A stretch of 63,942 nt of DNA, counting the filler, from Craspedostauros australis (Eukaryota): NCBI GenBank assembly GCA_030167865.1. It is 11 parts of 11 records of this genome, joined end to end, with 100 filler letters (N's around TTAATTAATTAA, not from the genome) between each part and the next. Parts side by side here need not be neighbours in the genome. Positions count along the whole stretch, not along the records: positions 49,567 to 50,787 come from JALAGF010002786.1; 10 more parts are not named here. One strand, 5' to 3'. Shown one piece after another: positions 1 through 63,942 of the stretch. The number at the start of each line of letters is the position of its first letter. The stretch's first letter is position 1. The notes under the pieces were generated by a model that saw nothing but the letters and a program-made list of their open reading frames with translations, was not told where the DNA came from and searched no databases. Both the position numbers and the translations under genes were made by a program.

Positions 1-13
1 AGTAATGAAATAG

Positions 14-1167
14 CAAACAGACGACTATCAACCAACACCATCTTCCACGATCGTAGGTTACCGTGCGCGGAACTTGCCAACAGAGACTCTTGTGGAGAGC
101 ATCCAGCTTCATACCAACAATCATATTCGAAACAGTCGATCCAATGCTGAACCAGTGACAGTATGTGAACTGTACATATTCCTTGCAATGTACTTCTACA
201 TGGGCTTCTTTGACGCCCCTGCAAAGAGAGACTACTGGAGAGCTGCTTCCATTTCCATTCCTTCTCACGAGCTCATGACATACATGACAAGAGCACGATA
301 CCAAGTCATTTGGAATCACATCCATCTCACTGCAATGGCTGAACACTTGGATGGCCAGTCAGATTCTTCAATTGACAGCAGCGATACATCTGCAGACGAT
401 ATGGATGATGATGTCTCTCCAACAGATCAGAGCCACGGCACCAGATCATCATCGCAGACGGCCACAACTTCTGGAATGTCAGCTGATGCGTCAACATCTT
501 CATCAACGCTATCCGACCTCTCTAACAATGTTGCCCCACATGGGTCCGAGAGCAGGGCAGCCTGCAAACCTGCACCACCACCACCTTCGATGTCCCCTGT
601 GATCATTTCCGATCGCTCATGGTATGCCAAGGTCCAACTTATGCTGGACCATACCAACCGGGTCTCTCAGAAGGTGTGCGCAAAGCCAGGGTTTGCCTGC
701 TCCATTGACGAGATGATGGTACGCTTCAAAGGCCGATCAAGCCAAACCCATCGCATGAAGCAACAGCCCATCAAAGAAGGATACAAGTTCTTCGCGCTGT
801 GCTGCTCTGCATCTGGGTTCATGTACCATATACTTCCTGCTGGAAGACTGGATAAGACAACGAAGATCAACAACACAGTGCAAGAGTTGATGGCTGTTCT
901 TGATCCAAATTTGGGGCATGTCGTGGCAATGGATAATCTTTTCACAACAAAGACTGTGATTGAGAACTCCAGGAGAATGGGGCTGGGAATCGTTGGCACT
1001 GCTCGGAATCGTCGTGGCTTCCCTCCNNNNNNNNTGAAAGATATTGAGGATGGACGCTTCAATTCGCTGTATCTGTGGACACAATCTGATGATCATGTCA
1101 TCACAAGATGGGTCGACAACAATGTTGTCTTGATGGTCAGCACCATCCACTACGGAAATGAGACAGT
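14..1167 (+). mobile_element. piggyBac-family (PGBD / DDE_Tnp_1_7) transposase fragment, cut by the contig end
   Basis: Motifs RDYW, MTRARYQVIWNHIHL, SIDEMMVRFKGR..MKQQPIKEGYKFFALC, MDNLFTT, VGTARNRRG, WVDNNVVLMVSTIH. In-frame TAG at 11-13 upstream. Confidence 0.88.
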
Positions 1168-1267
1168 NNNNNNNNNNNNNNNNNNNNNNNNNNNNNNNNN
1201 NNNNNNNNNNNTTAATTAATTAANNNNNNNNNNNNNNNNNNNNNNNNNNNNNNNNNNNNNNNNNNNN
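1168..1267. other. Artificial contig-joining spacer N44-TTAATTAATTAA-N44 (stops in all six frames). Identical spacers at 12310-12409, 13868-13967, 17272-17371, 38170-38269, 49467-49566, 50788-50887, 55209-55308, 57724-57823, 62464-62563
   Basis: Ten exactly 100-nt blocks with the same 12-mer in the centre. Confidence 0.98.
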
Positions 1268-1865
1268 GGCCGTCGCCCAGCTAGTGTGCACAGCCATACA
1301 ACGCATCACCACAGGGGGCCTCCCACCGTCCGGCATCAGAGACTCTCCCACCAGGGACATACAGCTGCACCAGAGCAAGGTGGGTTGGAATGCAATGGTT
1401 TGGGGAGGATGGGCCGTTCAGTGGAGATCACAGGCGCCGCCCATGGCGCCTCACCGCTGCAGACGGGCCCCGCGATTGCTCCATGACTGGCAGGCCAGCG
1501 TCACCAACACCCTGTGGCACGCAGTGCTGGCCCAGTGGCAGGATCGGAACGACACTAAGGCAGCCATGACGCAAGACGACATGACACCAGTATTGCTCCA
1601 GTACTTCCAAGCGTTGCAATCGCAGGCACCGTCCACCATACCAGCGGTGCTGCGCCCGCTCTGGGAACGCCCCCCCAGCACAGAGGCGGCCAGCCAGGTC
1701 ATCCCCTGGGTCCAGGCCTTGCGCCAGAGCCTCGGCGACTCCGCTCCGCCCATCGACAAGGTGCTGGTGAACTGGATGAGCAACACTAGCCGCAACGCCC
1801 GTACCCGACCACACGAAGGCACTCCCAACAACCAGCCGCTGCGGGAACCGCATTCTCAGCGATGA
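1268..1865 (+). mobile_element. C-terminal end of a non-LTR retrotransposon ORF (diatom Ambal/LINE-like), followed by a putative 3' UTR to about 2340
   Basis: Trp-rich QSKVGWNAMVWGGWAVQW ... LWHAVLAQWQDRN signature resembles the C-terminus of diatom APE-RT elements. GC-rich composition is similar to the element at 57910-61824. Starts at a contig edge. Confidence 0.6.
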
Positions 1866-1982
1866 TAGCCCACGACACACAGAAGCAACACATATGCATC
1901 CGTTCCCGCTGCGTGCTGACACGTAGAATAAACGAGGCGGAATCAAAGCGCCCCCGGCGCATGACCTAACAGTTAGAATCCG

Positions 1983-2304
1983 TGTGATATATAGATATAT
2001 ATGTGCGATGCTTCCGAGGAGCGGCACAACAATGCACATGGCGTTCGGTGGGAATGTTCTTGGCGCGCAGTTTTCTTGGTCGGATGCAAATCGTCGTGTC
2101 CTTTGCATGTCGCATGCGACAACTGCAACAAACACGCAGACGAGCCACAACACTTCAACTTGTCTCCACCAACAACCACATTCAACTTGCTCGTCATCTT
2201 CCTCGTCATCATCACATTTGGTCCATTGTCGATCACCATCAGGGAACCACCCAGCGCACGACGAGTACGCGTATCAAAGCAAGCACACACACATATATCC
2301 CACA
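1983..2304. mobile_element. Solo-LTR-like insertion (about 322 bp)
   Basis: TG...CA ends with an imperfect terminal inverted repeat (TGTGATATAT ... ATATATCCCACA). No target-site duplication visible. Confidence 0.45.
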
Positions 2305-2639
2305 GGAGGGGACTTCTCTCGGGTACACGATTTAACACACTCCCATTGTGACTGTCACGCTGCAGGGATGAAGGTGGGTTTGCGCAACCCGAGCGTCTTT
2401 TCAATGAGGGTCTGCCCTGTACGAGGACTTGGGGATGGATCTTGTTGAAGATGGAGCAGAGATCAACAAGCAAATGCGCTCACATTTTGCGCAGCGCGTG
2501 TAGTCGATGAACCGCCGTACTTGAATTGTCATCATCATCATTGTCATCATCTCATATACTCATCAATCTCCTTCACAACTTTCATATTCATCATCACAAT
2601 CATCAATGCACTTCGCCACCACAGACCACACCCGCCAAC

Positions 2640-3951
2640 ATGAAGGACAAAGTCTGCATCATCGGCAGCGGCAACTGGGGTTCCGCCATCGCCAAGATCG
2701 TCGGCATCAACTGCGCCAACCAACCCGATCGCTTCCACCACGATGTCAACATGTGGGTCTACGAAGAATACGTCACAGATCCCATCACGCAACGCCCAAA
2801 TTGCAAACTCACCGACGTCATCAATCAGCATCATCACAACATCAAATATCTGCCCGGCATCAAGTTGCCGCACAACGTGCGTGCCGTCGCCGATCTGGCT
2901 TCGGCATGTCACGATGCGACGTTGCTTATCTTCGTGCTGCCGCATCAATTTTTGCCCAAGCTGTTGCCCATCATCCGCAAATCGGCGCATCCCAAGTGTC
3001 GTGGTGTGAGTTTGATCAAGGGGCTTGGTGAGTTGTGTGGTATGTGGTGCGTTGTTCTCTTTTGGTCATTGTGAATTGTTGACCGGAAACAGGAAGCGAG
3101 AGCGATGGACGCCCCTCCTGTCAACCCATACGCGCTTCTCATAATTCGTTCCCTCTCACATCTCGTCTTCATCTAACCTACCCACCCACACGAGCGCAGA
3201 CTTCGACACCAACACCGGCGAACCAATCCTCATCTCCAAAACCATCGAGCGCACCATGGGCAACAATTTCTCATGCGGCGTCCTCATGGGCGCCAACGTC
3301 GCCAACGAAGTTGCCAAGGGACAAATGTGCGAATCCACCTTGGCGTCCAACTTTGGTCACCGCGATGAATCGACGCGACTCGCTTTCCATTGTCCCGCCA
3401 TGAATTTCCACGTCCACCACATCCATGACGTCGCCGGCGCCGAGGTCTGCGGTGCCCTCAAGAACGTCATTGCCTTGGGCGCCGGCTTCATCGATGGCTG
3501 TCCCGATCTGGGCGGCAACACGAAGGCGGCCTTGCTGCGCGTCGGTCTGCTCGAGATGGCCAAATTCTGTCACACCTTCTTTGCGCATGTGCACGATACC
3601 ACATTCCTACAATCCTGTGGCATGGCCGATCTCATCACGACGTGTTACGGTGGCCGCAATCGCAAGTGCGCCGAGCAATTCGCAAGGCGACGGCAGTCGC
3701 CGCAAGCCGATTGTCGGGCCTTGTGGCAGCAGATTGAAACAGAAGTGTTGCGCGGTCAGAAATTGCAGGGGACGTTGACTACCGAAGAAGCCTACACTAT
3801 TCTGAAACGACGCAATCTGTTGCACGAGTTTCCGCTGATTCGGACCATTTATGAAATCGCTTTTGAAGCAAAACCCATTGCGGATATTGCGAAAGGCATC
3901 GTTGTGAGGACAGGGAAGATTCAGAAGCAACAATTGATGTCCAAGTTATAG
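2640..3951 (+). CDS. GPD1: NAD-dependent glycerol-3-phosphate dehydrogenase; exons 2640-3027 and 3200-3951
   Basis: [12 protein letters not shown]ossmann motif, [66 protein letters not shown] intron 3028-3199 with CTAAC branch point restores the frame (KGL-DFD). Confidence 0.95.
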
Positions 3952-3975
3952 CGCTATGGACTCACGAGGTGACAC

Positions 3976-4518
3976 ATGTGGTTGCTGTACTCATCGTGTG
4001 ATGGAGTAAATGGGCGTTCCTGTCGCCGCGACTTGCTCTCGTCCTCTGCCTCGCGAAAGGTCTGCAGGAAGAACGTTGCCCCAGATCCAGATGCCGGCAA
4101 GGATGTCCAAGCTGATCGCAAAGAGACTACTCCTGGCTCTTTTCAAGTCGTTTCCGTGTACTACTTGAAGTTCGCAATGGGACGCAACAGGGGCATCGAG
4201 TACAGTTTTCATGCTGCGATCACCAAGCTGAAGCCCGACACTCAGAACCAGCACTACGAGGTACAAGCAACCTTCGGCCTCGCACATTGCACGTGCACGT
4301 CAACGCATGTAGTGGAGCAAGTGCATGACGACCCGGGGTCATGCCTGCTGACTAGCTCCTACGTCATCATGCCAAACAACTGTGTGGGAAAGCTGTTTCT
4401 CGGGCTGAACAAGAAGCGATTGTCGAAGGAATGTAGCAACCAGTTCCGAGGCGACGTCGCAGATCTGTGCACAGAAGCGGTCAGGCAGACAGCGATGGAA
4501 GAGAGCACATGCGAGTAG
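3976..4518 (+). pseudogene. 5'-truncated paralogue of the 5626-6342 gene (possible SRPBCC/START-like fold)
   Basis: TPGSFQVVSVYYLKFAMG..EYSFHAAITKLK..CTCTSTHVVEQ..IMPNNCVGK aligns with TPGAFQVGSKYYFKVHMG..EYSFCPTITKLK..CTCTSTHFVEQ..IMPNNFVGK. It lacks the paralogue's N-terminal IIMEHPADLIFSIVSDY segment and begins 25 nt after the GPD1 stop. Confidence 0.55.
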
Positions 4519-5625
4519 ATGAACGAGGATGTGTGCTCTCGCGAGTCCATGCTGCTGATCGCGATGTGATAACCGAGTATACGTGACACCAAGGGACAAA
4601 GCCAATGGCAGGACAAAACAACATACCACCACACTCTGTCTGTAGAGGTTCATGTATCAACGACTATTGCTGTTATGAACATTACTATCATGCAACCAGG
4701 ATAGAGCAGAGTACCATCTTGTGGGTCATCTCGGAGACTCACCATCTCTCTTTCCAGAGAAAGAGAGATAGAGCTAGATGGAGAGACAGAGAGAGCACTG
4801 ATAAACACGCACTATCCGATCTAGTCAAGATGACACGATCGTGAACGCTCCAGAGCCATCGTCGACTAATTGGACCGCATGGTTCTCCGTTGTCGCGTAC
4901 CATCGCTCCAGGACGTTCGCCGGAACAAATGTTGCTGTCGTGGCGTGATGCTCAAACGTGTCCACGCACGACAACGCTTCCCACAAAAAATGGTGTCACG
5001 ACACGATGGCGACGATGACGAAGCGTGTGTGAAACACGACAACACGTTTCCAAGGGCAAAAGCATCAACGAAGTTGGGGACATGTTTTGGAACAACGCCG
5101 AACCATCAGGCGACAATCTGCATCCACATCTGGAACTTCCGCCGATACATCTTTGTTGTCGTCTGCTTCGCTTCACCGCAAGAGAACGAAAGGTCTCTGA
5201 ACATCTCGGAAGTATCGCAGAAGATATCAGGAGGCTCTTTGTGAATGAAGCCAAACCGCAACCTCTGAGTCAGGATGCCAACGGTGACACCCATCACTCT
5301 TCATCCCTCATCACAATCTGCAAACCTTTGGCATGGTGACAGCTTCAATCAAGGATCCACCAACAGCCAAGCTGCGAGGACGAGTGCACAGAACAAAACA
5401 CGTACTCGAAGAAGTGCGCCGGCTGTAGCGTCGTGTCGACACGCAGGTGGCACTTTGGATACCCATCACACAAACAGTTCTCTGGGTGATAGTGGTGATG
5501 CTGTCACTGAACGAAAGTATTCGCACGCTACTACTCATAGTAGTACTTCGGCCGATGGACCAATTCCTTCACATGCCGTACCCATAAAGCAGCAGAAGAA
5601 ACAACATCACCAGTCACCCGAGACG

Positions 5626-6342
5626 ATGGACGAACCAACTCCCACCCAGTCGTCACGCCAACATGACGATGAGTTGATGCATCCTCGTACCGAATGCGAC
5701 CAAATGCCGGGCAGACCGACATACAGCATGGATCTAAGTCTGCACAAAACGAAGGGTTGTTTAACAATGGTGAACGTCATCATCATGGAACATCCCGCCG
5801 ATTTGATCTTCTCCATTGTCTCTGATTACGTCAATCACGACAAGACCTTTCGCACCACTCTTGAAGCGCGACTGCTTGCGCACTCCGCCTCATCATATCT
5901 TGGCGAGAGAGTTGTGGCAGATCGGAACAGCGGCGATAACACCGAGGCTAGCCGTAGCGAGAACACTCCCGGCGCTTTCCAAGTTGGTTCCAAGTACTAC
6001 TTCAAGGTCCACATGGGAGGGAAGAGAGAGTACAGCTTTTGTCCCACCATCACCAAGTTGAAGGTCGATTCGCAGAAGCAACGATACGAGCTCCGCAGCG
6101 CCTACTCCATCTCCCAATGCACATGCACATCGACGCACTTTGTCGAGCAACTTGCAGATGACCCGAAATCGTGCCGAATCACATGCTCATCCGCAATCAT
6201 GCCAAACAACTTTGTGGGAAAAGCGCTGCTGTGGTTCAACTGGAAACGATTGGAGCGCCAGTCCAGTGAGAAGTTCCGACTTGACATCATGGATCTATGC
6301 GCAGAAGCGACGAATCGAACTGCGATGAAAGATGGCGCATGA
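5626..6342 (+). CDS. Hypothetical protein, possible SRPBCC/polyketide-cyclase (START-like) domain; start uncertain (frame open from 5275)
   Basis: Pattern IIMEHPADLIFSIVSDY, then beta strands, then a C-terminal long helix fits the helix-grip fold. Conserved paralogue upstream. Confidence 0.6.
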   Translation: MDEPTPTQSSRQHDDELMHPRTECDQMPGRPTYSMDLSLHKTKGCLTMVNVIIMEHPADLIFSIVSDYVNHDKTFRTTLEARLLAHSASSYLGERVVADRNSGDNTEASRSENTPGAFQVGSKYYFKVHMGGKREYSFCPTITKLKVDSQKQRYELRSAYSISQCTCTSTHFVEQLADDPKSCRITCSSAIMPNNFVGKALLWFNWKRLERQSSEKFRLDIMDLCAEATNRTAMKDGA

Positions 6343-6964
6343 GACTAGATCGATGGGTGCGCACGACGGAGTGCCCAAATGTCGATGGTCGAGAGGCACA
6401 TGGAGTAGTCAATCCTGTACATCGTGGGGGCGTAGCCCATGATCGAATGTGTTATATTCTATTCTACAACAGTGTGTAGCGATATTCTTTTAAAATTCAA
6501 TATGGTGTGGTAAAATGTGAGAGGATTGATGCAGTGCTTCCTGTTGTGCATGTTCGTGTCATCATTTGGTTGGTTGCTTGACGAAATTCTGTTCGTGATT
6601 GGGGATACCTTTGTTCGTGATTGAGTGTTGGCAATTGTTTGATTTTGGCGCGAACGTAACGGTAAAATACCGGTTCGGGATCGCTCACGAAAAGGAATTG
6701 ATGGAGAAATGACTCAAGATGGAGAACAGCGAACACTGTGCGGAGGGAGGAAGAGAGGTTCTGGGGTGGAATGGATCCTGCGCTCTCCACAAATAGTAGT
6801 ACGGGTATGAGCAAGGTCCTACTCTTGGAGAACGCACAGAGCAGAGTCCTCCATCTCCATCGATTCAACGACGTTGCACTTCACCATCCAAGTGACATTC
6901 CCATTGCGCTTCTGCTCATCCTGTGAACTCTGTTGGTGCCAACAGCTTGCGCAAGGATTGAATC

Positions 6965-8737
6965 ATGGAACGCCAAAGCATCTTCGACGAGAGCATGGAG
7001 ATGCTGGCTGGGGCCTTTTTCATCTACATCTTCGCGGAAGTCAGGGCCATGGCTCGCGAAGGCAAGCTCGCCTCTGTCGATGACCTGAATCCGCCCCTCA
7101 CGATCGGCAAGACGCTGTCCATCATTCAAGCCAACAAGGAAGCCCTGATGGAGAGAGCCATCGACCATGAAGATCTCGCGGAGCGGTTGCGGTCGTTTCA
7201 GAAGCTCCAGATCAGCGACGACGACACTCCGAAGGCCAGCGATGATGAATGCAGCATCAATGCGAAATCCGCGGCCTCGTCAGCCCAATCGCCACCAGCC
7301 AACAACCTCGTCGATATGTTTTGCAGCGCTTTCGGAGCAACATCGCTGTTCGGCAACAAGAGCGATGGCAAAGCAACGACCAAGAGCATCGCCAACAGCG
7401 AAGAGGAGGACCGCAAACGCAACGAGGAGAGGGAACGCAAGATCATGCTGACGAGCTTCATGGATGAAAAGGCGGAAGAGGAGGTCGTGCACGCCATGGT
7501 CGTCAACAAGATCCGCAAGCGTGTCACGATCGTCTTTCGTGGCAGCGTCACGCAGAAGGATTTCCTGCAGGATGCCAAGTGCGCGCAGGTCAAGATTCCC
7601 AATCCTCTCAAGGCCGATGCAGATGAAGGCAAGAAGGATGCGACCAATAGCGGCGACGGTGATGGCGACGACGACGACGATCACATGCCGCCGACGATCA
7701 ATCTGCACACTGGCTTCTACGAGTACCTGTTTCACGAGTCGGAGACGCACGCAGGTCAAACACGTTTGGAGAGCATCCTGGAAGAGGCCAAGACCCATCT
7801 GAAGGAAAACCCAGGCTTCTCCCTCAACATCACCGGCCATTCCCTCGGCGGCGCGCTGTCCACGATCTGCGGATTCTTCGCGGCTGCTCGTGACGACGTC
7901 GTTGCCTTGGCCGCGCAAAACCGCGTCGTCATCGTCAGCATCGCCAGTCCTTTCTGCGGCAACTGGAAGTTCCGGTACGCCTTTGAAGAGTTGGAACGAT
8001 CGCAGCGATTGCAGCATCTTCGCATCGCCAATCTCGAGGATCTCGTGACGCTGATGCCCTTCGCCGTTCCGAAGGCGACCATCCTGAGTCCAGCGATCAC
8101 CATGTTCCGCGGTGCAGGCAATCTGTACAAGCACGTGGGTATTCGATTGCAGTTCAAGAATCCGCCGCCCGTGCCGGAACCCAAGCGAAAGAGCAAAGGC
8201 TGGATGATGAGGATGGGCAAGGACAAGGACAAGGACAAGGACAAGGAGAGTGAAGAGAAGGATGCTGCAGCCACTCCGGCTCCGACCCAAACCCATTCCC
8301 ACTCGATCTTCTACCCTAAGGAACAGAACTGCGAAGACGACCAGGAATTCGCCGAGGAGATCAACGACGCGCTGGCCGCCGGCAAGTCCGTGATCCAGGC
8401 GATCTTCAGCATCTGCAAGAACGACTTTGCCACCATCGAGAAGCATCACAGCTGCATTGAATACGAAACGCGCCTGCGATCCTGCCAAGCCGAGCTGTCC
8501 AAACTGACCTTGGATGATGTGTACGCCGACCCCAACGTGGTGGGTCGATTGATGGAGCGCACCGTCAAGCGCAAGGCCTTGCTCGGAGGTGGATGGTCAC
8601 GCACCAGGAAGGCGTTCTCGGTGCTTGGCAAAACAAACAAGACGAACGGCGATGAGCACAAGATGGATGAGATGGCGGAGAGTGACAACGTTGAAGAGCA
8701 GCTGACGCTGTCGGAGGCAGCGGCCATGTCGTCGTAG
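6965..8737 (+). CDS. Class 3 lipase (Lipase_3)
   Basis: VTIVFRGSVTQKDF, LHTGFYEYL, ITGHSLGGALS nucleophile elbow, ASPFCGN, RIANLEDLVT, YKHVG. Confidence 0.92.
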   Translation: MERQSIFDESMEMLAGAFFIYIFAEVRAMAREGKLASVDDLNPPLTIGKTLSIIQANKEALMERAIDHEDLAERLRSFQKLQISDDDTPKASDDECSINAKSAASSAQSPPANNLVDMFCSAFGATSLFGNKSDGKATTKSIANSEEEDRKRNEERERKIMLTSFMDEKAEEEVVHAMVVNKIRKRVTIVFRGSVTQKDFLQDAKCAQVKIPNPLKADADEGKKDATNSGDGDGDDDDDHMPPTINLHTGFYEYLFHESETHAGQTRLESILEEAKTHLKENPGFSLNITGHSLGGALSTICGFFAAARDDVVALAAQNRVVIVSIASPFCGNWKFRYAFEELERSQRLQHLRIANLEDLVTLMPFAVPKATILSPAITMFRGAGNLYKHVGIRLQFKNPPPVPEPKRKSKGWMMRMGKDKDKDKDKESEEKDAAATPAPTQTHSHSIFYPKEQNCEDDQEFAEEINDALAAGKSVIQAIFSICKNDFATIEKHHSCIEYETRLRSCQAELSKLTLDDVYADPNVVGRLMERTVKRKALLGGGWSRTRKAFSVLGKTNKTNGDEHKMDEMAESDNVEEQLTLSEAAAMSS

Positions 8738-8922
8738 TGCAGCGTGACGTATGTTTTAGAGGCATCCGTGCGTCTTTGTAAAATATGGTATGTGTATTTC
8801 CAAATGCCAAATATTATGTAGTAGATGCGATTGTGCTGGAACAGCGTGCACCAGCACAGTACAGTACAAGAGTACTGACTACCAATACTCTGCTATTCTC
8901 TACAGCAATAAGATCACTTTAT

Positions 8923-9696
8923 TTACATGCGAGCGGCTCCGAGCAAGCCTTCCAAACGAGCGAACGCAACCAACTGCTCCTGGAAGGAATGATTATTCAA
9001 TGCCGTCTCGCCTCTTTGTGAGCGCACATGATCCACAGCCTCGGACACTGCGACTCCGTTCGATTTCATGTAGAATGCCGTCACAATCAGCACCGACCGA
9101 TTCAAACCAGCCATGCAATGCACAACGCAGGATTCTTTGCGGGATATGCACAACTCCAAAGCCTTCGCAACAGCGGCCCAGTGGAGTTGCAGCATGGGAT
9201 ATCCTTCCTGGTCCAGCGCATCTATTCGATGGTAGGCAATGCCGCTCGCCTTGTACGCGTTGATCGTTTTGGATGGCAACGCAAAGCGCCCGGCCACGTT
9301 CCACACGTGACGGATGTTCAAGGCTTGCAGCCGATGGACGTCTCGCACACAAGCGCTGTTGCCCAAGAAGAGATATGGCTGGATGCGAACGGGAAGTCGA
9401 ACATCGGATGGATCGGGGTGCTTGGCCTCGTTGCCATTGTTTCCGCCGACGTCATTTGCGTCACCTATAGCCGCCAGTGGAGCAGCATATGTCGGTGCTT
9501 CGTTCTCACTCGATGCCTTCTTCGCCACACTTTGGACGTGAGGAATTCGAATCCTGTCGATCCACGGGGCATCTTGCGGTCGCGAAGCATACCTGTCATA
9601 TCCTGCAGCCTCCGACTTGCTGATGGAATCGCCACGCACTTCATCATCTTTTCCATCCCCTTCTGTGAGCGAGGATTGGCCGCAATAGTTCCCCAT
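8923..9696 (-). CDS. Dual-specificity protein phosphatase
   Basis: IQPYLFLGN, LNIRHVWNVA, DALD acid loop, VHCMAGLNRS catalytic CX5R, LNNHSFQEQL. Likely start MGNYCG at 9696. Confidence 0.9.
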   Translation of the reverse strand: MGNYCGQSSLTEGDGKDDEVRGDSISKSEAAGYDRYASRPQDAPWIDRIRIPHVQSVAKKASSENEAPTYAAPLAAIGDANDVGGNNGNEAKHPDPSDVRLPVRIQPYLFLGNSACVRDVHRLQALNIRHVWNVAGRFALPSKTINAYKASGIAYHRIDALDQEGYPMLQLHWAAVAKALELCISRKESCVVHCMAGLNRSVLIVTAFYMKSNGVAVSEAVDHVRSQRGETALNNHSFQEQLVAFARLEGLLGAARM

Positions 9697-10318
9697 GATG
9701 ATATCATACAGTACGTACGAGTCGCAACATGGCGCTCCTTTGCGCTTGCCTCTCTGCTTGTTCTCCACGAGTACTCTAGATCATGTCGGTCGTATGGCGA
9801 TGACGGAGAAAGTGGCGCTGCCGGTGCCGGTGTCCTCGCCGCGATCCATCTGGCTCGCATCAATTGGCATCGATTGCGATTTGTCGTTGCCATTTGCGGA
9901 TCTTCAGGAAAGGTATCTCTGCCCACAAGACAGAACAAGATGGGCGATCGACACCTTCGACCACTTCATGTCGACGAGTCTCCGGTCGCGTGATGCGAAA
10001 TAGTCACTCGTCGCTCTCCGAGTGTGGGGAGTATGTGTACGACTATGCATGCATCGAGATGCCAATACTCAAGCAGCGTAATATATTTGATTGGAGCAAG
10101 GCTAAAGGCAGTATCATGTTTGCATTCTATTCTATGAAAGATACATACTCAATCATCGATCCATTCCACCTTTCTTTGAAGGCCGCCAAGTAGAAGCACC
10201 GTCGCATTGACGAGTATGGTTAGTCCGCTGTCACTTCCGATAGTCTCGCTGATGCGCTTTGGTATACTCCAGGCGACGTTGTTTCGTTTCCTGCCACTCT
10301 CGACGGGTAGTGACATCT

Positions 10319-11683
10319 TCACGATCGACAAAGCCGATCCACTCTCTTGTCATCCCACGCCTGTTTCAACATCTCACTGCACTGCAGCAGAAGATGGAAA
10401 GTCTCGCTCATGGGATCCATTGTCCCCATTATGCCCATTGCTTCCATTGTACCCCGACGTTTGCTTGTTCTCATCAGCATCTCTCCAAACAGGGCCAGTG
10501 GCAGCGGCCATGTCGGAAGGGAACACAGCACTGCTCTAACCTTGTTGCGATGATTTCGCCGCAAGCCATGTTCAACAAGCGCATTGTACGCATGGGCATG
10601 TTCGTCAGGCGGGCATGGAAAAATGTCGAGATAGGTGAGTTGGGTAGTCTGCTCCAAGGCTTGCTGAAGTGCTTCCATTTGTGCCGAGAGGGTCTCAGGC
10701 GGGACCTCAAACATGCTGGGATTCCCAAACGCAGAGTATGTGAGAGATGACAAGCTCTTGTTTCCCAGGAGCGATATCAATGCGTCGAACCGCGTATCCT
10801 GCTCTTGTCGCGATAATTTGTTCCAAATACCGGAAACACTGAGCTTCTTCAGGTGTGATGCATCTGAAAGGAGTTGGATGATCTGGTCGATTCTTTGTTG
10901 TAAGTAGATTCGTCGGGCTCTGTGGACCCGGCCGAAATCGATGTTGAGCTTGTTGATGCGCTTGTTTGACTGGAATAGCTTTGCCAAGCTATCGCAAGTG
11001 ACACGGGTGCGTACAAAGGATACTTCGGTGAGGCTGCAATTGTTTGGGGACAGCCATCTCCACAAATCAGCGCCCCGATTGGCGAGCTTACAGGTTCCAA
11101 ACGTAACCCATTTCGAGTTTTGGGAGATGTTGAACATGAGCTTGTCACAATCAACAAGATCACATGAATAAAAATGCACACGATGTGTCACAAGAGGGAT
11201 ATCATGGAGCTGCTTCATCTCGACGAAGCAAGGAGACAAGCGGATGCCTTCGTCGAATGAAGACTTGGGTGGGTGTTTGGCAGCCAATCGAAGTACGAAG
11301 CGAATCGCTTGCTTGTCTTCTTCTCCGAATTGGTCATCTCTGCCGAATTCCAGATTCAGGGATCGAATACACATCCGCCCGCAGCCCTGGAGAAACGAAT
11401 CGCCCAGTAGAACACGAGGTGATAAAACAACGTGCTCGTGCCGCCGCTTCATCGATTCCAAGTCGGCAAAAGTGAATCCTGCTTCGATGGCCATGTCCCA
11501 GTGTTCCATCCGCTTGGGTGTGACACTGTAGCAGTCGATCTGCTGTCTTGGATGACTCTGTATATTGAACACGGTCATCGGCGACAGCTCTTTTCGATGG
11601 AGTTGTTTCCAGAAAGTCTTGAAGTCTGGATCATGATCGCTGTTGGTATTGATGTTGGCGACAGCATCCATGTTGTGGTTCAT
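10319..11683 (-). CDS. Hypothetical LRR (RNI-like) protein of a diatom-type family
   Basis: 454-aa ORF with LxxLxL repeats (SLTEVSF, RINKLNID, HLKKLSVS, SLSSLTYS, QLTYLDI) and a C-terminal N..R...PLALF..L...FHLL tail typical of diatom LRR families. Confidence 0.65.
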   Translation of the reverse strand: MNHNMDAVANINTNSDHDPDFKTFWKQLHRKELSPMTVFNIQSHPRQQIDCYSVTPKRMEHWDMAIEAGFTFADLESMKRRHEHVVLSPRVLLGDSFLQGCGRMCIRSLNLEFGRDDQFGEEDKQAIRFVLRLAAKHPPKSSFDEGIRLSPCFVEMKQLHDIPLVTHRVHFYSCDLVDCDKLMFNISQNSKWVTFGTCKLANRGADLWRWLSPNNCSLTEVSFVRTRVTCDSLAKLFQSNKRINKLNIDFGRVHRARRIYLQQRIDQIIQLLSDASHLKKLSVSGIWNKLSRQEQDTRFDALISLLGNKSLSSLTYSAFGNPSMFEVPPETLSAQMEALQQALEQTTQLTYLDIFPCPPDEHAHAYNALVEHGLRRNHRNKVRAVLCSLPTWPLPLALFGEMLMRTSKRRGTMEAMGIMGTMDPMSETFHLLLQCSEMLKQAWDDKRVDRLCRS

Positions 11684-12112
11684 CCTTTTCTTGTTGTCGC
11701 TGTCGTTTCCGATTGTTGTTGATTGTTGCTATTGTTGATGATTGGTGGTCGGTATAATCGTACGAGTGGAGCAGGTAGAGTTGATAGAGCAGGCAGAGTG
11801 TGTGGTCCCAAATCAGTTGTGCTTGGATGGCGATTGTGAGCTCATCTGCTCGAGCTTGATGTCCTCCATTTCATGATCCTGTGCATTGATCACGAAGCAA
11901 CATGTCGTCAGTCAACACGCCTGAATGGGCTTGCGCGGTTCCACCATGGCATGATACGACTGGGGCTTCCGGTAAACTGCCGGACATGGTGGTTCGGGTG
12001 CATTTTAACGGACTTACGAACACTGTTAGTCGTGAATGAGATTTTATTAGTCTTGATTGCCATGTCCTTCAGACATTGTCGTCGCCACTCGCGACTCGTA
12101 TCTGTGCGATGT

Positions 12113-12260
12113 CAAAAGATGCCCTAAAATAGGGCACCTTTTCAAAACGTGCCTTAAATTAGGGCATCTTTTCAAAACGTGCCTTATATAGGGCACCTTT
12201 TCAAAACGTGCCCTGAATAGGGCATCTTTTCAAAACGTGCCCTAAATAGGGCACCTTTTC
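12113..12260. repeat. Tandem array of about 5 x 29-30-bp self-complementary units (TGCCCTA-n-TAGGGCA core), probably a transposon subterminal repeat
   Basis: Units gccctaaaatagggcaccttttcaaaacgt / gccttaaattagggcatcttttcaaaacgt / gccttatatagggcaccttttcaaaacgt / gccctgaatagggcatcttttcaaaacgt / gccctaaatagggcaccttttc, near a contig end. Confidence 0.9.
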
Positions 12261-12409
12261 TCCCTCACCCACATGTCGCTGTTCGCAGCCGATTGGACGA
12301 CAGAAAGAGNNNNNNNNNNNNNNNNNNNNNNNNNNNNNNNNNNNNNNNNNNNNTTAATTAATTAANNNNNNNNNNNNNNNNNNNNNNNNNNNNNNNNNNN
12401 NNNNNNNNN

Positions 12410-13867
12410 GCGCGCTGGCAACATCGTCTTCGACGAAGCCCATTTTGCTTCCAGCACGCGCCCACCCGGGCCTCAGCTTCTCTACGATTTGGGGTTCCCA
12501 CGAGAGGTGGCTGAGGTTTCGTGCGAGCCTGTGCGGAAGAAGGCTGCGTACCCGGTGATACCAATCCAACGAGCTGTCATGCCCAAGCTGGCCTTCAGTG
12601 TGCCACTACCACTGGGAGACGTGCTTGATAGATCCCTATCGCACGCGTCGGCGGCTCGATGCTCCGTTACAGGCCAAGTGGATATCGTTCCTCTCGAACT
12701 CACCGACAATCCTTTTGGTTTCGAATTCGAGCAGGCGGTTGCTGTGAGCGGGAGCGATGATCTCCTTGGATTCGACTTCCAGTACGATTCCCAGCGTGAC
12801 CGGCTGCAGCTGATGTTCTGCCGCCAAGGGCAACCTGCCGCTCGAATCCCTCGATGGCGTTCGCGGCTCCGACATTCACACCTGATGTCCATCGACGGCG
12901 TACAGGTGTACAGTGTTGCTGGGGCCAAGGCAGTGATACAGCGGCTGCGGCAACGTCAAGCCACGAGTGTCGACTTCGTCTTCGCATTCGATGATGTCCG
13001 GAACGCGTTGTCACAACACGGTGTGCCGCAGATATACTTCGATCAAATGCGGCACATCCGGGATATCATCAACACCAGCACGCCCGTGGCACGCGCTACC
13101 AGCGTCACCAACGCTCCAGTCAAGCTCACGCGGCGAAAGCTCCTGCGTCAGGATGACTGGGACCAATGGCAGGCCGCGGAGTACAAGCAGCTGGATCAAT
13201 ACGATGCTCAGCAAATGTTTGGTGCACCGGTTGTGCCGCCTTCAAATGCTGCGGTGTTCAATTGGGTGTGGGTATACGTCATCAAGACCCATGAGAACAA
13301 TCGCAAGAAGGCGCGAGCGGTGTGCGATGGTTCGACCAGAGGCGGGCATGCAAGAGTCTTTGGGCATACATACGCGGCGACGCCGGATCTGACTGAGTTT
13401 CGTCTCCTCTTGGCGGTCGCTGCTGTCCGTGGACTCAAGGTGTATGGCTCCGATGTCACCAATGCTTTTGCGGAGGCGCCAGCAGGCAAGCAACGGTACT
13501 TCATGAACGTTGATGATCAGTACGCGTCCTGGTATCGTCACAAGTTTGGCACCGACATACCGCGAGGCCACGTCATCCCTGTCAACAAGAATTTGCAGGG
13601 CCATCCGGAGGCACCGCGACTATGGAGCAAGCACATCAATGGCATCCTCAAGGACTTGCGGTTCCTACCGACGACCCATGCTCCATGCCTCTACACAGGG
13701 TCCGTTGATGGTACTAAGGTGTTTGTGCTGCGACAGGTTGATGACTTTGCTGTGGCAGCGATCAACAAGACCGTCTTCGACAAGTTCTGCGACATGCTGG
13801 ACAAGCGGCTCTTCCAACCGATCACTCGTCAGGGTCTGATGGTGCACTACAATGGTCTGGACATTGC
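12410..13867 (+). mobile_element. Ty1/copia (CoDi-type) pol fragment: end of integrase region, linker, reverse transcriptase
   Basis: NIVFDEAHF, WQAAEYKQLDQY, WVWVYVIK, KKARAVCDGS, SDVTNAFAEA, KNLQGHPEAPRLW, PCLY, RQVDDFAVA. The whole contig is one open frame. Confidence 0.92.
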
Positions 13868-13967
13868 NNNNNNNNNNNNNNNNNNNNNNNNNNNNNNNNN
13901 NNNNNNNNNNNTTAATTAATTAANNNNNNNNNNNNNNNNNNNNNNNNNNNNNNNNNNNNNNNNNNNN

Positions 13968-14566
13968 TGATTCCGCCACCAAATATTCTGGATGATGGCG
14001 CGCAAGTGTGACTGATGCATACACATCCGAGTACACACATTTCGACACCCTCCCTAATTCGCGATTTGTACTCGATGATTGGTTGGTTGGTTGTTGTGCT
14101 TGTCTGTCTCTGTGTGTCTTCTTCTGGGGTCATTGGGCCTTCAGCTTCTCTCTTGCACTCTGCTTGAAACCGTTGTCACGTTCCTTTTTCGTATACCGCT
14201 GATGCAAGCGGTCGCCCTCCCAGGTCTCGATGTTCCACCTGCGGGTTGCTTTGCACTTTTTTCTCGTTGTATCGTCGTTCATCTTTTTGCTTCGGAAAAT
14301 CAGGTGTCGGTGGTATCGAACCCATGAAGTTGGTCCGGTCTGATTCTTCCTCAGTCAACTATTTCGCTCTCCCGGGCGTAAGCCACAGGTTTACGTTACC
14401 ATGTCGAAATTCCCCGTAGTCCCAAAAGTAACGTGCTCCTGTAACGCTCAGGAGTGATCGATCATGCGCTTGCCACGTTGACGATAGGGGGGTATTTGTT
14501 GTTTCTGTACTCTATTTTGGTTCAGTCCCGTACAATCGGGAATTACTGATGTCACACATTTCGACA
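13968..14566 (-). mobile_element. Miniature, internally deleted LTR retroelement (TRIM-like): 5' LTR 14566-14402, PBS from 14401, about 345-bp internal region, PPT 14057-14048, 3' LTR from 14047 to the contig edge
   Basis: The minus strand reads TGTCGAAATGTGTG...ATTTCGACA (9-bp terminal inverted repeat), then TGGTAACG (PBS-like), later TTAGGGAGGG directly followed by a second TGTCGAAATGTGTG. Confidence 0.75.
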
Positions 14567-15181
14567 CTAGTCGTATGTCCTGTTGGTGGAGATGGAGGCT
14601 CCAAGACGGTTGAGAGACAGAACGGAGGACTTTGTTGTCCTTTGCTTGTTGTTGTGTGGTTTGTGGTGGTGACATGGTGTGTGTTGATTTCGGATTTATG
14701 ATCACAACCGTTAGAAGACGTTTGATGAACAAGTTCGAAAATGGCAAACCAAACGCTTGGATGTGCTTTTTGTGCACCACATGTTCCCTGTTCGAAGACA
14801 TCTCTGTCTCCAGAGACCTCTGCGTCTACCAGATCGATGAGTCGATGAGTCGCTGCCGAAGTCCATGTCCACAGGAGTAGATCGCAGGAGCGCAGCCCAT
14901 CTTCCGTATTCCACAACAACGACATCTTCAGCTGCGAGGAAGCCTCTGACAGAACCACCGTGTTGTCCTTGTTCCTGCTTCGGAATGAACAGAGAACAGA
15001 GCAAAGTACCAACACTCCACTCCATGTTGGATTAGTGCCTCAAGGTGCTCAAGCTCATCAATACTCATCAATGCCAGTGTGTCGTGGAGGTTGTCGTGGA
15101 GGTTGTCGTGGAGCGCGTCGTGGAGTGTACGTTCCTATTTTATCACCCACCTCATCCCAATCTTGTCCTTATCACATCCAA

Positions 15182-16486
15182 TCAATTGACTTCACTGTTG
15201 GCGGTCTTCTGCTTTGTCTCCAATGATCGAATCTTCTTCAACAGAGAGGACCGGTCCATGTCCTCTTCGATCATCACATCATCTCTTTTCTCCAACCATT
15301 CGTACAGCTCATCGATCCGCATTCGATCAAATTTGTCTCCAGTTGTTTTCGTCAAGTCCTCAAAACTTGCACACAGATGAATCTCCTTCATCAGCTCAAC
15401 TGAATCGATCAGTTGACCGACCTCACGTTGCTGCCACACTTTGGCAATATTCTTCCCCATCACCTTGATGCACTCTTCTTTCAGCACATAGCAACTGTGT
15501 GCATCTGCGAACAACAGAAGGTCGACGCATGAAGTCAGGCGGAGATACTTCACTGTCAGCTTCGTCTCCAGCAAGATCTTGAGCTTCCAACAACCGAAGC
15601 GGTTGGCGACGATCAGCAGATCTTGCAATTGACGTTGGGTCGTGTCATCTGTATGGAAGGATGTATCATCAGCGTAGATGAAACGAAGCATGAATCGGAA
15701 ATGGTCGGGGTCGATCGTTGGAAACGAGATGGACTTTCCGTCGCCATCTTCCTCCCCATCTTCCTCGTCGAAAGTTGTAGCTTCATCAATGAATGACCTC
15801 ATGGCTGGTGCTCCTGCTAACACGAACATGGTATTCGCCTTGATGCGTTGTTGCTGATCGCCGGTGCCAACAACGAAGGTGATGTCGGCGAGAGTTCCTG
15901 TACGAATCATCTTGAGCCGTTCTTTGTTGAAGCTCAGGGATGGAGTCCAGCGCTTGCGGATGTGTTGAAGGTGATCAAACTTGATGTGGACAGAGAGGGT
16001 GTCATCATCGAGTCCATGGTCGAGAACCTGTTTCATGGTCGTAACTTCGCCCCATCCCCAAGTGGTCTGTTCGCCCGCACGACGTGTTCTTTCTCCTGTG
16101 GTCCTGGTGATGCCTAACTTGGGAATCGAGGCTGTGCACTTCACAGAGTACTCTTCACCCAACAACCATGACGCTTTGTCGAGACGAAGAGACATCCCAA
16201 GATGATATCCTTGAGGTGAGTCAGAGCCTCCCCCTGACTGTGCGTTATCTTTTAAGAATACCAGTATCAACTTCCATCGAGCACCGCCGCACTCAAAGAC
16301 AGGAGAGCACGTGTACTTGTCACTCTTGTAGTTGATCTCAGAGAAGTGATGGAACTGCACGACAATCAAGTGTTTCTCATAGTCATCATCACAATCGTCG
16401 TCGTTGTTGTCGTCATTCTCGTTCTTTCCCTGCTTGTTGACGTGAACGACCTTCACGGTCTCGTTGTTGTTGAGTGGTTGAGACAT
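15182..16486 (-). CDS. MATH-BTB (SPOP/BPM-like) cullin-3 substrate adaptor
   Basis: MATH: SPVFECGGARWKLIL...WGWGE...LDDDTLSVHIKF. BTB: ADITFVVG..IKANTMFVLAGAP..IDPDHFRFMLRFIY..LLIVANRFGCWKLK. BACK-like: LLLFADAHSCYVLKEECI. Confidence 0.88.
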   Translation of the reverse strand: MSQPLNNNETVKVVHVNKQGKNENDDNNDDDCDDDYEKHLIVVQFHHFSEINYKSDKYTCSPVFECGGARWKLILVFLKDNAQSGGGSDSPQGYHLGMSLRLDKASWLLGEEYSVKCTASIPKLGITRTTGERTRRAGEQTTWGWGEVTTMKQVLDHGLDDDTLSVHIKFDHLQHIRKRWTPSLSFNKERLKMIRTGTLADITFVVGTGDQQQRIKANTMFVLAGAPAMRSFIDEATTFDEEDGEEDGDGKSISFPTIDPDHFRFMLRFIYADDTSFHTDDTTQRQLQDLLIVANRFGCWKLKILLETKLTVKYLRLTSCVDLLLFADAHSCYVLKEECIKVMGKNIAKVWQQREVGQLIDSVELMKEIHLCASFEDLTKTTGDKFDRMRIDELYEWLEKRDDVMIEEDMDRSSLLKKIRSLETKQKTANSEVN

Positions 16487-16848
16487 CGTCGAAGATGATG
16501 TGGTTCTGAAGCGAGAATGAGAGTAAGTGAGGGATGGAGGAAGAGACGGATGCCTGGAAGGGAGGCAGACGAAGGATATCCATTATGATTTTTCCCCACG
16601 ATGGAGGACCCCTTGTGTCAGGTCGCACACTTCTACTAGCGGTGTGCGTGGACTGGTGCGTCCTGACACAAACGAAAAATACCGCGACGATTTGTCGCGA
16701 CGTTTTATCGTGGTAGGGTTGTGCGACCAAATGGCAAACAACACCCTTTCCACATCGCGTGTTTCTTCGTGTTGTTTTGGGTTCTCAAACCACCACCCGG
16801 TTCTTCGTGTTGTTTGTTGCTCCACACAATATCCGTGAGGAAATAAAA

Positions 16849-16980
16849 GGACTCGTGAGTCCGTTTAGCGCTAAGTGGACTCACCAATCCACTTGACATT
16901 TTTGTTGCTGTGTAAGTGGACTCGCCAATCCACTTACGTAACTGGATTGGTAATTCCACTTACGAACACAAAATGACTAG
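16849..16980. repeat. Cluster of palindromic motifs (3 x AAGTGGA-N8-TCCACTT-like, plus GGACTC-GT-GAGTCC)
   Basis: taagtggactcaccaatccactt (16872-16894), taagtggactcgccaatccactt (16913-16935) and an inverted variant taactggattggtaattccactt (from 16939). Confidence 0.75.
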
Positions 16981-17191
16981 TTTGATTACCCTCCCTCTGA
17001 GATTGGATTAGTTCGACTCGATCACCATAAATCTCTCTACTGATTCTTCGTGATGTTGTGCACTGCGTGTTTTGTCGTTTTATTCTTCCGACGCGACAAC
17101 ACATGGTGCATTTCCCTCTTGCATTACCTGTGGGTGTCTTCTGCACATCCGTTGGATTTCGTCTTTCTCCATCTGCATCCATTCCGATGTT

Positions 17192-17271
17192 TGTCGAGAT
17201 GTACATGTGAGTATACGTCAAGATGTACGTGTATATGTGCATCGTTCACCCGCTATTCTCTCATACGCACT
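17192..17271 (+). mobile_element. Start of an LTR (TGTCGAGATG...), cut by the contig end
   Basis: Near-identical reverse-complement copy at 57830-57909. Begins TGTCG like the LTRs at 14566/14047. Confidence 0.75.
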
Positions 17272-17371
17272 NNNNNNNNNNNNNNNNNNNNNNNNNNNNN
17301 NNNNNNNNNNNNNNNTTAATTAATTAANNNNNNNNNNNNNNNNNNNNNNNNNNNNNNNNNNNNNNNNNNNN

Positions 17372-17799
17372 TTAAATGATATCTATTGTACAGATTGAGC
17401 CAAAGACCGCTAAGTCCGGAGACTTCAAAGATGGAGAGTCGAATTTCTCGAACAACAGAGGCATGATCCTACCGGACTCCTGTAGAATTCTACGTGTAAC
17501 CAACTGTAACCAACGGGATCCAAAAAAAACCCGGTCTGTCCGTCGTCCGAAGGCAAAACCACACCAATGGGGTCAACAAACAGATAAAGATCGACAAGAT
17601 GGTAGTAACAACAAGATAATGTTATTGCTTTCCTGGATAGCCCTGAGTCTTAAGTTTACGTAGATGTAAAGAGATATTCGATTGAGTGTCTATAACTTTA
17701 AGTCTGAGATCGGGAAAATTGGATCCAAAATCTGTAACCAATTGTAACCAAATGTAACCAATTGTAACCAATTTTTGGGGTCCGGCTCTTTGAGGCACT
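17372..17799. mobile_element. Terminal 428 bp of a non-autonomous transposon-like repeat (copy 1)
   Basis: Identical to 38270-38697. Contains 4 x TGTAACCAAT-like subterminal repeats. Identity ends sharply at ...GGCTCTTTGAGGCACT. Confidence 0.85.
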
Positions 17800-18250
17800 C
17801 TGCGTTGTTTCCAATGCGTTTTCATTCGTGCGCCAAAGCTGGCAGCCGTCGGCGCATGCTGCGGTCACATGTGTCTCCAAATGTATTGTGCAAAGGAAGA
17901 GGTCTTCCGGCGTTCATTAGAAACAGCAACGATCATGAATGCCAACAGAGAAAGAGGGGAACGGATGGCAAGTGTCGCCTCATGAACGATATGGAACAAT
18001 GGGCATACAAGTCTTCCTGACGATTTTGCTGAAGGTGTGCACAATCATCACCAAGGAAAAGGCAGTGATCTACTCTACTCTCTGTCCATCCGAAACAGAT
18101 TGAACGAATCTGAGATTGGGATGTGTGATTCTCGACTCCCCTGTCCTTTCAGCATTTGCGCTCGACAACAAGAAGTAGCCTGTCGCTTGTGCTACACTTC
18201 AACAAATCACAGTATATGATGTTGTTTTTCGCCACATATGCCAAATTGAT

Positions 18251-18322
18251 TCTCCTGTAGTGAAGTGGTTATCACTCTTGACTTTGAATCAAGCATCCTC
18301 GGTTCGAATCCGGGCAGGAGAA
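18251..18322 (+). tRNA. tRNA-Gln (anticodon TTG)
   Basis: Cloverleaf: acceptor TCTCCTG/CAGGAGA, D arm GTGA/TCAC, anticodon arm CTTGA-CTTTGAA-TCAAG, T arm CTCGG-TTCGAAT-CCGGG. No encoded CCA. Followed by an oligo-T Pol III terminator. Confidence 0.95.
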
Positions 18323-19144
18323 TATTTTTTGTTGCGACAAACAACCGCGCTCATTTGCACACAACCCACAACATTTTCAAGGCTTCTCCGAGTCCTCATT
18401 TCTTGTTGCTGTGCTTGCCATCACCAACCTTCCATGTCGATTGCAAGCACTTCCACCATCATTCAGCTCTGAATTCATTTCTCTTTTGCGGCAGAGGTCC
18501 GTGATGCCTCTGAACCGACCCTGCAGTGCTCTGAATTATTCTATTATGTAGAACGGAACAGGTGAATGCAAAGGCATGCATCGTGTCGCAGGATAGGTGC
18601 CGTCACATGCCACAGCACATGACTTCATTGATTCTATCGATGGACGTACCGCGCGACCCCCAACCAATCTCTAGAGAGTATAATATAAATAGAATGATAC
18701 ATCCTGATCTGAAGGAGAGCTATCGCAACTCAGGATAGTTGCACTCATGTCGTGGATTTGGCTTGATCGCCTGTGGCGCACCGATGTTGCGATCCATCCC
18801 CACGAGATAATCTCTCTAGATTAAAGACGCAGGCTATTGACGAACATCGAACGGTTTTGGCGATAACGGAGGAAACGGTCTCCACCGAGCGTGTCCGCAC
18901 CCAATTTCAAAATCGCGTCATCGCGCAACTGTACCATGGTGACTCACGCCATAGTACGGATGTTTTGTGGAGAAAAGGCATCGTGCGATTTGTGAAGGTT
19001 GCCGAGAGACGCAAAGAGAGAAGGCGGAGCAGAGTACTCGATCCAAAGGCATCCCGAAGGAAGAAGGAAGGAAGGAAGGCGTTGGGAATCCACATTGCCG
19101 ATCGAGCGCAGGTTGGAAAGGAAGGAACGGGCTTCGCAGCTGCA

Positions 19145-20628
19145 ATGGCTCTCAGGAGATGGCAATGCTGCAGATGGCATTCGTGGATGTGTCTGCTGTC
19201 ATTGCTGCTGTGTTGGAGCACCGTGATCGAGCAGGCTTCTCTGGCGCAGGCAGACGTCGTGGATGATCGCAAGGGCAAGCAGGTCATCTCTTTGCAGTGC
19301 CCATCGGCCATTCGCAACGCTCCGCTGGTGGTGGACGAAGTGGCGCTGGTCTGCGACAGTCCAGAGGCATGGGGAGAGGAGCGAAACAGCGGCAACAACG
19401 AGGATGACAATGAAGATGACAACCGCAGCAGCCAGGACGATGATGCCGAGGATCCCTACAAGGATGCGATCGTCTGTCTGCCGGGAGATTACGCGAAATT
19501 GGCAATCAATTGTAAGTTGCTGCTGGCGTTGGTCTCGAGATGTGTCGAAATGGGTCGACATGTGACGACAGGCAGGGAGCTTGGCTGGGAGCTCGGCTGG
19601 GCGGTCCTCCTCCTCCTCAATACGACCTACTCGTGGACCGCATAGACTCAACTAGACTCAACGAGACTCGCTCCGATGCCTTGGTGTTCGTCTCATCCGA
19701 CAGTGATTTCTGCGCTGTCCTCTCTCATTCACACTGCACCCTCTCCATTCATCCCTTCACACCCATTGCATTGCGTTGCTTGCACAACGCAGTCCGGTTG
19801 CTACCAAAGAACAGCTTCGATTCTGGCATTCTGCTTTCGTTCCAGGCCAGTTTCTACGGATACTCGAAGAGGATCCACACCAAGACGAGCCTCTGCAACT
19901 TTAGATCGCTCATGTACCACAGCGAAGCTGGCGACCATTCGTCGGATGTCAACGTTTACCGCTACGGAGCGTCTTGCCCTCTGGTGGCAGGTTCCTACCA
20001 GCTCTACACAACCTTCCGAGTTCCACAATTTCTGCGCGATCAGGATCTTCAATTCACACCTGATGTATCGATTCAATTTGCGGATGGAGGTGACGGCCAT
20101 TTGCTGGGATGCGCCACAACGGGTACGATCGCCATGTTGGACCTCGCAAAGCGCCGGCAATCCAAGGGATCCTGGCTGCTCGGCGGAGCGCTGCTGCTCT
20201 TCTTGACCACCTTTTCGTTATGTCTCATCACACATGGCCGGCATCGCAGCAAGAGTCGACGAGGTGGTCCTGGCAGCGTCGGAGAAGCGGGAGGCATGCC
20301 TTCATCTGTCGCAGGCAGCAACTACTCCGTGTCCGGGGCCAGCACCAATTCCACCCAGGTGGTGCGACGATATCACTACCATCGCACGACGAGAAATGGA
20401 ACGGTCTTGGCCCCGGATGAACAAGTCCCAGACGACAAGTCGCTTGGCACCACCACATCGATCATGACACCGCTTTCGCATGGATCCGCAAGAGAGATCC
20501 AGATGATTGACCAGACATCGCGCTCGTTCGATTCTGCCATGATGGGATCGACGGTCGGCACGTTGTCGGTACCGGGAACACCAGCCCGACCGTCACCGCA
20601 ACGGCCACCCAAAACGACCTTGATATGA
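19145..20628 (+). CDS. Type I membrane protein with signal peptide and putative ML (NPC2/MD-2-like) lipid-binding domain; exons 19145-19511 and 19793-20628
   Basis: Hydrophobic N-terminus MCLLSLLLCWSTV. GTAAGT...CAG intron 19512-19792 keeps the frame. SLC...CPLVAGSYQLYTTFRVP...LLGC pattern. TM segment WLLGGALLLFLTTFSLCLI followed by basic residues. Confidence 0.65.
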
Positions 20629-21636
20629 GCTGAATAGTTGTCTTTTCAACTCTCATCGCACACAGAAAGTCCGCGTGGACTTCATTCCTGCGGGCAAGCC
20701 TTCTCGCCATTTGATCCATGAGCGAGGCCGATCATGGCGCACTGATAATGGGGCTATGCAATGGCCCTGTGGTGACACCCAGCGGGACAAGAGCATGGGG
20801 CGACGCCTCGTTGGAATCTGACTCTTGGTCGCGACAAACACGCGGAACGTTGCACTCGAAAACCCATGCCGCGGCAGACGGAAACCAAAAGAATCATTGA
20901 TATGGACGAGTATGCGGGGGCACTCAATTCGCCGACGCGATCGGCACAAATGCATCGTCTGCCAGCGATCGATTCCCATGTAACCAAATCACTCGGCGGT
21001 TGCTGATTCATCTGGCCGGCCATTCACGATCGCTGCTGCTCCGCACCTCCGTCACGAAAGTCACCAAAACAGGATGCCAGGCCTGGGACGCAGGTCCACA
21101 GAGCGCTGCACCGCATGTCGCAATCAGCAGGACAACTGGCTTGTCTCCTCATCCAGCGAACGCCAACGATGCACAATCTGGAAAATCGTGAGGCCGCGAT
21201 TGCTCATCTGATGCACGCGAATAGATACGGCCAAATGCCATCCGCAAGGCATGCTCGCTGATGCTTGTGGAGACCGAATGCAGACTCACGAATTCACGCA
21301 CAAACATGCAGATGTATCGTATGGTCTCATGCACATTTATCTAGTTGGTCATCTCCTCTCTGTGCTGACCACGAGGACAACATCATGCCCTCATTGCAGT
21401 GCAGCGCAGTGCTGCGCAGTGGAGTGCACCGAATCGAACCCAGACGCGCCGTGTTGCGGACACCTCGACAAGCAAGCGCGCTCTCTCTCGTCCCCAGTGC
21501 GACGAGATCGAGCCAGCGCTGAACATGCAAGTCATCGTCGAAGGCACCAACAGTCATTCGCTGGGACAGAAGTAACTGCTACTTACCTACCATTAAATAG
21601 CACTAGTACGAGTAGAGTACATATTGCGGAGCCACT

Positions 21637-23865
21637 TCAGAATAGCACTGTAGGTACAGGGTCCATCTTCTCTCGAACCGCCGTCCATCCAGCCCTCGGA
21701 GGAAAGACGACGCAATGGTTGCTCACGGCCGCCGAATACAAATCGATGTTCCTACCGCTGCCTGCATGGCCATCCCTTGGTATGACCGACATGAACCACC
21801 GTCTCGTTCGGTTGCCGTCCGCAGCAGCCAGGCCACCCCGAAGGTCCGGGTAGGCCCAACCCGCACCAAAGTTGCGTGAAGTGCTGTTGTTGCCAGTTGC
21901 CGTGACCGTGTTCGAGGAGATTCCAGGAAGGCTGTCATCATCTCCGCGCTGGACTTTCCCCACGAAGCATTGGAAGATGCAAATCACCCCACCATGGTCC
22001 ATGCTCTCATCGGATCTTGGTGGCAAAATGGATGTGTACATCGGGACGCCCTGGTACAATCCATCCCTAAGATACACGCTGTTCACCTGAGACCAACCCG
22101 CATTCTGGACCAAACATCGCGGCGGTGGTTCGAACTTGGATTCCACCTGGTGCTTGTAAATGGTGGTCGTCGCGTTGGCTTTGCTGGACACGGACGCGGT
22201 CTTGGAGATGCATCGCAGCACCTCGATGTTTGCGTCGTTCGTGGAATAGAACAGCACTTCGAGGAGAACATGGGATGGGATCGTGTTCATGGCGTGCGCA
22301 AACGAAGCGCAGGACTGTCCGGACTTACGCAACGTCTTCCATTCGCTGTTGATGGCTTGGATGCAACGTCGCTGAAGGCAGGTGATGGGGGGAGCTGGAT
22401 AGGGTTGGCCGGGATTGTTCATGCCGCTGCTGCTTCCATCGTCGTCCATGTTCCTCAGCGCAGCGTCGAGGCTAAGCAAGTAGACCGCCGATGACGGCTC
22501 GAGGTACGGCAAAAGACTGACGTGCGTCAACCGATCAAAGATTTCTCGATTCCACGTCTCGGTATCTGTGTGCAGCTCAGTGCATTCAGCTCCATCGTGG
22601 GCGCTGGACGATTCATGAAGATTGGTTGGAGATGGCGCCGATGAAGCACTGTTTTGCGGAATGGCGATGTCCGATGTCTTCGCATCAGTTTGTTGATGAG
22701 GGAAATTGAGAGTTGCGTCAAGAACACCTTCGGACATCGACTTCACCAAGCGCCGGTGCTGCTCTCTCCCACATGCCGCAACAAGTTGGCTGGTATGCCA
22801 GCTAAATGTCCGCCGAAGTGGCCGCATCGAATCCTTCCGAACTGGAACGTCAGCAGCTGCACTTTCTTCGGTGAGATTGGGCAACTCTTCAGCGCCACGA
22901 CTTTCGGACCCATTCGTATCATATCTGTCATGGTGATCATGATCATCATCGTCCGCGATCCTGTTGGTCAGACCCACGTTAATCTGCAGCATCTTCCACA
23001 GAATGTGTGGATGCATGTGCTTGGCCGTCGACGGCTGCAGCTGCAGCAGATAATGCACGCAGGTATCCATGGCGACTTGCAAGAGCGGGATGGCCCGATG
23101 ATGATACGCGCAATCCAGGAACTGTGAGATCCTGGCCATGCTGACGTGCTTCTTGTAGTACGAATGCACCATCTGCCGCAACCTCGGTATGTCGAGGTAC
23201 TGCGCGAGGCTGTACAACGCCGTGGCAGTGTGCGGCGTGAGGGTGCAAGGGAATGGATTTTCGGTGGAGTAGACAAAGTCAAGGAGCGTCGGAAAGACGT
23301 CGGCGCAGTCCGATTCCAGCGCGATGCGCGACGTCTGCGATTGATTCTCTTGCATCGAGAGCTGGAATTGCGCGGCGAAGTACTCGGAATGTCTGGGACC
23401 AACTGCGAGGACGCTGCGATGGACGTGATACGTATCGATGGAACAGATAGCCTCGCGATTGCTGTGATGATTGATGTCAGTCTCCTCTTGCTGTTGATTT
23501 CCATTGCCGTCGTCCGCCGTATTGCTGCCAGCAACAGCGGTGACCGTCGTCGTTGTTGTTGCTGTCGCTGACACTGTTGTCTGATCGTGGCTCTGCCGAA
23601 CGACTTGGATGGTCCAATCACTGTAGCTTTCTGGAGGCAGCATTCTCCATGACAGTCTGTCAAAGCTCCCGATTCCAGGTTGCGTTTGCTGGACTTGCCC
23701 CTTGTCTCGAACTTCCTCTGACGACCGAGACTGCGGGTCGGAACTCGCGCTGTCACTGGCAGCAGCTGGCGGAGGATCAGCGCCTGGTCTGGCTGGGCCA
23801 TGGGAGGAAGCAGACGGCGATACGGCAGACCCCATCATGGATGGCGCAGATCCGAAGAGAGACAT
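21637..23865 (-). CDS. BTB/POZ-domain protein (diatom-type)
   Basis: LSWRMLPPESYSDWTIQV, YHVHRSVLAVGPRHSEYFAAQF, FPTLLDFVY, ATALYSLAQYLDIPRL; 742-aa ORF. Confidence 0.85.
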   Translation of the reverse strand: MSLFGSAPSMMGSAVSPSASSHGPARPGADPPPAAASDSASSDPQSRSSEEVRDKGQVQQTQPGIGSFDRLSWRMLPPESYSDWTIQVVRQSHDQTTVSATATTTTTVTAVAGSNTADDGNGNQQQEETDINHHSNREAICSIDTYHVHRSVLAVGPRHSEYFAAQFQLSMQENQSQTSRIALESDCADVFPTLLDFVYSTENPFPCTLTPHTATALYSLAQYLDIPRLRQMVHSYYKKHVSMARISQFLDCAYHHRAIPLLQVAMDTCVHYLLQLQPSTAKHMHPHILWKMLQINVGLTNRIADDDDHDHHDRYDTNGSESRGAEELPNLTEESAAADVPVRKDSMRPLRRTFSWHTSQLVAACGREQHRRLVKSMSEGVLDATLNFPHQQTDAKTSDIAIPQNSASSAPSPTNLHESSSAHDGAECTELHTDTETWNREIFDRLTHVSLLPYLEPSSAVYLLSLDAALRNMDDDGSSSGMNNPGQPYPAPPITCLQRRCIQAINSEWKTLRKSGQSCASFAHAMNTIPSHVLLEVLFYSTNDANIEVLRCISKTASVSSKANATTTIYKHQVESKFEPPPRCLVQNAGWSQVNSVYLRDGLYQGVPMYTSILPPRSDESMDHGGVICIFQCFVGKVQRGDDDSLPGISSNTVTATGNNSTSRNFGAGWAYPDLRGGLAAADGNRTRRWFMSVIPRDGHAGSGRNIDLYSAAVSNHCVVFPPRAGWTAVREKMDPVPTVLF

Positions 23866-24408
23866 TCTATAGCAGCAAGGAAAGGGAGAGAGTGATCAAG
23901 ACGCAGATGAACTATGGAGATCAACGACCATTGGAGGCAGCGAGTGTTTGAATGGAGTGGATCCCCTCAGTCTATTGAAACGTCGAACGCCAAAGACCTT
24001 TCTCTCTCTCTCTCTCTTGCTGGCGACTATAATATGTAGTGAATAATGGATGGACGCCTCAGAGAGAAGAACTAGGCGCTTTGGGATTTTGTGGAGAAAG
24101 AAGAAATTTGAAACTTCGTTTGTTCTTGTTTTCTTGGTGGCAATCATTCTCGTTTGGTTCCTCTTTTTGAAGTTGATGGCCTCGAATCATCACGACAAGC
24201 ACGGCTCGCGACTGCACGCTACAAGTCATGGTATTTCTCGGAAATTCTATTCTCAATTCAATAGTCATACTCATATTAGAATACTGCTTACGAGCCGGCA
24301 CTTCGTCATCCAAGCGTACGTAATACACCAGTCATAGAGAAGGAAGCCAAAAGAAACAACCATTCCGGCGTACGTAGATAGATGGAGATGGATGCCGAGA
24401 CAAGTCGA

Positions 24409-25497
24409 TTAACGTATCCTATTCGCGCTAGTGCTAGTGCTGGTGCTAGTACTCGAAGTGGTGTCACGGCCACAGCAATGATCCCCGATCTCCACAGGAT
24501 ACGGCTTGTGAAATGGTACCTCGTCGATGTAGTAATCGACGCAGTATTTCTGACGAGGCAGAAACTCGGGTTTCTTTTGGATTCCATCCTGCGACGCCTG
24601 GAACATGGCTTGCAAGGTCGGAACCGACTCAAGGATTGCTCTGTCTTCGTCGCTGATCAGCAGGTGCACCATCTCGCGGATGGAAGCCGACAGGAACGGG
24701 CGCAGCGCTCTGTAGATCTGTCGCATCATGAACGGCGCCTCCCAGATCACCAGCATTGCGAGCCGATCCGGATACAGGGTCTGCAGCGAGCGAATTGCAG
24801 TCAGCTGCCACGACAAGGGCGGGGACTGCGAACTGCCACCCGAATAGTCCAGAATAGCAATCACTTTGTCTTGCTGCTTTGAATGTCGCGCAGCGTACTC
24901 TATCGCCGCGATGGCGCGTTCCATGGCGTAGTACTGCGTGCGCAAATACGATTCGCGATTGGTTTCGCGTGATGGATCCGAACGCGGGAACTTGAAGACT
25001 ATGACGGGGCGGTCATCATCGGGTTGCGTGTTCACGATCAGTTGCTTCGATAAATCATCGCCAACGTCCGCTCTCCATTCAGCGCAATGGGATTCTGCCT
25101 CAAAGTCTGCGCCATCAAAGCAGGACCGTGCGGATGCAATGTCCAGGCGTGCACGCACTTCCACAACATTGGAAATTTGTGCAACGATCTCATCCTCGAT
25201 TTTTGTTGTTGTTGTTGCTGCTGCTGCTGCTGTTGTCATGGAAGCGTCGGGATCGTATGCAACCACATGCCGTTGAATTTCTTTCATTGCAGCGTGCTGC
25301 CGTCCAATCTGTCTATTCGTGTTGGCTCCATGATAGTCATGGTGTTTGGATGAATGGAACAGATACCAGTACGCGTACGATATCTGAGCTACTTGCTCTC
25401 GTTGTTCCTCCGTCAATCGATTCACCACGTTCTTGTTTTTATAGAGCACAGTATTTTGGAGCGAGAGGAAGAATTGAAGATGAGCGAGGATGGTCAT
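24409..25497 (-). CDS. CRAL-TRIO (Sec14-like) lipid-binding protein
   Basis: RPVIVF, YAMERAI, KVIAILDYSG, LQTLYPDRLAMLVIWEAPFMMRQIYRALRPFL. Confidence 0.8.
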   Translation of the reverse strand: MTILAHLQFFLSLQNTVLYKNKNVVNRLTEEQREQVAQISYAYWYLFHSSKHHDYHGANTNRQIGRQHAAMKEIQRHVVAYDPDASMTTAAAAATTTTKIEDEIVAQISNVVEVRARLDIASARSCFDGADFEAESHCAEWRADVGDDLSKQLIVNTQPDDDRPVIVFKFPRSDPSRETNRESYLRTQYYAMERAIAAIEYAARHSKQQDKVIAILDYSGGSSQSPPLSWQLTAIRSLQTLYPDRLAMLVIWEAPFMMRQIYRALRPFLSASIREMVHLLISDEDRAILESVPTLQAMFQASQDGIQKKPEFLPRQKYCVDYYIDEVPFHKPYPVEIGDHCCGRDTTSSTSTSTSTSANRIR

Positions 25498-26580
25498 TCA
25501 AAGAGCAACATGCAGGCGAGATGTGCAGAGGAGCGAAGATGTTCCTTCGTCGCTTCATCATGATCATACTCGCAGAAATGGCAGAGGAATGACAAGTCCA
25601 CTGTTCCTTCCTCCTGTCAGGAATAGAGAAACACAACACACTGGATACATCAGCAATACTATACGTACTTGGCACAGGGTTCGTTCGGAGGCTGACCGAA
25701 AGGTCGTTTCTTTCAAGACGATGGATTCAAAGTCGGCCAGCGCCTCGACCTGACGATCATTGTGAAGATCACCGATGTTGCTGCTGCCGCCGTCGCTGCT
25801 TCTGCATGGTTCTTGCGCTGGATGAAGAGCGCAGGATGGCCCCTGATTTTCGACTGCGTCAAAAGACGTTTCATTGCCGATGCCCTGCGCTGTGATGAGG
25901 CACCCCAAAAGGAATTGCACGCCAATGCATGCAACTCGAGTGTGCATTCCTGTCTTCATGAGTGGTTTGCCTCTCTTTCGTCGTCGTGTTCGCCTTGATC
26001 CCTGTATCTCGCGTTGTGTTATCTGCACAGCTTGGCTCTTCTGTGCTTTGACTTGTCGCTTTGTTCCATGTTGTGAGCGTCACAGACAAAGAATGCCTGG
26101 TGATGGATGGAACGGAGGGCTGTTGTGGCCTTGGTGGTGTCGTCGGCATGAACAGGGATTGGTTTGATTGCACGAAACATAACGGCTTCCAACGGCTACT
26201 CGACCATTCGCGCCATCTTGACAGTCTTTGGAACCTCGGCGTACGATTAGACCATCTCGACGCGAAGAGCGGACCTATCACGCGATGAGCAAAGGACAGC
26301 AAGGTTCGAAGGTGACGGCGATCCAAACAGTAATGTTGCAACGGCAACAAGTTCTTCGGAGTTGTTCCAACAGGTTGAAGAGATCTTGTTAAATGTGTTC
26401 AAGACCATGTTCATGACCTTGCTCATGCCCACACATGAACGGGTGATCGGCGTTATGCTGCATGTTCACAACCATCCATGTGATGATCTATCACATGCCG
26501 TATCATCGTATGATGCCGACGAATCAACCAGCAACCACCCCTCACTCTTATCTACACTGCACCACCACGCTGTACTCCGC

Positions 26581-27396
26581 TCAACTCTCCTGCGATCCGT
26601 TCTCTTCTTTGGCCAACACAAACGTCGTGCCTTTGTTGCCGCGACTGATCCGCACACGCTCACTCAGGTACGTGATGTCAATCCACCCCTTCACAGCATC
26701 GCGCAAGATGGGCAAGCGGAATGGCACGGGATACGGAATGGAGAATCGATCCCCGAAATCGAACTTGCCTTCGTCGAACACGAAATCGATGCGCGCATCC
26801 TGCGACGCCGCCTCGGCTTCCTCGCCGACCTGCGAGACGCCCAGCACGTTGAGTCCCAAAATCTTGCCGTCGCCCTTGCGAGCCGTCAGCTCCTCGAGCG
26901 GGTAGGCCGAGGTCGATGCCAGGGCGTCGACGCGCAATTCGAAATCGGAATTGAATTGGACGACCTGCGAGACGATGAGCTGGTTTTGGTCATTGAAGAT
27001 GATGTCCTGGTAGATTGGGAACTTGGATGAGTCGACTGCCTTGCGCTGAATGGGACTTGCCGTGTTGGCATTGTTGGTGTGCAGCAATCGCCAACGGCCG
27101 TAGATCTGGTCGGCGATGGCCGGTTGCGGAATGCTGGCACCCTCCTGCTGCTCCAGTTGGGCGACGAGTTCGTTGATGCGGTCGGAATTGGCCAACCGTC
27201 CATCGAGGTTGTCGATTGCCTGAAGCAGATCATCCTCGATCTGGATGGCCGCATTCCGCTGGTTCTTGGATCCGAAGCTTGCGCCTGTCTTCGCTGTTGC
27301 TGTTGGCTTTCCAAATGATGAGAAGAGATTCTGCAGAGCGTTGCTGCCGGATGGACCAGCGCACAAGAGCAGGCCGCTGATCAGAACGAGCTTCAT
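26581..27396 (-). CDS. Plastid lipid-associated protein / fibrillin with bipartite targeting presequence
   Basis: Signal peptide MKLVLISGLLLCAG..SNA-L, then INELVAQLE, IYGRWRLLHT, GWIDITYLSERVRISRGNKGTTFVL (PAP_fibrillin C-terminal motif). Confidence 0.9.
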   Translation of the reverse strand: MKLVLISGLLLCAGPSGSNALQNLFSSFGKPTATAKTGASFGSKNQRNAAIQIEDDLLQAIDNLDGRLANSDRINELVAQLEQQEGASIPQPAIADQIYGRWRLLHTNNANTASPIQRKAVDSSKFPIYQDIIFNDQNQLIVSQVVQFNSDFELRVDALASTSAYPLEELTARKGDGKILGLNVLGVSQVGEEAEAASQDARIDFVFDEGKFDFGDRFSIPYPVPFRLPILRDAVKGWIDITYLSERVRISRGNKGTTFVLAKEENGSQES

Positions 27397-27868
27397 CTTG
27401 GATGTGAGGTCGGTACAGAGTAGATTACTATGCTCTACAGTGATGGTGTCGTGGTTTGTGGTTTGTCTGTGACTGCGACTGCGACTGCATGCAGATGTTC
27501 GAAAGGCAAAGCAACTGCAACACTCCTGATGACGGTGACGATGATGATTCGATGCAATCGCTGAGCTTGTGTAATCACAAGAATGCAAATACGTTTGCGA
27601 GAAACACGGCATGTGCGTGCGTCAGAGACGACAAAGAAAGCACGTTAGGGTACATGAAATATGAACAATACCATTTTGTTCTCAAAATTTGGTTGTATTA
27701 ACCAACTAAATTGGAGATATTGATTTTACGTAGACCTAACTTCCCCAACCACGAAAACCAAAACACAAGTTCTCGACGCTCACAAAACACACACAAAACG
27801 AAATGACACACAAATCAACACAAATCAACACAAGTCCAACCAAATCAAATAATACTCAAGGCACAACC

Positions 27869-29998
27869 ATGTCAAGTGCATCCAACAACGACGACGATCA
27901 AGACCCATGGGCCGATCTCTTTGCCAAGGCAGCCGGAAATGACGAAGCTATCCATACGATCGCAGGCGACAACCCCAACCAGAGCAAAGATTCCGCTGAA
28001 CACAGCGAGCCTCCGCACAGGCAGGACAGAAAGCGCAAGGGACGGCGATCTGCTGACCAACGAAGGCAGCAGCCAGAGACCACAATCACAAAGCGCAACC
28101 GGCGCAACCATGGTGATGGTTCAAGCTCCCTGTATCAACAGATGCTGCAGAAGAGAATGTCCGTAACTCCCGAAAATTGTGCAGAATGGTTTCAGTTTGG
28201 GTACTCCTTCGTGGACGCAACATGCAATCAATCCTTCCAACCAAACCCAAACACAGACAGCGATACAGACAACGATGCAGACCACAGCGTCCACTCCGGA
28301 GTATGCTCAGTCTGCCAGCAACCGGCTATCTACCATTCCCTGCAACCACGAGGTCTCTCCACGAGATCAACCAGCAAGCAGCTCGTCCCAAACCCCTATC
28401 GCTCCGGATGGATCGCCGCTTTGTACTGCACTTTGCGCGACATTCGATGCATCGCCAAATGGTGTCTCGCTCATCAAAATTCGAGTCGGCGTCGGATCCT
28501 TTTGCATCTCAACATGTGCGTCAAGGGTTTGGAGTCCTTTTCGCCTAACGTTCACAGGCATATCCCGTCGGACGAACATGACATCATCGGCAGCAAGATC
28601 CACAAGCTCTTGCTGAAGGCCCAAGCACTGGAGCGCATGCTGCGAACGAAAGCCAAGAAGAAGAAAGGCACGCATCCGGACAACCGATGGCACCTGTTTG
28701 AACCCAATGTCTCCACCATCATAGCAGCAGATGCATTGTACTACCGGCTCTACTATATCCAAGTGTCGGATCGATCCCATTTCATGCAGCAGCAGCAGCA
28801 ACCAAAGCGTGGATTTCATCTCCCCCATCCTATCCAACACTTTGGTTCGGCGCTGACGATGGAGTTGAACGAGAATACCATCAAGAACGGTCTAGCATTC
28901 ATGAATGGCAGCGATGGCAACGATGCGATGGGCATCTCCTTTCTTCGTTGCATCCGAGATAATCTCAGTTTGTTGCATCAGCAACAACAAGAACACGCCG
29001 AGAAGTCATCGTCCATAGATGCCGATGCCAGCAAGTACGATCATCCGTTGGCCATGCTGCATCGACTTCGATATTTAGAAACCGTTGAGATCTTCGGAAC
29101 ATGGTGGATTTCGCACAAGAGCACCATCCAACAGTTCCAACAGTCCTCCACCAACGATCGACATGATACTCGCGCTCCGCAAATTCTCATGGATTGGCGA
29201 GATTCCTGTCGTGACTTTCTTTGCAATCTGTACTGCTATGCCACGTTATCACCGATCGCCGTTCGATCCTTGGTCTCCGCAATCCAGCAGCACAGCGCGG
29301 TATCGAACAAAATCGTGGAAATGGGAGCGGGCACCGGGTATTTTGCCAAGCTCCTGCGAGATCATGGTCTGGAGGTGGACGCATGGGATGTTTGTCCAAC
29401 CGAATCGGATACAACAGACACAAATCCCAACGGCGCCAAACAGAGGAACGAATATCATGGCGACACGCCGCCCTACGTCCTCGTACGGAAAGGCAGCTCT
29501 GGTACACCGCGCCACAGATCCAAAAAGAAAGCAAAGCATCAACGCATGGATGATGCCATCCCGAGGAATGCGACGCTCTTGCTGTGCTATCCGCCACCGC
29601 AATCCTCCATGGCCTACGATTGCTTGAAACAATATGCTCCATCCACAGTCATCCATGTTGGCGAATTCGGTGGATTGACGGGCGATGCTGCATTCGAACA
29701 ACTCCTGCTGCAGGACTATGTATGCCACCCACAACGCTGGCCGTGTCTTGCCTGGGGCACGGACGCATCACATGTCACGATATGGACGCGACAGAGCGCG
29801 ACATCCCTCTTGCTGCCATGCGTCAACTGCGGCAATCGCGAATCCACAAAGCGATGTCGATTTGCGCGACATGCCACGTACTGTAGCGCCTCCTGCGTGG
29901 CAGCGCACACGTCTCAACTGGAGCAAATCTTGCGGATCTTCATGGTGACGAATCAGGTGCTCGATTTCCACAATCTTAATCATTTCGTGGAGATTTGA
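27869..29998 (+). CDS. SAM-dependent methyltransferase-like protein with C-terminal MYND-like zinc finger
   Basis: Motif I KIVEMGAGTGYFAKLL, LLLCYPP, VIHVGE. C-terminal CVNC...C..YCSASC...H. Confidence 0.75.
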   Translation: MSSASNNDDDQDPWADLFAKAAGNDEAIHTIAGDNPNQSKDSAEHSEPPHRQDRKRKGRRSADQRRQQPETTITKRNRRNHGDGSSSLYQQMLQKRMSVTPENCAEWFQFGYSFVDATCNQSFQPNPNTDSDTDNDADHSVHSGVCSVCQQPAIYHSLQPRGLSTRSTSKQLVPNPYRSGWIAALYCTLRDIRCIAKWCLAHQNSSRRRILLHLNMCVKGLESFSPNVHRHIPSDEHDIIGSKIHKLLLKAQALERMLRTKAKKKKGTHPDNRWHLFEPNVSTIIAADALYYRLYYIQVSDRSHFMQQQQQPKRGFHLPHPIQHFGSALTMELNENTIKNGLAFMNGSDGNDAMGISFLRCIRDNLSLLHQQQQEHAEKSSSIDADASKYDHPLAMLHRLRYLETVEIFGTWWISHKSTIQQFQQSSTNDRHDTRAPQILMDWRDSCRDFLCNLYCYATLSPIAVRSLVSAIQQHSAVSNKIVEMGAGTGYFAKLLRDHGLEVDAWDVCPTESDTTDTNPNGAKQRNEYHGDTPPYVLVRKGSSGTPRHRSKKKAKHQRMDDAIPRNATLLLCYPPPQSSMAYDCLKQYAPSTVIHVGEFGGLTGDAAFEQLLLQDYVCHPQRWPCLAWGTDASHVTIWTRQSATSLLLPCVNCGNRESTKRCRFARHATYCSASCVAAHTSQLEQILRIFMVTNQVLDFHNLNHFVEI

Positions 29999-30084
29999 AT
30001 TGAATGGCACTATTCTGTATGGCAGCACTTCTACTTATACTCCAGGTGTTCGAGTAGAATCATCACCATTTGCCCTTCTCGACT

Positions 30085-32016
30085 CTAACTACCTCTGAAA
30101 CTCGCGAACAGGTCCCCCCTCAATTGACCCACCTTGCATTCCTCGTAGATCGCTTGCAAGGTACTGTTCGGATGCATCCATCGCCGCAGCCCCAGCTCGT
30201 TCATGGCACGGTACAGCAGATACCACCAGTACTCATCGGTGGAGTCGAGCACGTCGCGCGGTTGCAGGTCGGTGATGTTCCAATGATCCCAAGCCAGAAG
30301 GAGCTTCGAAGGGGGAAGGTTCCAAAACTTGGAAAGTCCGACAGCGTGATGGAAGTCCTGATAGAATGGCAGCCGCGCCGCTCGTGGATTCACATTGGCG
30401 GACCATTTGGAATTCGTCCGTCGCGTTGGTATCGTATTGGGCACGATGGTCCGGTGCAGATCCTTGCTCCAGACCTCAACCTGCTCACCAACAATGATAG
30501 ACAGCGTCACCGTTCGCTGGACGTACTTTGCCCAATACAGCAGCAGACCCTGGTCAGAGTTGGCGCAATAAAAGTCCCAACCCGACCCTCGCGTCCCGTC
30601 CCACAGCATGTAATCGTTGGTGGTGGAATTGAATTGGGTGTGTGGAATACCTACATCAGCAGGACCGGGCATCCATCCTGCGCTCGTGGTGAAGGAGTAG
30701 GTTGTGGCAATGTGATGCAGTTCATCGTACGAACGTAGCGACGGCGTGATCACGAACAACCCTGCGTTGACCGGGTCGCCGTACATGGCGTGCAAGAGGA
30801 TGGAGTCGGCAGGATTGTCGCTTGTGCGCGTGGGTCCGCCTTGGGGGCCGTTGCCGAATGACAGCTGGAAGAGATAGTCCAGATTGCGGAGCGGTAGGAT
30901 ATCGGCATCCAGAAAGATGATCCGATCGTACTGCGTCAATCGAAATGCATGCATCTTGGCCAGAATAGCCGCGTAGAACGAATGGGACGTGGCTGCTGCT
31001 GTTGCCACAGACGATGACGACGATGGCAACGCAATTGATGATGAAGAAGACGTAGACGCCATGTGGTTTCCCGCAATCATTTCATCGGATGGCAAGTACA
31101 CGATGTGAATTCCAAGCCTTTTCAGTATCATTTCATCATCCGTCGCGAGTCTGCGCTGAAGGTGCTGCGAGCCGGAAGCACGCGCTGATGCCGCCGAAGA
31201 TGGATCCATCTGCACCAGCACCACAATATCTGCATTCGAAGTGTGTCGGACTGATGACGATTGCGATGGCGATGGCGGCGGTTGGCTGACCGTCCTTGAT
31301 GCATTGTGCTGCGTCGAGAGAGGGTCATAGTGCTTCAATTGATACGCTGCTGCCACGATACCGAAGAACATCGGCCGGCAGTTTGGCACACTGATCGGTC
31401 GTGATGATGGTCGCGCCGTTGTGGTGGATCCAGCGTTGTTGTCTGGCTCTCCGTCTGAAATGTGACAGTTCGTGAGGAGGAACACGTAAGCATTGCGGCT
31501 GGATGGCATCGATACGTGCAGCGGCTGGGTGGTGGTCGTCATTGATCGAAGCGAAGTCTTCGTGACATCTACTCGTGCCCCACCCACGATGCCGTCGCTC
31601 CTGTTCCATGGAAGAAAGAGCATGAAGAAGGTGGTGGAATGAATCATCGAGGCCAAAGCAATGGAAGCAAGGATCGCAACAGCAAGCTTGAATGCCCATC
31701 TTCTCATCGGCAGGATGGAGTGCGCGGCTCTCTTGCGGACTGGAGCCATGGCTCCTCTCGCTGGTGCATTGTTATGTCTAGCTTCCGCTCGTGAGACTAA
31801 ATCATCTTGCTGTGCCTGCGTTCGTCTTTTAAGAACAACTTTTCCTCTCGCAGCCGCGTTTATCATCGCATCGTTACTGGACGACTCTTCTATGCGTTGC
31901 CTTTTGAAATGGCATTGCGGTTCGGTGACTGTGCTGTTCCTGTTGTTGGTGCTTTCGTTGTTGACACCAACACGAAGTGGTGGATGTTCCCATTCGTCCC
32001 GTGTCGATCTCCGCAT
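30085..32016 (-). CDS. Glycosyltransferase family 8 (glycogenin-like), type II membrane protein; start uncertain
   Basis: TM segment LAVAILASIALASMI, NAYVFLL, AKMHAFRLTQYDRIIFLDADILPLRNLDYLF (DxD), NAGLFVITPS, SDQGLL. Confidence 0.85.
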   Translation of the reverse strand: MRRSTRDEWEHPPLRVGVNNESTNNRNSTVTEPQCHFKRQRIEESSSNDAMINAAARGKVVLKRRTQAQQDDLVSRAEARHNNAPARGAMAPVRKRAAHSILPMRRWAFKLAVAILASIALASMIHSTTFFMLFLPWNRSDGIVGGARVDVTKTSLRSMTTTTQPLHVSMPSSRNAYVFLLTNCHISDGEPDNNAGSTTTARPSSRPISVPNCRPMFFGIVAAAYQLKHYDPLSTQHNASRTVSQPPPSPSQSSSVRHTSNADIVVLVQMDPSSAASARASGSQHLQRRLATDDEMILKRLGIHIVYLPSDEMIAGNHMASTSSSSSIALPSSSSSVATAAATSHSFYAAILAKMHAFRLTQYDRIIFLDADILPLRNLDYLFQLSFGNGPQGGPTRTSDNPADSILLHAMYGDPVNAGLFVITPSLRSYDELHHIATTYSFTTSAGWMPGPADVGIPHTQFNSTTNDYMLWDGTRGSGWDFYCANSDQGLLLYWAKYVQRTVTLSIIVGEQVEVWSKDLHRTIVPNTIPTRRTNSKWSANVNPRAARLPFYQDFHHAVGLSKFWNLPPSKLLLAWDHWNITDLQPRDVLDSTDEYWWYLLYRAMNELGLRRWMHPNSTLQAIYEECKVGQLRGDLFASFRGS

Positions 32017-32269
32017 CCATTCGAGTTTGTGTTGCTTTCAATTGGCGCCAAAATAACGGAATTTAACGCTCCGCTCATTTTGGTCACAATGTGACACTGG
32101 CGCCTGTTGGTGGGTCATGGCAGACAACTTCGATGCTGCGAATAGATGCCAATAGAGTAGTAGTAAACGATGAAGATTATTACAGTACGAGTATGCTTCC
32201 CACTCAGTCTTACCAACTCTATCATTCCACACCTCCTTGGTGTCTTGCTTCATTTCATTTCACTTCACT

Positions 32270-35200
32270 TCACTTCTCTGACCCTTCCGTCAACACCGAG
32301 ACATCATCAGCATCGTCGTTATTGTTGTCGTTGTTGCTTTGTGCAGGTGCGCTCTTGTCGTCGATTGTGTCACCCGCAACGTACAGCATCCCATCGTCCC
32401 CCTCGACGATGCTCGTGCCTTGTCTCAAGGATTTCTGAAGCCATTTGCCATCGCGATCTCCAGTGCTTGTGCCGCTTTGTGCTGTCCGTCCTGTGACACT
32501 TGGCACGCCCGAATTTGCCGTGGAGCTCATCTTGCTGTGCATGTCCACATCCACAACCCTACTGCCACCACCGCCACCACCGCCACCACCACCTGTCAGC
32601 CGGAGCTGGATTTCACCATTGTCAGCATCAGCTTGCAGGTACTTCGACCTTCGATTGCGGATGTCTTCCACCTTGATGGTGCAGCCCCAGTCTTCGTACA
32701 ACTGCGCAGCCTGTGCCATGTACTTGCAGATAGATTCGTGAAGTGCTGTCTGCATAGGTTGGATGTTTGGACCACCCTTGTTGCGCGCGAGAATCTTCTT
32801 GGCTCGCAGCAGGTACTCGGCCAACTGTTCGCAAGCGATGGCGCAATAGTGGATCAACGAGGCCTTCTCAGCCATCGCGATGGCTATGCCGTATGCTTGC
32901 TCGGTGCGGCCGACGATGGTGGAGTTTGACGTGATCGGCTTCAGGGAAAGTCGCTCGGCCTTGAGCAACTGCAAGAGGCTCGTAGTGTTGCTTCCCTTCT
33001 TTGTGACGAGTTCTCGGGCGAGGCCGATCTGCTGCTTCAGGCTGTTCTTGTGCTTGGCCCTGCCAGTGGTTCGGAACAAGGCGGCTGATGTGAGGCCTTG
33101 TGCAAGCATGGTTGCCGATTCAGTGCCGTAGCCTTTCGCGATGACGGATACTTTGCGATACAGCTTGAGCATTCGCTGGGCGAGTTCGTGTCGCCGAAAA
33201 AGCATCGCCAGAAAAGGCAGACCTGAGTAGGTCGCTGCCAGCCGATGTGCTTCATCTTTGTTCGCCACATTCTGGGCGAGGTCATGGTCCACATTGCGTT
33301 CGAAGACTTCCCACTCGATCGGATCCATACCGGCGAAGTGCTTTGACATCATCAGCAATGCGATCGTGACCTCATTGCTGAATGACACATTGTAGATTGT
33401 GTACTGTTGAAGCGCATTTTCGAGAGATGTGACCAACGGCTGCAGCTTGTACCCGAAGTAGAATGCCAGCGTGTTGCTGAGCTGGAGGTCAGTCAGCCCC
33501 AGTCCGAAATCGCCGACCTCCATGGCAAGGGAATGACCTTTCTCCAAAGTCTTGATGCACTTGGAGAATGGTTCGGTGTGGGGGTACACCCAGCCTGCGG
33601 TGGTCCCGTAGACCACGCTGGTTTGTCGTTTCCCTCCGGCGCGCCCCAGCAGCTTGTGGGCGATCCCTGCGCATCGCAGCATCAGCGCACTTTCCTGATT
33701 CGTGACATCCCAGAACACGCTCAGCGTTGCAAATGCGCTGGGAGATTCGTCATCGATTCCGTACTTCATCGTCATTCGGACCCGCTTCAGGTTGTGGACC
33801 ATCCACGAGAGCCAGTTGCCGGAGAAAAATGATCGATAAATGAGTTCGTCGAGGAATTTCAATGCCATCGTCTTCTGGTGGTCCTCCTGCGCTGGAAGGT
33901 TCAAGATTTCTTCGTCGGTGTTGTTTCTCAAGAATGCCTTGATTTGCATCACGTCATTCACAACGTGGTAGAGATAGAACCGCTTCGGAGACTCGCCCAA
34001 TTTCTGGGCGACCGACAAGCTGATTGACATAGATTCAGCGGCCTTGCCTTCCCGTCCCAACGCGACCGCCATGGAGTGGTATGTGGGGAGCTTCTCATCA
34101 AATTCCTGCGCTCTTTCGATGATCTCATTCCCAGCGGAGTGCCCAAGCTCGAAGTTTCCCAACGAGAGTTCCACCTCCGATCGGCATTGGAACAGCGTGA
34201 GGCAGGTCTCGTAGTGTTCGGTCCATGGGTTGCGTACGCGTTGCAGCGCATCGGATGCTTTCTGCAGGTACGATGATGCTGACGCCAGAGCAGCCATCTG
34301 GAGTGCCTTCTGCCCCACCTCAAGGTTGAATGAGACAAGGAAGAGGTGGTCCTTCGTGCGTACGCTGTTGAGATGGTCAGCTGCAACGAATAGCAGGCTG
34401 TCGATGTCCTTGACTGAATGGTCATTTTGTCGTTGCTGCTGCTGTTGTGCTTGTTGGCGGTTGTGCTCTTCTTGGTCATCTTCTTGTGCAGGTGTTGCCT
34501 TGGACATTCGATACATGTCGAGTAGACAGCGACCGATCTGCAGACGAAGCTTGCTACGGATCTCACCGAATGGAATCAATCCATAGGCTGCCTGTTGCAC
34601 ACGGTCATGGGCGAAGTGGTATCGGCTCTCGCCAATGGAGTTGGTGACGAGGCCTCCCAGAAGAGCTTGGTCCAGGAGGACGCACAGTCGGTCAGATGTC
34701 CACGGCAATGGCCCTGACGATGGCAATGGCGGCGTCGCTGCTGCTTTGGTGCCGGATCCTTCTTCTTCGGACTCCATTTCAATGCCTCCATGATCATCGA
34801 TGTGCTGCAACACTACCTGCAGAACGTGCAGATCGAACGTCGAGCGGATGTATGCCGCGACTGACAGAACTCGCTGCAGATCATGGGGCAAGCTCCTGAG
34901 TTGCACTTCGATGATGGCCACGATATTGTCGCCGATGGGAAGCTCCTCACTACCACCATTGGTGGATTGGCTCAGATCCCATTCCCATCGATCCGAGATG
35001 CTGTTGTAGATGATAATGTTGCTTCTCTTGAGCTCCTCGACGGCCTGGAGAGTGAAGTAGACATTGCCGTGTGTCTTCTTGTGGATCTTGGATGCGAGGG
35101 CCTTGAGATCGTCGTCGTCATAAGATCGATGGAGAAGGCGAGAAAGCCATAAGGTGCAGTCTGGCAACGGTAAGGGACCAATGGTGACCTGCTCCAGGGT

Positions 35201-36460
35201 TCTCTCATTGCCCTCGTCGTTCCCTTTTTGTCCATTGGCATTGATGTTGGCGTTGGTACCTGCGCTGCTCTGATTCACCAAGCGATCCAGGAATGATCGT
35301 TGCAGGGGTGCCTCTGGCAACAGCTCCATGGCTTGATGATTGTGAGGATCGGTCTCCTGTCGGATCGCACCGAGCAACATGAAGTTGTGGAGGTCGGTGT
35401 CATTGAGCAACGATGCAAGAAGCTCCAGCCCAGCGGCAGAAGACCATTGCAGATCATCAAGGAAGAGGAAGACAGGTCGTTGTGGAGTGGAGACGGCCTT
35501 GATGAACTGGATGAAGATGTAGCAAAGTCTGTTCCATGCGCTCTTCGAGCTGCTCGGGGATTCCTTCTTCTTCGTGTGGCGGTTGTGGTATCCAATGTCT
35601 GTCATCGAATCGGACTTGCCATGATCACGTACGCTGCAGGTGGATACGGACGCAGTGTCCATGCCTGCATCTCCGGACTGCTGGTGCAGGTTGCTGCTGG
35701 ATATGTCCACCGGGGGGATTGAAGATGCCCCCGTAGAGGTGGAGAATAAGATGTCCAACGATGGAACCACTGCGATCAAAGCAGACACGGCCGAGTAGCT
35801 CTGCTTCGCAGCATCATTGCGGTTAGCATCATCCTTGTTTGGAAGAGAGAAGCCAGCGTCCGCACCTGCGGAGAACACGTCTTCTATTGCCTCTTGGATG
35901 CGTTGCAGCTCTTCGGAGGGCCCTTGTTTGAGCTGCGTCGCGAAGTCATCCAGCGCCTGGATGATGGCAGAGAATGGGTCCTTGCTTCCCGTGTACTCGT
36001 CGTACTTGCCTCGCAGCACGTAGCGGCAGCTGCAGGGGCGTTGTGCGTTTGCTTGCTCAGTCTGATGGCCGCCTTCGCAGCTGCAGTTCACTTGGTTCAA
36101 GAAGTGATCGATCAGCTGCGACTTTCCAGTGCCGCTTGTTCCCCAGACCAGAGCGGCTGGAATGACGGGCTTCCCCTTGTTGATGCGACGCCAGATCTTC
36201 CGCAGATGTTGCAATTCCGCGTCCCTTCCAAAGAAGGAGGTTGCTTTGGATGCTTTGGATGCTTTGGATGCTTTGGGGGAAGGTGAGGACGAGGGCGAGG
36301 GCGATGTGTTTGCAGACGTAGTCATCAACTCCTCTGTCACGGTAGGCTTCAACTCCGATACCGATGTACGGCCGGTCTCGGCTGTTCCATTTGGTTCAGA
36401 ATCCATTGACGCCGACGATTTGGTTGACAACGCGGGATCGTTCATCATGGTGATGACCAT
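32270..36460 (-). CDS. Large STAND-like P-loop ATPase (AAA_16-type) with C-terminal helical/TPR-like region
   Basis: FFGRDAEL, Walker A GTSGTGKS, GKYDE, Walker B FLFLDDLQW, KTHGNVYF, YHFAHDRVQQAAY, terminal LYEDWGCTIKV; single about 1400-aa exon. Confidence 0.85.
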   Translation of the reverse strand: MVITMMNDPALSTKSSASMDSEPNGTAETGRTSVSELKPTVTEELMTTSANTSPSPSSSPSPKASKASKASKATSFFGRDAELQHLRKIWRRINKGKPVIPAALVWGTSGTGKSQLIDHFLNQVNCSCEGGHQTEQANAQRPCSCRYVLRGKYDEYTGSKDPFSAIIQALDDFATQLKQGPSEELQRIQEAIEDVFSAGADAGFSLPNKDDANRNDAAKQSYSAVSALIAVVPSLDILFSTSTGASSIPPVDISSSNLHQQSGDAGMDTASVSTCSVRDHGKSDSMTDIGYHNRHTKKKESPSSSKSAWNRLCYIFIQFIKAVSTPQRPVFLFLDDLQWSSAAGLELLASLLNDTDLHNFMLLGAIRQETDPHNHQAMELLPEAPLQRSFLDRLVNQSSAGTNANINANGQKGNDEGNERTLEQVTIGPLPLPDCTLWLSRLLHRSYDDDDLKALASKIHKKTHGNVYFTLQAVEELKRSNIIIYNSISDRWEWDLSQSTNGGSEELPIGDNIVAIIEVQLRSLPHDLQRVLSVAAYIRSTFDLHVLQVVLQHIDDHGGIEMESEEEGSGTKAAATPPLPSSGPLPWTSDRLCVLLDQALLGGLVTNSIGESRYHFAHDRVQQAAYGLIPFGEIRSKLRLQIGRCLLDMYRMSKATPAQEDDQEEHNRQQAQQQQQRQNDHSVKDIDSLLFVAADHLNSVRTKDHLFLVSFNLEVGQKALQMAALASASSYLQKASDALQRVRNPWTEHYETCLTLFQCRSEVELSLGNFELGHSAGNEIIERAQEFDEKLPTYHSMAVALGREGKAAESMSISLSVAQKLGESPKRFYLYHVVNDVMQIKAFLRNNTDEEILNLPAQEDHQKTMALKFLDELIYRSFFSGNWLSWMVHNLKRVRMTMKYGIDDESPSAFATLSVFWDVTNQESALMLRCAGIAHKLLGRAGGKRQTSVVYGTTAGWVYPHTEPFSKCIKTLEKGHSLAMEVGDFGLGLTDLQLSNTLAFYFGYKLQPLVTSLENALQQYTIYNVSFSNEVTIALLMMSKHFAGMDPIEWEVFERNVDHDLAQNVANKDEAHRLAATYSGLPFLAMLFRRHELAQRMLKLYRKVSVIAKGYGTESATMLAQGLTSAALFRTTGRAKHKNSLKQQIGLARELVTKKGSNTTSLLQLLKAERLSLKPITSNSTIVGRTEQAYGIAIAMAEKASLIHYCAIACEQLAEYLLRAKKILARNKGGPNIQPMQTALHESICKYMAQAAQLYEDWGCTIKVEDIRNRRSKYLQADADNGEIQLRLTGGGGGGGGGGSRVVDVDMHSKMSSTANSGVPSVTGRTAQSGTSTGDRDGKWLQKSLRQGTSIVEGDDGMLYVAGDTIDDKSAPAQSNNDNNNDDADDVSVLTEGSEK

Positions 36461-38269
36461 AGTCTTTTGATTTGTCGGTCTGACGGTCTGGTGGTCTGAT
36501 GGTCTGTTACGATGAATCAACTCTCAGAGCTGTACGATGCAAGTAAAAGCGTCGGTGCAATCGTGCGGTGCAATGGTGGCTGCACGACAGGAGAGATTGC
36601 AAATTATGCAATGATGTTGGTTGGCTGCTTGAAGAGATGGACATTGGGAGCATCGAGGGCGCGGTTGGAATGTCTGGAAAGATGATGTCGATTCTCACTT
36701 GCACGCTGGGATTGTTGAGGGTACTCGTACAGTATTGTGACTCTGGGTCCCCTCATGCGATGCAATCCAAATTCGCGACAGCTGCGAGGTTGCGGCATCG
36801 TTGGTGCGCCCAAAGCGGCCTCGCGCGATCGTGCTTCACCTCTGCCCATTAAGAACTATTTGCTCCATGCACTTCGTGTTATTGTTCCGCTTTTTCCTAC
36901 CTTTGGTCGTGGAGTGTGATCCGTGTGTGGGATCACATGGAGATTGCGTGTGTCCAGCGTGATCTCTTCCAACGAAGACATGTTCGCGTCATGTTGTTCA
37001 AGCGCGGAGAGTGTTGTTGACACCCCCTGTCCCTTGAAGCAAGGCAGTGCGTCGTTGGCCCCTGCTAACCTCCGCGAAAGAAGGAATGGTGGCGGTCATT
37101 TTGAATCCTCATCGCCGAAGCAAACAATGAGACGTGGATAATGTGCCAGTTTGGAGGAGTGCACAGCCTCATTGACGGGCGCCCCCATCCAAGGGGCCTT
37201 CCACACCACCCTTCGACTCCATCAAGGGTGCGTGACTGTTGCATCGGTTTGTGGGACCAAGGAACAGCCGCATTCAGGCGACTACGAATAGGCCGTACCA
37301 TAGGTAGGGCATGGGAGCAAAGAGTTTTTTTGTTGATGCTGTTGAATCTCTACCATGCGTTGGTGAAATCCTGCCTTCACAGAGAATGAACATTACGGAG
37401 TGCACATGCAGACTACTACTGGTCCTCCTTTCATCCTCGCTTGAATGGTAATAGCGCAAGGAGGGGTACCCTTTTCGATCCGAAAGCCGCCCGCGAGCCA
37501 ACCCTTGTCCGACCTCAAACAGCGGGAACAACGGCCATGACGTCGAGGCAGCTCTGCGTAGATCGTAATCGTCACGTTGCTGTTGCCAATCTGTACGACT
37601 ACTGCAGCCATCAGCAACATCACAACACAGAATGCTCGTGCCTCGAATAGTGTTGCTGGTGGCATCGATGCAAAAAAAGTCTTCTGATCTCCGGACCGCA
37701 ACAACGCAAAAAGAAGTCGCGAATGAAGAACTATTGGAGTGCAGACGGCGGAAATGAGGTCAAGGTGAATCGAATGGGGCCTGCCGCACAAAGCAAGGAA
37801 TGACCGCGACCACAAGAACGAAGAACAAAACACGCCGCAGTGGCCACAACAACAACAACAGGATGAGGAACAAGCAAACATTGGAGGGCCGCAGAATCCC
37901 AAAGCACTACGACAACTGGAACACACCACATCATTCACCGATACGCGCCACATTCCAATCAGAACACCTAAAGAGCACAAAACGACCCTGGGTGGCAACT
38001 TGTGATCTTGTTTGGTTTTGACGGAACAATAACTCTCGCGAAACATGTTTGCAACAGAAAGCCAGTTTCGATGCGACAGTATCTGATATCCATAATGATT
38101 TCGGCCTGGTACTGGCCTACGTGGCTTGTCTCCCCAGGCAAATTGGAGGTGCAATTTGTCTCCACAGGCNNNNNNNNNNNNNNNNNNNNNNNNNNNNNNN
38201 NNNNNNNNNNNNNTTAATTAATTAANNNNNNNNNNNNNNNNNNNNNNNNNNNNNNNNNNNNNNNNNNNN

Positions 38270-38697
38270 TTAAATGATATCTATTGTACAGATTGAGCCA
38301 AAGACCGCTAAGTCCGGAGACTTCAAAGATGGAGAGTCGAATTTCTCGAACAACAGAGGCATGATCCTACCGGACTCCTGTAGAATTCTACGTGTAACCA
38401 ACTGTAACCAACGGGATCCAAAAAAAACCCGGTCTGTCCGTCGTCCGAAGGCAAAACCACACCAATGGGGTCAACAAACAGATAAAGATCGACAAGATGG
38501 TAGTAACAACAAGATAATGTTATTGCTTTCCTGGATAGCCCTGAGTCTTAAGTTTACGTAGATGTAAAGAGATATTCGATTGAGTGTCTATAACTTTAAG
38601 TCTGAGATCGGGAAAATTGGATCCAAAATCTGTAACCAATTGTAACCAAATGTAACCAATTGTAACCAATTTTTGGGGTCCGGCTCTTTGAGGCACT
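38270..38697. mobile_element. Terminal 428 bp of the same non-autonomous transposon-like repeat (copy 2), abutting a thioredoxin exon
   Basis: Identical to 17372-17799 and starts at the same base at a contig edge. Confidence 0.85.
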
Positions 38698-38698
38698 G

Positions 38699-40941
38699 AA
38701 GGCCAACAAAGACAAGCTCGTCGTCACCAAAGTATTCGCACCATGGTGCCGTGCCTGCAGGGGTTTGGAGCCAAAATTCAATGGCATCGTCAAGGATGCC
38801 AAATACAAGGACATTCCCATCGTTTGGGCTGACCTTACCATCCAGAACAATAAGGAATACGTCAAGTCGATAGGCGTGCTGGCATTGCCCACCATACAAT
38901 TCCACGTGCAGGGAGGCAAGGTCGACACGTTCCCCTGCGGACCCAGCAAGGTGCCCATACTGAAGAGGAAATTGACGCAATTGGTGGATGATTACGTCGA
39001 CCTATCGACCATGACGGTCAAGGACCCTACCGTCGTGGGACTTCCGACGCAGGTCGACGTCTTGACGGATCAGGACAAGTCCTCCCCCGTCAAGAAGAAG
39101 GCGGAAGGCATGGTCGTCATCAGTTCCCAGCAGCGCAAGATGATGCGAAAGATGCCGTACCTGTCAAGTCTCACCGATGCCGAGTTCAGCACCGTCCTCA
39201 AACACGCGAAGGAATTGACCTTCCAGCAGGGATCCATTATCATGCGGGAGGGCAACATCGGGCGAACATTCTATGTCATCACAGAAGGCGAAGTGGAGAT
39301 CTGCCAAAAGACTTCGATGGAAGATCCGTTGGCCACACCGCCGACATATTTGGGAACCGTCATCAACCGCCTCGGCGACGGTGATTTCTTTGGAGAGAGG
39401 GTGAGTCATCGGAATCGCGCTCGTGCCTGTTGGCGCGCATGGCACAAAAGACGTATCCTCTTGGGTATGGCAAGAATGTCCGTGGTGCTGTGGTGCTGTA
39501 TTGTGGAATTGTGGTTTGCTTCCATGCCAAGTGATGGGATGATGCAAACAAAAACTGTGGCTTGTTGTCAAACTGGCAACCCAACTCTGTGTAACAACAC
39601 GAACAAGCACAGGACAGCACAACCGCCTCATGTTTGTGAGGGCCGATGATCGCAGTCCGCTTCGTTCTGTCTCACCACAAAACCAAGCATCCGCACTTTG
39701 CCACGCTCACAATTTGCAATTTCTTCTGTAATTGCTTCGTCATGCGCATACTGAATGGGTGTGGATGGTACACATCATCAAATGCAACACATGTACTTTA
39801 CCTAACAATCCTTTCCAATTTGACGCCCATTCCATTCCATCCCACACTACTCACATCTTCACCAATAAAATGCCAATTGTCAAAACAGTCTCTGCTCACG
39901 AAAGAACCTCGTGCTGCCAGCATTCGTGCATCATCGACTCTGACCAAATGCCTCACATTCGACAAGGATGATTTCCCAGCCTCATGCCCGCTCAGTGGCA
40001 AGGCTGTGCACGAGGCCGATGTCGACGATGCCAACGAAAAGTACGGCGTTGCCTTGAAGGACATTACCACAATCAGCAACAAACAAATTAGCGACTCCGT
40101 CACCGCCAATCAAACCAGAGGCAGCGTCAACCGACCGGGTGTTATTACCGGCGTGGACACGGACGACGATTTGGACATTGCAGACACAGTACTACCCAAC
40201 ACGCCGGCAGCAGCAGCAGGAGCACCATCACAGCTGACTCAGGATCAGGACGATGTCTCATCCATGGACTTGGATCTGCAGAGCGATGCCATCATTCCAT
40301 TGCTGATGCGATTCCGACTGCTGCGTCTCGTCGGAAGGTGCTTCAATTACATCAAGAAGAATCGGCTGCGCGTGGCGGATGTCGGCGGTCGTCGTCGACG
40401 CGCCATGCTGGTCAAGCGGCTATTGCCTTCGCAACATGTTGAATTCACAGACGCCTTCACGTTGATCGATGCGGATGGTGACGGCTCGGTGACGTTGAAG
40501 GAGATGCGCAAGGCGTTGGATTCCATCGATGAGAGCAGTATTTCGAACGAAGATCTCCGCCAAGCATTCCAGGACGGTGACGGCAGCACCAACGGCAGCA
40601 CAAATGGAAATGCCGTCGCAGCCACGAACGGGTCGTCGAGCACCAACGGTGCGAACGGATTAGAGCTTGCGGATGACATGGAGAAAGAGACGTTGAGGTA
40701 CGCCGACTTCATGGGCATCATGGCGGAGGCGGATCTGTACTACCTCTTCCGGGACACATTCCAAGCTTTGGACACCCGCGACTCCGGCTTCGTGCGAGCG
40801 AAGGACCTGGATCGGGTGCTGTGCGGCGTCCGCGATCTCATCAGCGACGATCGCAAGAGTATCATCGACGTCGAAGACACGGAAATCCTCATCGACTACG
40901 AGCAGTTCTCGCAGATGCTTCTCGGAAAGGCGCTGAGCTAA
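38699..40941 (+). CDS. Thioredoxin + cyclic-nucleotide-binding + EF-hand protein, 5'-partial; exons about 38699-39400 and 39889-40941
   Basis: KLVVTKVFAPWCRAC...LPTIQF (Trx). IMREGNIGRTFYVITEGEV...FFGER|SLLTKEPRAASIRA (phosphate-binding cassette completed across GT-AG intron 39401-39888). EF-hand loops DADGDGSVTLKE and DTRDSGFVRAKD. Confidence 0.88.
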
Positions 40942-43110
40942 GCGTTTGATTGGATTGGACTTGGGTTGGGCCGGGGCCGGTCGGTGTTGGCCCTGTGGGA
41001 GAACTGCGTTGCATGTGGGCAGCGAACGATTCAAACGACGCGCCGCGCGTTGCGGCATGACGTCATTCCTTTGCTCTGCGTCAAATCGTGTCTCATCTTG
41101 CCTGATCACAAAGAGAAGCAACTGCGACACTTCGGATGCGAGTGGAGGGGAAGTGCACAACATGGCACAGCGCCGATACCATACCATGCAAAGCACAGCG
41201 TGGCATGACATGACATAATGTAATACGTCGATGCAATGAACGACGACAGATAAGGATCGTACATAAAAAAGCATCCCCAACACTACTCGTCAGTATCCAC
41301 ATTAGCGCAGCAGGCTCCGTTGCTGCTTCGTCCAACCCAGGTGGAGTGGTTGCACTGTCGACGGATGCTCGCCTCCGTCAACTCCTCTCCAGACAACTAT
41401 TCTACTTCATGTGACCACGAGTATCGTTGTGAAGGCAAGAGGGCGACACCCGTTAGCGCACAAGCAACAAGGCCACGTCCGCACATCCACGCACCCGTCC
41501 ATCAACACGTCTGCGCATCTGCACTTGCACACATCTCACCGTTTCAGACAAGCGCAACGCAAACAACGGAATGGGATGAAAGATGTCGCCCTGTAACGCT
41601 TGACGTCACGGACAAGAACGATACCCTCATTTTGGAAAACAGCGAAACGGGGTGAACATCACCGAGAACAATGTCCATCGCGAAACTGAATTCTCGCGAA
41701 TCTCACGTCAGGGGCAGATTGTGCTCTCCAGCTTGAAAGTGTCAGATCCGGACTGGCAGTTGTCCATGTCACACATGTCTCACACGACATATATATAGAT
41801 ACGGAATCAATAGTTGAAGACCAACAGGCATATGGAAAACGTGTCTTCGTTATGTCTCGTAGTGACGGATCGATAAGAGGGGTTGAACACGATTGGGTCA
41901 CAACAGGACCTTGCGCGCCAAAGTGAAGATTCATGGGCGGAAGATGGCATGTTGAATTTGCTCTGGCGCGCGAGAAGCAGCTGAATCTGCTGCAGTTTCC
42001 GCGCTTCGCGTGACAGAATGCGCAAAGAACAAAATCGCAGAACAAACGACAACGGTTGTTTGCCATCACGTGGTATCGGTGAGGATTCGGCGAAAGAAGA
42101 GGTGAGCGGAAGACCATGGGAGGCAGATTGAGCGCACAAGGCGAGCGAGCAATCACGAGAAGTGAGTGAGTTTGAACAAGTCACCTTCACACACTATACC
42201 GGCAAAGTACCATGATGCGAACAATCCAAAAAGCGAGCAAACCAATGCGGTAGTCCGTATCATTCCAGGTCGTTTCGCCACCAAGCTCTCCCAACTTTGT
42301 CTCGGCATGCTCCTTCTATGGTGGAGAACGAGTGGACAGTCATGGCAGTACGAAGCAGAACCGCTGAGGATATTTTAGTCCAAGAAGGTGAGAGACACAA
42401 AGAAGGAAAGCAAGCGGAGAAGTCACAAAAAGCAACCACCAACAAGCATCACAGACATTTGTGCCTGTACAAATAGCATACACCAACAGAGCCGCAGCAT
42501 CGTCGCAAGGCTGGAAGGGCACGACAACAACAACAACAGCAGCGACAACAACAGCGACAACAACAACCAGGCCTAAACACGGTCATAGAGGATTCTTCCC
42601 CTCCGCCAGCTCTCTCTCTCTCTCTGCATCTGCCTCCTTCGTCGCCTTTGTGCACAAGAAGCTGAAGAGGCTCGCACAACTTCGCACAAAGACCTGCACG
42701 TCACTCCGGAACCTTCACCCAAAGCGAAGGACGATCGGATCAGTGGTCATAGACCAACAAGCTATCTTGGAGGCGCTGATCGTGGCCAACAGAGGAACTA
42801 TTCACGGTTTCGCCTACTCAACATAACGCAACGTCACACCACATCGTGTTGCGTCAATTCCGAAGACCAGCTCGGATCCTGCACACAGCATTTGCGTTCG
42901 CACAAGATCACCAGAGTCAAGATCAAGAGCAACAGCAACATCAGTGACAGCAACACTGACTGCCCTCACAAAAAGGCATTGTGTGGGAAACAAGCTCAAC
43001 AGTGGACACCCGCATCAGATCACTTCCAACGTGAAAGTAAACGTGAAAGTAAACGTCAACGCACAAGTCATCACAAGTCATAACAAGCAGCAGACACGGC
43101 ATCATCAAAT

Positions 43111-44456
43111 ATGGGCACGGACGGAATCGATTCCTCGATCAGCAGGGCGCTTCGCCTGCTGGAGCAGGCGGGAGACCTGGCTTCGCTGGGTGAAGACAGC
43201 CCAGGTGCTGATGGTGGAGACGACGGCACCGGCAACGTGCCAGACGAGCCCATCTTCGATCCCACCGTGTTCTGGAGCGTCAACGGCTTCGTCCTCTTCC
43301 TCGTCATCTGCATGGTGCTTTGGTGCGTCTTTGGAGACAAGGAATGGCTCAATTCGGAGAACAGAAGGCTTCAGGCTGATGCCACATACCAGCAGAGTCT
43401 GCGCGACAGACAGGCAGCGCGCGAAGCAAGGAAAGTTGTCACACCGGAACAACGCCAGGAGAGGCTGCTGCAATCCTTCCGTCGACACAAGGTCATCATG
43501 GTGAGTTCCTTCTTTTGCATGTGCTTCTACACATGTCATCCTACCATGGTGCTGTTGTTCTGTTATCGCCATGGACGGCTGTGCACGGCTGCGCATGATT
43601 TCTTGACATGGCCCCTGTTGGCCTTCCCTTCTTCCACCTCTTTGCATTCGTTCGCATCTGCAGGCACGACTCTGATGCAAATGCAAGCGTTCCATCAGGT
43701 TCGTGATTCGTGGTTGCGGCCACGATGGCAGCGCAAAGATCTGTGGGTACCGTAACTTCCCAAGTCTGATGTGGGAAGGTTCGCAAATGACAAGGTCGAC
43801 GTCAGCGTTGGCAGGCAGCTTGTGCGTTCACGCCCAACAGCATTTTCATGTGCTCTGCCACGAAGCACAACACGTCGCGACACAACTCTCGCAACAGCAT
43901 ACGACTACAGCCCACCGCACGAAATACAAACTCACACCGACTCCGTCCTTCACTTTCGACTTCGACTGCTTCACATTGACGCCGTACCATCCTGCGCGAT
44001 GATATCTGACAGACTGTGACGGAAGATGACCTGACCAGCGGCGATGCCGATATCTGCGACGTTGAGACAGGAAAGCCAAACGGCGAGGCCGCCGCAAACA
44101 CTGACGCCCCCACGGAGGAACAGCAAGATGCCGATGCCGCCGACATGACGTTCTCATCCATTCAAAACACGGGGATGCTCAGACTGCCATGCGCAAACCG
44201 TGCACCCGTCCCCAACTGCTGCGCCGTCTGCCTTGGCTCGTACGATGTCGGCGAGACCGTGGTCTGGAGCTCCAACGAAAAGTGCTCGCATGCCTTCCAC
44301 CAGGAGTGCATATTAGAGTGGCTCATCAAGATGCAGCCGGAGACTCCATGCCCCTGCTGCCGACAAGAGTTCACCGACCTGGAGGCTCTGCGCAAAGAAA
44401 AGAAGATCGTCTGGGCCGGAGGCAACACATTCTCGGTCTCTGCCGTCACGTTGTAA
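43111..44456 (+). CDS. Transmembrane RING-H2 E3 ubiquitin ligase (ATL-like); exons 43111-43500 and 44013-44456
   Basis: TM segment VFWSVNGFVLFLVICMVLWCVF. Phase-0 GTGAGT...CAG intron. CAVCLGSY...CSHAFHQECILEWL...CPCCR. Confidence 0.9.
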
Positions 44457-45085
44457 AACTCCTATTGTTGCCACAATTAGGATGCTTCAGGTCCACTAGA
44501 GCGTCCCATCAACAGCATTCCTTCCGATCATCACCACATGGACCAATCGCGCCAGCTTGCGCTCATCCCACTCATATCCACATTCGCACTCAACCAAGGA
44601 AACCCGATCCAAAGCGAGCGCAATTCGACGCGATGCGTACAGCAGGGCTGGGCAGCCTATTCCGGGTCTCAGACGCAACCGCACAGCGCCTGGCGCACCT
44701 GTCAGCTGTGCATTACTCCTGCAAACTCGAAGAGATGTTTTTGGCAAACATCTTCAACCACTCTACGAGCACGACGATACCGCACTTTCAACCAAGGAAG
44801 CCGACCACACGCCGATGTCAACTTATTCAATTGTACAACTAGAACCTACATGCCAGTTTCATCTCCACCTCAATTCAGAGTGCAGTTTCCCATGTCTTTG
44901 CCGCTGTCTGTCATCTCTTGAACTCGCGATCCTCAACGGTGCCTGCCGCACGCGTAAACGTGCTCTAATCCAGTGGGTAAATCTATGCACAGCACGTGTT
45001 CACCGGCAGATCACACGAGACGCGCCTAATGCCAACTTCGCTTCGCTTCACCCTCACTCCGTTCCCTCCTTCCAAGCAACCAGCA

Positions 45086-48000
45086 TCAATCGCAAAGCAA
45101 CTGCGGAAAGCTCTCTTGCAACCGTACGAGATCGCCCCCACGACCACCAGCGGTGTTCACCAAATCGCGTGCCGGAATCCCATGAATGGCAGAACCGACC
45201 AACAGCATCGATCGCTCCATCTTTGCGATGGGATTGATATCGTCTTGGATCACGGTCCCCATCACATCATTCTCGAAGCAATGCGTCACGCAAACAACGA
45301 CGTGCAACGATGCGCAGTCGATGCGCAGGGAGCCGCTGCGGCTCAATGCATCCAGCAGGTCAAAAGCTTTGTTCTTTTCCGATTGGATTTCGGGTGGACC
45401 AAGCTCCGACGATTCCGGTTTGCTCAAGAGATTGGCCTGGCGTTTGCGAGTCCAGCAATTCGATGCCTTGATGGTGGTGGAGCGCAGCGCGTTATCAGAA
45501 TCGAACTTCTCAATCGATTCATCCAGCATCTTGGGGATCCGTGTGAAATCAACTTGTGTGGATGACAGTGCTGATGGTGGTGAGGACGCATTGGCGTTGA
45601 TGCCTGCCATTTCATCCGTTGGCTTGGTATCTTGACGCTCCTGACCTTCCTGCTGCTGCTGCTGCTGCTGATCGCCGATGATACCGTCGTCTGCGTACTC
45701 TTTGGCGAAGTCTGGAGAGACGGACAAGTGCGAGTCTACTTGCGGCCCCTTGTCGATATCCCTGGATATCTCCATTACATCATCCATGCACCTGGATATT
45801 TCGGCACTGCAAGTCCTGGACTCCATCGCAATGTTCTGAAGCTCCTCTGTGATACATTCTTCCATCTCAAGATCTTCCATCTCCATGTAGTCTTCCTCAC
45901 ACGCAAACATTGGTGGAATTAGTAGACTATCATCCGGATGAATCACTCCACTCATTGCCTCCTCCATCGATGCTTCCCTTTTCGCATCCTCGAGCAGCTT
46001 CTGTTTCTCGTCGCTGATCACTTGCATGACGGCTTTGATGTGATCCTTGACATCTTCCACTTTGGCATGCACACTGGTCGTTGCTACGCCATCGAAGCAG
46101 AGCATATCAGATGGAACTTGGTACTCGATGAAGAGCTCCATGAGGTCCTGCGTCATCTTCATCTCCTTCGCCAACGCATCCGCCGGCAATCCCAGCAGTG
46201 ACTCAAGCTGTGGCTTGATTTCGACGATGCAAACACCGAACACTGACGAGTCCAGCTGCATGCTGCGGAATGAGTTAGCGAAGCTCTGCTGTTCCGGGGA
46301 CAGTGATTTGATGGCGTCCTTGAAATCCTTCGCCGTCGGTATCTCTTCGAGCAGTAGCGGGATGAATAGCTCGTCCTTGTTATGGACGATGATGGCATCC
46401 TTGGGATTGAGCGTGGCGGGCCCTGCCATGGTGCCAACGATGAGGATGAAGGATGAGAACTGACGAGCACGAGCAATCAGCTGATACGTGCTGTGTGCGC
46501 GGTCAAAGCGGTGTTTCACCCATCCATGCAAGTGCGCTTTCCCTCCCACTTCCACAGCCGTGGCTGCGTTCAATGGAATCTTGAGTGGAGTTTCCATCTC
46601 GACTTGGCGGCACAAGGTTTCGATCGACTCCATCTTCCCATCGCTGTCGGCTGCTTCGATGCTGAGGATCCCCTCTGGTGAATGATGCGGTCGTTGGATT
46701 GCGTAGCAAAATGATCGCGGGGGAAGAGTCAATAGCCTGCTGTTGTGGTAGCTCATGAACTGATCCAAGTCATGCGAGCCCACTTCCTTGCCGACGGCTG
46801 CAATCAGTTGCTTCTTGAGCATTTCTTCGATGTAGCCGATGCTGTTCGTGTATTGCTGATGCAACTCTATCATGTGTGAACTGAGCACCACCAGTGAGGC
46901 TTCAGACGTTGATAGGAGCTGATCTAGCGTCTTGGCAGGCACCTGCGAGGATATCTTTGACATGGCCTCTTCGATGCTTTGGACATGTGCGCTGACTAGC
47001 AGATGCATGTCTGCGATAGGCAGCAATGGAGACAAGAGGCTCGCAGTATCGTCGTGATTGTCATCATCATCGACACTGGCACTGGTACTGGGACGGTCAA
47101 AAGACACTATGGAATGCTCCACGTCATTATTCATCCCGCCATCGCCATCGCCATCGCCACCTGCACCTGCATTGTCTGCGCCATCCAATGGCAATGGGCG
47201 TGGGCCTGGCAGCGTCTCCATCAATGGTAGGATGGGACAGAATATGGATGAAGCATTGATGGGCGATACAGTTGATCCCCCGCGTGGCTGTTCTTTCGCT
47301 GGGTTGTGCATATGGACTGTGCCCTTCACTTTTTGCTCGAAGTGCCTGCAGACACTGCGAGACCAACACGACAGTTCATCAAAGAACTGCAACGCATCGT
47401 CGATTTGAGTGTTGCGGCGTGGGGTTCTTGTGCCCTCCGCATCTCCACGATCGATCCTGAACTGTGCCGCCAGCAAATTGACATCAAGCATCCGCAGCAG
47501 CCAATTCAAGGATAGCTCGATTGGCGGATGATCCATCGAGGTCGGGAATTGGGCATTCTTGTCCTGAGTCACGATGATCGTGGAACTCTTGCGAGATTGC
47601 AGCGTGATTCTACCGTCGGTAGCACTTGCTCCAGCATACAGGCTGATCTCCCAAGAGCTAGTCACCCTCCAACTGTGCTCCGTCACCTTCTTGACCACCT
47701 TGTGGATGGTGGTCTTCTCTTTCTTCGCAAACAGCGTTCTGGCACTTCTGACCTTCTTCTTTGTCACGTACGTGTCTGAAGTCTGAACCTCCACCACCTG
47801 CTCGCCCAGAAATTGGTGGGAACCAGACGCTTGAAACCGCAACGTGGTTGTCTTGGATGTATCGATGGACTTGAGCATTTCAGCCGTCAATCCAAGCCGT
47901 CCCAAGGTATTCACAACGGAGATGATGGAAGTGTTGGTGAGCAGGTCCGCCAAGCCATACTTATCGCGGTACTCGTGCTCAACATGTTCGGCGAGACGTG

Positions 48001-48295
48001 GATTGCGATCGATGTCCAGAATTCGTTCCACCGACCTCAAGGCTTTGTCGACTTGATGGCATGAGAGTGAGAAAACAACGGAAGCCAAGAACAGCAGCAG
48101 CAGGAGTGTGGACGTGAGCAGGAATGAAGACGACTGTGACGACGACTACAGCAATTGACAACCCGCCCGTTCGCGTGGCGGACGATGCCTCAATTCACAT
48201 CGCAAAGCCAGCATGCCATTGAGCGGCCTGCACAACCGACCGACTCACTCACCACCTTCACGAAACTCGAACTCAGAGAATTGATTGTACTTCAT
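45086..48295 (-). CDS. Uncharacterised protein of about 1000 aa; predicted exons 48295-48253 and 48051-45086
   Basis: Long stop-free ORF with globular blocks (ARQFSSFILIVG, LSPEQQSFANSFRSMQL, KAFDLLDALSRSG). A GTGAGT...AAG intron gives the in-frame N-terminus MKYNQFSEFEFREG-VDKAL. Confidence 0.8.
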
Positions 48296-49108
48296 AGTGC
48301 CGTCGTTGCTGGAATGCTCTCCGTCTTTCTTTGGTTCTCTGGTCTCGTCGTTTTGTGCTTTCGTGAATTGTGGCAGCGCACATCGAGGAGCACGTGGGGC
48401 GAGGGAGCGCATTTGTTCGAAGCTGTCAGTATCGCACCTTCTACGACCGCTCACCCATCCACTCCGCCCTATTGCCATTGACTCGTGCTTCTGTGTGTCT
48501 TGGTTTGATGTCAAAGATACCACGTCTCGAAACAGGGTTTGTGTGACTCGAGTGTCAAAAATGGGACAGAACGGGATCCGAGAGCAAACGTGCCCCAAAC
48601 AAACACCTGTGGCCACACAATAACTGTTGTGTAGATCGCTGTAAGACGTTTACGTAAGTCCCGAACCAAAAAATGCCAAGAACAGCATCAACCAAAGCCA
48701 AACTCTCCGGACTTAGCTCGTGTGAGTGTTCCTGCACTCATCTTTCCATTGTAGCATCATATGGAATTTATATATACAATAATGAAGTTTAGTGGCTGTT
48801 CCTCTCTTGCTCAGTGAGCACTGATATGATCCGTCAAGCACCCCATCATTCACGGACGTTTCTGGCTTGTGTTTGGCAGGTCTTCTTGTCCTGGCTGTTC
48901 CAAACAACTGATCCAACTGTCTATGACGTCACGATGACGCAAGCGTTTAAACAGAATTCCCTGAACTTGCCACCGAAATTGGTGATCCGAGTGGTCAGAT
49001 ATCACTCCGTCTGGCAAAGGAGCACCAAACGCAAGCATACCAACACACCATCGAACCCAAACATAACATATACCATATGGTTGTGACCAACTCGGCGAGA
49101 GGATTCTG

Positions 49109-49466
49109 AAATGAATTTATTGTGCAGATTGAGCCAAACACCGCTAAGTCCGGAGACTTCAAAGATGGAGAGTCGATTTCCTCGAAAAAAGAGGCAAGAT
49201 CCTACTGACCTCCTGTAGAATCCTTTGTGTGGCTAACTGTAGGCAATGGAAACCCGGTCCGTCCTTCGTCCGTCGGAAAACCATACCAATGGGTCAACAA
49301 ACACATCAAGATCGACGAGATGGTAGTAACAACAAGGTAATGTTATCACTTGCCAGGATAGCCCTGGTTGTTAAGCTTACGTAGATATGAAGAGATGTTG
49401 GATTGAGTGTCTACAACTTCAAGTCTGAGTTTGGGGAAAACGGGTCCAAAATCTGTAGCCAACTGT
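49109..49466. mobile_element. Diverged third copy of the 428-bp repeat family; the element may extend left to about 48550
   Basis: Colinear similarity (CAGATTGAGCCAA..CCGCTAAGTCCGGAGACTTCAAAGATGGAGAGTCG ... GATGGTAGTAACAACAAG ... TCCAAAATCTGTA). An inverted copy of GCTAAGTCCGGAG lies at about 48705-48717. Confidence 0.8.
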
Positions 49467-49629
49467 NNNNNNNNNNNNNNNNNNNNNNNNNNNNNNNNNN
49501 NNNNNNNNNNTTAATTAATTAANNNNNNNNNNNNNNNNNNNNNNNNNNNNNNNNNNNNNNNNNNNNATACACAAACATCGATATCTCTTCCATAGGCAGC
49601 TCCGACCACAGACATCCTCGACAGCCAAT

Positions 49630-49683
49630 CCAACGTCTATCGTCCAACGTCCAACGTCCAACGTCTATCGTCCAACGTCCAGC
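49630..49683. repeat. (CGTCCAA)n 7-bp tandem repeat upstream of the ankyrin gene
   Basis: About 7 imperfect CGTCCAA/CGTCTAT units. Confidence 0.8.
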
Positions 49684-49712
49684 AACCATCGACCATCCAC
49701 CATACTCTAAAA

Positions 49713-50787
49713 ATGCCGAGTGTTACCAACCAACAACTCATTGATGCTGCCATAGCAGGTGACTTGTCAGTGTTGAAGGAGTGGAAGAGGCAGAACAAGA
49801 CGCAGAATGAAGGAGATGGTGTCAACTTCAAAACCCACAATGGCAACATTCTCCTTCATTACGCATGCTCCGCCGGCTGCCTGGAGTGTGTCAAGTACCT
49901 CATCAGATCATGTGAGGCAAACATCCATTGCAAAAACAACGATGGTTGCACTCCCCTTCATCATGCATGCATAAACGGCTGCCTGGAGTGTGTCAAGTAC
50001 CTCATCGAATCATGTGAGGCGGACATCAACTGCAAAGACAACTCTGGTTGGACTCCCCTTCATCATGCATGCATAAACGGCCAGCTGGAGTGTGCCAAGT
50101 ACCTCATCGAATCATGTGAGGCAGACATCAACTGCAAAACCAACAAGGGCAACACTCCCCTTCATCTGGCATGCTCCGCCGGCTGCCTGGAGTGTGTGAA
50201 GTACCTCATCAGATCATGTGAGGCAAACATCCATTGCAAAAACAACGATGGTTACACTCCCCTTCATCGGGCATGCATCAACGGCCACCTGGAGTGTGTC
50301 AAGTACCTCATCGAATCATGTGAGGCGGACATCAACTGCAAAGACAAATATGGTTACACTCCCCTTCATTGGGCATGCTACAACGGCCACCTGGAGTGTG
50401 CCAAGTACCTCATCGAATCATGTGAGGCGGACATCAACTGCAAAAGCAACGATGGTTCCACTCCCCTTCATGATGCATGCTCCAAAGGCCAGCTGGAGTG
50501 TGTTGTGTACCTCGTTGCATCAGCCAATGCCGATACCGACATTGAAAACAACAACAACAAAACGCCCCTCGATGTGATCGATGCAACACTTCAAATCAAG
50601 ATAAACCGTCTCACACATCTGAGTCGCTGCAACTCACAACTGCAGCAGCAGTTGAAAGAGAATGAGCAGGAGAACGAACAACTGAAACAGCAGTTGAAAT
50701 GGAAGGAGGAAGAGAAGAAGCAGAAGGAGCAAGAAAACGAACAACTGAAACGGCAGTTGGAACGGAAGGAGGAAGAGAAGACACAGA
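49713..50787 (+). CDS. Ankyrin-repeat protein with 7 near-identical 34-aa repeats and a C-terminal coiled-coil repeat; 3'-truncated by the contig end
   Basis: GxTPLHxACxxGxLECxKYLIxSCEAxIxCK repeats with an exact 102-nt period from 49842, followed by an EQENEQLKxQL 21-aa repeat. Confidence 0.93.
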
Positions 50788-50887
50788 NNNNNNNNNNNNN
50801 NNNNNNNNNNNNNNNNNNNNNNNNNNNNNNNTTAATTAATTAANNNNNNNNNNNNNNNNNNNNNNNNNNNNNNNNNNNNNNNNNNNN

Positions 50888-51649
50888 AGATGCCGCGCTC
50901 CGACCTCCAGGCGTGACAGGGGCCACAGAGCTTCTCCCACCGTTCGTTGCAGCAGCACTTGTCGCAACGCCCGCGCTGCCGTCATCGTCGTCGTAGAGAC
51001 TTGGCAGATTCGACAGTGACTCCAGGCTCTTGCTGCGAGACTTTTTCGTTGTCGCAACTCGAGGTAGAGCCGGGATGCTGGCTGTACTCATTGCGCCTGA
51101 TGTCTCTGATGTGTCTGGTGTGACTGGCATGTTGCGTCCGTCCTTCGAAAATTCCAAACTCTTGCTCCTCGATTCGGCGCTGCTGGTCGTTCCGTTGGAA
51201 TTCGTTTGTGTCCTTGGCCTGCGTCTCCGACTCTGGGCAAGCATCATCTTGTCTTGGTTGATCCGTTCGCGGGTTGCGCCGAGTGCTGGGGCTGTGGCGA
51301 AGCTGAGTCCACCTGGGGTGTTTGGCGTCTGTATGGATTTGTTGTCGTTGAACTTGCTGGGATCAAGGGAGCCGAATGACATCTCGTGATCTTGCATGTC
51401 GAGCATGTCCAGACTCTTCGCACGTGATGATTTCACAGCTGAAGCTTTTGCATCTTTGGCTGTACTTCTATTGGCCCTGCTTGGTGTATCTGTGCTGACA
51501 CTCGCACGACGACCTGATTTTGCAGCTGTTTTGGCCTCTTTGGCGACGCTTGTGGGCTTGCGCGCCTTCAATTTCGTGTCAGTCTGTTGCGATTGCTTGG
51601 TCTCCGTTTGTTTCTCTGCTATCAGTCTGACACCGTCCTCTTCCAGCAA
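50888..51649 (-). CDS. Low-complexity Ser/Thr/Lys-rich hypothetical protein fragment; start unresolved, 3'-truncated
   Basis: About 250 open codons with a recurring SRSKSLE/SRAKSLD motif. No recognisable domain. Confidence 0.4.
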
Positions 51650-53790
51650 CTTCGATGGTCATGACCGCACGGGCTGGACGAAGGTTCGAACAGAGTACCT
51701 ATCAGGCTGGACGCTTTGTTGTGGCAACTCCCAGAGTAGATCATACTCATGGGAGGTTCCATACTCATAGTTGTACAACGGGTGGGTCAAGATGCGGAGC
51801 AACTGGCGAGCCTTCCCACAGTTCCTCTTGGATGTCGATGCTTTGTCATCTTGTCCGATGGTTGGTGTTTGTGTCGGTGGTACCAATGAAGGGATGTGGT
51901 GCCGTTGGAGGGGTCGCCATCCCCATCACCATCGTCGAACAGAGTTGCGTCGAATGAAGACAACACAGAGGTGATGTTCGTCGTGAGTGTTTGTGTGCGT
52001 CATTGGTTGAATGAACGACGGATGGCAGACAGACGAGTACTCAACAAACGCGACAACAATTCTCTTGGTCTCGTTCCATACGAATTAGCACGCTTGCAGA
52101 ATTCCCGATTCGATGAGCGCCGCAAAGAACAACCAGCATTGATAGAGGTTCGCAGTCTGCCGCTGCTATTGCTGCTGTCGGCGGGCTGTGATCTTGGCGA
52201 GAGCTGTGCCATACCTGGCATCAGTGGATCCCTTGTTGTGATGGCGAGCGCGGACGACCAAGCGCAACCGATTGCCGTACGAGTATGGTAGGAATGGGCA
52301 CCGCATCGAGAGATGGCGAGACAGGTTCTGGCCTGCTCTTCACGCTTTCGCGTCGTCATGTCCTCGCCAAGGTCGAGTACAATCATAGCCCGTACGCGTA
52401 TGAATGCGAAGGCGAGTGTGCCGTACTCGCACCCACTATACTCGTACGTATGGTAGGTAAGCGTGGTGTGATCCACTCTCTCTGGAGAGATGGCAACTCT
52501 GGACTCTTCATTCGCCGGTTGTTGATGGGATTAGTGAGATGCTTCCTGGGACCTGTCCCAGTGGCACGGTGTGTACCGGTGCCATGTTCATCGAGTGTTT
52601 GAGTACTGGTGCCTTCGGAGTATGCTTATACTGGTTTGTGCTGGTGTGAGAGAACGGCTGGGATGCCGTTTCGTTCATGGATACTGGTTGCCTGGTTGCT
52701 CTTCTCCCTTCGTCACACTTGGGCAACCATTTGCATGCTCGGACCAGCACAGGTTGGCGCCTTCTGACTCTTCCTATCTCTCTCTTTCTCTCTCTCTCTC
52801 GCTTGCTTTGGCTGTTTGCCCCATGTTGCTTCCGTCTCTTGGCCGATTTCGCAACTTCCTTGGTGTGCACCAAACAGTGGCCTCGACACATCCAGCGTCC
52901 AACTACTCGTGCCACCTTCACGCGGAGTGGCAAAGACCATCGCTGTCGCCATGGATAATAGCTCGTGCTCGTAGTCGTACCGATGCGCTGTGTCATTCCG
53001 CACTCCTGATTGCATTTTGGCACCCACGAACCTGCAACATCGCAGCCCTCCATCGGCGAAACAAGAACAAGTCACGGAGGAAGAAGTACCACAATGTCCC
53101 ATCGACACAACGGATACTCCCACCACGAGTGCGAAAGGACACCATCATCACCCACGCGGTTTTCCGCAGAGCCGGACACAACGCAACCCGTTTCGATCGT
53201 GTTTCTCGATGTTGCCGTTGTGGTTGGTTGATTGATTTCGCCTCCCCCAATCACGATTCGTCGGACGTTCCGTCCCGTTCACCGCAGAAAGGACATTGGC
53301 ACGACCGCAGGTTTTTCCGTCCTGTGTCCGCATTCCGTGACGTCACGAAGGGCAGCTCTGTGACCAATCAAAGTGTCGCTGCGAAACATGGGCTTGTGGT
53401 GGAATCGTTCGTGTTCTCCTTTTGTGCTACTTTGCTCGTAAGCAGGAAAGGGTCCGTTGGGGTGGGAAGGCGTTCGTGGTACACAAAAACTCACTCGTTT
53501 TTGGTCAGCGGGAGTAACAACATCGCGCGATGACAACCAGCGCCCTCATAAAATGTTCTCTGCTCTTCCTTTTGTCCCGTTTCCCACCGCTTCCTTCCAT
53601 CATCGTGCCACTCCACTTGAGTCTTCCGTGTTCCTTGCCAAGAGCATCTGTGCCCATCTCGTCTGGTTCCCACCAACGTCGCACAAAAATACCACCACCA
53701 CCACCAACAACAACAACGCCAATCGCCAGAAACAACCTCGCCCTCAGCAACCTCCACACACACAGCTCGCACTCGACACAACTCTTCCTC

Positions 53791-54609
53791 ATGCTGGTCG
53801 TCACACCAAGAACTCCCACCGTGGTCGTCTCATCTCCGTCGCGGGCGGACCATCCCATTCTGTTGCTGGCAACCACGGAAGCCCAATCGGCACTTCACAA
53901 GTTCAGCGACCTGAAGGCCTTGCCGCAACAACCCTTCCTCGAACTGGAGGCACCATCGGCGCAAGAGTGCTGCGACGATCGTAACGCCGAACACGGCCAA
54001 CCCCAAGATGCCGTTGACACGGATAGCGACTGTGAGAGCGATAATGATGGCGATAGCGATTCTTGCACGTCCACAATCAGTGTCGGAAGGCTAAATGGCA
54101 CCAAGAAGGCAATCGCCTCTTCAGCCTCCACGCCGCAAACTCCAGCCCGGAAGCAGGTGCGGTTCATGCAGCTCGACGAGCTGTATCCAATCCCAAACCG
54201 CGAGGAGTACACGCTGCATGAAGTGAAATCATCGTACTACGCGAGGGAGGACTATCACCGCATGCGCCAGGAATGCTACTGGACTCTGGTCCGCGCCAAG
54301 GAGCACGAGCCCTTGGATGAGGCATCCACGTTGCGTGGCCTGGAGGCATTGCTGCCGGACAGCCACGAACGACGATCCCAACGCATCGAACGATCTCAGC
54401 AGGCGGTCCTTCGCATGCAACTTGCGCAAGGCCAATGCAGGTTTGCGGCAGCCGCATCCACAAACGCCACCTTCATCGCCCAGGTGTACCGGAGCACTAC
54501 CACGATCGCCAGCAAGTTGGCACATCAACGCGCGTTGGCCGATCAGCAAGCCGTGTCCGTGGTTGGCGAGATGGGCATCCCACCACGACAACAGGTCATC
54601 GTCAGATGA
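53791..54609 (+). CDS. Diatom-type hypothetical protein (VRF...RGLE family); start uncertain
   Basis: KQVRF, IPNREEYT..E..SSYY..EDY, LRGLE, AVL..Q, IAQVY...T...AH.RALAD pattern of a widespread diatom family. Confidence 0.7.
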   Translation: MLVVTPRTPTVVVSSPSRADHPILLLATTEAQSALHKFSDLKALPQQPFLELEAPSAQECCDDRNAEHGQPQDAVDTDSDCESDNDGDSDSCTSTISVGRLNGTKKAIASSASTPQTPARKQVRFMQLDELYPIPNREEYTLHEVKSSYYAREDYHRMRQECYWTLVRAKEHEPLDEASTLRGLEALLPDSHERRSQRIERSQQAVLRMQLAQGQCRFAAAASTNATFIAQVYRSTTTIASKLAHQRALADQQAVSVVGEMGIPPRQQVIVR

Positions 54610-55308
54610 TGGCAACGTCTGCCATCATCGTCATTATCATCGTCGTCGTTAGACGTATCGGAGGCAGCGAAAGAGGTAATGCTCTGTCTGCGGAAGCCGA
54701 TACACTTTCAACGTTAAACAATCAATAGAAAACAAGATAGAATAGAATACGTGTACGTGAACGAGTACGCACTGAAAGTTGACGGAACAGCGATGATGGC
54801 CATGATGATGATGATGCGGAACGCCCAAACCAAGAAATCGCTACCATCTCTGCCGCTGATGTCACTGTTGTTGACGTCGTCCTTCCTGACGTTATCACCA
54901 TGTTTGGCGACACCGATCGGCGGTCGCCAGGTTCCGATTTTGGTTCCTGTGCACTCTTCGCTTTTTCGGTTTCCATCATCCGTGATTGACTCCGAACACA
55001 ACCCTGGGACACCCGGCAAAAAGGGTCGAATTAGTCGATATTGGAGATGACTGGCCCAGCCAATTAAAACTTGTTGTAATGGCGATGACAAATATTCCCG
55101 CGAAAAGAATGCTCTCGACTCATATTTTCGTTCTCAGGAACTCTTCGTGGGTCATAGCTTCGAGTTTCACTGTTGGGAGAATCATGGAGAAACTCCGAAA
55201 ATGACCCTNNNNNNNNNNNNNNNNNNNNNNNNNNNNNNNNNNNNNNNNNNNNTTAATTAATTAANNNNNNNNNNNNNNNNNNNNNNNNNNNNNNNNNNNN
55301 NNNNNNNN

Positions 55309-57723
55309 CATGGTTGTGGGTAGGAATACGTCGTCCAAACGTCCCAAAGAGGACAAGGACGATTCTTACCAACCACCAGCGACATCCGGCACAGCCAATG
55401 ACCAGACCAACAACAGTCGCCAAGCTGGTATCGGCAGCATGATGTCGCGTCGCAACCAACAAGGCCAATCCTGACCAATCCGCGATCAACAGCGACAAGT
55501 GACATCTGTTGGTCAATCGTTATCGTCGGATACTCCACGCGCCGAACTCGACTCACACGCCGACACCTGTTGCTTTGGTGATACGGCCTACATCGTGCAT
55601 ACAACCAATCAGACAGTCACCGCGACCCCTTTCATCGACTCACTAGGGAAAGTCAACAACGTGCCCATCGTCACCGCCGCGATAGCATATGACGACCCCA
55701 TTACATATCAAACATTCATTCTTTTCTTTCCACAATCGATCTACTTTCCTTGTCTTGTGAATCCGTTATTGTGCCCGAACCAAATGCGAGCTGCAGGCAT
55801 AGTTGTTAATGATGTTCCATTACTCATGTTACATGAGAATGAACGGAAACCGGAAAACCACTCTGTGGTCGTGTCCGACAACGACCTGCACATCCCATTA
55901 CGGTTACAGGGTACCATCTCCTATTTCCATACCAGGAAACCGACACAACAAGAAGTCCAGTCGGATCGAGACTGTATCCATGTGTTCATGACACAGGATG
56001 CTGTATGGGACCCAGAACAGTGGTCCTCAGGGGACGATGAGGATGCGCTACGAGCATCCATGCAACCCATATCATATATGTCATCCAACATCAACGTGAA
56101 GGGTATCCGTTCCATTCGTGGTACCAACACATCCAACCGAAGACCGACGATTCAACCAGACGTCCTCGCAAAACGATGGCGTATTGGTGTCGACGCTGCG
56201 ACACGCACACTACAAGCGACCACACAATTGGCAACACGTGATTTTCAGCATACATCAGGCACACGACGGCTCAATCCGTACACTGCCCAGCTGCGATATC
56301 GTCGTCTCAACACGCAGCTATACGCTGACACCATGCATGCCAAAACCAAATCCATCCGTGGCAACAAGTTTGCATTGATCTACTGTACTCCGTTTCACTG
56401 GGTCCGAGTATACCCTGTGGCGGAGCGCAAGCAAGCGCATCTAACACTTGACGAATTGTTTCGCAACCATGGCATTCCGCACACACTCATTCCGGACAAC
56501 GCAAAGGAGCTCGTTGCAGGAGAGTTCCGACGCAAACTACAAAGAGCACAGGTATCCATACGCCCCATCGAAGCGTACATTCACAATCAGAACAAGGCTG
56601 AGGCCACAATCCGCGAACTACGTCGCCATTACCGTCGCCTGATGACGTCCACCAATACACCTGAATACCTCTGGGACTATTGTCTCGAGTACTGTGCAGA
56701 GATTCGTAGCCACACCGCACTCTCCATCCATGAGCTACACGGCGAGACACCGGCAACAATCCTATCCGGTGACACAGCCGACATCTCACACATCGCTGAG
56801 TTTGGATGGTTCGATTTCGTGTGGTATATCAACCCACAAGACATGGCGATGAACGTCAAGCAACTCGGTCGATACTTGGGGCCAAGCCATTCTGTTGGCG
56901 AGGCCATGTGCTCGTATATCCTCACCGCCAATGGCATTGTTGTTTCTAAATCCTCTGTACTACCTCTCTCACATGATGACACCAACAACGAAGTCCTCGA
57001 ACACAAACGCACCGAATTCATGAACACGTTACGGTCCAAATGGAACAAACGCATGGAAGGCGTCGTGATCGAAGATGACGGTGACGATGTCGATGACACG
57101 GCCGAGAACATCGCATTCCTGCAACATACCGCGCCACTGGAATCCATCATGGAGCCAGACAACGTATCCAGCGAAGCGTTTGACAAATACATCACAACGA
57201 AAGTCCTGCTGCCAACAGGGGACGAAATGCAGTACGGCACCGTCAAGAAACGCAAACGCGATGCTGACGGTCAGCTCCTTGGACATTCTCACACCAACCC
57301 AATGCTTGATACTGCTCAGTACGAAGTCGAGTTCCTCGACGGACACCATGAAGTGTTCAGCGCGAACCAAATCGCTGAGAACGTATATGCTCGTGTGGAT
57401 GACGATGGATATTCAACCATGTTGATGGATGAGATTGTTGATCATCAACGTTTGCCTTCTGTTGCTTCTCCTTCTGCTCACTCTAAATCCACGAAAGGCT
57501 GGAAGCTGTGTATCCGTTGGAAGGACGGGTCAACATCATGGATCCATCTCCGTGATGCCAAGGAAGCAGATCCTGTCCGTGTCGCAGAATACGCAGAAGC
57601 CAACCGACTCACCAATGAACCTGCCTTCAAGTGGTGGGTACCCTACACACTACGAAAACGACAACGTATCATCCAATCCATCAAACGACGGCGCGTCCGA
57701 AAGAACGAAATGTTCGGTGTCGA
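55309..57723 (+). mobile_element. Ty1/copia (CoDi-type) fragment: probable gag C-terminus, in-frame TGA 55472-55474, protease, integrase, chromodomain-like module
   Basis: Protease ELDSHADTCC, LLCPNQMR. Integrase LYADTM, IPDNAKE, NQNKAEATIRE, LWDYC, GRYLGPS. Then EIVDH..TKGWKLCIRWKDGSTSW..EPAFKWW. Confidence 0.92.
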
Positions 57724-57823
57724 NNNNNNNNNNNNNNNNNNNNNNNNNNNNNNNNNNNNNNNNNNNNTTAATTAATTAANNNNNNNNNNNNNNNNNNNNN
57801 NNNNNNNNNNNNNNNNNNNNNNN

Positions 57824-57909
57824 CGTCCAAGTGCGTATGAGAGAATAACGGGTGAACGATGCACATATACACATACATCTTGACATATACTCACATGTAC
57901 ATCTCGATA
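57824..57909 (-). mobile_element. LTR start (same family as 17192-17271) inserted into the non-LTR ORF
   Basis: Reverse complement TATCGAGATGTACATGTGAGTATATGTCAAGATG...CATACGCACT matches 17192-17271. Confidence 0.75.
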
Positions 57910-60900
57910 AATCCTTACATGTTGTAGCATGGACCTGGCAAGTCCTCCCTGCTTGTCAATGTGCTGCGCAAGCGTCTGGGCCGGCTGCAGCCGCAGCACC
58001 TGTCCCAGGGAGAGTACTACCGTGGTTCCTCGATGGTGCAGCACGTCTGCAACAGCATCCCCTGGCAGCTTGCGGCATCGATACTCGGCGTGGCGAATTG
58101 GCTGCAGCTGCTGCCCCCGCTGGTGCCGCTGGAGCTGGTCCACGGAGTTCTGCTGTATACTGAACCGACGCAGCACCTGCCAGGGCCCCAACGGTTTGGC
58201 CAGCATTGCCCCAGGTCGATCTTTTGCCAGCAGGACCAGAACCAGGTTGTCCCAAGCTTCCCAGGATGCTTTTGACGGGGGCACCGCGTTTGGCCATGGC
58301 TTGTCATCTTCTTCGCGCGAAGCCGGGACATGGCGAAGCACATTGGGATGGATGCTTGTTCCGGCGGCGTCGCATATATCGGATAGCCAGAGGGCCTGGA
58401 GGTGCACTCGGACTGCGTTGGCCTTGCGAAGCTCCGCGGCATCATTTGTGGCTCCAATGAACAGCTCCATGATTGGAATGTCTCCGACGCGCGGAAGTGT
58501 GATTCCCGGCGACGCCTGAACCATGCGCAGCTTCGATTGCTCCATCATTGCAAAGGTATGCGACCACCACGTGCTGTGCGTCCATTTCCTCCACACGTGA
58601 AGGTGCTGCTGGAACCGATTTGGAATCCCCGACCATAATTGGAGCTGCAAGAGGGCCGCCCGTAGCAGCTTGCCCGAGGTCGTGTCTGCCTCAAAGTGGC
58701 GCCACACCATTTCCAGGTGCGCCTTGCACTGTAGCGTGTACAGGTGGGGGATGCCCATTCCATTAAGTCGCTTGGGGCCATGTACATACTGCCTTGCGAT
58801 GGTGCGCGCGACACCCATGTGGGGAAGCGCCGTCATGAGCGCTGGCCGCATAACGCTCTTGCACTGGGCCTGCGTGAGCGTGGTTGCCGCCAAGGTGTAC
58901 GTAAGTGCCGGCCATAGTACTGCCTTGAGAGCAATCTCCGTGTCCTGTTTCGATATCCGAGCTGTCTGGATATGGTCTGCCCAGGCCGAGGCTTTCTGAC
59001 AAAGGTACTCCGCATGGTCTCTCTGGTACCCATCCCTGCGAGACATCATTCCGAGGTACTTGCTGGCCTCATCGACGGCCTTGCGCTGCAGGGCTTGGCT
59101 GCTGCCACCTGAGAGCTGCATGCGAATCGCCCCAGGTTCCGATCTCTTGTCGTATTGCCACCGACTGTTGTCCCACTTGAACCGCACCAACTGCCAGAAG
59201 CTTTTCTCTGGCGCAAGGCACCCGCCCGATGCCGCCAGCATGCTCTCCCAGGAGGACACCACTTTCTGGAATTCGCGGGCTTGCGATAGAGCATTCGGGC
59301 TGTCGAGCGAATGAATAAGATTCGTGTCGTCGACATACGCGAAACATACCACAGAGTGCTGATGCCGCTTTGTCTCGCCGAAGCGGAACCCGTAGCCTTT
59401 GGACCGCATGCGGTCGATCAGCGCAGAGCTAATCATGAGCCAGCCTGTTGGGGCTGCCCCCAAACCTTGCACCAAGCCTTGAATTGGCCTGGGGAGGCCT
59501 TCACCGGAGTAACTGGCGTTCGAAATGCCGGACCCCATGCTGATACGGTGCTCCATCCGCTGGATCGTTCGCAGCACACTGTCGATTGGTTGCTTGGGAA
59601 CCCCTTGGCGGCGCATGGCCATACCAAACGCTGGATGCGAGATCCTGTCGTAGCACCCTTTAGCATCGTTGGAGCATATGGCGGCAGCCTTGCCTGAGAT
59701 ACGCATGATGTCGTTGGTCATGCACACGTTGAGGAGGACTTCCTGGGCCGAATGTTGGCATCGGCTGCCATACTGATCCGCCGCGATAGTGCCGTTGGCC
59801 TCGGCGTGGCTCCGTGCAGATCGGCCGAGCTGCCTAGTGTTCATATTGAAATCCCCTTCCATTAGCCCAATGGTTCGTGTCTTGGATACGGAGAGGTTGC
59901 CTGGCTGTTTGCGTAGCTGTATGTCGGTGCATTGCTGCCACCGCTTCAAGCTGTACCCGGTGCAATACGGGACAGATCGCATGATGGCATCAATTGCCGC
60001 CAGCTGCGGGAGTCTGACGTTCGCTTTCCAGCATCCAAAGTGAAGGCCTGACAGTCCTGAAGAAGTGCGCTCTTTGATCTTCCCCCATCCCTCGATGTGG
60101 CTTTCCGTCGTGATCACGGTGTCTGCGGCGGCCCACGGCGAGGCATTGGATGGCTGGCCAAGGGCTCGGAGCAGCTCGGCTGTTCCTGGTTGCACCTGTG
60201 ATGGCACCAGACCCCGTACTACGGCATCGGCCGCTGCTGACGTGCCAAACTTGCCCAGCAGACCTCCCAACCCTGGCTGACCAAGCTCGGATGACCATGC
60301 CTGCTGGTACTTTGCGATGTTGGTAGCACAGCACGCGCCTGTCACTTCCTCCGCCTTCGTCAGAACTTGCCCTCTACCTCCTGGCCCATCATGCACTACC
60401 ATGCTGACCTGGGAGTCGAGGGTGGTGCCCGATAGTGCGTGGCGAATGCGCCGGTAGGTCGCCCGAGTTTCCTCTCGTTCTGACAGCTGCTGCCTGTGTT
60501 TGCCTGGGTCGCCGCCGCTGTGGTGTACGAAGTCTTCGTTGGATCTGAGGAAGTCCGTTCTGTGCTGGGCTGCTGACTTCTTCTCCTCCTTGAGGTGCGC
60601 CCAGGCCTTATTTCGTGCCGCTGTCATGTCGGCAATGCTCATGGATCGGGTGCGCACGTGGTCCAGACCTGCTTTCGTCTTGAGCTTGTCGATCGTGGAG
60701 CCTTTGATCTTGTGGCCGGACCTACGTCGGATAGACTCTGTCCAAAATTGGTGGGCTTTTTGGATTTGACCAACCAGAGGAGAGTACGGCACTTTGCCCA
60801 TGCGGACTTTCCGGCAGGACTTTTCAGCCCGTAACATAGCCTTCGCTCTGCCTGCATCGATACTCTCGATGGCCTTCACTTGCTCTGCCGTCAGCGGCGC

Positions 60901-61824
60901 CCCAGTTACTCCTGCCTCGAGTTCACGGGCTCTCTCCAACAGATTGAGCCGGCTTGCTGCCTCTGCATATGACTCCAGGTACCGGTTGACGGTAGCCGGG
61001 CATTGAAGCTGGAGCCGCCTGCCACGGAACGGCTGCGACGGGCTCCGGCCTCGCCCCATGAGTTGCTGCGTCGAGTAGTCCACCCAAACCATGCGATGAT
61101 CCCACCGGCCATAGGGGGTAGCACCAGACTGGGTGGCAACCGCCTCCTGGGTGGACCAGACTCCGTCGATCTGAATGCTGCTGCGATTGCGGATGTGAGT
61201 GGCTGCTGGCGTGGGGTGTTGTGTGGAGAGTACCTCCGACAACCCCTCATCGGCGAGCATGGAGCTCATGCGTGATTTCCTCACGTCCATGTTCACATCT
61301 CCTCCCAATATGACCGTTTCTCCGGCTTGGCGCCACTGGTGGACTTGGCATTGCAGCTCTTGGATGTGAAGGTCCATGGGTTCGCCGTCCAGACCGGCTG
61401 CGGCTGCGTTGGAAGCCTGCTGATTGTACACGGTGCCCGGCGTCTTGGTAGATTTGTTGGCCACGTACGTCGCCACAAGTTGGATCTTGATGGGGCCTTT
61501 GCCCTGTAGAAGCACACTGACCCACCTGCCCCAGTTGTGCACGTCCCTCTCACTGTGCAAGACGCGTCCTCTGGAGTCGCCCTTGATAAGGATTGCGGTC
61601 CCTCCCCATTGGCGCACTCGAAGGGGGTTGACTTGGTTGTGCGACGTGATGGTTCGGGATTGGGGTATGTGCCGTTGGACCAGCTCGTGTAGCCTTTTGT
61701 GTCTGGGCACTTTGCTCCAGCAGATCCCCACCTCTGTCATCAGCAGGATGTCGACGTTGTGCTTGCTTATGGTCTCCCAGAGGTCCTGATATTTTGGGTC
61801 TGTGTCGTCGGTGGAAAGGCCGCC
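57910..61824 (-). mobile_element. Non-LTR retrotransposon ORF (APE endonuclease + reverse transcriptase; Ambal-like), truncated at both ends by LTR sequences
   Basis: APE: DILLMTEVG, GGTAI, GRWV, ILGGDVN, IDGVW, DHRMVWVD. RT: QYGSR, SNDAKGCYDRI, QGLVQGLG, FAYVDDT, LAPEKSFW, KYLG. About 1300 uninterrupted codons. Confidence 0.93.
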
Positions 61825-62463
61825 TGTCAGGAATCGGGTGTCATGAAACGCGTGATTGCCGCACCTCCCAAGAGTGAGAAGACAAGTGCCATAAAACACT
61901 ATATTACCGCACCTCCCACTATGACATTGTGAACGCAAAAATGTGAGGTACATGACAGGGCGAATGGTATCCTGAGACGAATGGTGAATGGCAAGTGTGG
62001 ATCGGATGATGACTGTGAAGGGTAATGCAATCATCCAATACACAGTTGCATGTCACACGGGGCTGGAATGATGCACTCGTGACCACCATCAGGTACAAGC
62101 GAATACAGCCCTCATGTAATGACGAACAAGGAACCGAGGAGTCGGAATATCCCATTACCACGAAGTACAAAAAGGATCGTGAGAGAACCCTCCGGTGATA
62201 ATGGATGAAGCTGGTAACGAACCAGCGAAGTGAATGTGATAAGGGATGGCTGCCTCAACACGAGACATCGTGTGAGAAATTGTGAGAACAACGGTTCAAC
62301 CGTGAGAACAGTTGTGTCTCTTGTGTTTTGTGAAAAACTCGAAAGATGACGATCCGACCGAGTGAATCGAATCGGTGAAGCCTGTGAATCAACCATGTCT
62401 ACGATGATGAATCTATCAGAGGAAAGACAGGGTGAATTCACGAGATGGGCAACCTTGCAAGAT
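61825..62463 (+). mobile_element. Long LTR (5' part) of a copia element inserted into the APE domain of the non-LTR element
   Basis: Starts TGTCAGGAATCGGG at the point where APE similarity stops. Its last 18 nt (TGGGCAACCTTGCAAGAT) match the reverse complement of 63925-63942, which lies in the LTR upstream of gag. Confidence 0.65.
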
Positions 62464-62563
62464 NNNNNNNNNNNNNNNNNNNNNNNNNNNNNNNNNNNNN
62501 NNNNNNNTTAATTAATTAANNNNNNNNNNNNNNNNNNNNNNNNNNNNNNNNNNNNNNNNNNNN

Positions 62564-63700
62564 GATTTCGACGAAGTCTCCGTCCGCGATGATGAGCGCC
62601 ATATCATCCATCGCGTCGTCGCCATCCATTGCCACATTGGCACTTTCGGCGTCTTTCATCGCTGCTTTCAGCTTAAAGCATTGAAGGATCTTGTGCCCTG
62701 CCTTTCCGCAGTAGTTGCACTTGCCGTCGAACTGCACCTTCTTGAGTCCGCCTTTGGCGTTGGTGTTGTGGCCTTGTTTCTTGGCACCACCGCCTCTCTT
62801 GTTGTTGTTGCCTCCCTTGGCTGGCGCACGACAGTCCGCCTTCTTGTGCCCGTAGGCGCCACAGTTGCGACAGTTTCCCTTGAACTGGCCAACTCCAATC
62901 AGTGCGAACTCTTCGCTACCGTTGTTGCCTGCGCGCTTATAACCATGTTTGAGATGGTGGCGGTCGTAGGTGAGGCTCACGGCTTNNNNNNNNNNNNNNN
63001 NNNNNNNNNNNNNNNNNNNNNNNAGGAACTTGAGTTCGAGCAACTTCACATCCATCTCGTACTCGCGGCCGAGTGCGTTGAGGACGAGCATGTTGAATTG
63101 CTCCACATCGACGATCACCTTCAGGTCGATCAGCCGGTTTCGAAGGACCTCCATGTCCGTCAGGAAGAGATCCGGATTCTCTCCCTTCTTCAGCCGCATC
63201 CCGTTGAGCTCTGATAGCAACTTTGCCTTCATAGGCGCAGTTCGCTGCTCATAGATGCGCTCAAGAGCCACCCAAGCTGCACGAGGGTCTCCTCCCCCGT
63301 TCAGCATGCTCTTGCATCCCCACACCGCCTCGAAGGCAACTTTGCCTTCCTTCGAATCATGGCTNNNNGCCAAGGTCAGTTCTTCGTAGGCGTACTTCGC
63401 CATCGCTTCCTTGTACTCGGCCAGGTCCGCAGCGCTTGGCTTGGCGCTTGCCTTGCCGCTCGCTTTGGTGCCGGGTTTGAGCTTGGTACCTGCCTCGGTC
63501 TTGATGGTTGGGACCAGGCCTTTGGTAACCTCAGAAGGAGCTTTCACTTCCACCTCAGAGTAGGCCATCAAGAACATGTCTCTGTAACCCTTGCGGTTAG
63601 CACGAGAGAGGAACTTGGCCAGCCAGAACTTCCAGTTCTCCTTCTTGCCGTCGAAGTAGACCACCGGGAGGCGGTCAGTTTTGGCGTTGATGGTACTCAT
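62564..63700 (-). mobile_element. Ty1/copia gag (UBN2-like capsid region + two CCHC zinc knuckles), truncated
   Basis: FDGKKENWKFWLAKF, AWVALERIYE, VLNALGREYE, CRNCGAYGHKKADC, CNYCGKAGHKILQC. Confidence 0.9.
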
Positions 63701-63772
63701 GATGTTGATGGTGGATGATGGCTTGATGGTGCGGGGTGAAACGTAGGATTTCAATCTAAACGTTTCGAAACG

Positions 63773-63942
63773 TGTTGGAAATCCGGGGTGGTGTTAGTAG
63801 TAGGAGACTAATCGTTATTAGAATCTACTCTTTCGAACTGTGAGCTCTTCATTGCTCCTTCATCTTGATGATCGATCTCCTGCTGCAATCCTCATGGTTG
63901 CATCTGTTGATCTACCATGCATTCATCTTGCAAGGTTGCCCA
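63773..63942 (-). mobile_element. 3' part of the 5' LTR of the gag-bearing copia element
   Basis: Ends ...CCCCGGATTTCCAACA on the minus strand, 72 nt before the gag ATG. This end is an imperfect inverted repeat of the TGTCAGGAATCGGG LTR start at 61825. Confidence 0.65.

Follow-up and report, generated by a model that had tools for sequence, protein, structure and literature searches.

A candidate multicopy family of ankyrin-repeat genes with a constant scaffold and rapidly changing groove codons in Craspedostauros australis

Described repeat systems and the architecture of the locus

The HiC repeats of fungal NLR proteins, which include ANK, TPR and WD repeats, share at least 85% identity over at least 100 residues according to Dyrka et al. 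2014 (PMC4986451), and are rare, accounting for 0.4-1.2% of the repeats in plants, animals and dikarya. For ANK repeats of the HiC type, five positions on the concave face were reported to be under positive selection, and shuffling of repeats both within and between genes was also reported. Short-read assemblies of the het-d/het-e repeats of Podospora were reported to be unreliable, with units either omitted or created (PMC12222747). A designed counterpart is the ANK-N5C library, which was based on the entropy of positions over natural ankyrin repeats: positions 2, 3, 5, 10 and 13 had the highest entropy and were randomised, while positions 12, 14, 16, 22, 25, 26 and 30 came next (PMC4308713). 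Crystal structures reported in the same source place the randomised ANK-N5C positions in the beta-turn and helix 1, where they form a continuous binding surface. In diatoms, the cytosolic ankyrin proteins of silica morphogenesis known as dAnk are believed to interact with the cytosolic portions of membrane proteins (PMC11151724).

The locus compared here lies on a single contig within the window, that is, the whole stretch of 63,942 nucleotides that was analysed, in which contigs are chained via N44-TTAATTAATTAA-N44 spacers and which is not a single molecule. Its features are as follows.

49567..50787, + strand: contig of 1221 bp, flanked on both sides by runs of N (49467-49566 and 50788-50887)
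49629..49695, + strand: upstream tandem repeat of the TCCAACG type with 7-, 14- and 21-bp periods (Tandem Repeats Finder)
49713..50787, + strand: ORF of at least 358 aa by translation, 3' end open at the contig end
49713..49820, + strand: N-terminal cap, residues 1-36, a degenerate ankyrin-like repeat of two helices (6-15 and 18-29 in the AlphaFold2 model)
49821..50534, + strand: seven 102-bp (34-aa) ankyrin units (Tandem Repeats Finder, translation, Pfam)
49821, 49923, 50025, 50127, 50229, 50331 and 50433, + strand: unit starts (49821 + 102k), in frame with the ORF
50535..50582, + strand: partial eighth repeat as C-cap, residues 275-290 (...KTPLDVIDA) by translation, with a short helix (285-288) in the model
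50583..50786, + strand: long single helix, residues 291-357, rich in Q, E and K, cut by the contig end (block-mean pLDDT 81-97 in the model)
50659-50781, + strand: 63-bp tandem duplication within the helix-coding part (Tandem Repeats Finder)

The ATG at 49713 is the first that follows an in-frame stop 39 codons upstream, and the TCCAACG-type repeat stops 18 nt before this start codon. The encoded protein thus consists of an N-cap, seven 34-residue repeats on a Cys-rich scaffold, a C-cap and a long helical tail.

Judged from its sequence, the array is closest in kind to the fungal NLR HiC repeats. Both have near-identical repeats with a few hypervariable positions on the concave face, ANK units of 33-34 residues, and a structure that is hard to assemble from short reads (PMC4986451; PMC12222747). 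The array is likened to the fungal repeats and is not classed as an NLR, because no NOD domain precedes it and the 84.3% amino acid identity between units 1-3 and units 4-6 lies just below the 85% cut-off. In the fungal proteins a NOD (NACHT/NB-ARC) precedes the repeats, whereas here the array is N-terminal and a long helix follows it; moreover, the host is a diatom-like eukaryote and not a fungus. The DARPins and ANK-N5C resemble the array in their consensus-like scaffold and in the concentration of variation at positions 2, 3, 5, 10, 13 and 14. Unlike these designed proteins, the array is natural, its 34-residue unit has one extra residue after helix 2, and position 33 is an invariant Lys. 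The designed libraries exclude Cys (PMC4308713), whereas each unit here has four scaffold Cys, with further Cys at variable positions. The dAnk proteins, likened here by description only, are likewise cytosolic ankyrin-repeat proteins of diatoms; in contrast to the array, neither homogeneity nor hypervariability of their repeats is stated in the cited part of PMC11151724.

The explanation that we favour, with a probability of roughly 0.6, is that the locus is a 3'-truncated member of a multicopy, fast-diversifying family of cytosolic ankyrin binders with a helical tail, whose copies undergo exchange and whose groove is under selection.

Repeat units, fold and variable positions

The original prediction had placed an ankyrin array of seven 102-bp repeats at 49842..50555. 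The same 714-bp array was recovered with its register shifted by 21 nt: the in-frame units occupy 49821-50534, and seven 34-residue units follow each other in frame in the ORF from 49713. Two periods were detected at 49822-50503 by Tandem Repeats Finder, one of 102 bp (6.7 copies, 83% matches) and one of 306 bp (2.2 copies, 90% matches). The proposed duplication of repeats 1-3 as 4-6 was borne out by identities of 278/306 nt (90.8%) and 86/102 aa (84.3%), and unit 7 is the most divergent of the seven. Translation reproduced exactly the variable residues listed earlier for units 1 to 7: N, C, W, N, Y, Y, S after G; Y, H, H, L, R, W, D after the (TP)LH motif (codons TAC, CAT, CAT, CTG, CGG, TGG, GAT); SA, IN, IN, SA, IN, YN, SK for the pair after AC; C, C, Q, C, H, H, Q after the second G; and THN, NND, DNS, TNK, NND, DKY, SND for the turn triad. 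Units 2 and 5 had been said to differ by five replacements and one silent change. The silent change (ATA/ATC) is present, but the other five of the six nucleotide differences fall within three replaced residues (C>Y, H>R and C>H).

Six occurrences of the framework motif, all within the array, were counted in the window, where none was expected, and an HMM built from the seven units detected no additional copy when the window was translated in six frames. Near-invariance of the framework even at silent sites, another feature of the original prediction, is evident from the Leu codons (by position CTT, CTG and CTC), each identical in 7/7 units, and from the Cys codons (by position TGC, TGC, TGT and TGT), each identical in at least 6/7. 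Because synonymous codons differ by position yet recur across units, this sameness does not come from codon bias; descent or conversion accounts for the uniform scaffold.

The ankyrin fold is supported by profile matches and by the structural model. Pfam Ank was matched at E 2.4e-75, and Ank, Ank_2 and Ank_4 matches had E values of 1e-71 to 1e-77; PF00023 reached 244.6 bits in 7 stretches, against a curated cut-off of 21.1, and Ank_2, Ank_3, Ank_4 and Ank_5 also exceeded their curated cut-offs. The closest solved structure by sequence is the designed DARPin 6mol_A (E 1.5e-115), and in the DARPin alignment the unit carries one additional residue after helix 2, which accounts for its length of 34 residues. 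The AlphaFold2 model, based on a 30-row alignment, had a mean pLDDT of 95.3 and a pTM of 0.84. Each 34-residue unit forms a helix pair in the model (e.g., 81-87 and 91-100), helix 1 spanning unit codons 11-17 and helix 2 codons 21-30, and the array is predicted to stack as a usual ankyrin solenoid. C-terminal of the seven helix pairs, the model shows the partial eighth repeat and then the single long helix. A coiled-coil tail had been proposed, and the helical part of this claim was retained, since residues 291-357 form a long, confidently modelled helix; the predicted self-association of two copies of residues 275-358 scored 0.15, against a mark of 0.32.

Four Cys per unit are invariant, and 12.6% of the residues in the array are Cys. 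Across the 490 ankyrin matches fetched, the median Cys content was 3.05%; that of the query overall is 8.7%, equalled only by the transcript fragment P0121 described below. In the numbering of the DARPin alignment, ankyrin positions 12 and 19 and the Asn-Ala stretch of the closing loop account for three of the four scaffold Cys, in places that usually hold small hydrophobic residues. The scaffold Cys probably belong to the protein core rather than to disulfide bonds or metal sites. Inspection by eye of the N-terminus revealed no evident signal-like segment, and the protein is presumably cytosolic.

A TALE-type repeat code, also raised in the original prediction, does not match: Pfam and the modelled fold both identify the repeats as ankyrin, with about eight variable positions versus two. 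TALE repeats comprise 33-35 residues, of which two are variable and read DNA bases.

When the G of GxTPLH is taken as position 4, following the DARPin alignment, the variable unit codons 5, 6, 7, 9, 14, 17, 18 and 20 correspond to ankyrin positions 1, 2, 3, 5, 10, 13, 14 and 16. The residues that they encode are often Y, W, H, R, N or D. On the AlphaFold2 model they map to the turn before helix 1, to helix 1 and to the inter-helix turn, in agreement with the earlier placement in the beta-turn and on helix 1. The suggested overlap with engineered-binder positions is likewise sound: all five positions randomised in ANK-N5C (2, 3, 5, 10 and 13) are among the variable codons (PMC4308713). The array therefore varies where ankyrin repeats ordinarily do, on the side that faces the ligand; this placement is not unusual in itself, in contrast to the rate of change.

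Rate of change in the variable codons

The block duplication provides three independent unit pairs (1-4, 2-5 and 3-6), all from one array. They differ at 28 nucleotides, 22 of which fall in the eight codons that had been named as variable. In the five codons fixed a priori (positions 2, 3, 5, 10 and 13) there are 19 of the 28 differences, where 4.1 were expected (binomial p 2.7e-10). The observed clustering, with 24 differences in the top 8 codons and 8 in a single codon, was not reached in any of 100000 trials in which 28 differences were dropped uniformly. The most changeable codon is codon 14 (position 10, after TPLH), which differs in 8 of 9 site comparisons.

Replacement change at the five positions was high (pN 0.42; Nei-Gojobori, three pairs), compared with a pS of 0.036 in the other 29 codons (Fisher p 4e-6) and of 0.080 in all codons (p 7e-5). 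By this counting, replacement change in these codons proceeds at 5 to 12 times the background silent rate. Within the five codons pS is also 0.42, equal to pN, since entire codons were exchanged; per-site dN/dS in the classical sense is about 1. The diversifying selection put forward in the original prediction is accordingly upheld in one respect, namely that the variable codons outpace the background pS (0.42 vs 0.036-0.080), but not in a per-site dN/dS above 1. With pS equal to pN within the codons and a whole-array dN/dS of about 1.2, a standard site test might not yield omega >1. The pattern fits whole-codon turnover, which could have its source in repeated selection-driven change or in exchange between units or paralogues; any such exchange would be visible only at the variable codons, because the scaffolds are identical. 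The fungal HiC ANK repeats offer a parallel in positions that change faster than neutral (PMC4986451), although here the within-codon pS is as high as pN, and selection and shuffling, which were reported for the fungal genes, would be read from one array and contig fragments.

These figures also bear on a more conventional reading, in which the locus encodes an ordinary ankyrin scaffold protein whose repeats multiplied recently in tandem and whose surface drifted under relaxed constraint, with neither selection for diversity nor a repertoire. Several values agree with it: variation falls on positions that are variable across ankyrin repeats at large (PMC4308713), dN/dS over the whole array is about 1.2, and in the framework, where changes are very few, pN is about equal to pS (0.034 vs 0.036). 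A further set of positions, 2, 3, 5, 13, 14 and 33, which we take to be those randomised in DARPins, gave a weak signal in the same pairs (11/28 differences, p 0.006, dN/dS about 1.1). Relaxed constraint would explain where the changes are, because these positions vary in all ankyrin repeats, but not how fast they accumulate. Neutral drift cannot outrun the silent rate, and the excess of pN at the groove over the background pS (p 7e-5 to 4e-6) therefore makes relaxed constraint alone insufficient. The repeated replacement of codon 14 and the hundreds of related contig pieces in a public run (see below) also count against an ordinary scaffold protein, which we regard as unlikely.

A dedicated mutator that writes the variable codons, such as a diversity-generating retroelement, is highly improbable. 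Reverse-transcriptase ORFs do occur elsewhere in the window, but they belong to copia-type and RVT_1 retrotransposon genes on other contigs. All three codon positions change (TAC, CAT, CTG, CGG, TGG, GAT), and not template adenines only, and a template copy is absent from the window. The array was rejected as the target of a diversity-generating retroelement on the same three grounds.

Copies, relatives and possible roles

A multicopy family had been suspected from the short contig, and this was confirmed in one public run (X1; 30610 contig records, their RNA or DNA kind being a guess of the tool), in which 34% of the words sampled from the contig were present. On the 1.2 kb, 863 X1 contig pieces had at least 80% likeness: 105 at 99% or more, 144 at 95-99%, 330 at 90-95% and 284 below 90%. 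Counts inside the array are inflated, as pieces may match several units at 80% likeness (284 did). At each of four listed sites in the non-repeat N-terminus, the alternative letter occurs in 9 to 20 X1 contigs. Because contigs of a de Bruijn graph share no words, these should amount to at least about 20 distinct N-terminal versions, which we interpret as paralogues, alleles or both. Variants also occur among X1 contigs in the upstream region, including the TCCAACG-type repeat, part of which is crossed by one loose end, and in the tail. Among the best 40 of 265 variant sites, 11 of the 21 best-supported in-array sites fall in the eight variable codons, and most of the remaining in-array sites are in the dimorphic scaffold codons 2, 24, 29 and 34. 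Two further runs (X2 and X3) yielded no pieces matching the contig.

Some joints between X1 contigs skip or return by about 1-3 units (102, 205, 219, 301 and 310 nt), others by lengths that are not whole units, and some carry other letters in the turn region. These joints suit copies that differ in unit order, in contigs that cannot separate alleles, paralogues and graph artefacts. The order of units in the present contig could itself be an assembly chimera, a path through a collapsed repeat graph in which the units are real but are counted and arranged as in no actual gene. The contig is only 1.2 kb long with both ends in sequence shared between paralogues, its exact internal repeats reach lengths of 60 and 55 nt, and no X1 record spans the stretch, in which one bin (49854-49894) is uncovered, itself not evidence of anything; short-read assemblies drop or invent repeats of this kind (PMC12222747). 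On the other hand, the ORF is intact and in frame across all units, the 306-bp block structure is regular, and 105 X1 pieces match at 99% or more. A chimera would also leave the hypervariable pattern unexplained, and this pattern would persist at the level of the family. We consider a chimeric unit order somewhat doubtful, if the most plausible of the alternatives weighed here.

Among the matches listed in the protein searches there was a single close relative, a 138-residue transcript fragment from a raphid diatom (P0121; source label MMETSP1442) with 68% identity. This fragment and the near-identical words in X1 point to the same diatom, or one closely related to it, as the probable source of the window. 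Its N-terminus is similar to that of the ORF, with an identical Met start; it retains the scaffold and differs from the query at the same variable positions. Proteins of near length were generic ankyrin proteins with no more than 48% identity among the 120 matches listed, longer proteins had no more than 52%, and P0121 was the only close relative among shorter ones. Residues 1-110, compared with 1.84 billion representatives, matched mainly giant ankyrin arrays, none above 49% among the 150 matches listed. Two Ankyrin-Roc GTPases from eukaryotic assemblies (P0424 and P0004) share the 34-residue Cys-loop unit, the scaffold GxTPLHxAC...KYLIE...C...CK, the high similarity between repeats and the variable groove residues. 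In these proteins, however, a P-loop GTPase (PF08477, PF01926) directly follows the array in place of the helical tail, and with at most 52% identity to the query, versus 68% for P0121, they are not members of the same family. A locus on a metagenome contig (L001) that matched the DNA scaffold pattern was a chance match, with a topoisomerase-II-like ORF and no ankyrin ORF. Among viral contigs, none of 15 pattern matches was confirmed by tblastn, and a viral origin is unsupported. No description of such a family in diatoms was found in the main texts of the open literature; the main text of the Seminavis genome paper does not mention ankyrin, and two further diatom papers refer to it only in general terms.

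If the locus is indeed a member of a family of diversifying ankyrin binders, the following mechanism may be envisaged. The concave face would be made up of helix 1, on its exposed side, together with the turn that precedes this helix. Since the residues of this face vary between repeats and paralogues, each member would have its own partner, which is most likely a protein, while the helical tail may tether or oligomerise the binder. Units and blocks, such as the 306-bp block seen here, would duplicate, copies would exchange units, and selection would keep or favour differing groove residues on a scaffold that stays constant even at silent sites. Ligand binding, selection as the cause of the excess change, exchange between paralogues and the role of the tail are all inferred parts of this scheme.

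A more specific role would be that of an intracellular receptor repertoire for non-self or pathogens, analogous to the sensors formed by fungal NLR ANK repeats and devoid of a NOD module. The fungal HiC ANK signature, namely a conserved DNA scaffold, a hypervariable concave face and multiple copies, is shared, and the composition of the variable residues given above is in line with it. Nevertheless, no NACHT, NB-ARC, TIR, HET or other signalling or effector domain was found in the 3'-open ORF of at least 358 aa, where Pfam identified ankyrin families only; the ORF begins just 36 residues before the array, and the C-terminus lies beyond the contig. Other roles have also been proposed for diatom ankyrin proteins, such as silica morphogenesis in the case of dAnk (PMC11151724). 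We consider such a repertoire rather improbable. The same low odds attach to its fuller version, an expressed diatom repertoire of NOD-less ankyrin binders that is shuffled under selection, recognises viral, bacterial or parasite proteins or else mating or self cues, and would signal through the unseen C-terminal part or through oligomerisation of the tail. An immune-like role of the array family is, by this analogy, quite speculative.

As far as can be judged from the present data, the evolutionary signal is real, and the novelty would lie in the lineage, for a pattern already described in fungi, and in the ankyrin-plus-helix architecture. Diatoms are major primary producers whose recognition of viruses, bacteria and parasites is little known. 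Multicopy binders with a fixed scaffold and fast-changing contacts are the kind of gene set that fungi use for recognition, and the present family would be a concrete candidate for such genes in diatoms. If real, a NOD-less repertoire would give a major algal lineage an immune-type family of receptors with a new architecture. For binder design, the array adds a natural 34-residue Cys-rich ankyrin scaffold to the available examples. It is also a cautionary case: in short-read assemblies of diatoms such genes are fragmented or collapsed, and protein databases hardly contain them.

The other contigs of the window, with a G+C content of about 0.44-0.59, carry long intron-free ORFs. These encode BTB domains, a class-3 lipase, an AAA_16 ATPase and EF-hands, as well as a piggyBac-type transposase and copia-type and other retrotransposon genes.

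Tandem repeats upstream of the ankyrin array and in the helical tail

Two further tandem repeats accompany the seven-unit ankyrin array (49821–50534), one a short way 5' of the start codon of its ORF and the other within the helical tail of the encoded protein:

49629–49695, tandem repeat with a 7-bp unit of the TCCAACG type (periods of 14 and 21 bp are detected as well)
50659–50781, 63-bp tandem duplication (21 residues, …QENEQLKxQLxxKEEEK…)

Like the array, the helical tail is expanding through internal duplication. Variants of the upstream repeat are present among the contigs of a public sequencing run (X1) that cover 49629–49695, and the loose end of one such contig, at 49648, continues directly into a start-codon-like context, so that the copy number of this repeat looks as if it differs between paralogues.

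Scaffold composition and similar sequences

Each 34-residue unit of the ankyrin scaffold contains four invariant cysteines, and further cysteines occur at variable positions; the array is 12.6% cysteine, versus a median of 3.05% in the fetched ankyrin proteins (n = 490). Two database proteins, P0424 and P0004, combine ankyrin repeats with a Roc GTPase; their 34-residue units closely resemble each other and have a Cys-loop scaffold in common (…ACxxGHLxxAKYLIExxxCxPxCK…). They look like a further internally conserved ankyrin array, here fused to a signalling GTPase. The 23-nt scaffold pattern of the ankyrin units matched a single metagenome contig (L001). This hit was rejected as a chance match, because L001 harbors a topoisomerase-II-like ORF (1345–3414, minus strand) and encodes no ankyrin repeat; the contig appears to come from either a large DNA virus or a eukaryote with AT-rich DNA.

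Other genes in the window

The remaining annotated features include four mobile-element genes:

74–1026, plus, piggyBac-type transposase (DDE_Tnp_1_7), mobile-element gene
12489–13867, plus, copia-type reverse transcriptase (RVT_2), mobile-element gene
15182–16486, minus, BTB/POZ-domain ORF
18251–18322, plus, tRNA gene
21637–23865, minus, BTB/POZ-domain ORF
32270–36520, minus, AAA_16 ATPase-domain ORF of 1416 residues (domain E = 4e-27)
57772–62043, minus, 1423-residue ORF with RVT_1, mobile-element gene
62564–63754, minus, copia-type gag, mobile-element gene

The AAA_16 ORF, located on a different contig from the ankyrin array, may encode a STAND-type NTPase and, if so, bears on searches for receptor-like genes in this genome. 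The two BTB/POZ-domain ORFs lie on different contigs, and the tRNA gene is the sole Rfam match within the window.
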